DNA of 64,000 bases from the NCBI GenBank assembly GCA_002269645.1, contig NIVC01002461.1, forward strand, positions 48,384-112,383. Direction: 5' to 3'. This DNA is from Macrostomum lignano. Its lineage: Eukaryota. The notes under the pieces are model-generated. The model saw only the letters and a program-made list of their open reading frames with translations, had not been told where the DNA came from and made no database searches. Made by a program: the position numbers and the translations under genes. Every line of letters begins with the position of its first letter. The first letter of the stretch is position 1. Below are positions 1 to 64,000 of the stretch, one piece after another.

Positions 1-656
1 ATAGACAGAAGCTGAAGCATTCACTTGACTGTTTCTCCCTGTTTAGTAGCAATAAAGAGAGACAGAATTCCAAGTGCGTCATCGATTTTATTGCGATGTA
101 AAACTTGCCAGACTGTATCAAGGAGACCGATAGCCCTAGAGACCTAGAGTAGACGCGGAAAGCAAAAACTCGTCATATTGTCGGGCGTTTCTTCAAAATT
201 AAGTGCTACAAATAACTAATTCGATGACGAGGAATTTGTGTATAACAAGATGGTCATAGTTACTCCCGCCGTGTACTCACGGCATTGCAATTTAGTGGGA
301 TCAGAAATTTCCTCTCCTGATTCTAGATTTTAGATCTCCTTATATATCGGCCGTATCATTCTTGCAACCCGCCTTACCTAGTTTGCCTGAATGAGTCAGG
401 CAATCCATCTGGGGATTTAAGAAAAAAGATTGAAGTCCGTGTCCGACTCGTAAATGCGCAGTGCGTCTCTGCCTATGCCACCATTAAGTTACTGGGAAAC
501 GGTTACAAAATCGATACAAACTTTGAAGCTTTTTTATCTGTCTGTTAAAAACGATGTCTACTGTAAGAACTAAGTATATTTCGTACTAATCAGTGCACCT
601 ATATTTATGTCTGCAGCAGTAAACTGCTGTCTAAAAACTTCCCAATCAACGCTGCA

Positions 657-5891
<5,235 letters not shown>

Positions 5892-6374
5892 AATTCTCGG
5901 CGCTACTCGCTTTTTTGCTATAAGGGACAGTCTTTAAAGCTTTCTAATACTGTTAGTAGTGCATTTCAACTATAAACTGAATGCTTGTTTGTGCCGTTTT
6001 TTTATTTATTTAATCTTGAATCTTTGCTTTGCTCTGTGAGCGGGACCAGCGTGTCTGTTTTTTATCTTTCAGTTCTTCCTATTTGGCACAATAATCACCA
6101 GGTATGCTGTCTATCCCCAAATGCGTGTGTTTCATTACGCGCACAATGTACTACTCACTGCCTATAGTAGTACATAAGCACGAACAGCACACCAAGCATA
6201 ATTTATTCTGCTGTAAGCGACTCGTGAAAAATTTTGGGCAGCAATCTTTTTTTCTTTTATTATTCTGTTTTCTTCCAAACCAATTGTTGAGGTAATTGGC
6301 TTTTAATTAGTCAAACTTTATTCAATAGCGATGTGAATTGAGTTTTTAGGGAAAGCTTAAATAGGATATTTTCG

Positions 6375-6580
6375 GATCCCCAGTTGCTGCGCCAGCCTCC
6401 CAGATCCTCATCAGTTGCTGTGCCAGCCTCTTAAATCCTCAGTTGCTGGGCCAGCCTCTCAGATCCTCAGTTGCTGTGCCAGCCTCCCAGATCCTCAGTT
6501 GCTGGGCCAGCCTCCCAGATCCTCAGTTGCTGGGCCAGCCTCCCAGATCCCTAGTTGCTGGGCCAGCCTCCCAGACCCTT
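6375..6580. repeat. 28-bp minisatellite (same family as 56955-57140, opposite orientation)
   Basis: Unit gatcctcagttgctgggccagcctccca. Confidence 0.9.
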
Positions 6581-6939
6581 TCAAATTTTAAAGGAATCAA
6601 GATCCATCTATTATCAATAACAAAGGAGTAGACTTTTTCTGCAATCAACCAATTTTTTTACATTTTTTTTAAATTCGGTTACACTGTGGATTTGAACAAA
6701 ATTTCCTTTATACTACTTGTAGCCTCCCTTTCTTAGTAGGATAATGCGTGCTAACTGTCAAAAACTTTTTCAAACCGATGAATAACTTACTTTCTTCGTA
6801 TATAGATTTTTTTCTCAAACCTGTGCTTTTGCTCTGCCTGCCTGTAATATCTGACGGTTTTTAATCTTTCCTTTTACTTGAACTGCTATTCAGCTGTGCA
6901 CCAATTGGTACAGAAGCCGGACAATTCACTGCCAACGAT

Positions 6940-7115
6940 TTAGGTTTTGGTTAGGACTAGGTTTAGGTCAGGGTTAAGTTTAGGTTCATTTAGGTAAAGT
7001 TTAGGTTAGGTTTAGATTAATGTTAGGTTAATGTTAAGGTTAGGGTTTGGGTTATATTTAGGTTTAGGGTTTAGTTTATGGATTAAGGTTTCAGGTTTAA
7101 TTTATGTTAAGGTAG
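6940..7115. repeat. Degenerate TTAGG/TTAGGG-like simple repeat
   Basis: ttaggttagg, ttagggtttgg and tttagggtttag variants. Confidence 0.7.
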
Positions 7116-7539
7116 GTAAAATATGTAAAATATTATATTTGGCTGTCAATTGTTGTAGACCCTGCACTAACTTCCACATTTAGTGTAGTATAGTTATTTT
7201 GCACAGACAATTAAAATGTTTTATCACATAATTTATGATTAATCCACTTTTTGATTGGTAAACGTACACTTGTGTTCGCTCTGTCACTTTTCCTAATTTT
7301 TATTAATATTTGGAAGAGAAAAATTGTGATGCGATATAAATACACCAATCAAAGCTAAATCTCTCAAAGTCCATTAGTTATTTTTCTTTTTTCTAGGACG
7401 TTTAGAGTCTATTAAGATTTCAATGTGTTTTTGAGCCGTTTTACTTATCTGTACTCTGTACTCACTCTGATTATCGATTCGTCAATAGAGTTCTATTCAA
7501 ATTTCATTTCCAATTCTCAAAACGTCACTCCTGCGCCAA

Positions 7540-7810
7540 TCTACTTATCACTGTATCACTCTAATTGTCCCTCTATCACTCTAATTGTCACTATCAGTCT
7601 AGTTGTTTCTCTATCACTCTAATTGTTTCTCTATCACTCTAATTGTCACTCTATCACTCTTAACTGTCACTCCATCACTCTTAACTGTCACTCCATCACT
7701 CTTAACTGTCACTCCATCACTCTAATTGTCACTCTATCACTCTATTTTTCACTTCATCGCTTTAGTTGTCACTCTATAATTTTAATCATCACTCTATCCT
7801 TTCAACTGTC
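7540..7810. repeat. ~20-bp C/T-rich minisatellite upstream of the tetraspanin
   Basis: Unit atcactctaattgtcactct and variants. Confidence 0.85.
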
Positions 7811-7973
7811 ACTTCAATGTCCTACAAGTCTCACCCAATATGGCACTCCAGTTTTCGGTTTATATTGTCACGATATTTAAAGCTAACCAACTGTTCGACT
7901 AGCTTACCACCTGTAACTATAATCAAAAGACATTAACAAGCAGATTTTGAACCGCAAATTTCAGTGAAGCATC

Positions 7974-9543
7974 ATGGCCAAATACCAGGGCATCCGCAAT
8001 GAGAAGCAGCGCTATTGCTGCTCCAAAGAGTGCATCAAAGCCGTGCTAATCTTCTTTAATCTATTAGTAGCACTGTGCGGTCTGGCCGTCTGCATACTTG
8101 GCGTCTGGCTGCTGGTGTCCCGACGCAACTACATCTCCGTGCTGACTGGGGAGATGTTCTTTCTCAGCCATTTCCTGCTCACAGCTTGCGGCGGCTTGAT
8201 CTTCGCTTTCGCTGTGCTCGGGTTTGTTGGCATATTTCTCAATAGGATCCGCCTGCTGAGCGTCTATACCGGCTTCCTGGTTGCTCTACTCATAGTAGAG
8301 TGCGCCGTGTGCGCCATCGGATTTGTGTTTGCCGGCTCGCTGCAGGTTGGATTCTCGGATAGCTGCCTTTGGGGTGGAATTAGGGATTGCAGAGTGATAG
8401 TCTGACCCGATGAGAGGCAGCGTCAGTCACGGATTGACAGCTTCTGAAACGGGGAGTGACAGTCTAAATTGGGGAGTGACAGTCTAAATTGGGGAGTGAC
8501 AGTCTAAATTGGGGAGTGACATTCTGAATTGGGGAGTGACATTCTGAATTGGGGAGTGACATTCTGAATTGGGGAGTGACATGAATTAAGAGTGACATTC
8601 TAAATTGCGGAGTGACATTTTGAATCTGGGAGTGACATTCTAAATTGGGGAGTGACATTCTAAATTAGGGAGTGACATTCTAAATTAGGGAGTGACAATC
8701 TAAATTTGGGGAGTGACATTCTGAATCGGGGAGTGACATTCTAAATTAGGGAGTGACATTCTAAATTAGGGAGTGACAATCTAAATTTGGGGAGTGACAT
8801 TCTGAATCGGGGAGTGACATTCTAAATTAGGGAGTGACATTCTAAATTAGGGAGTGACAATCTAAATTTGGGGAGTGACATTCTGAATCGGGGAGTGACA
8901 TTCTAAATTGGGGAGTGACATTCTAAATTTGGGAGTGACATTCTGATTTGGGGAGTGACATTCTAAATTTGGGAGTGACATTCTGAATTGGAGAGTGACA
9001 GTCTGAATCAAGCAGTGACTTTGTTAAATCAGGCGTGAAATTGTGAATTTGTAAGAGTGAAATTATAGTTCTGTGAATTTTGAACCCCAGTGCCCCATAA
9101 ACGGCCTCAACTCCGCCCCCCAGACCCGCCTGCAAGAGTCTGTGAAGGAGTCTCTGCTCAATCGCTATCGTATCGATCCGGACGTCACTCGGGCCGTTGA
9201 TCGGCTCCACTCCGAGCTGAAATGCTGCGGCAGCGTATCGTGGCGCGATTGGCGCGAGTCGGCCTACTATTGGAACAACAGCCGGGCCACGACCACCGAG
9301 TACACTCCCACATCCTGCTGTCGCAGCGACGCCCCCGGCTGCTCGAAAGAGTCCCATCCGTCTAATATATTTCACCAGGGCTGCGCGGTTCGCATGGCCC
9401 AGCAGCTCTATTTGAACCTGCTGGCTGTGGCCTTGTGCGCTCTGGGCATGGCTATTGTGCTGCTGCTGAGCATTGTGCTGGCCTGCTCGCTTATTCACAC
9501 TCTGCGAGAGCTGCGCTTGGCTACTAAGAAGTCTTTTAAATAA
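7974..9543 (+). CDS. Tetraspanin (CD151/TSPAN11-like), 2 exons, ~263 aa
   Basis: Exons 7974-8345 and 9124-9543 join in phase 0. Three N-terminal hydrophobic helices, a large extracellular loop with LKCCG, SCC and GC, and a fourth TM helix. Confidence 0.92.
8445..9020. repeat. 20-bp minisatellite in the tetraspanin intron
   Basis: Unit ggggagtgacattctaaatt. Confidence 0.95.
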
Positions 9544-9599
9544 GCCTTGCTCTGATTGGTTGCTTTTTCCGGGACTGACATTTTAGTTCTACAGGTCTG

Positions 9600-10025
9600 A
9601 TATGGGATCTGGGAGTGAGATTGGAGATCTAGGAGTGAGATTGAAGATCTGGAAGTGAGATTAGAAATCTAGGAGTGAGATTGGATATCTAGGAATGAGA
9701 TGAGAGATCTAGGAGTGAGATTGAAGATCTAGAATTAAGATTAGAGATCTAGGAGTGAAATTTGATATCTGGGAATGAGATTAGAGATCTAGGAGTGAGA
9801 TTGGAGATCTGGAAGTGAGATTAGAAGTCTAGGAATGTAATTGAATATCTGGAAGGGAGATTTGAAATCTGGGAGTGAGATTTGAGATCTGGGAATGAGA
9901 TTTGAGATCTGGGAGTAAGATTTAGGATCTGGGGGTGAGATATGGGGATCTGGAAGTGAGATTTGGGATCCAAGAGTAAAATTGTAGCTCAATGGGTAAG
10001 ATTAAGGGTCTATGGGGTGAGATCG
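9600..10025. repeat. ~20-bp degenerate minisatellite downstream of the tetraspanin
   Basis: Unit gagatctaggagtgagatt. Confidence 0.9.
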
Positions 10026-10434
10026 TAGTTCAAATAGTAAGATATGAGATCTTCGAATGAGATTTTAGCTCAAAGAGTGAGACCCAATCTACTCGTAATA
10101 GTGGGTCTTTGCCGCTCCCTCTCTATTACCTTAATTTTTAGTTGTAGTTATTTATATCTTTTTTATAATATTCGTTTTGTTCTCGAATGTTTTTTATTGC
10201 ATTGTGTCAGTTTGAAAAATTCATAAGCAAGCAATTAACGCAAATGAAGTCGTTTTAAAGAGCCTGATTACATTAGTGCCGTGTATTTAAATACTTGTCA
10301 GTTTTACATAGCTAAACTGTTTCTGATGCTTGCACATGTATACATTTGCGTATTTGCCTTACATTTATGCTTTTTAGGAAATTTTTGTCAAAGGCTGTTG
10401 CGGTTAATAGCTACTATAGCTGCTGGCTTATGAC

Positions 10435-10810
10435 TAATGATCTATTTTTAGCAACGTGATTTCCATTAAAATGTACGCTACTGAGAAATAGCCAATTAGC
10501 GGCTGACGAAGTGTTGAATGAATGATCTATTTTCGGCAACAGGGGATTCCTATTAAATGTACGCTACTGGAACTAGCCAATTAGCGGCTATCGTAGGGTC
10601 AAAAGAATGATCTATTTTTAGTAACAGGGGATTCCTATTAAGATGTACGCTACTGAGAAATAGCCAATTAGCGGCTGACGAAGTGTTGGGTGAATGATCT
10701 ATTTTTAGCAACAGGGGATTCCGATTAAATGTACGCTACTAAGAAGTAGCCAATTAGCGGCTATCGTAGGTTCAAAAGAATGATCTATTTTTAGTAACAA
10801 GATATTCCTA
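10435..10810. repeat. ~85-bp tandem repeat, about 4.5 copies
   Basis: aatgatctattttt...tgtacgctact...agccaattagcggct recurs at ~85-bp spacing. Confidence 0.85.
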
Positions 10811-11421
10811 TTTCTTAACGTATGTTGTCTTTAGGCCGGTCACAAAAAAATTGACCACCAGCTTTCGTATTTTCTAATAATTGCTAGGAAGTTTTAAGTT
10901 TACTTTTTTAAGTTTACTTGTAGTAAACTTGAAGTGAACAGTTTACTTGTCAATAGTATTGATTTTTTACCTAAAATCGCGAAAATAGTTTATGCTTGCT
11001 TGTGCTTCTAATACATTTTTATATTATTGCTCGTAAATAAGTAATTCGCTTTTGATTTGTTATGTAAATAACAATAATTACTTTATCAGGCCTATTCTCG
11101 TTCGAAATTACCTGTTTAAGCTTATATTAATTTTCACCTGCTTAATTAATCATGTCTGTTGTGTTTTCGCACTAAATAAGCATAAGTCTTGTATGCTGTC
11201 CAGTATTGATATTGTTGATTTCTACACAATATTATCACACCATTTGCTGCACTTGACTAAAATGCAAATCAAAAAGCTTCTTACTGAAATATATTGATTT
11301 TTGCGAGCAAATTTTCAAATCTATAAGCAGCTGGTTGTTGCTCTGATGGGGTTTTTAAATCGAAAGTTGCTGCTGCAAAAAATTTGTGCAATTTCGCTTT
11401 TGAGTTGCTGAGTTTTCTGTC

Positions 11422-13060
11422 CACTGTCTCACTCTCTCCCACTGTCTCACTCTCTCCCACTGTCTCACTCTCTCCCACTGTCTCACTCTCTCCCACTGTC
11501 TCACTCTCTCCCACTGTCTCACTCTCTCCCACTGTCTCACTCTCTCCCACTGTCTCACTCTCTCCCACTGTCTCACTCTCACACTGTCTCACTCTCTCAC
11601 ACTGTCTCACTCTCACACTGTCTCACTCTCTCCCACTGTCTCACTCTCTCACACTGTCTCACTCTCTCCCACTGTCTCACTCTCTCACACTGTCTCACTC
11701 TCTCCACTGTCTCACTCTCTCACACTGTCTCACTCTCTCCCACTGTCTCACTCTCTCCCACTGTCTCACTCTCTCCCACTGTCTCACTCTCTCCCACTGT
11801 CTCACTCTCACACTGTCTCACTCTCTCACACTGTCTCACTCTCACACTGTCTCACTCTCTCCCACTGTCTCACTCTCTCACACTGTCTCACTCTCTCCCA
11901 CTGTCTCACTCTCTCACACTGTCTCACTCTCTCCCACTGTCTCACTCTCTCACACTGTCTCACTCTCTCCCACTGTCTCACTCTCTCCCACTGTCTCACT
12001 CTCTCACACTGTCTCACTCTCTCCCACTGTCTCACTCTCTCACACTGTCTCACTCTCTCCCACTGTCTCACTCTCTCACACTGTCTCACTCTCTCCCACT
12101 GTCTCACTCTCTCCCACTGTCTCACTCTCTCCCACTGTCTCACTCTCTCACTGTCTCACTCTCTCCCACTGTCTCACTCTCTCCCACTGTCTCACTCTCT
12201 CCCACTGTCTCACTCTCTCCCACTGTCTCACTCTCTCCCACTGTCTCACTCTCTCCCACTGTCTCACTCTCTCCCACTGTCTCACTCTCTCCCACTGTCT
12301 CACTCTCTCCCACTGTCTCACTCTCTCCCACTGTCTCACTCTCTCACACTGTCTCACTCTCTCCCACTGTCTCACTCTCTTCCACTGTCTCACTCTCACA
12401 CTGTCTCACTCTCACACTGTCTCACTCTCTCCCACTGTCTCACTCTCACACTGTCTCACTCTCTCCCACTGTCTCACTCTCTCACACTGTCTCACTCTCT
12501 CCCACTGTCTCACTCTCTCCCACTGTCTCACTCTCTCACACTGTCTCACTCTCTCACTGTCTCACTCTCTCCTGCTGTCTCACTCTCTCCCACTGTCTCA
12601 CTCTCTCACACTGTCTCACTCTCTCACACTGTCTCACTCTCTCCCACTGTCTCACTCTCTCACACTGTCTCACTCTCTCCCACTGTCTCACTCTCTCCCA
12701 CTGTCTCACTCTCTCCCACTGTCTCACTCTCTCACACTGTCTCACTCTCTCCCACTGTCTCACTCTCTCCTACTGTCTCACTCTCTCCCACTGTCTCACT
12801 CTCTCCTGCTGTCTGTCACTCTCCCTCACTGTCTGTCATTCTCTCCCACTGTCACTTCCACTGTTTGTCATTAGCTCCCACTGTCTGTCACTCTCTTCCA
12901 CTGTCTGTTATTCTCTCCCACTGTCTGTCACTCTCTCCCACAAACACTTTCACTGTCTGTCACTCTCTCCCACTGTCACTTCCATTGTCTGTCACTCTTC
13001 CACTGACTGTTATTCTCTCCCACTGTCTGTCACTATTCCTCACTGTCTGTCACTCTCCCT
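11422..13060. repeat. 18-bp CT-rich minisatellite, degenerate at the 3' end
   Basis: Unit actgtctcactctctccc. It accounts for the long spurious ORFs. Confidence 0.95.
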
Positions 13061-13343
13061 CTCTATTCCCTAGCGTTTCCCAATCTAAGTTTAGCTGTTT
13101 CTGTGTTAAAATGCAAAACTGAAGTTTCGAAGCCAGGAAAATGAAATTTGGCTTTTATTAGAAAGGAAAAATCCTCATAGCCGAGCAGCTGATTTTGTCA
13201 GTTGCATTTCACGCAGATTTGCTTGCTTGGAGTTTTAAGGCTTACAAAAAAATGAAGATGGTATTTATCTCATAGGAAGACAAAGAAGAGCAGCTGGCAG
13301 TCCAGCCTTGCAGAGAGAGTTCGGATTCAATTGAGCCCATCCA

Positions 13344-13838
13344 TCAGCTGTTGTTGCACAAATCGTCGAAGTCGCTCGGGACGCTGCCGTAACTTGACGC
13401 GCCCGACTCTGAACTGTTCGAGCTTGTTGGGCCTCCGGTCTGCAGCGCCGGCGATGGGCCGATGAAGTTGCCCAGACTCAGTCGGGTCTTTCTCAGCTTC
13501 CTTGCTTGCGAGAGTCTGGCCAACCGTTTAGACGAGAACGGCTTGCTGCTCACGCATGACGGACGGCTGTCTCTCTGCGAGTCGGCCTCGTCGTCGGCCT
13601 CATCTAGTTCGGCTGCGCAAGCCCCGCCGCCCACTGCGCCAATTATCGCTTCATGATCTTGATCTTCGTAGGTGAAGCTTGGCTGATTGTCGTCTAATTG
13701 CTTTTGTTCCTGCTGCTGCTGCTGTTGTTGTTGTTGCTGCTGCTGCTTGGATGGTGGCGTCTTTTGCTGCTGCTGCTGTTGCTGCTGCTGCTTGTTATCC
13801 TGCGGTGTCGGTTTCGAATCCTGCCGCTCCTTGTCCAT
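13344..13838 (-). CDS. Orphan low-complexity protein, 164 aa (polyQ, acidic and Ser-rich)
   Basis: ATG-to-TGA ORF in a GC-rich island with exon-like composition. No recognisable domain. Confidence 0.5.
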   Translation of the reverse strand: MDKERQDSKPTPQDNKQQQQQQQQQKTPPSKQQQQQQQQQQQQEQKQLDDNQPSFTYEDQDHEAIIGAVGGGACAAELDEADDEADSQRDSRPSCVSSKPFSSKRLARLSQARKLRKTRLSLGNFIGPSPALQTGGPTSSNSSESGASSYGSVPSDFDDLCNNS

Positions 13839-13924
13839 GATTGCTGCGGCGGCTGTTTCACTTTAAATTTAATCCTAGCTCTTATAGTCTGGTTTTCTTT
13901 GGTTCATTGAACGTGTTTTGTTGT

Positions 13925-14257
13925 GCTTTTTTAGTCAGAAGCTTTGGACCATAGAGATTGCAGTCAGCCTGAGGCGTGTTGAAATCATGGATAAATATAA
14001 CCGACTGCTCAGCCGCAGCTATTTGCGCGGCGCATCTGAAGGCTGCGTACGGCTGTTCAGTCCAAGAACTGGGGAGTCGCCACACACAACCTCAATTATC
14101 CCAGCCAATGCTGGCACCCATTTTACAGCTGGGTGAACTGAAGCAACGGACACAAATTGTTTCTCAAGGACACAAACTGTTCCGAGTGGGTCGAGAATCG
14201 AACCCCGACCTTTCAGTCCTGAATCCGATGCTCTAACCTCTAGGCTACAACCGTAGA
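13925..14257 (-). mobile_element. tRNA-derived SINE with CORE (MIR-like) central domain
   Basis: On the - strand: A box tagcctagaggttag, B box ggttcgattc (14195-14204), then gtgtccttgag...cttcagttcacccagctgtaaaatggg resembling the CORE consensus, and an A-rich 3' end. Boundaries are approximate. Confidence 0.75.
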
Positions 14258-14499
14258 CGGTCTCTTACTGCAGACTCAATGGTTGGAACGAGGTCAAGAG
14301 ACCATTGATTCAGTGCAAAGTCAGCCCGGGTAGGGGACGAGACGCGTTTACTGCCCGACGAGACTGTCTATGGTAAATACTCACTGTCTGCTGTTTTACT
14401 GTTCTAAGTACAACCTTGCTTGGATAGAAGCCGCACAGATGCTAGAATAACTATAAAAATGTCACTTGCAATCAATGCGTTTATTTACTTTTTCTACAC

Positions 14500-15420
14500 C
14501 AAGAGACAAGGGCGCCCACTAAGAGACAGGGGCGCCCACCCAAGAGACAGGAGCGCCCATCAAGAAACGGGAGCGCCCACCCAGAGACGGGGGCGCCCAC
14601 CCAAGAGACAGGGGCGCCCACCACGAGACAAGGGCGCCCACTAAGAGACAGGGGCGCCCACCCAAGAGACAGGGGCGCCCACCCAAGAGACAGGGGCGCC
14701 CATCAAGAAACGGGAGCGCCCACCCAGAGACGGGGGCGCCCACCCAAGAGACAGGGGCGCCCACCACGAGACAAGGGCGCCCACTAAGAGACAGGGGCGC
14801 CCACCCAAGAGACAGGGGCGCCCACCCAAGAGACAGGGGCGCCCATCAAGAAACGGGAGTGTCCATCAAGAAACGGGGCGCCCACCCAAGAGACAGGGGC
14901 GCCCACCAAGAGACAGGGGCGCCCACCAAGAGACAGGAGCGCCCACCCAAGAGACAGGAGCGCCCATCAAGAAACGGGAGCGCCCACCAAGAGACAGGGG
15001 CGCCCACCCAAGAGACAGGGGCGCCCACCCAAGAGACAGGGGCGCCCACCAAGAGACAAGGGCGCCCACTAAGAGACAGGGGCGCCCACCCAAGAGACAG
15101 GGGCGCCCATCAAGAAACGGGAGTGTCCATCAAGAAACGGGGCGCCCACCCAAGAGACAGGGGCGCCCACCCAAGAGACAGGGGCGCCCACCCAAGAGAC
15201 AGGGGCGCCCACCCAAGAGACAGGGGCGCCCATCAAGAAACGGGGCGCCCACCCAAGAGACAGGGGCGCCCACCAAGAGACAGGGGCGCCCACCAAGAGA
15301 CAGGAGCGCCCACCCAAGAGACAGGAGCGCCCATCAAGAAACGGGAGCGCCCACCAAGAGACAGGGGCGCCCACCCAAGAGACAGGGGCGCCCACCAAGA
15401 GACAGGGGCGCCCACCAATA
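14500..15420. repeat. ~21-bp minisatellite with higher-order blocks
   Basis: Unit caagagacaggggcgcccacc. Confidence 0.95.
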
Positions 15421-16820
15421 CAAGCTAGACAGAGACAGCTTCTTTCTTTTAGAGTCGTCCTCCTACATCTACGTTCTCTAGCACCTTTTGATTTGCATTT
15501 GGCAATTTTTTCAATACAATATATAATTTAAATTCTAATCCAAAAAAATCGATGAATTAAGCAGAGTTCGATACAATCAGTGTACCCATCCGATGGCCTC
15601 TAAATATCGAGAGTATATATATTTTGCATTACATATGTTTGCATCATAAATAGACTTCTTAAAAGTATAATTAATCGTTAGCTCATGAAAAGGCACTTAT
15701 CTCTGTGCGATCACTTTTTGCAAAATAGAGAATTTGGTAATTATTCATCAAAAGGCGGTTTTCGTGGAATCAGCAACAGTTAAAATTGGAAAAAGTAAAA
15801 ATTATTGGCCTTTAAAAAATAGATCATATTTGCTACTACGAGTGCACATCTGCAGTACCACAAATCTAACTTCATGGATAGATCTATTTATTAAAAACTT
15901 TCATGTGCTACTGTTCATTTATTCACAGTATTTTTTTCGCCCGCAGATACTAGAATAGCTATAAATGTGTCAATCGAAAAATGCGCTTATCTACTATTTT
16001 TACATTAGAGAAAGGCCAGCCCTTTAGCCAGGCCGATCGATAAACAGTTTGGTTTTCCTCTTGCCCGCTTGTGTCTAAATTTGAACTCTGTCCTTACTGC
16101 TCTCTCATTGGCTGAGCTAGATTGAGCCTGCCCTCTTGGCTGAGTTTCGTCCCTCTGACTTTTCCCTCTCTCCTTACTGCTCTCTCATTGGCTGAGCTAG
16201 ATTAGCCCTGACCCCTAGGCTGAGTTTCGACCATCTTGCGTTCACTTGTTAAATGCTTGTTCATTCTGAACCCCATATGCTCCTGAGTCCGCAAACTACA
16301 AGGAAGGCAAAGAAATTTTAGCTGCCACATTAAATTTAAGTAGCGCTGCGCAGACAAACTACTGAATAATCAGTAGACGCACTGCTTTTTCGCAACTTAA
16401 TTGCGAATGACATATCTATAGCTACTCTTGAATCTTTGGTGACCATCAAAATTTGATGCCTAAGTATCAATACTGGACAAAAAAATATTGCCAATTTATT
16501 GCTCGAGAACTTATTCATATCGATAGTGCATTCCGTAGCGAAAATCAGCATCCAGAAAAATTTTCGAAAGCTCGAAACTTCGTATAAACTCAAAACTTAA
16601 AAAGCTCGCAATTTCACATTTTTTCGAAGTCTTGCTAGTAAGTTTCATTAGCTCATAATTCTAAAACAAATTGAAACGATGTGGAATTTTGATCTCGTGA
16701 AAGTAACCTACTATTTGGGTTATTTTGAGTTTAAAAATTCCTTCAGATTTAGTAGTCCATGCTGCAATTATTAAAAATAGTTTTGTCAGGCAAGCAATTG
16801 CAGTTTGCAATTTGCAGGCT

Positions 16821-19800
16821 TCACTGCACACTGCAAGTGCTTGACGCGTTCTTTCCCAGCGCGGCCTTGCGCTTCTCAGCAACTTCGGGCGCCGCGCCGA
16901 AGCCGCTGTAGACGGCCGACATCGCCAGAGCAGCCTGGCGCAGCTTCATCCGGCCCTGGCCGCCGCCCGGAGCTGGCGCAGACAGGACCTTGTCCAGGTT
17001 GTCCACCTGGTTGTTTTGACAGAGTTTTCAACTAATTGATTGCATGTCCAGTTCCTGCTGACTCCTGAACACACGCAAGAGCGTCAATACTGTACTCAGG
17101 CACGCACTCAGGCACACGTTCAAAATTATTTTGAACAACTAACTAAAAAATTAAAGTGTTTAAGAATTTTGACAAATAAAATTAAAGAACTATGGAAATA
17201 TTACAATTACAGCATAATTACATTACTTGATTAACTGCAATTACCTCGATAGTTTCGTTGCCTTGTTTCTTAGCATCGTTTACCATTGCTTGGAGCTGCT
17301 TCTGCAAAGAAAAAATCATGTGATATTTTCTTCAATGAGTGGTCAAGGCGTCAAGAGCCCCAAAATTGGCCATAGATTTGTATTGATCAGGAGCCCCAAA
17401 TCAAGCATTGATTTCGTATAAGGCAATTAGAGCCCCAAATCTAACCGTTGATTTCGTATTAGTCAAACCAACTATAGATTTTGTAGTGCAGGTCGAGAGC
17501 CCCAACTTGACCATAGATTTCGTATTAGTTAAGAGCCCCAAATCGACTATAGTTTTCGTAGTACAGTTTGAAAGCCCCAGATCGGCCATAGATATGTATT
17601 TAACTCAAGGACAACTTGATCAAGTTATCAAGGCCGATCTTGATTTAACTCGTATCTAGAGCCCCAAATAGATCATAGATTTCGTAGCGCAGGTCGGGAG
17701 CCCCAAATTGACCATTGATTTGGTATTAGTCAGCGCCCCACATAGATAATAGATTTCGTAGTGCAGGTCGAGAGCCCCAACTCGACCATAGATTTCGTAG
17801 TGCAGGTCGAGAGCCCCAACTCGACCATAGATTTCGTAGTGCAGGTCGAGAGCCCCAAATCGATCATAGATAAATGTATCGGTCATGTAATTTCGCATCG
17901 GTAATGTAGCGGTCAAAAGAATACAGAAAAGTTTCCTACCAATTTAGCTTCGGATCGTTCATTCCTCTTTTTTAGCGAGTCCAGCTCCGCCCTAAGAGTT
18001 GCGACATCTTCACCTGTGGCTTGCTGGAATTAAACAGTTTTTTAAGGATTCTATGACTTCTAAGACTTCTATGTTTCGAAAAAAAATATTTGATGAATAA
18101 ATACTCGGTCGTTTCGACTCACTTTCGAGATGCTCTTCTTTTGAGCCTGCGGATTAGCAAAGCGAAATGAAAAAAATCATGAACAGAAGTTTACAGAGTG
18201 CAATTAAAGTGCAATTAAGATATTTAAAAAGATCTTAAAAAATCAGCCCTTCATCTCACCCCTAGAGCCTTCGCGCTCTCAGCTTGAGCCTTGCGCTTCT
18301 CCTTAATGAGCTCCTTGGTAGATTTGTTCACTTTCTTATCGCTACATCTCTGCTTGCCCCACAGCTCGACAATCGTGTAGGAGTGCTGCAGGTACTCCAG
18401 CAGTTGCTTTGTGGCCGGTTTAAACGAGTATTGATGCTCGAATTCGAAACGAGGATTCACTGGCTTAGCCACTTCGCCCGTTTTTGTGTATTGATCTTCC
18501 AGGTAGAACTTATACTGACAGAAGTACTGCAATGTGCGGTTGTGCGAGAGAGTGAGTTGTGGGGTGGGTGTCGCATAGTGGGTTGGGTGTCCCACAGTGG
18601 GGTGGGTGTCACATTGGATAGCGAGATGGGTGTCGCATTGGATAGCGGGGTGGGTGTCGCATTGGATAGCGGGGTGGGTGTCGCATTGGATAGCGGGGTG
18701 GGTGTCACATTGGATAGCGAGATGGGTGTCGCATTGGAGAGCGGGGTGGGTGTCACATTGGATAGCGAGATGGGTGTCGCATTGGAGAGCGGGGTGGGTG
18801 TCGCATTGGATAGCGAGATGGGTGTCGCATTGGATAGCGAGATGGGTGTCGCATTGGATAGCGAGATGGGTGTCGCATTGGATAGCGAGATGGGTGTCGC
18901 ATTGGATAGCGAGATGGGTGTCGCATTGGATAGCGGGGTGGGTGTCACATTGGATAGCGAGATGGGTGTCGCATTGGAGAGCGGGGTGGGTGTCAATGCA
19001 AAAGTTCGGCAAGCACTTACGCTTGCAAACTTAGCAGACAGGTCTCTACCGCCGTGAATTTTAATTTTGAAGTTCAAGGCCTGTCCAAGAAGGTCTTCTG
19101 GCTCGGCGTACTCATCCGTCAGCTCCTCCCAGTTGTCGCCGCAGGGTCTCAGCTCGATGTCCAACTTGCCCTGGTCTTCGCCGCGGAAGTCGGTGACATT
19201 GAAACTTTCGCTAACCTCAATTAGGTAGGCAAGGCTCTGCAGGTACACGTGAATGGTGCCAATGATGATTGGGGTGTCCGGCGGGTCCCAGAAAGGATCT
19301 TTCTCTTTGGCCAGCTCCCAGTCTGCCCCCTCAGTGTAGTTCTGGTACATGTCCTGCATCAGGTACTTTCGGTCGCTGAACTTTTCTTTGGACCAAAAGA
19401 ACTCGTTGTTGTTGTCCAGGTTTTGTACGCTGACGCAGACCTGAAATATTTATTGATAGGTCTTCTGAAGTCTAATTTAGTCACTTAATTTGGTTGGGTG
19501 AATGCTCGGTTCAGTGAATGCTCGGTTCAGTGAATGGTCGGTTCAGTGAATGCTCGGTTCAGTGCATGCTCGGTTCAGTGAATGCTCGGTTCAGTGAATA
19601 TCAAGTACAGAATGCTTCATCCCCAGGCTCACCTCAGTCCGGCCTTCGCCCTCTCTCAGTCCCCTGCCCTGGGCGGAGACCAGCACCAGTTCGAACCAAA
19701 CCCGCCGGTCCATCTCCTCAGACATGGCGTTGGCCTCTTGCAGCTGCGGGTACAGCTTCACCAAATCGTCCATGAGTAGCATGTCCTCTGGAATGAGTAG

Positions 19801-22800
19801 CGAATCGGGGAAAGCTTGGGTTTATGCTTGTTTGTTGAGTTAGCAAAGAACAGATGCTGGCAAACACCCGACACTCGGGTCCTCTGAAACTTCTCAGTAG
19901 CAATCCGACCCACTCAGATTAGCGTCTCTTCTCAGCTCTCCTCTCTTTTTTTCTTTCCTCTCCTCTCTCCTCTACCCTCTCCCCTCCCCCTCTCCCCTTC
20001 TCTCTCCTCTCTCTCATCTCCCCTCTCCCCTCTCCTCTCTTCCCTCCTCTCTCCCCTCCTCTCTCATCTCCCCTCTCCCTTCTCCTCTCTCAATTTCTCT
20101 CTCCCCTCCTCTCGTCTCTCCTCTCATCTCCCCGCTCGTCTCCCCTTTCCTCTCTCATCTCCCCTTCTCTCCCCTCTCCACTCTTATCTCCCCTCTCTCC
20201 TCCCTTATTCTCTCTCTGGCCCACAGTTATGCGGGCCAGATTCTATATCTGGCATTTAACTTAAAAAGTTTGCCGACCCCAGACAGACTGACCTGCACTG
20301 TTGCTCTTGGCCTTGTCACCCAACAGTCCCATCACCCCGGAACTCTCAGCAATCTCAGACTGGGCCTCTTCAAATGTCGGCGGCGAGACGTCCTGCCCGG
20401 ATTTGACCTGCTTCGCGTAGTCAACCGGATGATGGAAGACGTACAGGTGATTGGTCCCGAACAGGACTCGGTCGTGATGGCGCAGCTGAGTCTCCTGGTT
20501 CACCTCCTGGCCGTTGACGAACACTTTGGCGAGATCGATAGGCGTTACCGTGACAGAGCCGTTGACATTCTTCAGAACAGCGTGTCTGGCTTGGATGCTG
20601 TTGTTAAGGGCGAGGAGGTGGAACTTTTTAAGTTCAGTAGCAATCGAGTGGCTTGGTGTAACGGAGTGGGATGGGTGTCTAAATGATTAGGGTGGTTGTC
20701 TAAGGGAGTGGCTTTGGGTGTCTAAGGGAGTGGGGTGGGTGTCTAAGGAAGTGGGGTGGGTGTCTAAGGAAGTGGGGTGGGTGTCTAAGGAAGTGGGGTG
20801 GGTGTCTAAGGGAGTGGCTTTGGGTGTCTAAGGGAGTGGGGTGGGTGTCTAAGGAAGTGGGGTGGGTGTCTAAGGGAGTGGGGTGGGTATCTAAGGGAGT
20901 AGGTTGGTGTCCAAGGGAGTGGGGTGGGTGTTTAAGGGAGTGGGGTGGGGTGGGGTGGGTATCTAAGGGAGAGGGGTTGGGTGTCTAAGGGAGCTAGTGT
21001 GGTGGGTGTCTAAGGGAGTGGGGTGGGTGTCTAAGAAAGTGGGTGGGTATCTAAGGGAGTGAGGTTGGTGTGCAAGGGAGTGGGGTGGGTGTTTAAGGGA
21101 GTGGGTGGATGTCTAAGGGAGTGTGGTGGGTGTCTAAGGGAGTGGGGTGGGTCTAAGGGAGTGGGGTGGGTATCTAAGGGAGTTGGGTGGATGTCTAAGG
21201 GAGTGTGGTGGGTGTCTAAGGGAGTGGGGTGGGTATCTAAGGGAGTGGGTGGATGTCTAAGGGAGTGGGGGGGGTCTTTGTCAAACGAAACTTTGACTTT
21301 TCTCTCACTTGACTCCCTTCAGCTGGAAGTCGCCGTCTCTGCCCACAGTCTGCACGGCTCCGGGATCAACGAATTGCACGATCATGCCGGACAGAGCTGC
21401 GTCCTCGTTAAGATTCCACAGATGCGGCACGTTCTTCTTTCGCTCGCTCTCCGCTTTTCGCTCCTGAATTTGTTCCTGCGCTTCTGCCTGCGCCTGGGCC
21501 AGCTTCTCAGCCCAGGCTCGCTCCATCGCTTCCATCTCCTCTTGATTCTTCTTCATCAGCTCGCGCATTCGCTCCTCGGACTCAGCCTGGTCCTCGCCGG
21601 TGTCACCGCCGCCGTCGGTGATGTCCCCGCCGCCACCTCCTCCTGCCTTGAGCATCGCCATCAGTCTGGAGTTCTCCTCTCTGAGCTCCCGGATCAGCTT
21701 ATCAGTTGGGCTCTCGTTCACCACGGCTTTAGTCTTGATGGCTTTGGCTCGATCCGCGAAGCGCAGAGTTGACAGGGTCTCGTCGAAGTTGATGTCGGCG
21801 GGAGAGAGGGCGGCGATCTGCAGTAGGGACGTTTGATGGTGTGGGTTTTTAAATTTGATGGTGTGGGATTTTAGTTTGATGGTGTGGGTTTTTGGTTAAA
21901 TGGTGTGGGTTTTTGGTTTAATGGTGTGGGTTTTTAGCTTGATGGTGTGGGATTTTAGTTTGATAGTGTGGGTTTTTGGTTTGATGGTGTGGCTTTTTGG
22001 TTTGATGGTGTGGGTTTTTAAATTTGATGGTGTGGGTTTTTTAATTTGATGGTGTGGTTTTTGGTTTGATGGTGTGGGTTTTTTAATTTGATGGTGTGGT
22101 TTTTGGTTTGATGGTGTGGGTTTTTGAATTTGATGGTGTGAGTTTTTAGTTTGATGGTGTGGGTTTTTGGTTTTATGGTGTGGGTTTTTGAATTTGATGG
22201 TGTGAGTTTTTAGTTTGATGGTGTGGGTTTTTGGTTTGATGGTGTGGGTTTTTTGGTTTGATGGTGTGGCTTTTTGGTTTGATGGTGTGGGTTTTTGAAT
22301 TTGATGGTGTGAGTTTTTAGTTTGATGGTGTGGGTTTTTGGTTTGATGGTGTGGGTTTTTTGGTTTGATGGTGTGGCTTTTTGGTTTGATGGTGTGGGTT
22401 TTTGAATTTGATGGTGTGAGTTTTTAGTTTGATGGTGTGGGTTTTTGGTTTGATGGTGTGGGTTTTTTGGTTTGATGGTGTGGGTTTTTTAATTTGATGG
22501 TGTGGTTTTTGGTTTAATGGTGTGGGTTTTTGGTTTGATGGTGTGGGTTTTTAGTTTGATAGTGTGGGTTTTTGGTTTTATGGTGTGGGTTTTTGAATTT
22601 GATGGTGTGGGTTTTTGGTTTGATAATGTGGGTTGTTGGTTTGATGGTGTGGGTTTTTAGTTTGATGGTGTGGGCTTTTGGTTTTATGGTGTGGGTTTTT
22701 GGTTTGATGGTGTGGGATTTTTAATTTAATGGTGTGGGTTTTAGTTAGATGGTGTTGGATTTTGGTTTGATAGTGTCGTTTTAATCGTTTTGTAGTGAGG

Positions 22801-23365
22801 GGGTTTGCTACAGGCTACATTCACCGCTGTCACAAATTGTCATCAAGAAGAGCCTACCATGACAGTTTTACTGTTGCCTCCAAGAGCATTCTGCAGCAGC
22901 TTGGTCAGCACGGAGTCCCTGAAAGGGACTGGAAAAGGAACAAAAACGATTATAATCATAATATTCACAATCAGAATATAATTAGAACGCACAAAGGTTG
23001 ACACTGACCCATCACTTTGGAGTTTCCCGAGCTCTGATCCGCCAAAGCTTTGATGCAGTTGCCCAGCGTGCTGAGCGACAGATTGATGGCGGATCCCTCC
23101 TTCAGGCGGTCCCCTGTGGCGCCAGTTGATTCCGCTCGCTCGCTGCCGGTTGGTAAGTAGTTAGCAGTAGTGTGTTTCGCTTGTTTAGGTTTCAATCACT
23201 TATAATTTATTTAGACATATAAATAGGCGAATAACTAACTTACTAACTGACTGACTAACTAACTAACTAACTGACTAACTAACTGTCAAACTAACAGACT
23301 AACTAACTGACTAATTAACTAACTAACTAACTAACTGACTAATTAACTAACTAACTAACTAACTG

Positions 23366-23396
<31 letters not shown>

Positions 23397-25246
23397 GACT
23401 AATTAACTAACTAACTAACTAACTTACTGACTAACTAACTAACTAACTTTATCCTCACCTGCCAGCCAAGTCCACCAGATTCATAACCGAAGTTTTGGTC
23501 ATGTTTTGACCACCGGCGCCTTGGCTCTTCTGCACGAAGCTGATGGCCACAATGGTATGCGCCCGGCTGCTGGTGGCGTTCATGTTGGTGGCCGCCACAG
23601 TGCGGTTGTGCGAGCCGTCCGCAATTTTGGCTTCAATCTGAGCATAGCTGCTCACGGGTGCGATAGTCAGCTGCTCAACGTAGAAACCTTTTTTTGGATG
23701 CTGACGAACTTTGAGTCCGCCAACCGTGGATTTAGTTACTAGCAGGTCGCGCACCTGCTCATTGTAGATCTCAGTCATGGACAGGGACACTTGGAACTCC
23801 TCTCCAGCCTGCAAACTCGGCCGTTTCTCGTCTATTGCCCGGAACAGTTCTTCGCACGCGACGGGCACAATGCCCTTGTTAGCGCCGTAGCCAATCATTG
23901 AGTAGGACTTGCCGCTGCCAGTCTGACCGTAGGCGAACAGGCTGCAGTTGTAGCCTTTCCACGCGTTGTCAAGGACGCCCCGGCCAAGGTCGTCGAATAC
24001 GCGTTTCTATGCATGTTATTCGGCAGCATGAATCGCGATCGAGTTATCTTGATGGGGACTAAATCAGGGGTCGGCAAACTTTTTACCTCAAGGGCCCAGA
24101 TAAAAAGATGAAAGAAGGTATGAGAGGTGAAAGACGAGATAAGAGATCGATGAGAGAAGAGATGAGAGAAGAGAGAAGAGGAAAGGGAAAAGACAAACCC
24201 TGAGCTATTGTGAAGTTCCAAAGTACCCGAGGGCCGGATAGAGAGGTTTTTCAGGCCGGAGTTTGTTAACCCCTGGGCTAAATTGATAAGTACCTCGTAT
24301 AGGCAATTCATATAAGCATTATACATACTAGAGTTTATCCAGATAGTAATTATTGCTGTACCGTAATTAAGACAAATTAGTTTATAAAGAAATCTTATCT
24401 TTTTTTGGCGGTTAACCTACAGTCTTATCTGAGACATATTTGATTTAGATAGAAATTCAGCCAAAATGTTTCATTACTTAGCTAATTATTCTGAATTAAA
24501 ACGAATGGGAAACCCACCTGATCAGCATATTTAGAATTGGCGGGCTCCAGGTAACCATCTGTCTTCTCTTTAAATCCATCGTGCGACCAATAGGAATAGT
24601 CGAATGCAAACTTTTTATCCTGACCTGAACTCGGATCCGTGATGCAGGTCTGGTTGCCGCTCATCTGAATGATCAGCTTGCTCTGCCGGCTGACTTCGCG
24701 GTCATTGTGTCAGAATATTAAGTTTGCGAATAGAGTTAAGGAGTTAAACATATAAATATTTTTGAGTTGAACTCAACTTAAGTTGAACCTAGAGATGAAA
24801 AAATACATACCTATGAATACAGTTTCAATAGAAAGACACAATTTCAAATAAAAAGTAAAGGATAAAAAAAATAATAACAATAATAATAATAATAATAATA
24901 ATAGTAATGATATAAATAATATTTTATTTAAACTTTTTACTAATTAAAAATGATTCATCATACCCTTATTAATGTTCGCTACTTGCCTGTAACAACAATA
25001 CCCATAAAATAAAGTAAGATTTTATAGATTTTTTTACAATTTCTCATCTAGGTTTTTGCCCTGCAGAGTAGTGCTGCTTTCAATCGTATGCAAACGAGAA
25101 CATTTTTGATCATACATACTATGGTATTGGCAAAAAAAATTAACAAAATGAATTAAGTGGCATTGAAGTTTTAAGTATATTTAAATTGAATGACAAAAGG
25201 ATATGAATGGCCGCACACGGACTGCAACCTTTACGTTGTCGGCCAT
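16821..25246 (-). CDS. KIF28: Kinesin-3, KIF28/KLP-6-like (motor, FHA, C-terminal region), 13 coding exons, 975 aa
   Basis: Exons 25246-25205, 24706-24518, 24006-23459, 23142-23009, 22928-22858, 21817-21309, 20597-20293, 19787-19633, 19440-19021, 18526-18260, 18023-17940, 17301-17284 and 17006-16821 give 2928 nt in frame. Motifs: [35 protein letters not shown], an FHA-like segment and FWDPP. Family is secure; the KIF28 subfamily call is from memory. Confidence 0.9.
17350..17870. repeat. ~39-bp minisatellite in kinesin intron 11
   Basis: Unit gagccccaactcgaccatagatttcgtagtgcaggtcga. Confidence 0.9.
18585..18995. repeat. 24-bp minisatellite in kinesin intron 9
   Basis: Unit gtgtcgcattggatagcgagatgg. 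Confidence 0.95.
19495..19600. repeat. 16-bp minisatellite in kinesin intron 8
   Basis: Unit aatgctcggttcagtg. Confidence 0.9.
19920..20215. repeat. CT-rich low-complexity tract in kinesin intron 7
   Basis: Nearly pure pyrimidine on the + strand. Confidence 0.9.
20645..21270. repeat. ~21-bp G-rich minisatellite in kinesin intron 6
   Basis: Unit taagggagtggggtgggtgtc. Confidence 0.95.
21833..22775. repeat. ~21-bp GT-rich minisatellite in kinesin intron 5
   Basis: Unit ttttggtttgatggtgtgggt. Confidence 0.95.
23230..23447. repeat. (AACT)n microsatellite in kinesin intron 3
   Basis: Direct reading. Confidence 0.95.
24707..25204 (-). other. U12-type (minor spliceosome) AT-AC intron 1 of the kinesin gene
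   Basis: 5' site ATATCCTTTT follows [14 protein letters not shown]. Branch point TCCTTAAC at 24742-24735. 3' AC at 24708-24707. Removal restores RVRPF/NDRE in frame. Confidence 0.92.
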
Positions 25247-27179
25247 CGAGTCGTTTGACCTTTGGGATGGTGTAAGACGGAGACAAAATAATTGTGCAAT
25301 TCTTTTTCAGTTTGAAAACACTAATATCCATCGAAAATACTCAATACAGCTTCTACATGCATCTACAGAAAACGGTTATGCAGTATAAAAAATAATAAAC
25401 TACAAAAAATATTTTTATTTTGTATTACGTAAAAATTCCAAAAATATACCGATTTTTTTGTTATAACTGCTTGCGTTGCATAAAACCGGGCACAGCAATC
25501 TTAATTTTCTATGGTGACGACCTACTGATCTGAAGCATTATATCTAATACTTACTTACTTAGACCTACCTACTTATGCTCCTTGGTTCCGTAGCGTAACA
25601 TAAAAAATGAATTAAAAATTTTCCGACAGTTTCTCATGAAAAGTGGATGTAGCTTGGTAGTTCTTTAATTTATGCTCACAATTCCAGACTTCTTTATGCA
25701 GTTGAAGCATTTAAACCATTAATCAATGGATTTTTATCATACTTCAATTTAACTTGATTACTTGTAGAAGCTAAGAAGTAACTCTAAATATAGACATAAC
25801 TATTGGAAAATGTGTTATATGTACAAAATACATGTATTGCGCTTTAATACTCGTAGAATTCAGCTTCGATGGCATGCACGGCTTAGAAAATAGCAATATC
25901 TACTTAAATTTTACAGTGCCATGTTTGAAGTTTAAACTTCCAAATAATTACATGTGTACATACGTGAGTCAAAACATGCAGGGGGGTCTTGTACGCGTAC
26001 ATCAGACACAAGGACAACAAAAGCAACGTATATACATATGTACTTTAGAAGTCTTTGATCCGAAATCAGTTACTGTATTTGCATGTATTCATGCATATCA
26101 GCATGCAGAGCGTTCATCATCAAGCTGATCTGTAATCCCACTGTCAAGTACTGCAAGAAAGTCAAATCTTTTGTCACATTGTCTAGACATCAATGGACAA
26201 CTTTATGATCATGCACTCGGGCGTGCAGTAAGACAATTAACGCGAGCATGTGATAAAGACTAATTGATTCAGGCAAAAAATGTTCTGAGCACAGAAAAAC
26301 AAAAAGAAATAATTTATATTTCAGGCCGAATGCTCAACGCCTAACTACATGCAGTGTAAGGAACAAAAATTATTATATACATGTAGATTATTTTATACGG
26401 CATGGTAAGTATATATAAGCTCAGACCGGAACTCTGATTGCTCATTATTCAATATAGGACACAAATAAAGAAGTTTTCTGAAATGCTAAAAATGTAAATT
26501 GTTTACGATGCTTATATTTAGTAATTATAGAATCAAGCAAATCTACACGTACCCTCGTATAGGCCCATAGTACGAAGTATTATAATTTTTTCTCTATAGA
26601 TCAGCTATATAACTCAAGAACAAACGACCCAGGAAACCAAAAAAAGACGTGCAATTTCGTGACTTTTTATTCACAGCCTCCCGACAAAAACTGCAGTGTG
26701 AATCAACTATCACAGGGAGATCGTGCTTCTCTGTAGCTTTGTAGCCGTTGCAAATTTACGCTTAGACAGTTGCAGTGGGGGTCTCAGCGAGAGTCCCTCC
26801 GACGCCTTTACCGCTGGGACGAGCTTCACTGGCGGCCCGATTACTACGCTGCACACTATAAATTAGCAACTCTGTTGATTCATTACAGTTTTTTATGAAC
26901 GTAATAAGTAAAAATCTCTGGAAATTTTACACAATTTACTTTTAGTTGGGCAGGAGACTATGGGACACATTTATCAGACAATACAAATAAAATAGCCGTA
27001 TTTTTAGAATCGCAACATGCGAGTATCAGATCGAGCATACACAGATTGCTGACGCAAATTTCAAGCGGGAAAGAGAGCGCAATTAAAATGAGATTAAGAC
27101 GGCCGGACTGCGATTCGAAAAGTTGACAAGCAAATTTAGATTTTATATATTAAGAGATAAAAGCCTAAGTTAGGAGATG

Positions 27180-28720
27180 AGGGGAGAATTTGGGAGAGGA
27201 TGAGAGGAAGTAGAGATGAAAAGGAGAAAAGAAAAAAGAAAAACACATTGAGACGGTAAAAGTTGAGAGGGAGAAAGGGAGAGGGGAGAGGAAGAGAGGG
27301 AAATAGGGAAAGAGGGAGAGAAGAAGAGGAGGGAGAGGAGAGGGAGGGAGGGAGAGAGATCGAGAGGGGGAGATTATGAGAGAGAGGAAGAGATGGAGAG
27401 GGGGGGAGAGGGAGAGAGGGAGAGAGGGAGAGAGGGAGAGAGGGAGAGATGGAGAGATGGAGAGGGAGAGAGGGAGAGAGGGAGAGAGGGAGAGAGGAAG
27501 AGAGGGAGAGAGGGAGAGAAGGGAGAGAGGGAGAGAGAGGAGAGAGAGGAGAGGGAGAGGGAGAGGAGAGAGGGAGAGAGGGAGAGAGGAAGAGAGGGAG
27601 AGGGAGAGGGAGAGAGGGAGAGAGGGAGAGAGGGAGAGAGGGAGAGAGGGATAGAGGGAGAGAGGGAGAGAGGGAGAGAGGGAGAGAGGGAGAGAGGGAG
27701 AGAGGGAGAGAGGGAGAGAGGGAGAGAGGGAGAGAGGGAGAGAGGGATAGAGGGGGAGATTATGAGAGAGAGGAAGAGATGGAGAGGGGGGGAGAGGGAG
27801 AGAGGGAGAGAGGGAGAGAGGGAGAGAGGGAGAGAGGGAGAGAGGGAGAGAGGGAGAGAGGGAGAGAGGGAGAGAGGGAGAGAGGGAGAGAGGGAGAGAG
27901 GAAGAGAGGGAGAGGGAGAGAGAGAGGGAGAGAGGGATAGAGGGAGAGAGGGAGAGAGGGAGAGAGGGAGAGAGGGATAGAGGGAGAGAGGGAGAGAGGG
28001 AGAGAGGAAGAGAGGGAGAGGGAGAGGGAGAGAGGGATAGAGGGAGAGAGGGAGAGAGGGAGAGAGGGAGAGAGGGAGAGGGAGAGAGGGATAGAGGGAG
28101 AGAGGGAGAGAGGGAGAGAGGGAGAGAGGGAGAGAGGGAGAGAGGGAAAGGGAGAGAGGGAGAGAGGGAGAGAGGGAGAGAGGGAGAGAGGGAGAGAGGG
28201 AGAGAGGGATAGAGGGAGAGAGGGAGAGAGGGAGAGAGGGAGAGAGGGAGAGAGGGAGAGAGGGAGAGAGGGAGAGAGGGAGAGAGGGAGAGGGAGAGAG
28301 GGAGAGAGGAAGAGAGGGAGAGAGGGAGAGAGGGAGAGAGGGAGAGAGGGAGAGAGGGAGAGAGGGAGAGAGGGAGAGAGGGAGAGAGGGAGAGAGGGAG
28401 AGAGGGAGAGAGGGAGAGAGGGAGAGAGGGAGAGAGGAAGAGAGGGAGAGGGAGAGGGAGAGAGGGAGAGAGGGAGAGAGGGATAGAGGGAGAGAGGGAG
28501 AGAGGGAGAGAGGGAAAGGGAGAGAGGGAGAGAGGGAGAGAGGGAGAGAGGGAGAGAGGGAGAGAGGGAGAGAGGGAGAGAGGGATAGAGGGAGAGAGGG
28601 AGAGAGGGAGAGAGGGAAAGGGAGAGAGGGAGAGAGGGAGAGAGGGAGAGAGGGAGAGAGGGAGAGAGGGAGAGAGGGAGAGAGGGAGAGGGAGAGAGGG
28701 AGAGAGGGAGAGGGATATAG
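27180..28720. repeat. GA-rich microsatellite (gggagaga)n
   Basis: Almost pure purine on the + strand. Confidence 0.95.
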
Positions 28721-28748
28721 GGTCTTGCAGAGCAGCTGTCAGTCCAGT

Positions 28749-29081
28749 TCACTTCTTAGCTCCGTGCTGATGCTGATGATGGATTTTCCCCACCGCATTG
28801 CCCACCCGGATCCCTCTCGGCCGACTGCCGTCGTTAGCGAAGTCGCTGGCGTCGGCGGCGCCACCGGTGGTGTCACTGCCGCGACATTTTTTGCAGTAGC
28901 AGGAGACGGCGATGGCCACAATGAGCAGCAAGACGGCAGCCCCGATGATGAGGTAGTGCCACCATTCCAGCTTCACGGCCTGCTGCGCAGCGGCAGATTC
29001 TGGCTGCAGAAGCAGCAGCAGAAGCAGCGGTGGCCAGAAATTAGCGAAAGAAATCGCAAATTGCAGACTGGCGGCTCGCAT
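28749..29081 (-). CDS. Small single-pass membrane protein, ~110 aa
   Basis: From ATG 29081: signal-like hydrophobic N-terminus ([16 protein letters not shown]), TM helix [20 protein letters not shown], juxtamembrane SCYCKKC and a short tail. Confidence 0.65.
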
Positions 29082-29424
29082 TTTGGCTAGATTGGACTCA
29101 GCTTTGGGAATCTGATAATCTGATAGATGAGGAGAAATCTTTTGTCTTCTGCTTTCAGCTAAAGCGATGGGGTTGGTAGGCGGTTGCACCTGGCCCTAAC
29201 CGGATTTTGATTGGCTCCCCACGTCATCCATTTTTATTAATTCGGAGTCGAAAACTCCCATAATAGAAGTCGAGGGGAAAGCATATCGATCGGGAAGTTG
29301 TGGGCCACGGCCTTTCTCTTGTGTATTTAGCTGCTATAAAAGTGCATCAATCTGTACGATGATTGCTGAGAACATGCTGTGTAGCGAGACGAGAGTTTGC
29401 CTGTCCTGTAAGATCGATGCATAA

Positions 29425-29790
29425 GGGGGGCCGTAGCCCAGCGCGGTAGTGCAGCTGCTCTGGTGTGCCAGCGACCCAGGCTCGATTCCAAGTGCAGTCG
29501 CATTAATTTGGGGCTGAATTGGAATCTCGGCTTGGCTCTGCTCGTGCAATTAACGGTCTTGAGAGCCAACCCCCCAAGGCGCAGTGAAGTGTACATGCCT
29601 AACGATAAAATAAAGTTAGGGCCGCTGTACACTCCTGTGTGAGTGTGTGCCTGCGCACGTATCCGCGCACTTGTGTGCCTGCTCAGGGAAGTCGGCGGAA
29701 TGGGCAGTAATGCCTCTCGCCGGTTGTGTGCCTATGTCGCTTAAAGTGCGCCAGGGTGCATACAGCCTCCTGCCTCCAATAAAAAAAGAT
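29425..29790 (+). mobile_element. tRNA-derived SINE, family 2, copy 1
   Basis: A-box-like tagcccagcgcggtag, B box ggctcgattcc (29479-29489), body shared with 34949-35272, and an A-rich tail. Confidence 0.75.
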
Positions 29791-30029
29791 CGATGCATGA
29801 ATCTGGTTATTAAATTCTGTTGACAGTCAAGCCTCTGGCTAACCTGGGACATTGTATGCATTATTGTTTGCATTAAATTATTCAAGCTGGCTTCTTTGCT
29901 TTTAAAAAAAAGCTATTTTAGGGGGTGGGGATTAGATTATTTCTGGTTGAATTCATTTACGCTGTAGGGCTTCTTCGAATTAGAGAGGTATAGTGGGATG
30001 ATACTAGTATAGATTTGATTACGGACACA

Positions 30030-30665
30030 CACAGGGGAGATAAGGACAGAGATAGAGACACACAGGAGAGATAAAAACAGAGATAGAGACACACAGGAGA
30101 GATAAAAACAGAGATAGAGACACACATGAGAGATAAGGACAGAGATAGAGACACACATGAGAGATAAGGACAGAGATAGAGACACACATGAGAGATAAGG
30201 ACAGAGATAGAGACACACATGAGAGATAAGGACAGATATAGAGACACACATGAGATATAAGGACAGAGATAGAGACACACATGAGAGATAAGGACAGAGA
30301 TAGAGACACACATGAGAGATAAGGACAGAGATAGAGACACACATGAGAGATAAGGACAGAGATAGAGACACACATGAGAGATAAGGACAGAGATAGAGAC
30401 ACACATGAGAGATAAGGACAGAGATAGAGACACACATGAGATATAAGGACAGAGATAGAGACACACATGAGAGATAAGGACAGAGATAGAGACACACATG
30501 AGAGATAAGGACAGAGATAGAGGCACACAGGAGAGATAAAAACAGAGATAGAGGCACACAGGAGAGATAAGGACAGAGACACACAGGAGAGATAAAAACA
30601 GAGATAGAGGCACACAGGAGAGATAAGGACAGAGATGGAGGCACACATGAGAGATAAGGACATAT
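30030..30665. repeat. 31-bp minisatellite
   Basis: Unit gagataaggacagagatagagacacacatga. Confidence 0.95.
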
Positions 30666-31239
30666 TTGTGAATATTTCTCATCAAACCAACTTCTGCACA
30701 AATTGCAAGCCAGATGCCAAGTCTGCATAAATGGGATTACAGATAATAAAAGTGAGCTGACTTCCATATCAGCTGACCCAATAACCGATCAATTAGCTGA
30801 CAAAGCGAGTAATATTTTAGCGGGCACAATGGACTTACTAACTTAATTATAGGTACATCAGTTATGCTTTTATGGTTAGTTTGGGGGTACATTGATCTAT
30901 TCTATAAATACTTGTGCCAACACAATTATGCCAAAATGAATTGCAACCAGATCTTATGCCCTCACTATGTCCTCGCAGAATGGTAATTCCTAGTACCGAG
31001 AATCAATGCCCCCCTCTCAAATCCCACCCAGGTTTGTTTGACTAGCCAAGGGCTTATTGCATTGCTCAGGGGAAATTGTGTGTTTGCTGGCTAGGCATCG
31101 GTTCTTCTGGTCAGAAAGAGGAAGATATTCCATATAGGTGAATTCTTGCGGCTCTGTTGCATACCGATAGTGCACTGAAGATTGAATTCTTGGATGGCTG
31201 ACTTCGGGAGTCTAGAAGTGGGTGAAACAATGAGTGAAC

Positions 31240-31795
31240 CAGTGAGATACTGAGTGAGACAGTGAGAGAATGAGTGCGACAGTGAGACACTGAGTGAGAC
31301 AGTGAGAGAATGAGTGAGACAGTGAGAGAATGAGTGAGACAGAGGGAGAATGAGTGAGACAGTGAGAGAATGAGTGAGACAGTGAGAGAATGAGTGAGAC
31401 AGAGGGAGAATGAGTGAGTGAGACAGTGAGAGAATGAGTGAGTGAGACAGTGAGAGAATGAGTGAGACAGTGAGATATTGAGTGAGACAGTGAGAAAATG
31501 AGTGAGACAGTGAGAGAATGAGTGAGACAGTGAGAGAATGAGTGAGACAGTTAGAGAATGAGTAAGACAGTGAGAGAATGAGTAAGACAGTGAGAGAATG
31601 AGTGAGACAGTGAGAGAATGAGTGAGACAGTGAGAGAATGAGTGAGACAGTGAGAGAATGAGTGAGACAGTGAGATATTGAGTGAGACAGTGAGAGAGTG
31701 AGTAAGACAGTGAGAGAATGAGTGAGACAGTTAGAGAATGAGTAAGACAGTGAGAGAATGAGTGAGACAGTGAGAGAATGAGTGAGACTGCAAGA
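31240..31795. repeat. 20-bp minisatellite
   Basis: Unit agtgagacagtgagagaatg; related to the reverse complement of the 11422 array. Confidence 0.93.
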
Positions 31796-32509
31796 TGAGT
31801 TAGTGCGTGTCAGTCACGAATGGTTAAAATGTGGGCAAGAAGTAGAATCCCATGTTACTTCAGTCGCAGGTGTCAAATAGAAATTTTTTAATGCTAAAGC
31901 GAATTTTGTCGGTGAGAATTTTGGGAAATTTTATTCCAACCAAAATCGCGCTTCCATCTCTGGGAAAAAGTATCAAATTCCCCAACTGAAAGCCTCATCA
32001 ACGCCCAGTTTCCTGCGGCAGAGCTGTAACGGGAGGAAAAATGCAAAAATGGGTGAAAATGTTCTCATACATGATATAGGATACAGGAAGTGCCAGAAGC
32101 CCGGCTGTCTGCTTCTGCTGGATCTGCTTTCCATTGTTTGACACTGACGGCCTTCCTTGGCTACGAGCGGTCTCAGGATTTGTACTTCTATATAATCGCA
32201 CCTGCACTCGTTAAACACAAGCCTATCAGATCCCACAAGAACAGTGTACTGCTGGGAGATTGTATCTATCCATGTCTCTGTGAGTCAATCATTATTTCCG
32301 CCTGAATGAACTGCAGTCAGTCAATTCAATCTGAGCTCTCTGTGCTCAGCTCACAGGAACAGGCCTATGAAATATTAAATAACTGCAGCATTGACCAACT
32401 GGGGTTGTGATGAATTTTACCACACTTTATTGTTGTTAAGACTGGGACATGCGGAGTTCATTGGCAACCTGTACCTGTCTGTTTCCTATATAGGCATAGG
32501 AGCGTGGAG

Positions 32510-33090
32510 TCACACTGTGACACACCAGAGAGTCACACTGTGAGACAGCCAGAGAGTCACACTGTGAGACAGCCAGAGAGTCACACTGTGAGACAGCCAG
32601 AAAGTCACACTGTGAGACAGCCATAGAGTCACACTGTGAGACAGCCAGAAAGTCACACTGTGAGACAGCCAGAGAGTCACACTGTGAGACAGCCATAGAG
32701 TCACACTGTGAGACAGCCAGAAAGTCACACTGTGAGACAGCCATAGAGTCACACTGTGAGACAGGCAGAGAGTCACACTGTGAGACAGCCAGAAAGTCAC
32801 ACTGTGAGACAGCCAGAAAGTCACACTGTGAGACAGCCATAGAGTCACACTGTGAGACAGGCAGAGAGTCACACGGTGAGACAAGCAGAGAGTCACACTA
32901 CTGTGACACAGCCAGAAAGTCACACTGTGAGACAGCCATAGAGTTACACTGCGAGACAGGCAGAGAGTCACACTGTGAGACAGCCAGAAAGTCACACTGT
33001 GAGACAGCCATAGAGTCACACTGTGAGACAAGCAGAGAGTCACACTGTGAGACAAGCAGAGAGTCACACTGTCAGACAGCCATAGAGTCA
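32510..33090. repeat. 24-bp minisatellite
   Basis: Unit agagtcacactgtgagacagccag and variants. Confidence 0.95.
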
Positions 33091-33095
33091 CTGCC

Positions 33096-34624
33096 ATGTC
33101 AACCCGAAGCGCACCCGCCTGCAGTGACTCATTCTATGACCCATTCTCAACGACTTGCGTCGATCGGTGTGTCGGCGACAGCTTCAACATTTCTGTGCTG
33201 ACGGTAGATGACGGAGAGATTAAAAGCAGAATCTGCAACAAGCCATCGTCGGCCGCTGATGGTGCAGCCTCGGAGACTGCATTGATTGTTGTGCTGCTTG
33301 TGGCAGTCGTGGGAGTTTCCCGTGAGTGTCACAAAGCATTTTTACAATTCTCCAATCCTCCAATCCCCAGCAGTCTCTTCCCTAATCCTCACAGTCTCTT
33401 CCCTAATCCGCCACAGTCTCTTCCCTAATCCCCCACAGTCTCTTCCCTAATCCCCCACAGTCTCTTCCCTAATCCCCCACAGTCTCTTCCTAATCCTCCA
33501 CAGTCTCTTCCCTAATCCCCCACAGTCTCTTCACTAATCCCCACGCTCTGTTCCCTAATCCCCCACAGTCTCTTCCCTAATCCCCCACAGTCTCTTCCCT
33601 AATCCCCCACAGTCTCTTCCCTAATCCCCACAGTCTCTTCACTAATCCCCCACAGTCTCTTCCCTAATCCCCACGCTCTGTTCCCTAATCCCCACAGTCT
33701 CTTCCCTAATCCCCACGCTCTGTTCCCTAATCCCCACAGTCTCTTCCCTAATCAGCAAAGCTTCATCTCCTCTCTACCCGAACCAACGCAGTGGCAGCCG
33801 CAGCCGTTCTGCTGTACCGCCGTCGACAGCATCGGAGGCGTCGGGAACAGGGACCAGTGAGCGACACGCAGGACAGCGTCAAAGGCGACGCAGACTCAGA
33901 AATGTACAAGTCTACAACTGCTAAAGTCTGCAACAAAAACATGGTCACCAGCAGCACCAGCAGCAGCAGCAGCAACAGCAAAAGCAACAATGTACCGCTG
34001 CCTCCGCCCTTGCCGCTGAGCACAGAAGCCGACTCCGATGACACAGCGGCAGTTACGGTGGCTGCCGCAAAGTCTGTCAGCCTGCAGAGCATTCTCGGTC
34101 AGTTGGACCTGCTCAGGCCGCACCTGACTGCCTTCAAGGCGATGCTCTGGGAGCTGGAGAAGTGCCTGGACTTCGGAGCGCTTGAGCAGCCGTCGGCGCT
34201 CAACGACTGTCGAGAGGCTCGCGACCGGCTCAAACGATCGGTAATGATGCTGGAAGGTCAAGCGGATGAAGCGCTGCTAAGCGACCAGCTGCGAGCTTAT
34301 AAAGCCTCCCAGCTGCTGTCGTGGAGCGAGCGCTGCCTGAAGCGGCACCTGGTGTCAGGGAAGACGTACGCTCCGCAGAGTCACGTGACAGCCTCCGTGG
34401 CCAGAAAAAACCCAAACCCCAGACAGCAGAAGCAGCAACGGAACAACCCGAAGCAGAGCCGGAAGAAAGTGCAGCCAGCCAGACGCGCTCAATCGCAGCA
34501 AGTCGCTCGCCAGCAGCAGCGGGAGGGCCTGAATCGCCTGCCAAGTTTTTTGCAGCCGACTTCGACGGTGAATATTCGAAGGGCCCAGTCGTTGAGAGAC
34601 GCTGAGATGTGCACTCAACTGTGA
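33096..34624 (+). CDS. 3' part of a type I membrane protein (Cys-containing ectodomain, TM split across an intron, helical cytoplasmic region); 5' exons unresolved
   Basis: Exon ~33125-33321 (CSDSFYDPFSTTCVDRC...LIVVLLVAVVGVS, donor cc|gtgagt) joins an exon from ~33792 (cag|, AAAAVLLYRRRQHRRR) to the stop at 34624. The intron is filled by a 22-bp array. Confidence 0.6.
33365..33755. repeat. 22-bp C-rich minisatellite (intronic)
   Basis: Unit acagtctcttccctaatccccc. Confidence 0.93.
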
Positions 34625-34948
34625 CCTCTGTATCTAGTATCAACTGGTCACCTTTTAATTTCACTATCAGCTTCTTGTACGAAACAAATATTTGCACTTT
34701 TTGAGTGCGAAAAGTACGCGTTTAACGATAAAGTGTTGGAACACACACAAGACGCGCAAAATTCGATAGTGAGAAAATTACAAAGAGTACAAAGTAAGTA
34801 TATACCCCCATAGCCTTATATGTACTGGTAGGTACATATTTTACAAAATTACATATATTACAAAAGTACATGCATTACAAAAGTACATAGCTCGTATATC
34901 ACAAAAGTACATATCCAACATAAGTGCCCAACACAAAATATCCATACA

Positions 34949-35272
34949 GGGGTAGCCGTGGCCCAGTGCTCTGTCGCGGCGCTCTGATGTGCCAGCGACC
35001 CAGGCTCGATTCCAAGTGCAGTCGCAATAATTTGGGGCTGAATTGGAATCTCGGCTTGGCTCTGCTCGTGCAATTAACGGCCTTGAGGGCCAACCCTCAA
35101 GGCGCAGTGAAGTGTACATGCCTATGACTGCGTATGACTGCGTACGTATCAGCGCGCTTGTGTGCCTGCTCAGGGGAGTCGGCAGAATGGGCAGTAATGC
35201 CTCTCGCCGGTTGTGTGACAATGTCGCTTAAAGTGCGCCAGGGTGCACAGACCCTGCCTCAAAAAATAAAAC
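34949..35272 (+). mobile_element. tRNA-derived SINE, family 2, copy 2
   Basis: Shares gtgccagcgacccaggctcgattccaagtgcagtcgca...ggcgcagtgaagtgtacatgccta...tgtcgcttaaagtgcgccagggtgca with the 29425 copy; A-rich tail. Confidence 0.75.
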
Positions 35273-36269
35273 ATGAACATACATCATGAAAGTACAAATA
35301 ACTTGAAACTCAAAATGAATTTCCAACTAGTCAAAGTTTTAATATCGCTGCTTATAGTCAACTGTTTCTCGTTTTCGGTGACTGCGTACGAGTACGAGCC
35401 GTACTGAAGTGCGTAGACAAAAATGAAAATAAAGAGTAAACTATTAATATAGTATGAAAGTAGATGTGCCTGTTTAAGGGGATGCATACTGCTTGATTTA
35501 AGTGCAGCCATCTGCAACAGAAGCAGCAGTTCCTGGTGCTTGCCTGTAGGATCCTGGCCGCTAAGCCGCAATAGGCTGCAGTATTTACAGAAAAGCTGCC
35601 ACTCAACAAATATGAGTTCGTTTAATCTCAGTGTTTGATTAAGCAGCACCGCTAGGAGAGGAGAGAGGAGAGGAGAGGAGAGGAGAGGAGAGGGGAGGAG
35701 TGGAGAGGAGAGGAGAGGAGAAGAGTGGAGAGGGCAGCGGTGAGAGAATCTGGAGCCTAACCTTACATGTCAATAAGGTGTAACGCTGTTCTTCATTTCT
35801 ATTCTCCTCTCGCAGAACCAGCTTTAAGGTGCGTGGGGCTTCTGAAGCGATTTGACAGGCCTGACAATATCAATAAACGTCAATCGCACTGTTTTAGAGC
35901 GCATGCACATTTGCTGTGTAAAAAACTGTTTACCAGCTTCAAATTGTACATGTAGTTTGCTGCCTCTGAGTAATTAAATACAGCTTTTGTCATACAGGTT
36001 AAGTCAACTAAGTTGACAATTCCCATTTATGGCAGCAAGTAGATAATTCTGACCTCTACTGCATGGAAGTCGGTGTTTAATCATTCAGATTTTAATGCGC
36101 TCAAAAATGCAATTTTAGTTTTTAAAACTGGAAGACAGGGTAAAGAGCTAGAATTACAAACTTGCTTGCTGTTTTTATTCTGGTCTTTATATCTATAGAC
36201 AAGACTAAGACCAAACAATTGAATTAGATGTACGCTCTGATCTCTAGACTATAAGCTGACAGAAAGAAT

Positions 36270-36404
36270 CTCGATAGCTCGGTTGCTGGGGTGGATAGCT
36301 TTGTTGCTAGGGTTACTAGCTCGGTTGCTATGAGTATATAGCTCGGTTGCTGGGGTGGATAGCTTGGTTGCTAGGGTTACTAGCTCGGTTGCTAGGGTTA
36401 CTAG
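36270..36404. repeat. tagctcggttgctaggg minisatellite, left part (interrupted by the LTR element)
   Basis: The same array resumes at 45045. Confidence 0.9.
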
Positions 36405-37237
36405 TGTGATGATGGGGCTCAAGGGCTCGGTCCTTTCGTGCCCCTTTCCCAGACCCGGGTTCGTGTACTGACCCTGGCTGCGGTCCTCCACTGACACGCG
36501 TACGACGCGGTGTCCGTCGGGACTAGGCTGCTCGAGCGTACGACGCACGACAGCCTACAGACTCGCGTACGACGCAGAGCTGCTTGGGGTGGGACCGGCG
36601 TACGACGCACTTAATCCCTCTAAGGTGCCTAGTACAGATGCAGACCCAAATGACGTGCAAATTGGAAGGCTTACCAGCCGCGATTTCAGTCGTACAAGAA
36701 ACAGCGCCGTCAGAGCAGTGGTGATCTCGATATTCTTTACTTATATATTTGTCTAGCAATTCTGCGAGGAATAGCAATTCAGCAACCAACGCTGGCACAA
36801 TCGCCGAGGAGCCACGACGACGACGAGAATGGGGTCTCAAGGGGGCCGAATAAATAGGCAGCAAACTGGGGGTTGAGGGCGCGGGATAAAGGCAGAAAAG
36901 GGGGCTTAGACATCAGCCAAGGCAACGCATGAGCTGTACCAGCCAATCGCCGGGGCGCAGCACGGCAGACTGGGACTGGCAGCCAATCACAAACAGGGGC
37001 GGGGCAGCAAAGCTAACAAAATAATGGGGCGGGGTCGCACAGGGGGGGGGGTCGCACGCAGAGCATGGGGGGTTGACTCAACAGAAAAGGTCTAGGCAGG
37101 GAGGGGAGGGGTACGCACGCGCAGAAGTGCAGGTGAGTGAGTCAGAAAATATCTAAGGAGGGGGAGGGGAGAGGACGGCCCACTGGCCCGGTGCAGCAAC
37201 TAAGCAAAGAGCACATTGTCATAACACATTCATGACA
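36405..37237 (-). repeat. 3' LTR (833 bp)
   Basis: Differs from the 5' LTR by 2 substitutions and 3 G-run indels by eye. Confidence 0.96.
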
Positions 37238-37249
37238 CTCCCTCCCCCT
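37238..37249 (-). other. Polypurine tract
   Basis: AGGGGGAGGGAG immediately 5' of the 3' LTR on the - strand. Confidence 0.9.
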
Positions 37250-37812
37250 AGACAAAAGTTCGAGTTCGAAAAGTCGAATATTGAAATGATGCTACTATAA
37301 CAAAAAAATTGAACAGAGGAACAAACCGCATTTGAAAAATATTTTGGACTCGCATGGCAACTAGTTCGAACAAAAAACAAAACCGCAGTGATTATACCGT
37401 TTAAAAATGACGAAGAAACCTTCAAACATAGGATAGTGAGTACGCATCATTGGGAAGCAAAACGCAAATTTTGGGAAAAACTCACTTTAACAAAAACGCT
37501 GAAGTTCAAAAAAAAACGCTAAATGTTCACAAAAAACAAAAAAATGAAACCGTCAAACATTTACCCTCACAAGTAATACTAGCACTGCTTCCCTGCATCC
37601 CGCCGAGTACGGCCGTCGCTCTGGTGCCTCGTCTCCCTGTCGCTACTGTCGCCGGTTGCTCTGGTCGCTCTGCGCTGGTCGTCGAGTCCTGCGGTTGCTG
37701 CACAGCCGTGTCGCTCCGTCAGCACCCGCTAAGGCCGGTCCATCTCCGCTCCGCTGTCCCTGGGTCTGCACTGCAAAGTCCCTAGCCCCAAAGTCCCTAG
37801 GAAGACATAGCC

Positions 37813-38799
37813 TCAGTCAGAGCACGAATCCCACAGCCTACGGAGGGCACCCAGGACCAAACCCTGGCGTCGCAGGTCGAACAGCGGGAACACCACCATC
37901 ACCGACATGTAGACAGCTTGACACGCTTGGCGACTCCACCGACGAACTCCGTGCCCCGGATACTTGCGACCGTCTCGCTCCAAGTAGCCCAGGATCTGCA
38001 GCATCAACTCCGGACCGAATTCCTTGAAATCCACCGAGGCAGTGGCGCACTTCCCCTTCAGGGCTAGCAGCACCTCAAAGATGCCCCACGGGTCGCCCTT
38101 TCGCATTGCCTGGTGCAGTTTCTTCCGACTGGGTCCTACGTTCTCCAGTTCCGCGACGGTCACTGGTCGGCACGGTCTGGTCTGAAGCCGGTACGCTCTC
38201 TGCAGGTATTCTTCAATCAGGTTTCTACATCCGGCACAATCTTCCTCCGCTTCCCATGACGTCTCAAGCTCCTCTACACCGGCCCACTGCAGCAGATACT
38301 CCGCTCCTCGCTCCGTGACTCGTACTCCTAAGACCTTCTCGACCTCGTACTCCTCCGGCAGTGTCTCACTCGCCTCGTTCATCTCTTCGTCCTGCTCATC
38401 GTCTGAGGCCTCCTCACTTGCCTCCATCTTGACGTGCTCCTCATCCCTCCTCGCCTGTTCTCTCTCGTACGCCTCCTCAGCTAATCGGTCGCTCTCTTGT
38501 AGTCTTTCTATCTCTTCTCGGAGATCGTCGGGCATGTCTTCATCCTCTAACATCCCTTCTGCGAGCCGAAGCATCTCATCCCGGTCACGAACAGCATTTC
38601 CAAAGATATCGTACAGCTTTCTAAGGAACGGACACGACAGTATTCGGTACGCCTCTTCGCACTCCTGGAATCTCTTCCGCGTCTCCTCTGTTGCGCTCTT
38701 GTCAGGGTGCAGTTCGCGTGCTCGACCGTAGAACGCTTTCCGAATCTGTGCCGCAGACGCCCACAGCTGCACTCCAAGACACTCGTAGAGGTCCGCCAT
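37813..38799 (-). CDS. Retrotransposon accessory protein: J-domain + acidic linker + chromodomain + unknown C-terminal domain, 328 aa
   Basis: aa 3-67: DLYECLGV..ASAAQIRKAF..ELHPDK..RFQECEEAYRILS..RKLYD. aa 149-200: EEYEVEKVL..EYLLQWAG..TSWEAEEDC..CRNLIEEY. Intact ATG-to-stop and intronless. Confidence 0.9.
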   Translation of the reverse strand: MADLYECLGVQLWASAAQIRKAFYGRARELHPDKSATEETRKRFQECEEAYRILSCPFLRKLYDIFGNAVRDRDEMLRLAEGMLEDEDMPDDLREEIERLQESDRLAEEAYEREQARRDEEHVKMEASEEASDDEQDEEMNEASETLPEEYEVEKVLGVRVTERGAEYLLQWAGVEELETSWEAEEDCAGCRNLIEEYLQRAYRLQTRPCRPVTVAELENVGPSRKKLHQAMRKGDPWGIFEVLLALKGKCATASVDFKEFGPELMLQILGYLERDGRKYPGHGVRRWSRQACQAVYMSVMVVFPLFDLRRQGLVLGALRRLWDSCSD

Positions 38800-38898
38800 C
38801 TGTAACAGTCCGGCCTAACTCCGATGAGCAATGAGACACGCACGACATGTACCTCCCTTCCCCCTTGGCTATCCAAGCGCCGTACACCGGACCCTTCT

Positions 38899-40451
38899 TC
38901 AGTAGTGGTACACCGGGACCCCAAACCGATCTGGCGGTCGCCGCAGACGTCTTGGTCGCCCTGCTTCCTCCTGTGCCGTCCTCACTTCCTGCTCGGGTAC
39001 GTTGGCGTCGTTCGGCTCTGCCTCATCCTCTTCGTCCTGCTCCTCGTCGTACCGCGCCTCATCGTCGTGCTCTTCTTCGTCATCGTCTGCTTCTCGACGC
39101 TCAGGTCCGGGCTCACAGTCTTCGGCCAGATTTCGGGTGTCCGGTGGAGCGTGATCTCTTGGATCTTGAAACCGCAGCTGAAGATCTTCAAACTCTTCAT
39201 CTTCCTGCTCGGATTCCTGGTCCTGCGGCCCTCGCGCTGCGGTCCACCTCTGGGTCTCGCCCCGTTGCACTCTCTGCCTTCGGCTTCGTCCAGCAGCGGA
39301 ATTACCACGTCGCGGCCTGGTTTTTCCCGAACTGGCCCTCCCAATTTCCTCTCCTGTCTCTTGATCGTCTGCCGCCTCCGTCTGAACCTGAACCGGCCGG
39401 AGATTGTTGAAGTGCACCACCTTGGTCTTCTGCGGCTGTGTCGGATCCTGCACTCGATACAACGCATCTGACAGCTTCTCCAGGACCTTCACTGGGCCGC
39501 GCCAGTTGATATGGAATTTGCTTTTCTCTCCCATCTCCAAGCACGGATAGTACAGCAAGACAGAGTCGCCCCTCTGAATCGCCTTGCCCTTCACTTTCCG
39601 ATCGTAGTTCATTTTCTGGCGTCGCTGAACCGTCTCGCGCCCTTCTCGAACGTGTTCATGGCATGAAGCAGGTTCTGCTGAATCTCTTGCACAAACAAGG
39701 GATAGCTGTCCGTCTTTCGCCTAAGGTCCTCTGGTTCGAATCCCAGCGGCATCTCCTGACCATGCAGCATGTAGTAGGGCGTGTAACCGGTGGACGCCTG
39801 GACCGTCGATCGATAAGCCATCAAGGCACTTGGCAGGTACTCCTCCCAGGCGTTCTGACCCTTCTGTACCAGATACGTGCGCAAACTGTTCTTCAGGAAC
39901 CCGTTAAATCGTTCCACCTGTCCGTTGCCACTCGGGTGGTAGGCGCTCGTCCTGGTCTTCTTCACACCCAACAGCTCGCACAGCTTCCTGACGATCCCCG
40001 ACTCAAAGTTCCTTCCTTGGTCTGAGTGAAGTACCCGGGGGCACCCGTGATTGGCAATCCAGCGTTCGAATAGCACCCTTGCGATCGTTGCCGCCTTCTG
40101 GTTCCGGATGGCATAAGCGTCAGGCCACTTTGAGAACGCATCTTGCACCGTGAGGATGTAGAAGTTTCCTTTCTTGCTCCGTGGCAACGGCCCGATGACG
40201 TCTGTCATCACGATATCGAATGGGCTTGAACTCGGAATCGGCTCCATCGGTGCAATTGGTTTCTTGCCAGCTTTGGCCTTGGTGCAGTCCAAACAGGCTT
40301 TTACGTGCTCTTCGACCTCGCGGCCAAGTCCCGGCCTCCAAAACGATTGCCGCACCTTCTCCTTGGTCTTGAAAATCCCAACGTGCCCTCCACTCCGTCC
40401 ACCATGAGCTTCTTCCAGCACCGCTCTCAGCATATTCCGTGGCAACACCAC
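38899..40451 (-). pseudogene. Integrase region of pol (frameshifted)
   Basis: HHCC finger (AHGG..GH..CLDC), D-D35-E (MTD, HSDQG, VER), WRGP motif and an acidic tail ending RRLRRPPDRFG. Frame changes near 40450 and 39660. Confidence 0.9.
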
Positions 40452-42658
40452 TTGGGCTGACGTCTACTGACCGTATGACACAGCAACACCTCACTGTCCG
40501 ACACCTCAAGGTCACGACGTCTTTCGACAATCCTCCTTGCCGTCGGTGATATGCGCCGCAAATGCTCTTCGGTTATCTCTCCGTCGCCGTGAGCCAGCAG
40601 CTCCATCGCCTGACGAATGTCGCTGTCCATCTTCTGGCTCTCTCTGATCTCCTCCGAGGTCCACTTCTGCAATCCCAACGCGTTCACGCCGATCTGCTCT
40701 TGTGCACATCCAGGACAACTCTCGCTTCCTTGATGGCGCCGACGTGGCTTCCTGGAGAGAGCGTCCGCGTGTTGATGTTTCACTCCCGGACGATGTTCGA
40801 TGCGATACCTGTACGGAGCCAAGAGTTCCAGCCATCTGGCCAGTTGTCCTTCTACGTCCCGCAGCGAATGCAGCCACTTCAAGCTGCTGTGATCGGTGCG
40901 CACTAGAAACTCTCGCCCCATCAGGTAATAACGAAACTTCTGTACGAAAAACACCACGGCCAGCAACTCGACTCGTGTCGTGCAGTAATTCCGTTCTTCT
41001 CGCGACAACGTCCTGCTTCCGTAAGCTATTACCTTCTCACTCCCATCTTTCTGCACCTGCGAAAGCACAGCGCCAATTCCTTCTTTTGTGCTACCGTCTG
41101 TGTCTAAAACGAATTCTCCAGCGTCCTCCGCAAAGTTTGGAAACGCCATGACCTCAGATCCCTGCAACCTTTCCTTCAGGGCCTCGAATGCGGCTTGACA
41201 CTCCTCATCCCAGCTCCACGGGCAATCATGTCGGGTCCGTCGCAGCATCGGCTCAGCAATGCGGGAAAAATCTGCGATGAATTGCCGGTAATACCCGCAC
41301 AGTCCCAGGAATGACCTTACTTCCTTCACATTCTTCGGAGTTGGCCAGTCACGAATTTCGGCAATCTTTTCTGGACTCGTGGCGATCCCATCAGCTGACA
41401 CTACGTGTCCCAGGAAGGTCACTGACTTCAGCAGGAATGCGCACTTCTTCGGCTTCAGTTTGATGTTCGCTGCTCGCAACCGTCGAAAAACCGTTTGCAA
41501 CCGTTCCAGGTGCTCCTCCACCGTTCTTGACCACACTAGCAGGTCGTCCAGATACACCAAACACGTCTTCCAGCACAACTTCCCCAACACCACATTCATT
41601 AGCCGGCTGAATGAAGCCGGTGCATTTGTCAATCCAAATGGCATAACGTTCCAGGCGTACTGCTGTACCCGGTGTGAAACGCCAAAGGCCGTCTTCAGTC
41701 TGTCGCTGGGTTCCACCGCCATCTGCCAGTATCCCGACTGCATGTCCATGGTCGAAAAAATCTTGGCATCGCCTAGGCTCTCCAACAGGTCATCTGTCCT
41801 GGGCAACGGCACTGCATCCTTCTTGGTCACTTCATTCAGTTTCCGGTAGTCACAACAGAACCTCAGGGAACCGTCCTTCTTTTTCACGCACACCACCGGA
41901 GAGCACCATGGGGACTGAACCTCGCTGATTCTCCCAGCTTCCAGCAAGTCATCCAACTCCTTGTCCACTTCCTGCCGCAGGTACGGGGGAATCCGCCTCG
42001 CCGCTTCTTTCACAGGCCTGGCATCTCCAGTGTCGATCTCGTGCTTCATCACCGTCGTACAGCCGAGATCCTTGGAGTCCTTAGCAAAGACAGCCCGATG
42101 TTGGGAAATCAGCTCCCTGAAGTCGGCTTCCTCCTCCTCCGACAGGCCACATGAACCCCACTCGCGGAATTCTTCGATCGGGTCCCATGCCTCCGCTTCA
42201 TTCTTGGCCTCTACGTCGTCGTCCAAGCGCACCACGTTGATACCTCCGTTCGGTTCCAAAGGAATAAACCAGCCAATCGTCTCTCCTTTCTTGACCCTCT
42301 TCCTACAACTGGACGTATTCAGCAATCTCATCGGCAGCCGTCCATCCACACCGGGCGCTACCAGAGCTCGAGCCATCGCCAAATCCTTCTCAGCGGCCTT
42401 CACCGGCTTTTCTTCCGTTATGCCGACCGATCCGCAGTTTCTTGCGCCCTTTTTCTCTACCCTGGCTGGCATGACCACTTCTTGCGCCGGTTCCAGAAAT
42501 ACCGTTGTCTCGGCTTTGATTCGACACACCACGGGCAGCTCGCCTTTCTGCCGTATCGGAACTCTAACATCGCCCACTCGAAAGACAAACTCCGAATAGT
42601 TGATGACGCAACGATGAACGATGCTGTTTGAAAAATTCGGACCCGAGAATGACATCAT
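40427..42658 (-). pseudogene. Reverse transcriptase and RNase H region of pol
   Basis: SPWCSPVVCVKKKDGSLRFCCDYRKLN, MPFGL, LVYLDD, and RNase H DGS..GIGAV, ELLAVV, RTDH. Confidence 0.93.
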
Positions 42659-43175
42659 AACGCAATCCGTCCACTACGAAGAAATTCGCTGACCACCGCT
42701 CGCCGCCAATCTCCACGTCCAGCACAATGCAGCCTCTCATCCTCATCGCACCTCCATTGGCCGTTGAAAGGGAACCGTCCATTGCAGTCAGTCTCTCCCT
42801 CACCTCTTGCGGCAGCCTCAGGAAAACATCACAGCTCAGCACTGACACACTCGCACCACTGTCTAACAGCAGAGCCACTGGCTTGCCGGAAACCGCACCG
42901 GAAATAAAAACTGTCAGAGGCTCCGTTGATACCGACGAACACGCCTCATGAACCAGGTTGCTCTTTGAATTCCCATCACCAGAGACGCACTTGGATTTAT
43001 TTACAGAGTTAGTGAGCAACACCGGTTCCTCGCCCTGGGAGACTTCACTTCCTGGCAGGGTCCCGACTCTCCCCGGTCGGTCCCCTCGGCCCGTTTCCCG
43101 ACTTCGGACACTTGAAGGATAGGTGGCCTTCACCGTTGCACTTGTGACATCGTACTGGCGATTTCCCGTTTCCAC
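42564..43175 (-). pseudogene. Aspartic protease region of pol
   Basis: LLDSGASVS and DVILGSEF. Out of frame with RT because of a 7-bp duplication at 42610-42623. Confidence 0.9.
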
Positions 43176-44100
43176 TTGTCTGGCTGGTTTTCTTGGGACA
43201 CTTTGATGAGATATGGCCCCACTCTCGACACGAAAAACACTGCACAGCCTTCCGACTCGCCGGGGTCGGCTCTTCCGCTTCTCCAGACCTCCGCTCCTCC
43301 ATCTCTTTCATTCGCATCTCCATGGCCGCAAGCTGTTTTCGAAGCATCTCGACCTCACTGCTTTCGGAAGCCTCATTTCTAGTCTCAGCTGTGACAGCAC
43401 AGACGGTAGCTCTTTTTGATCCCTGACCTGGTGGACCGTGACTTGCCCTAACCGCCGCTTCCAGCTGATGCACTAGACGCATCGCGTCTGCTAAGGTCTC
43501 CGGCTGGCTCATGTACAATCGCTCCCGCACAGCCACCCCCGCACGGACGCCTCGCATAAATCGCTCTTTCGCAAGATCATCGCGCACATCGGCAGGCGCA
43601 TCAGGAAAGGCGTTTGCGACCAACTCAATCACAGCTTCAGAGAAATCTTCTACCGACTCCTTCTCGCTCTGCTCTCTATTGCTCAGTTCTGTGCGGTAGT
43701 CGACGACGGTACGGTGCATAGTGAACCTATCCCTCAAGGCCTGGGTAAATTCTTCGAACTGCAAGTCGTCCCCAAGGTTCATGTTGTCGACAACTTGGAA
43801 TGTGCTGAAGTCTAGATTGCTGAGCAACTGAGCGCGCCGATTCTGCATCGGAATCTGCATGGCATCGCAATAAGCTACGAAGAGCCTCAACCACTTCACG
43901 AAATTCATTCCTGGAGCATACTTCACCGGCCTCTGAATCCTGAGAGCCCCCGCTTGCTGCATGTTCTGCTGAATCTGGGCAGTCAAAGCGGCGACCAGAT
44001 CATTAACACCAAAGGCTCCAGCAGCACCTCCAGCAGCACCTCCAGCCGCACCCCCAGCCGCACCTCCAGCAGCACCTCCAGCAGCACCTCCAGCATCCAT
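43045..44100 (-). CDS. Gag, 351 aa, two CCHC zinc knuckles
   Basis: CFSCREWGHISSKC and CHKCNGEGHLSFKC; (GGAA)n N-terminus. Confidence 0.93.
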   Translation of the reverse strand: MDAGGAAGGAAGGAAGGAAGGAAGGAAGAFGVNDLVAALTAQIQQNMQQAGALRIQRPVKYAPGMNFVKWLRLFVAYCDAMQIPMQNRRAQLLSNLDFSTFQVVDNMNLGDDLQFEEFTQALRDRFTMHRTVVDYRTELSNREQSEKESVEDFSEAVIELVANAFPDAPADVRDDLAKERFMRGVRAGVAVRERLYMSQPETLADAMRLVHQLEAAVRASHGPPGQGSKRATVCAVTAETRNEASESSEVEMLRKQLAAMEMRMKEMEERRSGEAEEPTPASRKAVQCFSCREWGHISSKCPKKTSQTSGNGKSPVRCHKCNGEGHLSFKCPKSGNGPRGPTGESRDPARK

Positions 44101-44190
44101 ACCACGGCGTCACAGTTTCTAACCTTAATTTCTCACAATATTCCGCGCCTCGAGCTTTGTTCCTTGCTTAGTCTTCCACAGCGCAGGGTC

Positions 44191-44205
44191 CCACCAAGGA
44201 TGCCA
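44191..44205 (-). other. Putative primer-binding site
   Basis: TGGCATCCTTGGTGG begins 3 nt downstream of the 5' LTR. Cognate tRNA not identified. Confidence 0.7.
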
Positions 44206-44208
44206 ATT

Positions 44209-45044
44209 TGTGATGATGGGGCGCAAGGGCTCGGTCCTTTCGTGCCCCTTTCCCAGACCCGGGTTCGTGTACTGACCCTGGCTGCGGTCCTCCACTGACA
44301 CGCGTACGACGCGGTGTCCGTCGGGACTAGGCTGCTCGAGCGTACGACGCACGACAGCCTACAGACTCGCGTACGACGCAGAGCTGCTTGGGGTGGGACC
44401 GGCGTACGACGCACTTAATCCCTCTAAGGTGCCTAGTACAGATGCAGACCCAAATGACGTGCAAATTGGAAGGCTTACCAGCCGCGATTTCAGTCGTACA
44501 AGAAACAGCGCCGTCAGAGCAGTGGTGATCTCGATATTCTTTACTTATATATTTGTCTAGCAATTCTGCGAGGAATAGCAATTCAGCAACCAACGCTGGC
44601 ACAATCGCCGAGGAGCCACGACGACGACGAGAATGGGGTCTCAAGGGGGCCGAATAAATAGGCAGCAAACTGGGGGTTGAGGGCGCGGGATAAAGGCAGA
44701 AAAGGGGGCTTAGACATCAGCCAAGGCAACGCATGAGCTGTACCAGCCAATCGCCGGGGCGCAGCACGGCAGACTGGGACTGGCAGCCAATCACAAACAG
44801 GGGCGGGGCAGCAAAGCTAACAAAATAATGGGGCGGGGTCGCACAGGGGGGGGGGGTCGCACGCAGAGCATGGGGGGTTGACTCAACAGAAAAGGTCTAG
44901 GCAGGGAGGGGAGGGGTACGCACGCGCAGAAGTGCAGGTGAGTGAGTCAGAAAATATCTAAGGAGGGGGGAGGGGGAGAGGACGGCCCACTGGCCCGGTG
45001 CAGCAACTAAGCAAAGAGCACATTGTCATAACACATTCATGGCA
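44209..45044 (-). repeat. 5' LTR (836 bp)
   Basis: Direct repeat of 36405-37237. Confidence 0.96.
44640..44840 (-). promoter_or_regulatory. Putative U3 promoter of the 5' LTR
   Basis: Two CCAAT boxes (44747, 44787), GGGGCGGGG boxes (from 44800) and an AT-rich tatttat on the - strand about 90 bp further on. Confidence 0.4.
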
Positions 45045-45660
45045 CTAGGAGTAGATAGCTCGGTTGCTAGGGATAGATAGCTCGGTTGCTAGGGCTGGAT
45101 AGCTCGGTTGCTGGGGTGGATAGCTCGGTTGCTGGGGTGGATAGCTTGGTTGCTAGGGTTACTAGCTCGGTTGCTAGGGATAAATAGCTCGGTTGCTAGG
45201 GCTGGATAGCTCCGATGCTGGGGTAGATGGCTTGGTTGCTAGGGTTACTAGCTTGGTTGCTAGGAGTAGATAACTCGGTTGCTAGGGATAAATAGCTCGG
45301 TTGCTAGGGCTGCATAGCTCGGTTGCTGGGGTGGATAGCTCGGTTGCTGGGGTGGATAGCTTGGTTGCTAGGGTTACTAGCTCGGTTGCTAGGGTTACTA
45401 GCTCGGTTGCTAGGAGTAGATAACTCGGTTGCTAGGGCTAGATAGCTCGGTTGCTAGGGTTAATAGCTCGTTTGCTAGGGATAGATAGCTCGTTTGCTAG
45501 GGATAGATAGCTCGGTTGCTAGGGCTAGCTCGGTTGCTAGGGATAGATACGAGCTAGCTTGGTTAGGGTGCTTGGTTGCTAAGGCTAGAGATAGCTGGGT
45601 TGATAGGGGAAGATAGCTCGGTTGCTAAGGATAGATAGCTTAGATTGCTGGGTTGGCTGC
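45045..45660. repeat. tagctcggttgctaggg minisatellite, right part
   Basis: Continuation of the 36270 array. Confidence 0.92.
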
Positions 45661-46279
45661 AAGAGCTTAAAGTAGTCAGTAGCTTATAGTACACCTTTTC
45701 CCAAGAAACAAGGCCCCGTCTACTTAAGCGGTCATTGGTGCACCAGCGTACAGCTAATAGAAAAGTGGCTGCTTTTAGTCAAGGCAGAAATAGCCCTTTT
45801 TGTGATCTGACCATGGAAAAGCATTTTGTTTTTAACTTTCTCGCCTTTCAGAATTCCCTTTGAAATGCTTTCTGCACAATCAGATTAGAAGTACAATCGA
45901 TGAGAACAGGAGGCTTGGGTGTTGGCTGGCCTTGGGGTTAAATATCTCAACAGAATGGCGAAGCAACTTGACAGTTCTCAACCCAGCCAATTTTCTATTT
46001 GGGAACGTGCTAATTCACCTGCGTGCACCGCCAACTTTAATAATTCCAACACAAAAAGACTCCACAAGCCACAGCCAATTGCAAAGATTGGGCTTAGGCA
46101 ATTATCTCGGCCAGCCTAGCCAGGTAATTGCTGTTTTCTGAGTCAACAAAGCTTTATTGCGAAGCAGGTGCAGTGGCGGCTAGTCTGTCTGCCCTGGGTT
46201 GGCTATTCAATGAAGCTCGTATATATACCTCTAAAGACGTCGAATTAGCAAAGCTTATAATATCGCATTGAAAAATCCC

Positions 46280-48005
46280 AAATCCCAAATCCCATCTGAT
46301 CCTAGAGCTCAATATCCCAAATCCTATCTATCATAGGGATCAATAATCCCATATCACATCTGACTCTAGAGAGCTCAATAATCCCAAATCCCATATGATC
46401 ATAGGAATCAATAATCCCAAATCCCATATGATCATAGGAATCAATAATCCCAAATCCCATCTGATCATAGGAATCAATAATCCCAAATCCCATCTGATCA
46501 TAGGAATCAATAATCCCAAATCCCATCTGATCATAGGAATCAATAATCCCAAATCCCATCTGATCATAGGAATCAATAATCCCAAATCCCATCTGATCAT
46601 AGGAATCAATAATCCCAAATCCCATATGATCATAGGAATCAATAATCCCAAATCCCCTCTGATCATAGGAATCAATAATCCCAAATCCCATCTGATCATA
46701 GGAATCAATAATCCCAAATCCCATCTGATCATAGGAATCAATAATCCCAAATCCCATCTGATCATAGGAATCAATAATCCCAAATCCCATCTGATCATAG
46801 GAATCAATAATCCCAAATCCCATCTGATCATAGGAATCAATAATCCCAAATCCCATCTGATCATAGGAATCAATAATCCCAAATCCCATCTGATCATAGG
46901 AATCAATAATCCCAAATCCCATCTGATCATAGGAATCAATAATCCCAAATCCCATCTGATCATAGGAATCAATAATCCCAAATCCCATATGATCATAGGA
47001 ATCAATAATCCCAAATCCCATCTGATCATAGGAATCAATAATCCCAAATCCCATCTGATCATAGGAATCAATAATCCCAAATCCCATCTGATCATAGGAA
47101 TCAATAATCCCAAATCCCATCTGATCATAGGAATCAATAATCCCAAATCCCATCTGATCATAGGAATCAATAATCCCAAATCCCATATGATCATAGGAAT
47201 CAATAATCCCAAATCCCATATGATCATAGGAATCAATAATCCCAAATCCCATCTGATCATAGGAATCAATAATCCCAAATCCCATCTGATCATAGGAATC
47301 AATAATCCTAAATCCCATATGATCATAGGAATCAATAATCCTAAATCCCATATGATCATAGGAATCAATAATCCCAAATCCCATATGATCATAGGAATCA
47401 ATAATCCCAAATCCCATATGATCATAGGAATCAATAATCCCAAATCCCATATGATCATAGGTATCAATAATCTCAAATCCCATCTGATCATAGGAATCAA
47501 TAATCCCAAATCCCATATGATCATAGGAATCAATAATCCCAAATCCCATATGATCATAGGAATCAATAATCCCAAATCCCATATGATCATAGGAATCAAT
47601 AATCCCAAATCCCATATGATCATAGGAATCAATAATCCCAAATCCCATATGATCATAGGGATCAATAATCCTAAATCCCATATGATCCTAGAGCTTAATA
47701 ATCCTAAATCCCATATGATCCTAGAGCTCAATAATCCCAAATCCCATATGATCCTAGAGCTCAATAATCCTAAATCCCATATGATCCTAGAGCTCAATAA
47801 TCCTAAATCCCATTTGATCCTAGAGCTTAATAATCCTAAATCCCATATGATCCTAGAGCTCAATAATCCCAAATCCCATATGATCCTAGAGCTCAATAAT
47901 CCTAAATCCCATATGATCCTAGAGCTCAATAATCCCAAATCACATGATTATAGGGATAAATAATCCCAAATCCCATATGATCCTATAGCTCAAAATCCCA
48001 AATTC
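46280..48005. repeat. 33-bp minisatellite, about 50 highly homogeneous copies
   Basis: Unit atcataggaatcaataatcccaaatcccat(a/c)tg. It accounts for three 459-532 aa spurious ORFs. Confidence 0.97.
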
Positions 48006-48454
48006 AATTAAAGCTGAAAAAATGGAAGCAAAAATGGAAGCTGAACTCTAGCAAAGTAGCCATTGTCAACAAGAACCAGACACAGACGGTTTTACTGAAC
48101 TAAAACAGACACACCAGCACAAAACTCTTTATTTTTTGCGATTGCACTCTGCTAAATAACTCACTCCTGTAAGATAATCAGTAGAACTATTTTATACGAC
48201 AAAGGGAAATTAGACAATGAACAGGACAAACAGCCGAGGTTATGGGTAGGGTTAAACAAGATTAAAGCTGTGTTCAAACAAAATAACAATTAAATGATAC
48301 AGAAATAATGTATAAATACTCGTAACATCGAAAAATTATTAATTAAGGCTAAATATCAGACTTGAAGCAAGCAGATTTTATTAAGCCTATAGGCCTAATA
48401 ATAAAGCCTAAGCCTATTCGATATATATATATCGAATGAAGTATCAGTTTGTGA

Positions 48455-48770
48455 GATGGATAGCTCGCCTGCTAGGGCTAGCTTGGTTGCTAGGGCTAGC
48501 TTGGTTGCTAGGGCTAGCTTGGTTGCTAGGGCTAGCTTGGTTGCTAGGGCTAGCTTGGTTGCTAGGGCTAGCTTGGTTGCTAGGGCTAGCTTGGTTGCTA
48601 GGGCTAGCTTGGTTGCTAGGGCTAGCTTGGTTGCTAGGGCTAGCTTGGTTGCTAGGGCTAGCTTGGTTGCTAAGGTTAGCTCGGTTGTTAAGGCTATCTT
48701 GGTTGCTAGGGCCAGATAGGTTGCTAAAGCTAGCTTGGTTGCTATGGCAGATAGTTCTGTTGCTAAGGTG
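48455..48770. repeat. 18-bp minisatellite (ttggttgctagggctagc), same family as the LTR-host array
   Basis: Direct reading. Confidence 0.93.
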
Positions 48771-49284
48771 TCAGCATTAGCTTTGAATTTTTTATTACGA
48801 CAGAACAATTCTCCAATAGTTTCTATTACATGTAGATAGAGTTCCACTGTTACGCAAACACTTAATGTAGTTAATAATTAAAACAAAACTAAACTGCCTT
48901 TTGGCACTTTAAAAGCAATAAAAAGTACTAATTAAAAGCAGATATTTTGTACGGTACATTAATAATCTATATTTAATCAAGCGGGAATTAGGATTCAAGA
49001 AATACGCAAAACTCTCAAGATAATATTTAAACAAAAAATGCCAATATTAAAAAGCAGACAATAACACTTTCCCAGTCCATTTCCCATTTAAACATACTAA
49101 TGAGAAAAAACTACTAACAGTAGGCAAAATGAACAAGGCACCACAAATTTGACAATAGATGACATTATACAGTACATCATATATTTTTATTAATTAAAAC
49201 AAAACACAACAATCTCTTATTGGTTATCATGTGTCTTTGGAATTCACATAGGAATGTCACAAACATACGAATAAAAGTGAATTT

Positions 49285-52200
49285 TCACGTAACTTTCCAA
49301 TGCTCCAACGGCAGAGACTCCAGACGCCTGAACGTGGCGCGAATTCGCAGCAGAACCACAATGCCCAGGATGAAGCACAGGCCAGACTGGATGTAGTACC
49401 CATCCACTAGGGTGATGCAGGACGACTCAGACTCCAGGTTTGGGGTGCTGCACGACTTGATTGATATGTAATCAACCACGAATAGCAGGAAAGTGACTGG
49501 AGCGCTGCCGGCTGAGGGGAAATATTTATTAACAATAGTTTTGTATATGCATAAAGCTTAAGCATTATTGTTCAAGAAATGTCTTATAAGGAAAAATAAG
49601 AAATAGAAAAGACTTCTGCTTAGATGAATTTTTGCTAAGGGAGGGATAATCAGTAGGTGGACAACTCGGTTGCTAGGGATAGATTGATCGGTTACTGGGG
49701 CAAATAGTTGGATTGCTATGGATAGATATCTCGGTTGCTAGGGGGAGATACCACGGTTGCTAAGGGTAGATAACTTAATTGCTAGGCTTAGATAGTTCGG
49801 TAATTCGGTTGCTATGGGGTAGATACGAGCGTAAGCTTGGTTGCTAGGGCAAACAGTTGGGTTGGGTTGCTATAAAATTGGTATATCTATGGCTAGACAG
49901 CTCGGTTGGTAGGGGTAGATAGCTCGGTTGCTATGGATATATAGCTCGGTTGCTATGGATATATAGCTCGGTTGCTATGGATATATAGCTCGGTTGCTAT
50001 GGATATATAGCTCGGTTGCTATGGATATATAGCTCGGTTGCTATGGATATATAGCTCGGTTGCTATGGATATATAGCTCGGTTGCTATGGATATATAGCT
50101 CGGTTGCTATGGATATATAGCTCGGTTGCTATGGATATATAGCTCGGTTGCTATGGATATATAGCTCGGTTGCTATGGATATATAGCTCGGTTGCTAGGG
50201 TAGATAGCTATAGGTTGCTAGGGTTAGATAACTCGGTTGCTAGGGTTAGATAACTCGGTTGCTAGGGTTAGATAACTCGGTTGCTAGGAGTGGATAGCTC
50301 GGTTGCTAAGGCTAGATAGCTTAGGTAAGTGGGTTGGCTAAAATTGGTATATCTATAAATTTAGAACTCAAGAAGATTCCAATAAAATCAGAATCCAACA
50401 TTCGACAGTCTCACCTAGATTAGTAACGGTATTAAGCAGAGTCATATAAGTGCCGCCAACATTCGGATCGGACACTTTAGCGTGGAAAGCCATCTGAGAC
50501 ACGAACATGGCGTACATGAACACCTGATGGGCCAGATAGGCAACGGTCACTAGCAGGAAATAGTGCCAAGGATAGCTGGCATCGTGGGCAGATTTAAACC
50601 GAGGCGTTATCCAAACTAAGCCGGCAAACAGCAGGCCCAACAGCAGCCTGGGCAGGGCGCTCTTTGTGTACAAAGACAATGGCCGATTGCCAACGTGTCT
50701 ACTTAGCAGCACAGGCAGAACCAGTTGAAACGGCGTGACAACAACGCCTAAAAGTGCCAGACGTTCTTTCGGCACACCGGCTTCGATGAGTTTCAATCCG
50801 GTCATGCCGTCGGCGGCAGCGAAAGCCGATTTCAACAGGCACAGGCAGAACAGGTACAGCAGGACTGGCCGCAGGCGCATGACCTTGGCTAAGATGGCAT
50901 AGGTCTCCCTAACACCGAGATTGTCGTTATCAACTTCCGAGCTGCTGTTGCTGTTGCTAGTTGACTCTTCCCGACGGAATAGCAGGCAAAATGTGGTGCC
51001 AAGGAACACTAGGCCCCAGAAACGGAGGAAACCCGACAGGCTCACCTGCGTGTGTGCAGTTTGGAGTCATACCGATATTTTATAGTTGGTATAAGCCGCT
51101 TTTAGCTACGAGACTCTTAGAATGACTGTCTTGTATGAGCATCCTACAATGACCATTTTGTATGAGTCTTTTACAATGAGCGTCATGCATGATCCTCTTA
51201 CAATGACCGATTTGCATGAGCTCCTTGCAATGACCATTTTATACGAGCCTCTTAGAATGACGGTTTTACATGAGCTTTAGACAATGACCGTTTTATATGA
51301 GTCTTTTACAATGACCGACATGCACGATCCTCTTAGCTCATACAAAGATTTTTTTCTATGAGCTTCCTTAAATGACCGTTTTATATGAGACTCTTGCAAT
51401 AACCGTTTTGCATGAGCTCCTGGCAATGACCCTTTTACATGAGCCTTTTACAATGACCGTCATGCATGATCCTCTCAGCTCATACAATGATTTTTTTCTA
51501 TGAGCTTCCTTAAATGACCGTTTTATATGAGCCTCTTACAATAACCGTTTTGCATGAGCTCCTGGCAATGACCCTTTTACATGAGCCTTTTACAATGACC
51601 GTCATGCATAATCCTCTTAGCTCATACAATGATTTTTTTCTATGAGCTTCCTTAAATGACCGTTTTATATGAGACTCTTGCAATAACCGTTTTGCATGAG
51701 CTCCTGGCAATGACCCTTTTACAATGACCGTCATGCATGATCCTCTTAGCTCGTAAGTCGTAAATGACCTTTTTATATGATTCTCTGACAATGACGCTTC
51801 TTATGAAGAAATGAGCCTTTTTTAGAAATGACTGTTTTGTATGAGCCAGTTGCAATGAAAATTTTGCACCTTTTCAATGAGTCTATTAAAAAAAAGCGAT
51901 GACTCACCAGACCGACAGGCTCAGGTCTGCTCCGCAACCAGGTGTTGCAAAAGTCGGCCGACTCCAACGCCAGGAACAGCACGTAGGCAATAAAATAGCC
52001 GGCAGTCTGACCAACCGAGTTGCAACCGGATGCCCAAGCAACATTGCGCCTGCTCAGCATAGTCAGAGCCCAACCGTCAACAGCAATGTCCTGCGTTGCG
52101 GCCAAGAATGTTAGGGAGAAAAATCCCGCCGCCAGAGGCACAACTCGAACCGGCCCGGGCGGGTTCTCGCCCAACAGCCAGTCCGTGTAGCTGGCCAATG

Positions 52201-53567
52201 TGGTCATAGCGGCCGCTAGGCCGAACTGCACCGGTATTAACCAGGACTTCCGGCGACCAAATCGAGCCGAGTAGATCGAATCAACCAGCGGTGCCCACAG
52301 TAGTTTGAGCGAGAATGGCCAGAATACGAAGGAAAATGTACCCTGAGCTGTGTAGCTCACCTGGGCGGCGTGCGGTTATGGGGGTTATTTGGCAAGAAAG
52401 TGTCATTGGATGTTAAAATGCTAAACATACCTGGCCAAAACCTTATCACGCTCAAAGCAATGGGGTCTAGTGGAGAGGTTGAACAAACAAATAAAGTCTA
52501 TAATCACGCGTTTAGTAGACAAATGATCACATTGATTGGGATCTTATTATTCCGGGCAGAAAGTGTGAAGTCGTGAAGACTCCGGGCAGAAAGTGTGAAG
52601 TCGTGAAGACTCCGGGCAGAAAGTGTGAAGTCGTGAAGACTCCGGGCAGAAAGTGTGAAGTCGTGAAGACTCCGGGCAGAAAGTGTGAAGTCGTGAAGAC
52701 TCCGGGCAGAAAGTGTGAAGTCGTGAAGACTCAGGAGAGAGAGAGAGAGAGATTGTGAAGGTGCAGTGTAGGGCTGATCACTGGGGCAACTAAGATCGTG
52801 AGAACCAGGATGATCTTGGTGAGAATCCGCAACTGCCTCACCTTCCTAGCCGTGAGAATGTAGGGCACAGAGCCGGCCAGACCCAGCGGTATGCCCTGCA
52901 GCACGTACAGAAATGTGAGCAACAGGACAGATCGCCGATCCTGCGAGCTCATCTCGCCTAGCGACTGAGCAGACAAGTCCCCCATGCCAGCGGGGCCGCC
53001 TTCCACGCTCGGCTGATGAGGATTCGAGTTTTTCACCGGCGAACGAGCCTGCCGCGTCTTCTTGAGCAGTTGAGCAGTTGACGAAGCGGCTTCGGCTTCT
53101 TCAGCTTCTGGCGATGTAGAAGTAGTGGATCCGCTGGAGTTGTCGGCCTCTTCAATATCGTTATCGTCTGTGAGATCTCCGCTAGTGTTGAGAGGCACCT
53201 GTGAGGGAATTTCTATGTCCAAGCTGAGTCCTTCCACTCGCTGTTGCTGCCTGCTGCTTGACCGGCTGTTGCCGGCGACACGACGCTGGCGGGTGGCTGG
53301 GGATGGCAGCGAAGGGAGTCAGGAGGGGCGGGGCGGAATCGAGTTTAGGCGGGCGGAATCGAGTGTAAGGGGGGGCGGAATCGAGTGTAAGGGGGGCGGA
53401 ATCGAGTGTAAGGGGGGCGGAATCGAGTCTAAGGGGAGCGGAATCGAGTCTAAGGGGGGCGGAATCGAGTGTAAGGGGGGGGCGGAATCGAGTGTTAGGG
53501 GGCGGAATCGAGTGTTAGGGGGCGGAATCAGGTGTGCGACACAGTCAATACTAATAGATAGTGACAT
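49285..53567 (-). CDS. SLC33A1: Acetyl-CoA transporter 1 (MFS)
   Basis: Exons ~53295-52842, 52360-51908, 51045-50415 and 49511-49285, with LYVLQGIPLGL, WPFSLKLLWAP, ATQDIAVDGWALTMLS, GGTYMTLLNT and DGYY. An in-frame stop at 53319-53321 requires a short first exon; the candidate ATG at 53567 is uncertain. Confidence 0.93.
49660..50335. repeat. 22-bp minisatellite (atagctcggttgctatggatat) in the last SLC33A1 intron
   Basis: Same family as 36270, 45045 and 48455. Confidence 0.93.
51120..51850. repeat. Complex tandem repeat in an SLC33A1 intron
   Basis: aatgaccgttttatatgag / aatgaccgtcatgcatgatcctc subunits arranged in a longer recurring block. Confidence 0.85.
52550..52735. repeat. 30-bp minisatellite in an SLC33A1 intron
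   Basis: Unit tccgggcagaaagtgtgaagtcgtgaagac. Confidence 0.95.
53325..53530. repeat. 21-bp G-rich minisatellite
   Basis: Unit ggcggaatcgagtgtaagggg. Confidence 0.92.
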
Positions 53568-54059
53568 TTTACTATGATAAAATTTCTTTTAAAACCAAAA
53601 GTAGCATAAAAAGAAAGTCTAACAACAAAGTATACAAACACGCCATAATCACTGACAAAATACAACTTTTATTTTTACTTACTCTTCACAAGCAAATCGA
53701 GTTTACATTTTGGCATTTGGAACACACCTTGATAAGATATTTATTGAGATAAGAATTTAAACGTTTCTGAGCGGGATTAACACAATAATTTTAGTTCATT
53801 AAGCTAAAAAATCCTTCTTCGTAAGCCAGATTACGTAAGTAAAATAAATTTAAGCAGTAAAGAATCATTTTTTTTCAGAGCGATCAAAACGCTTGTATTA
53901 GCTATATATAATAGTACATCACAACAGGAATGATTGGCTTTAGACAAAGTACAAGAATGTTGGCGCAAAAGCGCAGCCAACATGAGTGAAGTTTTATATT
54001 ACGCGATCTTAAGTGCGCATAAGCCTAAAATTAATTGCGAAAATTTATGTAACTCGCGA

Positions 54060-54215
54060 ACTGGAGAACGAACAAACTTTGCAAGTTCTTGTGAACTGAA
54101 GTACAAGCGAACTTTTCAAGTTCTCGCGAACTGAAGTACAAGCGAACTTTTTAAGTTCTCGCGAACTGAAGTACTAGCAAACTTTTCAAGTTCTCGCGAA
54201 CTGAAGCATTTTAAA
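54060..54215. repeat. 35-bp tandem repeat, about 4 copies
   Basis: Unit aactgaagtacaagcgaacttttcaagttctcgcg. Confidence 0.85.
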
Positions 54216-54328
54216 ACTTTAAAAAGTACGCACGAACTTTTCACGTAATGTACTTTTCACTACGCACGTACGCACGGATGAAGTAGGCAAAATTTTAAAC
54301 AGTACATTAGAACCGAAGTACCGGCGTA

Positions 54329-57300
54329 TTAAGGCATCTGGATAACGCTGATACACTCGCGCAACAGTCGCGGTACGGATGCTTCGGTCAAGTCTCTGGG
54401 CTGTTTATAAAGTACGCGACGACGAACGTCTTCGTAGGCGAAGGGCAGCCGCAGCACCCAAAGGTCGCCGGGGCCAAGCGGAATCGGCTCTGGATTGCCG
54501 GGCAAGAACACCGGAGCAGCCGAGACGGACGTGGCGGCCGATTCGCCGCCGGTTTCGGCTACAGCTGGCGCCGATGAGTCCGGCGACGGGGCAGCGAATC
54601 GAACTCGCGGATTGAGCCGAATCCGGACTGGAGCTTGAGGCGCAGCCACCCAGACTCGCATTAGTTGAGCAAATGCCCCTTTGGATTTGTGACAATGACA
54701 CGGTATAAATAGCGGCAGATCTTCGCTAAGCAGCCGTTGAACTCCCTCCTTAACCTGGGTAGCTTGCATCGCGCCGCGCATCATCTGGCCGGGACTCGAT
54801 ACAAAAAATCGGTGCCCAAACGGGCACTCGTGCTCGAAGCCGAACCAAGCTTTGGCTGTTGGCTCGCGTCGAGTGCTTCGATATTGAGACGATTGTTGTT
54901 GTTGCTGCTGTTGCTGTTGCCACAGTTTACTAGCTACAGGTACATTCCAGGGCAGCAGGTGATTAGAGCCGCTAGAGAAGCCCGGCTGTCCAATACCGTT
55001 AGCGTGGCTGTAGCTGTTGTAGCGGCCAACAGACAGCAGGCACCAGCTTTGGACCAACGGCAGATAGCGGCCGATCAGGTCCTCGGTCATCATTCCTTTT
55101 AATTGCCGGATTGACACCTCAGTGTTATTCGATGCTGATAGCCCAGTCTCTATAGGCGATTCAAGCTTCAAGCATTGCCGTTGTTTCCGCTTTAGATCTG
55201 CTTCTTCTTCTAATAATAATTGCTCATCTTCATCGTAGTTGCTGTGCTCGACGGCTAATGCTAGCGGAGTCCTGGTAGGCAATGTGGCTGACGGCTGGTC
55301 CAGCTCGACATCGTCCAACTCTGGACTGCGCAGCGGCGGCAGCAGGTCGCCACTGTTCGACAGCTCCTCCGTGTACTGTGGCTGGGCTGCGGGTTTATGG
55401 TGGGTGTGGCTGCGGGTTTATGATGGGTGTGGCTGCGGGTTTATGGTGGGTGTGGCTGCGGGTTTATGATGGGTGTGGCTGCGGGTTTATGGTGGGTGTG
55501 GCTGCGGGTTTATGGTGGGTGTGGCTGGGAGTTTATGATGGGTGTGGCTGGGAGTTTATGATGGGTGTGGCTGCGGGTTTATGGTGGGTGTGGCTGCGGG
55601 TTTATGATGGGTATGGCTGCGGGTTTATGATGGGTGTCGCTGGGGGTTTATGATGGGTGTCGCTGGGAGTTTATGATGGGTGTCGCTGGGGGTTTATGAT
55701 GGGTGTCGCTGGGGGTTTATGATGGGTGTCGCTGGGAGTTTATGATGGGTGTCGCTGGGGGTTTATGATGGGTGTCGCTAGGGGTTTATGATGGGTGTGG
55801 CTGCGGGTTTATGGTGGGTATGGCTGCGGGTTTATGATGGGTGTCGCTGGGGGTTTATGATGGGTGTCGCTGGGGGTTTATGATGGGTGTCGCTGGGGGT
55901 TTATGATGGGTGTCGCTAGGGGTTTATGATGGGTGTGGCTGCGGGTTTATGGTGGGTATGGCTGCGGGTTTATGATGGGTGTCGCTGGGGGTTTATGATG
56001 GGTGTCGCTGGGGGTTTATGATGGGTGTCGCTGGGGGTTTATGATGGGTGTCGCTAGGGGTTTATGATGGGTGTGGCTGCGGGTTTTTGGTGGGTAAGAT
56101 TAGCTGTCTGCTGATTTAAAATTCGGTTTCTCATGAGGTGAGATAAGATTTCCGAAGGGGTGAGATTAGATGTCTGATGGGATGAGATTAGGCGTATAAT
56201 AGGGTGAGATTCAATGCCTAAATAACGAGGGAGATTAAGCATCTAGTGGGTGAGATTCATGCTTTAGCAAAAAGCAAACAGTGATAGAGACTAAGCTTTA
56301 TAGGCGGTGCTAAGCCGGGATTACAATTAGAGCTTCAAGGTGAGCTAGGTCGATACAATATACACACTTTTATCCTCGGAGCCTCTCCGCTGATAGACTG
56401 GCAGAGGCACAGGCTGGTGCTGGCCGCAGCAGCTGTCAATCAGCCGGCTATAAAAGTGCACATTGGCCTCCTCCCAGTTGAAAGGATCTGGTCGGCTTTC
56501 CAACAGTCGGCCGCACGAGCAGGCGGCCCGCATCGATGTGTAAGCTGACGAATGCGGCATCGCCGGCAGCTGCTGCTGCTGATCAGCCGAGGTGCCGGGC
56601 AGGCTGTGCCGCTCGTTCACGCACGGATGCGAGGTGACGCTCAAGGCTTCGCACATCTGCCGGCCGGACAGCCAGACGCTGTTGCAGCGAGCCTCCAATT
56701 CAGCCAGGTATTTATCGGCTGCCGGGCCTCGGGCATTGTCTAGGAACACCTGCTGGGCCTTGCGAATGCGCTCGGTGTGCACCCGATGGCTGTAGTGGGC
56801 TGGCAGGCCCTCGCGATAGACAGACTCGGCCAGTGGCAGGGCGCTGGCGCACCGGGTCTCCGAGAATTTGCGCACAATGTCGCACCTGGAATTGAGGGAG
56901 AGATAGGGATTAAGGGTGATTAAGCGTTCTTCAGACGCCCCAGGTTAAAGCTGACCAAGCAACTGAGGATCTGAGAGGCTGGCCCAGCAACTGACAATGG
57001 GAGGCTGGCTCAGCAACTGAGGATCTGGGAGGCTGGCTCAGCAACTGAGGATCTGGGAGGCTGGCTCAGCAACTGAGGATCTGGGAGGCTGGCCCAGCAA
57101 CTGAGGATCTGGGAGGCTGGCCCAGCAACTGAGGATCGGTAGTGATACCAGCAACTCCAGAGGGTGAATAAACACATACTTATAACCATTATCCAACTCA
57201 CCTAGCCTTGAACTCGCTCATAACCCTCTGCACGCCTGGGTCCAGATCCGTAAGCAGCAGTTTGTGCAGCTTGTGGCAGACTTTAAACCAGCTCTTGGCC

Positions 57301-59479
57301 GAGACCAGATCCAGCGGGCCGCCGCCAACGCCGCCCTCAGCCTCCGCCTGGTTCATGTGCCGTTCGAGGAATCTGGCGAATTCCCGATTGTACGAACCGC
57401 CCGTCAGCGACTGCATGAATTCATTATCCAACAGTTGATCGTCTGTTAAGTCAACGGGGTCGTCCAGCTCTAGCAGAGACTGAAAGACGCCAGACGGCGA
57501 GGCTGGTGCAGGCGGGCTGACGCAGCAGAATCCGCCGTCTGGTAGACGGCACAAGTTGCCGGCCTCGGGGCCCGTGATGAGTTTTGCGCGGCGGAATATC
57601 TGCGGGCGTGGAGGCAGTGCGCGGGCGGGTTATGGGCACCTGCTGGGTGGGTTATGGGCACCTGTTGGGGCGGGCACCTGTTGGGGCGGGCACCTGTTGG
57701 GGCGGGCACCTGTTGGGGCGGGCACCTGTTGGGGCGGGTTCTAATTGGGGTGGATTCTAATTGGGGTGGGTTCTAATTGGGGTGAGTTCTAATTAGGGTG
57801 GATTCTAATTGGGTGGGTTCTAACTGGGGTGGGTTCTAATTGGGGTGAATTCTAATTAGGGCGGATTCTAATTGGGGTGAGTTCTAATTAGGGCGGATTC
57901 TAATTGGGGTGAGTTCTAATTAGGGCGGATTCTAATTGGGGTGAGTTCTAATTAGGGCGGATTCTAATTGGGGTGGATTCTAATTGGGGTGAATTCTAAT
58001 TGGGGTGGGTTTTAACTGGGGTGGATTCTAATTAGGGTGGATTTTAATTGGGGTGGGTTTTATTTGGGTGGGTTCGAATCGGGTGGGTTTTGATTAGGGG
58101 TGGGTTCCAATTGGTGTGAGTTTTAATTGGGGTGGGCTCCGATTGGGGTGGGTTTTCATTTTTGTGGGTTCTAATTAAGGTGGATTCTAATTGGGACGGG
58201 TTCTAATTTTGGTGGATTCTAATTGGGGTGGCTTCTAATTGGGGTGTGTTTTCATTGGGGTGGATTCTAACTGGGTAGGCTCTAAATAGGACTAAATCAG
58301 CTAGCGACTGAATCAGAGTGTCGCTTTAAATAAAAAATGCTCCACCTGATAAATCTGGCACTGCAAGCTATCAGCCAGAGCTCGTTCGTGACCGCCGTCA
58401 ATTAGCTGCTTAGTAAGATTGCCCGGACTCAGTTGGAAATGGAATAGCACAGCCGGGCATGAGGTCCGACCATTCAGAGTCCAATCTCGGGGCACAGGGA
58501 ACGAGCGATAGGCCTGGCACAGTTGGCCCAGCAACTGCTGACGCAGCTGAGACACCAGCTGTAGGGTTCGTGTTACTGCCGGATTCACCTGCGAAGTTGC
58601 AAAGGGATAATTGAGTAATTAATACGAGCTAATTAACTGGACTTCCGGAGTTAAAAAAGATCCCATAAATCCCACTAAACCGAAAGTATCGAATTCTCCT
58701 GAGCTTTGAAGATCCCATCGATCCCACTGAACCGGAAGTATCAAATTTTCCTGGACTTTGAAGATCCCATCGATCCCACTGAACCGGAAGTATCGAATTT
58801 TCCATAACTTTGAAAATCCCATCGATCCCACTGAACCGGAAGTATTGAATTTGCCTGAAATTTGAAAATCCCATCAATCCCACCGAACCGGAAGTTGGAC
58901 AATCCAACCAACCTGAGTCCCAATACAGTTGAACACAACAACATGCGACACGGAGAACAGGTATAGCAAAGCTCTGATGTTATCAAAATCGGCCGCAGTC
59001 AGCATGGCGGCAACATTAGGCGTGTCCGGATTAAGATCTCGGACAAAAGCGGCGCACAGGTGAGCTAAATGAGCCGGGTCATTCGGTCCGGTTAAGCTTA
59101 GAAACACGGCCCGCTTTCCTGGGCTGTAGAATCCGTGCAGCCTGACCAGCTGCTGCTGATCAGATGCCGACTTATCGGCGGTACTATCGACATCGTCCGC
59201 CACTGTAGCACCGTCGCTTTCAAAACCATTGCCTAGCAACGGCGGTTGAAACGCCGGCCTATCTAATAACTGCAGTTCCAATTGTAGAGTTTTGCTGGGA
59301 CACAACCTGGGATCGGACCGGCCAACAAAAGCCACTACGCGAATTCGCGTATCGCGTCGGGATAAACGATTGAAGTCGAAGTTCGGGGGCAAGGGGAACC
59401 AGCCGGGTTGGCAGGATGGTTGAGACCTCTGCTGATGCTGCTCATGGTGATGATGCTGATAGTGCCTCTGAGTATCCAT
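54329..59479 (-). CDS. SMG8: Nonsense-mediated decay factor SMG8, 5 coding exons
   Basis: Exons 59479-58913, 58588-58346, 57599-57202, 56885-~56366 and 55375-54329. LYLFSVSHVVV, VYREGLPAHY..HARGP-like, CEALSVTSHPC, GFEHECPFGHRF and AQLMRVWV match SMG8 from memory. Confidence 0.9.
55378..56095. repeat. ~24-bp minisatellite in SMG8 intron 4
   Basis: Unit gggtttatgatgggtgtggctgc(g). Confidence 0.95.
56955..57140. repeat. 28-bp minisatellite in SMG8 intron 3
   Basis: Unit caactgaggatctgggaggctggcccag, the reverse complement of the 6375 unit. Confidence 0.92.
57620..58290. repeat. Two adjoining ~19-bp G-rich arrays in SMG8 intron 2
   Basis: gggcacctgttggggc followed by ttctaattggggtgg. Confidence 0.92.
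58640..58900. repeat. ~52-bp tandem repeat in SMG8 intron 1
   Basis: cccatcgatcccactgaaccggaagtatc recurs at ~52-bp spacing. Confidence 0.9.
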
Positions 59480-59559
59480 AAATCAATGCATCAGCGATTT
59501 AAAAAAAGCATATCAAAAGGCCAAGACATTAAGGAATTGAAAGGAGTGGCCTAGGAGTG

Positions 59560-60015
59560 TCTTAGGAGTGACCCACCAGAGAAACAGGTCTCTTAGGAGT
59601 GATCCACTTGAGGAATCAGTGGCTTAGGAGTGACCCGCTTGAGGAATCAGTGGCTCAGGAGTGACCCGCTTGAGGAATCAGTGGCTCAGGAGTGACCCAC
59701 TTGAGGAATCAGTGGCTTAGAAGTGATCCACTTGAGGAATCAGTGGCTTAGGAGTGATCCAATTGAGGAATCAGTGGCTTAGGAGTGACTCACTTGAGGA
59801 ATCAGTGGCTTAGGAGTGACCCGCTTGAGGAATCAGTGGCTTAGAAGTGATCCACTTGAGGAATCAGTGGCTTAGGAGTGACTCACTTGAGGAATCAGTG
59901 GCTTAGGAGTGACTCACTTGAGGAATCAGTGGCTTGGTAGTGACTCACTTGAGGAATCAGTGGCTTAGGAGTGACACACTTGAGGAATCAGTGGCTTAGG
60001 AGTGACCCACTAGAT
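59560..60015. repeat. 31-bp minisatellite upstream of SMG8
   Basis: Unit cttaggagtgacccacttgaggaatcagtgg. Confidence 0.93.
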
Positions 60016-60519
60016 ACTGATGTGTTAGCTAATCGTAGGAGTGACCTGTATGCATACGTATAAACTGATTATCTAAGTAGCAAGACATAACTAAAAATAA
60101 GCGAGAACTAGCAAAAAATAAATTGTGTGCCTTTATTTCAAACAGTATCAGTTTTAGTAGTTTATACAGGTAAGCAATTAAAAAATAAGGACATGATAAC
60201 TACGCAGCATATTATTTAATACGAAATTATAGTTAGCTACTATGCACAATAAGCAATAACCTGAAAATTTTACCGAGATTAAAACAGGCATAACAGATAA
60301 AATGTATATATGTACAAATATGCACACATGTCACGCTTTTAAACAATAAAGACATTTTATAGTGCACGCAGACAATAAAATGCACTGTAACAAAGGACAA
60401 ATACAACAAAACTATGTTAACTGTCTTTGTCAAACCTGTTTTACGAATGGATAGCACTTTTAAGTAAATATCAAGTACATTTGAATGACGGTAAAGGAAT
60501 GAGGGCTGTATAACGGTAG

Positions 60520-61075
60520 ATAAGAGTAGATAATTAGGGTAGCTTAAGGGTAGATGATTAGGGTAGCTTAAGGGTAGATGATTAGGGTAGCTTCAGGGTA
60601 CATGATTAGGGTAGCTTAAGGGTAGATGATTAGGGTAGCTTAGGGGTAGATGATTTGGGTAGCTTAAGGGTTCATGATTAGGGTAGCTTAAGGGTTGATG
60701 ATTAGGGTAGCTTAAGGGTTCATGTTTAAGGTAGCTTAAGGGTTGATGATTAGGGTAGCTTAAGGGTTGATGATTAGGGTAGCTTAAGGGTTGATGATTA
60801 GAGTAGCTTAAGGGTAGATGATTTGGGTAGCTTAAAGGTAGATGATTTGGGTAGCTTAAGGGTTGATGATTAGGGTAGCTTAAGGGTTGATGATTAGGGT
60901 AGCTTAAGGGTTGATGATTAGAGTAGCTTAAGGGTAGATGATTTGGGTAGCTTAAAGGTAGATGATTTGGGTAGCTTAAAGGTAGATGATTTGGGTAGCT
61001 TAAGGGTAGATGATTTGGGTAGCTTAACGGTAGATTATTAGGGTAGATTAACGGTAGAGGGTAGCTTAACCTCAA
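60520..61075. repeat. 24-bp minisatellite
   Basis: Unit attagggtagcttaagggtagatg. Confidence 0.95.
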
Positions 61076-61599
61076 CGTTAGAGGATTAAGGCAGCTTAAA
61101 AGACAGAACTATTGCATCTGATCGATAAGTTAGAAAGGTAGATCGATAGGTTAGCATGAAAATTTCTTAAAAACGGTAACTGCAAAGGTAGATAGGTAAA
61201 TAGTGAATAAATTTTAGTACATGCAGGTTTATTCTTACTCATATTTTCGTTTTATAGCATAAGTATAAATGTTAAACTGACTGCTCTAAACTTGTCGAGT
61301 AAAGTACTCACATCTCGTGCCAAATACATAACTTCGTATATACATATAGCGACGGAATAGCAACATACTTAAAACACAAGTATTAAAGTATGCAGCACTT
61401 TTTTGAACGCAACAACCTACAAGAGCATCGAATAATGTAGCATGATATGAAAAATGAAAATAACATATGAAAATAGACGAATTACAATAGCTGCCAATGC
61501 AGTGCTGATTGCTAGGACCAGATTAAAGTTACTTGAAAATTGACATCATTTTACTTTATTTATTATTTGATTATTAGACAGACAGGGTTGATGGGCCAT

Positions 61600-62730
61600 T
61601 CTAGAGTGAGGTTGGAGGGCGGTTCTAGAGTGGGGTTGGAGGGCGGTTCTAGAGTGGGGTTGGAGGGCGGTTCTAGAGTGGGGTTGGAGGGCGGTTCTAG
61701 AGTGGGGTTGGAGGGCGGTTCTAGAGTGGAGTTGGAGGGCGGTTCTAGAGTGGGGTTGGAGGGCGGTTCTAGAGTGGGGTTGGAGGGCGGTTCTAGAGTG
61801 GGGTTGGAGGGCGGTTCTAGAGTGGGGTTGGAGGGCGGTTCTAGAGTGGGGTTGGAGGGCGGTTCTAGAGTGGGGTTGGAGGGCGGTTCTAGAGTGGGGT
61901 TGGAGGGCGGTTCTAGAGTGGGGTTGGAGGGCGGTTCTAGAGTGGGGTTGGAGGGCGGTTCTAGAGTGGGGTGGGAGGGCGGTTCTAGAGTGGGGTTGGA
62001 GGGCGGTTCTAGAGTGGGGTTGGAGGGCGGTTCTAGAGTGGGGTTGGAGGGCGGTTCTAGAGTGGGGTTGGAGGGCGGTTCTAGAGTGGGGTTGGAGGGC
62101 GGTTCTAGAGTGGGGTTGGAGGGCGGTTCTAGAGTGGGGTTGGAGGGCGGTTCTAGAGTGGGGTTGGAGGGCGGTTCTAGAGTGGGGTTGGAGGGCGGTT
62201 CTAGAGTGGGGTGGGATGGCGGTTCTAGAGTGGGGTTGGAGGGCGGTTCTAGAGTGGGGTTGGAGGGCGGTTCTAGAGTGGGGTTGGAGGGCGGTTCTAG
62301 AGTGGGGTTGGAGGGCGGTTCTAGAGTGGGGTTGGAGGGCGGTTCTAGAGTGGGGTTGGAGGGCGGTTCTAGAGTGGGGTTGGAGGGCGGTTCTAGAGTG
62401 GGGTTGGAGGGCGGTTCTAGAGTGGGGTTGGAGGGCGGTTCTAGAGTGGGGTTGGAGGGCGGTTCTAGAGTGGGGTTGGAGGGCGGTTCTAGAGTGGGGT
62501 TGGAGGGCGGTTCTAGAGTGGGGTTGGAGGGCGGTTCTAGAGTGGGGTTGGAGGGCGGTTCTAGAGTGGGGTGGGATGGCGGTTCTAGAGTGGGGTTGGA
62601 GGGCGGTTCTAGAGTGGGGTTGGAGGGCGGTTCTAGAGTGGGGTTGGAGGGCGGTTCTAGAGTGGGGTGGGATGGCGGTTCTAGAGTGGGGTTAGAGGGG
62701 ATTCTAGAGTGAAGTTGGAGGGCGACTCTA
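61600..62730. repeat. 24-bp G-rich minisatellite, about 46 near-identical copies
   Basis: Unit ggttctagagtggggttggagggc. Confidence 0.97.
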
Positions 62731-62833
62731 AAACAATTTTGATAGTTTGACATTAGTTTGAGATTAGTAAACAACATGAGTACATCTCTGCTTAGCTTAA
62801 ATGGACAAATGACTAGCGTTAATTACATAAGAA

Positions 62834-63377
62834 CTAAGAATCGGAGTCTGCACAGTCTTTAGCCTCATCATCAGCCGGGGATGCTGCATTCCCAGTGGCC
62901 TGATCTTCAGGACCGGCTTTGGCACTGGGTGTATCCGCAACCAGGCCAGTCCCAGCCGTGGGATAAGGATAAGGCTTGCCAGTCACCTTGCACAGATGTT
63001 CAATGGCTAATTGATAGGCCTTTTTAATGCTAGTTCGAAGGCGGCTTCTTTTGGCGTCAACTAGGCGTTCTTTGTCAATCTCGGTGCAAACTCCCAGCAG
63101 CTCGAGTTTATCGGCCATTAACCATTGCCAGGTGCGTTTCTGATCGAAGAACAGTACAAGATAGTCTTCGCCGCGACAGGACTGCAGTACAGAATCTGGC
63201 GGAGCGGGTATTGGCACCCCGTTCTGAGAGTAGCCACTCTTGGGCATGTCGGGATCAATCACTAGGCCTGGATAGGATGGATAACCGCGACATTTGGCCC
63301 ACACTAAGTCCAAGGGTTTTACTGGGCCTTCGCCGCTGCTGGTTGATCGAGACGGATTGCGCGTTCGACTGGGATTC
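62834..63377 (-). CDS. BRPF1: Last exon of a BRPF1/BRD1/BRPF3-family gene (C-terminal PWWP domain); upstream exons not resolved
   Basis: [53 protein letters not shown]. Acceptor ttctag at 63380-63378. The paralogue label is nominal. Confidence 0.88.
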
Positions 63378-64000
63378 CTAGAATTGTTTGTTTAAAGGAA
63401 ACTTCGACTAAGTAGGGATTTAACTGGGTTTTGAACATCAATGAGAAAAAATTTAGCATCAGCTAGAGGAAATTCAAATTAAATAAAATACTTTTCGTGC
63501 TACTTTTAGTAGGCCATTTTCATAGGGTGCAAAGCAATTAGCATGACATCCCGATGTAAACGGTACCTCTGCTAACAAGCGTCCCAGAGTCACTTGCGTC
63601 GCCCAAAGTCGTTGCCGGTGACAAGTAAAATATAAAATAAGCGGCTTCAGAGTCTATACGACTCTAAAAAGACGAGATGTCACGGTAAAAGTCCATTAGA
63701 GGAGTTTTATTGTCTGCGATTCAGGGACGACGCAAGTGAATATGACGCTCTACAGTGACTCTGGGGCAGTTGTGTTGCATCTGAGGCTTTTTAGAGTCGA
63801 TGTACAATCGCTTTGAAGTAGAATAGTATTTCGCATCAATAACAACTCTATTCAATTGTCTACTTGAGTAAGTAGAAACTTAAGTGATAACATGACTTCT
63901 GGACGACTTTTTCACGACTCTTACAATTCTGCAACTAACGTGACGCCCTCGTGACTCAAAAGTAGCCTCTCCGTCGTATAGAGTCGTTTGAGTTGTTAAG

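What the first reader, a model, noticed from the sequence alone, without database searches (positions are those of the whole stretch)
37813..38799. Ty3/Gypsy element carrying a stand-alone J-domain + chromodomain fusion ORF in the env position
Seen in sequence: between the integrase stop (38899) and the PPT (37249), on the sense strand, is an intact, intronless 328-aa ORF. It has a canonical J-domain with HPD (aa 31-33, nt 38709-38701), an acidic helical linker, a chromodomain (aa 149-200) and about 125 aa of unrecognised C-terminal domain. Established: J-domains need HPD to stimulate Hsp70; polyomavirus T antigens use a J-domain to remodel Rb-E2F; chromoviruses fuse chromodomains to integrase; plant VANDAL transposons encode anti-silencing VANC proteins. 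I know of no LTR retrotransposon with a J-chromo accessory gene, and no common host protein with this architecture. Inference: the protein may be a transposon-encoded factor that delivers Hsp70 to chromatin (anti-silencing or integration targeting), chaperones particle assembly, or interferes with chaperone-dependent Piwi loading.
Basis: partly seen in the sequence, partly recalled or inferred. Interest (0 to 1): 0.92.

Follow-up and report, generated by a model that had tools for sequence, protein, structure and literature searches.

The report
Retrotransposon-encoded J-domain plus chromodomain accessory gene
A young, recently jumping Ty3/Gypsy retrotransposon of the flatworm Macrostomum lignano carries its own conserved Hsp70 co-chaperone gene (J-domain, HP1-type chromodomain, novel helical domain) where retroviruses carry env; I found no description of such an accessory gene family.

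Summary
Window 37813-38799 (-) is an intact 328-aa ORF with a canonical J-domain (Pfam DnaJ E=4.6e-16, HPD at aa 31-33) and a chromodomain (E=1.4e-12). It lies between the integrase stop and the PPT of an 8.6-kb Ty3/Gypsy element (36405-45044, LTRs 99.4% identical, TSD CTAG) of Macrostomum lignano.

It is not a one-off passenger. Three insertions with different TSDs all keep the ORF intact, with no indels, while pol carries 6-11 frame-disturbing indel differences. A 76%-identical homologue gives dN/dS 0.18.

The new result is that the ORF belongs to an apparently undescribed family: J-domain, acidic linker and a conserved C-terminal five-helix bundle. This gene follows integrase in at least five diverged element lineages, one with intact gag and pol. 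The chromodomain occurs in only two of them, so it looks like a later addition.

A splice-acceptor hexamer (YTNYAG) abuts the ATG in all four lineages with DNA. That matches the M. lignano SL trans-splice motif and implies a separate mRNA.

The C-terminal domain has no detectable sequence or fold relative. Function is inferred: an adaptor bringing host Hsp70 to a family-specific partner, here also tethered to chromatin. One of three aromatic-cage residues is missing. Two unrelated J+chromo ORFs exist elsewhere.

The parts
36405..45044 (-). Complete Ty3/Gypsy LTR retrotransposon (8640 bp) of Macrostomum lignano.
   Evidence: The LTR pair is 99.4% identical with TG..CA termini and a CTAG target-site duplication. 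Pfam finds gag, PR, RT, RNase H and IN domains in that order. Other copies are 98.4-99.6% identical.
44209..45044 (-). 5' LTR.
   Evidence: It contains no canonical heat-shock element.
44132..44136 (-). GTGAG, the only splice-donor-like site in the 108-nt leader between the 5' LTR and the gag ATG.
   Evidence: It is conserved in L002 and L003, and L005 has GTGAG at the equivalent place. It matches the M. lignano cis-donor motif GT[G/A]AG (PMC8629364).
43045..44100 (-). gag, 351 aa, intact, with two CCHC zinc knuckles. Its N-terminus contains a 12-nt tandem repeat.
   Evidence: one HSP, no frame change, no stop.
38899..43175 (-). pol (PR, RT, RNase H, IN, IN C-terminal domain). It is broken in this copy by three frameshift-type breaks, with no in-frame stop inside the aligned segments. 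The integrase C-terminus has no chromodomain.
   Evidence: Pfam domains. Breaks were counted against the intact single-ORF pol of L005. The breaks are not shared with L002 (1 break) or L003 (3 breaks), and most indels are runs of a single base type, so they may be copy-specific mutations or long-read assembly errors.
38800..38805 (-). TTACAG, a splice-acceptor hexamer directly abutting the ATG of the accessory ORF.
   Evidence: It matches the SL trans-splice acceptor motif [T/C]TNCAG of M. lignano (PMC8629364). An equivalent YTNYAG lies 0-1 nt before the ATG in L001, L005 and L006, against a background of 0.0025 per nt.
37813..38799 (-). Accessory ORF, 328 aa plus stop. Annotated in GenBank only as a hypothetical protein (the window protein is P0004; PAA78660.1 is the one-residue variant P0001).
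38608..38793 (-). J-domain (aa 3-64), with HPD at 38701-38709.
   Evidence: Pfam DnaJ E=4.6e-16. PDB J-domains match at E down to 7e-12. dN/dS is 0.13.
38350..38607 (-). Acidic, predicted-helical linker (aa 65-150).
   Evidence: Translation. AF2 predicts a helix at low confidence. dN/dS is 0.31.
38197..38349 (-). HP1-class chromodomain (aa 151-201). The cage is Y151 and W172, with V175 at the third position.
   Evidence: Pfam Chromo E=1.4e-12. The best PDB matches are Swi6, CBX5 and CBX1 at E 2e-10 to 6e-10, with alignments. dN/dS is 0.14.
37816..38187 (-). C-terminal five-helix bundle (aa 205-328), the family-defining domain with no known relative.
   Evidence: AF2 gives pLDDT 79.7 and pTM 0.71. 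Foldseek finds no match with E below 0.2 in PDB or BFVD. There is no Pfam hit and no PDB profile hit. It is homologous to the C-termini of P0029, P0035 and P0091. dN/dS is 0.14 over aa 202-283.
37250..37812 (-). Non-coding 3' region between the ORF stop and the PPT. It is T-rich.
37238..37249 (-). Polypurine tract AGGGGGAGGGAG.
36405..37237 (-). 3' LTR.
36401..36404 (.). Target-site duplication CTAG. The other copy is at 45045-45048. The target is a 22-bp tandem-repeat array that the element splits.

Best explanation
The ORF is a genuine, selected accessory gene of a young and recently transposing Ty3/Gypsy family of Macrostomum lignano. It is the chromodomain-bearing member of an apparently undescribed family of retrotransposon-encoded J-domain proteins. 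The family consists of a J-domain, an acidic linker and a conserved C-terminal five-helix bundle, and its gene lies between integrase and the PPT in at least five diverged element lineages. How it most likely works: (1) It is translated from its own processed mRNA. That mRNA is made by splicing at an acceptor directly in front of the ATG, either by SL trans-splicing or by cis-splicing from the leader GTGAG. This step is inferred from conserved motifs. (2) The J-domain, with its intact HPD loop, docks on host Hsp70 and triggers its ATPase. This is established for J-domains in general and inferred here. (3) The C-terminal bundle, shared by the whole family, holds the partner or client on which Hsp70 is to act. 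This is inferred, and the partner is unknown; it could be an element protein such as Gag or integrase, or a host factor. (4) In this lineage an HP1-type chromodomain has been inserted between the linker and the bundle. It adds affinity for histone-tail marks, so the Hsp70-recruiting adaptor is concentrated on heterochromatin-like chromatin. There it could either process or place the integration complex, or loosen silencing complexes on element copies. This step is also inferred, and it is weakened by the missing third cage aromatic.
For: Domains: DnaJ E=4.6e-16 and Chromo E=1.4e-12. HPD and all four J helices align to solved J-domains. The chromodomain is closest to Swi6 and HP1. Part of the element: the ORF lies inside an LTR pair with a TSD. 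Three insertions have different TSDs (CTAG, GCTT, CTTA) and each has the ORF intact. A further copy sits inside the chimeric gene model P0005. Selection: dN/dS is 0.18 overall against the L001 homologue, and 0.13, 0.31, 0.14 and 0.14 for J, linker, chromo and C-terminus. The window and L002 differ by 5 synonymous and 1 non-synonymous change. The 987-nt ORF has zero indels among copies, against 6-11 non-3n indels in pol. Family: P0035 follows an intact gag and a single-ORF pol on L005. P0029 follows the integrase C-terminus on L006. The M. lignano models P0091 and P0009 run from the integrase C-terminus into a J-ORF. The C-terminal domains are homologous. The relatives have DnaJ but no Chromo. 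Expression: YTNYAG lies 0-1 nt before the ATG in four lineages whose upstream sequence is otherwise unalignable. Background is 0.0025 per nt, and the window site fits the published SL acceptor motif exactly. A donor-like GTGAG is conserved in the leader. GenBank annotates the ORF as a gene of its own, from a pipeline that cuts transcripts at trans-splice sites.
Against: No expression, binding or activity data were available, so every functional step is inferred. The third aromatic-cage residue is Val here and Leu in L001, so methyl-lysine reading may be weak or altered. The C-terminal bundle has no recognisable relative, so its partner is unknown. The L001 homologue lacks the last ~45 aa of the bundle. 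Insertion sites give only a weak hint: 2 of 3 copies lie in or next to tandem repeats, in a genome with 15% tandem repeats (PMC5730564). pol is frame-broken in all three M. lignano copies examined, so these particular copies may not be autonomous.
Confidence: 0.5

Rival explanations
1. Particle or pre-integration-complex chaperone. The family's core job would be Hsp70-driven assembly, uncoating or nuclear delivery of the element's own nucleoprotein particle, with the C-terminal bundle binding Gag or integrase. The chromodomain would be a secondary add-on with little or no methyl-histone binding.
For: The conserved core is the J-domain plus the C-terminal bundle, and most lineages have no chromodomain. 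The J-domain is the most constrained segment. The cage lacks one aromatic residue. From established knowledge, polyomaviruses use J-proteins and Hsc70 for capsid assembly and disassembly.
Against: The chromodomain itself is under purifying selection, with dN/dS 0.14 and 18 synonymous against 14 non-synonymous changes. It keeps the HP1-type signature, including two cage residues. No link between the bundle and Gag or IN has been shown.
Confidence: 0.25
2. Dedicated anti-silencing factor. The protein would bind marked chromatin on element copies and use Hsp70 to strip silencing complexes. The closest analogies are VANC of VANDAL transposons and the host J-protein DNAJC2/ZRF1, which displaces Polycomb.
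For: The chromodomain is HP1-class. Chromo-less relatives carry a hydrophobic stretch followed by an S/D/E run (SIM-like) in the linker, which could target SUMO-dependent silencing machinery. That last point is an inference from memory about SUMO-interaction motifs.
Against: This is entirely inferential. The SIM-like motif was not tested and is weak in P0035. The cage is incomplete.
Confidence: 0.12
3. Interference with chaperone-dependent PIWI or Argonaute loading, by titrating or misdirecting Hsp70.
For: Only the presence of a functional-looking J-domain, together with general knowledge that small-RNA loading needs Hsc70/Hsp90.
Against: Nothing in the sequence points to PIWI or Argonaute. 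This reading does not explain the chromodomain or the conserved bundle.
Confidence: 0.04
4. Neutral passenger: a host gene fragment recently captured by one element and carried along without any function for the element.
For: The J-domain and chromodomain are both ordinary cellular domains. pol in these copies is frame-broken.
Against: dN/dS is 0.18 across all four segments. Homologous ORFs occupy the same position in elements whose pol is only 42-45% identical. The splice acceptor at the ATG is conserved. The ORF has no indels while pol has 6-11.
Confidence: 0.04
5. F-box-like adaptor: the C-terminal LQILGYLERD..RRWSRQ stretch would be an F-box linking to an SCF ubiquitin ligase.
For: Visual resemblance only.
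Against: There is no Pfam hit at E<=10, no PDB profile hit and no F-box among the Foldseek matches.
Confidence: 0.02

Closest known systems
Chromoviruses (Ty3/Gypsy elements with a chromodomain at the integrase C-terminus, e.g. MAGGY, Tf1/sushi group)
   Same: A Ty3/Gypsy element that encodes a chromodomain downstream of the integrase core. The presumed logic is the same: contact with histone marks.
   Different: Here the integrase C-terminus has no chromodomain. The chromodomain sits in a separate ORF behind three stops, fused to a J-domain and a helical bundle. It is HP1-like rather than integrase-type.
Polyomavirus large T and small t antigens (viral J-domain proteins)
   Same: A mobile genetic parasite encodes its own J-domain with HPD, fused to a partner-binding module, so that host Hsc70 acts on a chosen complex.
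   Different: There is no sequence relationship beyond the J-domain. The partner modules and the type of element differ (DNA virus against LTR retrotransposon).
Third ORFs of LTR retroelements: errantivirus env, and plant aORFs (Ogre, Retand and others)
   Same: The position between pol and the PPT or 3' LTR. Probable expression from a spliced subgenomic mRNA.
   Different: The product is not a glycoprotein or an uncharacterised aORF, but a co-chaperone-type protein (DnaJ plus Chromo). No J-domain aORF appears in the reviews and surveys searched.
DNAJC2 (ZRF1/MPP11), a host class-C J-protein with chromatin-binding domains
   Same: A J-domain combined with a chromatin-reading module. It is known to displace a repressive complex (recalled from memory, not tested here).
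   Different: It uses SANT domains that read H2A ubiquitin rather than a chromodomain. It is a cellular gene, and no homology outside the J-domain was detected.
LEDGF/p75-type integration tethers
   Same: A chromatin reader combined with a small helical bundle is the architecture of a tether that links integrase to marked chromatin.
   Different: This is an analogy only. Foldseek did not retrieve the LEDGF integrase-binding domain. LEDGF is a host protein and has no J-domain.
P0102 (ENA ERZ25067524) and P0135 (JGI 3300030609), J+chromo ORFs from unidentified low-GC eukaryotic contigs
   Same: DnaJ followed by Chromo in one short ORF.
   Different: They have no C-terminal bundle: the chromodomain is the C-terminal domain. 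The J-domain of P0102 is of a different type. L007 shows neighbouring NUP50-like and Complex I 49-kDa-like ORFs and no RT or IN. They are only 29-30% identical to the window ORF, so they are probably independent fusions.

Membership tests
Ty3/Gypsy (Metaviridae) LTR retrotransposon | Two LTRs with TG..CA ends flanked by a short target-site duplication. | tested here: met
   The LTRs are 835-838 bp and 99.4% identical. The TSD is CTAG here, and GCTT and CTTA in the other copies.
Ty3/Gypsy (Metaviridae) LTR retrotransposon | gag with CCHC knuckles, and pol in the order PR-RT-RNaseH-IN. | tested here: met
   The Pfam domains are found in this order.
Ty3/Gypsy (Metaviridae) LTR retrotransposon | PPT abutting the 3' LTR, and a PBS after the 5' LTR. 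| tested here: inconclusive
   The PPT is clear. A TGG-initiated stretch starts 3 nt after the 5' LTR, but it was not matched to a tRNA, and the window contains no tRNA gene.
Ty3/Gypsy clade assignment (Mag, CsRN1, Gmr1/Osvaldo, Mdg3) | RT phylogeny against GyDB references. | not tested
   No reference set was available in the tools. The PR-RT-RH-IN order argues against Gmr1, which has integrase before RT (from memory).
J-domain protein (Hsp40/DNAJ), class C | J-domain above the family threshold, with an HPD tripeptide between helices II and III. | tested here: met
   DnaJ scores 59.1 bits against a cutoff of 27.8. HPD aligns with that of Ydj1 and DnaJ.
J-domain protein (Hsp40/DNAJ), class C | Absence of the G/F region, zinc-finger and DnaJ C-terminal domains that define classes A and B. 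| tested here: met
   Pfam finds only DnaJ and Chromo above threshold.
J-domain protein (Hsp40/DNAJ), class C | Stimulation of Hsp70 ATPase. | not testable with these tools
   Biochemical property.
HP1/CBX family | Chromodomain with three aromatic cage residues. | tested here: not met
   Y151 and W172 are present. The third position is V175, and Leu in L001.
HP1/CBX family | C-terminal chromoshadow domain. | tested here: not met
   There is no Chromo_shadow hit. The C-terminus is an all-helical bundle.
Chromovirus | Chromodomain fused to the C-terminus of integrase. | tested here: not met
   The integrase C-terminal ORF has only Integrase_p58_C and a weak SH3_Tf2-1 hit. The chromodomain is in a separate ORF behind three stops.
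Errantivirus / env-bearing Ty3/Gypsy | The third ORF encodes an envelope glycoprotein. | tested here: not met
   The third ORF is DnaJ plus Chromo plus a helical bundle.
New retrotransposon J-ORF family (proposed here) | J-domain with an LSCP(F/Y)xR motif, an acidic linker and a conserved C-terminal bundle (LQxLxFLxRD ... GRRxW ... FxLR), encoded directly downstream of a Ty3/Gypsy integrase. | tested here: met
   Alignments A2 and A3. Pairwise phmmer E-values range from 1e-5 to 1e-23. Genomic context is shown in the window, L005 and L006, and the chimeric models P0091 and P0009 run from integrase into the J-ORF.
F-box proteins | F-box motif or fold. | tested here: not met

The most novel reading that the evidence does not exclude
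[quoted passage not shown] It would then work as a transposon-made, Hsp70-powered heterochromatin remodeler or integration tether. That would be a new class of retroelement accessory function and a new link between the chaperone system and transposon-chromatin conflict.
Probability: 0.25. Interest if true: 0.88.

Novelty: new variant of a known kind. Interest (0 to 1): 0.72.

Why it matters
Accessory genes of LTR retrotransposons are rare, and most have no assignable biochemistry. This one has a clear biochemical handle, a J-domain with HPD. It shows strong signs of selection, belongs to very young and recently transposed copies in a tractable model flatworm, and has a modular history: an old J-plus-bundle core with a chromodomain added later. 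That history shows which part is core and which part is targeting. If the inferred mechanism holds, a retroelement brings its own adaptor for the host Hsp70 machine. That strategy is known from polyomaviruses but not from retrotransposons, and here it would be directed at chromatin. The conserved acceptor at the ATG also suggests that a retroelement uses SL trans-splicing to make a subgenomic mRNA. Existing M. lignano RNA-seq data could test this directly. The work also gives a domain-level annotation to the GenBank 'hypothetical protein' gene models of this ORF (PAA78660.1, and the fragment PAA71432.1).

Tried and rejected
- **F-box idea for the C-terminus:** rejected. There was no Pfam hit at E<=10, no PDB profile hit and no Foldseek hit.
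- **Read-through or fusion with integrase:** rejected. The ORF is in the same frame as the integrase C-terminus, but three stops intervene.
- **Heat-shock link:** a published paper shows HSE-bearing LTR families in M. lignano (PMC12801592). This element has no canonical HSE anywhere in the window.
- **Full-length AF2 on a 3-sequence alignment:** unusable, with pLDDT 52. Only the C-terminal domain model was good enough to search with.
- **Widening the family:** a profile search of the 5.8-billion-protein set with the C-terminal alignment returned nothing. A single-sequence search with P0029 returned only P0029 and P0035. Two metagenome scans and one viral-contig scan found nothing.
- **L001 as an SL-bearing transcript:** rejected. 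Its 18 nt upstream of the ATG do not match the published SL, so it reads as genomic or unspliced sequence.
- **Clade assignment of the element:** not achieved, because no reference RT set was available.
- **Insertion-site preference:** only three sites could be read, so the evidence is too weak to use.
Full report
**1. What is at the coordinates**

The window comes from the flatworm Macrostomum lignano. The ORF product is identical to one member of an NCBI protein cluster from assembly GCA_002269645.1. It differs by one residue from PAA78660.1, 'hypothetical protein BOX15_Mlig001265g11'.

The ORF at 37813-38799 on the minus strand encodes 328 aa.
- Pfam finds DnaJ at aa 3-64 (E=4.6e-16) and Chromo at aa 151-201 (E=1.4e-12). 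Both are well above the curated cut-offs.
- HPD is at aa 31-33.
- The J-domain aligns over its whole length with solved J-domains. The best match is Ydj1 at E=7e-12.
- The last ~125 aa hit nothing in Pfam, even at E<=10.

**2. The element around it**

An 8640-bp Ty3/Gypsy element lies on the minus strand at 36405-45044.
- The LTRs are 835-838 bp and 99.4% identical, with TG..CA ends.
- The target-site duplication is the 4-bp CTAG.
- The polypurine tract AGGGGGAGGGAG abuts the 3' LTR.
- gag is intact at 351 aa, with two CCHC knuckles.
- pol has the order PR-RT-RNaseH-IN plus an integrase C-terminal domain.

I compared pol with the intact single-ORF pol of a related element (L005). In the window copy, pol carries three frameshift-type breaks and no in-frame stop inside the aligned segments. 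Copy L003 also has three breaks and copy L002 has one, and the breaks are not at shared places. Most indel differences between copies are runs of a single base type. They could therefore be copy-specific mutations or errors of the long-read assembly, and I cannot tell which.

The integrase C-terminus has no chromodomain. The accessory ORF is in the same frame as the integrase C-terminus, but three stop codons separate them. It is therefore a stand-alone gene and not a chromovirus-type integrase extension.

**3. Is it part of the family or a private passenger?**

Four other M. lignano copies could be examined.
- L002 is 98.4% identical in nucleotides and L003 is 99.6% identical. Both are full elements at different loci, with TSDs GCTT and CTTA against CTAG in the window. 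These are three independent insertions, and each has the 328-aa ORF intact.
- L004 is a rearranged copy in which only an 80-aa fragment of the ORF is annotated.
- The chimeric gene model P0005, from an older assembly, contains yet another copy inside an MSH6-like gene.

Among the window, L002 and L003, the 987-nt ORF has no indels and 0-6 substitutions. Between the window and L002 there are 5 synonymous changes and 1 non-synonymous change. Over the same comparisons pol has 6-11 indels that are not multiples of three, and gag has 0-4.

A more distant homologue is P0002/L001, a 1.1-kb contig from run SRR24204725. It is 76% identical in protein and 80% in DNA.
- Overall dN/dS is 0.18, with dS 0.79.
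- By segment, dN/dS is 0.13 for the J-domain, 0.31 for the linker, 0.14 for the chromodomain and 0.14 for the C-terminal region.
- That homologue ends about 45 aa earlier than the window ORF, and its downstream sequence is unrelated.

**4. A wider family**

An exhaustive HMMER search of 1.84 billion representative proteins was mostly flooded by ordinary DnaJ and chromodomain proteins. It also returned several proteins that share both the J-domain and the C-terminal region of the window ORF.
- P0035 is 264 aa, from JGI metagenome 3300040801. On its 7-kb contig (L005) it lies 83 nt downstream of an intact 1254-aa pol, which is preceded by a gag.
- P0029 is 309 aa, from run SRR31628392. It follows an integrase C-terminus on L006.
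- Two chimeric M. lignano gene models, P0091 and P0009, run from an integrase C-terminus straight into a J-ORF.

The shared features are these:
- a J-domain with an unusual LSCP(F/Y)xR motif;
- an acidic linker;
- a C-terminal domain with the conserved blocks LQxLxFLxRD, GRRxW and FxLR..G..L..L.

The pol proteins of the window element and of L005 are only 42-45% identical, so the gene is old within this group of elements. None of the distant members has a chromodomain. It is present only in the window family and in L001. The simplest reading is that an HP1-type chromodomain was inserted into a pre-existing gene made of a J-domain and a helical bundle.

**5. The domains in detail**

- **Chromodomain.** It is closest to the HP1 class: Swi6, CBX5 and CBX1 at E 2e-10 to 6e-10. 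In those alignments the first two aromatic-cage positions are kept (Y151, W172). The third, F or Y in HP1 and Swi6, is V175 here and Leu in L001. Methyl-lysine binding is therefore plausible but uncertain.
- **C-terminal domain.** With four sequences in the alignment, the AF2 model of aa 205-328 reached pLDDT 79.7 and pTM 0.71. It is a five-helix bundle.
- **Fold and profile searches.** Foldseek against PDB and against viral predicted structures gave no match with E below 0.2. A profile search of PDB sequences returned only de novo helical bundles at non-significant E-values.
- **F-box idea.** A visual resemblance to an F-box was not supported by any test.

**6. How it is probably expressed**

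The six bases in front of the ATG are TTACAG. This fits the top motif at M. lignano SL trans-splice acceptor sites, [T/C]TNCAG, which sits right at the junction (PMC8629364).

An equivalent YTNYAG lies directly before the ATG in L001 (TTTTAG) and L006 (CTGTAG), and one base before it in L005 (CTGCAG). The upstream sequences are otherwise unalignable. The hexamer occurs about once per 400 nt in these elements, so four such placements by chance are very unlikely.

The 108-nt leader contains a single donor-like GTGAG. It is conserved in L002 and L003, and L005 has one at the equivalent place.

The ORF is therefore most likely translated from a processed subgenomic mRNA. That mRNA would be made either by SL trans-splicing or by env-like cis-splicing.

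The published SL ends in ATG. Joined to the ORF's own ATG, it would be in frame.

GenBank lists this ORF as a separate gene. The annotation pipeline cut transcription units at trans-splice and poly(A) sites (PMC5730564). This is consistent with a separate mRNA but is not proof.

**7. Mechanism**

What is shown:
- a canonical J-domain;
- an HP1-class chromodomain with an incomplete cage;
- a conserved orphan helical bundle;
- a fixed position after integrase;
- purifying selection;
- recent transposition of ORF-bearing copies;
- a conserved acceptor at the start codon.

What is inferred:
- The J-domain recruits and activates host Hsp70.
- The bundle binds the family's common partner or client.
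- The chromodomain concentrates the adaptor on marked chromatin.

What Hsp70 does there cannot be decided from sequence. It could process or place the integration complex, or it could dismantle silencing complexes. Because the core of the family lacks a chromodomain, a chaperone role on the element's own particle or integration complex is a serious rival. Chromo-less relatives carry a hydrophobic stretch followed by an S/D/E run in the linker. This resembles SUMO-interaction motifs, but that is recalled from memory and was not tested.

**8. Comparison with what is known**

The element is a Ty3/Gypsy member.
- It fails the chromovirus definition, because the chromodomain is not on integrase.
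- It fails the errantivirus definition, because the third ORF is not an env.

The protein is a class-C-type J-protein.
- It is not an HP1 family member: it has no chromoshadow domain and only two of the three cage residues.

The closest functional analogies are:
- polyomavirus T antigens, which are parasite-encoded J-domain adaptors;
- DNAJC2/ZRF1, a host J-protein acting on chromatin;
- chromoviral and LEDGF-type chromatin tethers.

The J+chromo architecture is not unique. P0102 and P0135, from low-GC metagenome contigs, have DnaJ followed by Chromo. They lack the bundle, and P0102 lies among cellular-looking ORFs.

**9. Novelty**

Full-text searches found no paper that describes a J-domain ORF in an LTR retrotransposon. 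The following papers were checked individually:
- the M. lignano LTR-retrotransposon study, which mentions none of DnaJ, J-domain or chromo;
- the DARTS method paper;
- a metazoan env-element survey.

From the occurrence counts in the search tables, a survey of captured ORFs in bdelloid rotifers and a review of accessory domains also contain no J-domain term.

I rate this as a new variant of a known kind. The known kind is an LTR retrotransposon with an accessory ORF. The new content is a gene class not reported before. The functional reading remains unproven.

Noticed in passing
window 36274-36404 and 45045-45652: The element is inserted into a 22-bp tandem-repeat array (215-bp higher-order period), and the insertion splits the array. 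The 3' flank of copy L002 lies 12 nt from a 900-bp (CTCTC)n array, while L003 is in non-repetitive sequence. Three sites are too few to call a target preference.
   Followed up: partly
window 44016-44095 (gag N-terminus): A 12-nt tandem repeat encodes a Gly/Ala-rich run at the start of gag. It has 6.7 copies in the window and in L003, and 10.6 copies in L002, so it is a length polymorphism inside gag.
   Followed up: no
window gag 43045-44100 versus ORF 37813-38799, compared with L002: Synonymous divergence between the window copy and L002 is about five times higher in gag (dS 0.12) than in the accessory ORF (dS 0.023). This suggests mosaic or recombinant copies.
   Followed up: no
L005 1-7008 (JGI metagenome 3300040801): A GC-rich (63%) contig carries an apparently intact relative: gag, a single-ORF pol of 1254+ aa, and a chromo-less J-ORF. 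A PBS-like site followed by GTGAG precedes gag. The host organism is unknown.
   Followed up: partly
linker regions of P0029, P0091 and P0035: The chromo-less family members carry a hydrophobic stretch followed by a Ser/Asp/Glu run, which looks like a SUMO-interaction motif. It lies in the same part of the linker where the window protein has its chromodomain.
   Followed up: no
L007 794-1585 and L008 17-979: Two unrelated short ORFs from low-GC (0.38-0.39) metagenome contigs also combine DnaJ and Chromo, without the C-terminal bundle. L007 also has NUP50-like and Complex I 49-kDa-like ORFs and a second DnaJ ORF, and shows no RT or IN.
   Followed up: partly
window 46281-48003: A 33-bp satellite with 52 copies at 95% identity lies about 1.2 kb from the element's 5' LTR. 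Several other arrays (periods 20-31 bp) occupy 30027-33753.
   Followed up: no
window 50368-51045, 54329-59479 and 18457-19359 (all minus strand): ORFs that look like host exons: acetyl-CoA transporter-like (Acatn, E=3e-30), Smg8/Smg9-like (E=1.5e-53 and 3e-10) and a KIF1B-like fragment.
   Followed up: no
L004 1-12252: A fourth M. lignano copy is rearranged, with foreign segments of about 0.65 kb and 4.3 kb interrupting pol. Only an 80-aa fragment of the accessory ORF is annotated there.
   Followed up: no
P0006 and P0039 (ENA contig): Proteins made of up to six tandem, near-identical J-domain repeats scored second in the representative search. They appear unrelated to the element family.
   Followed up: no
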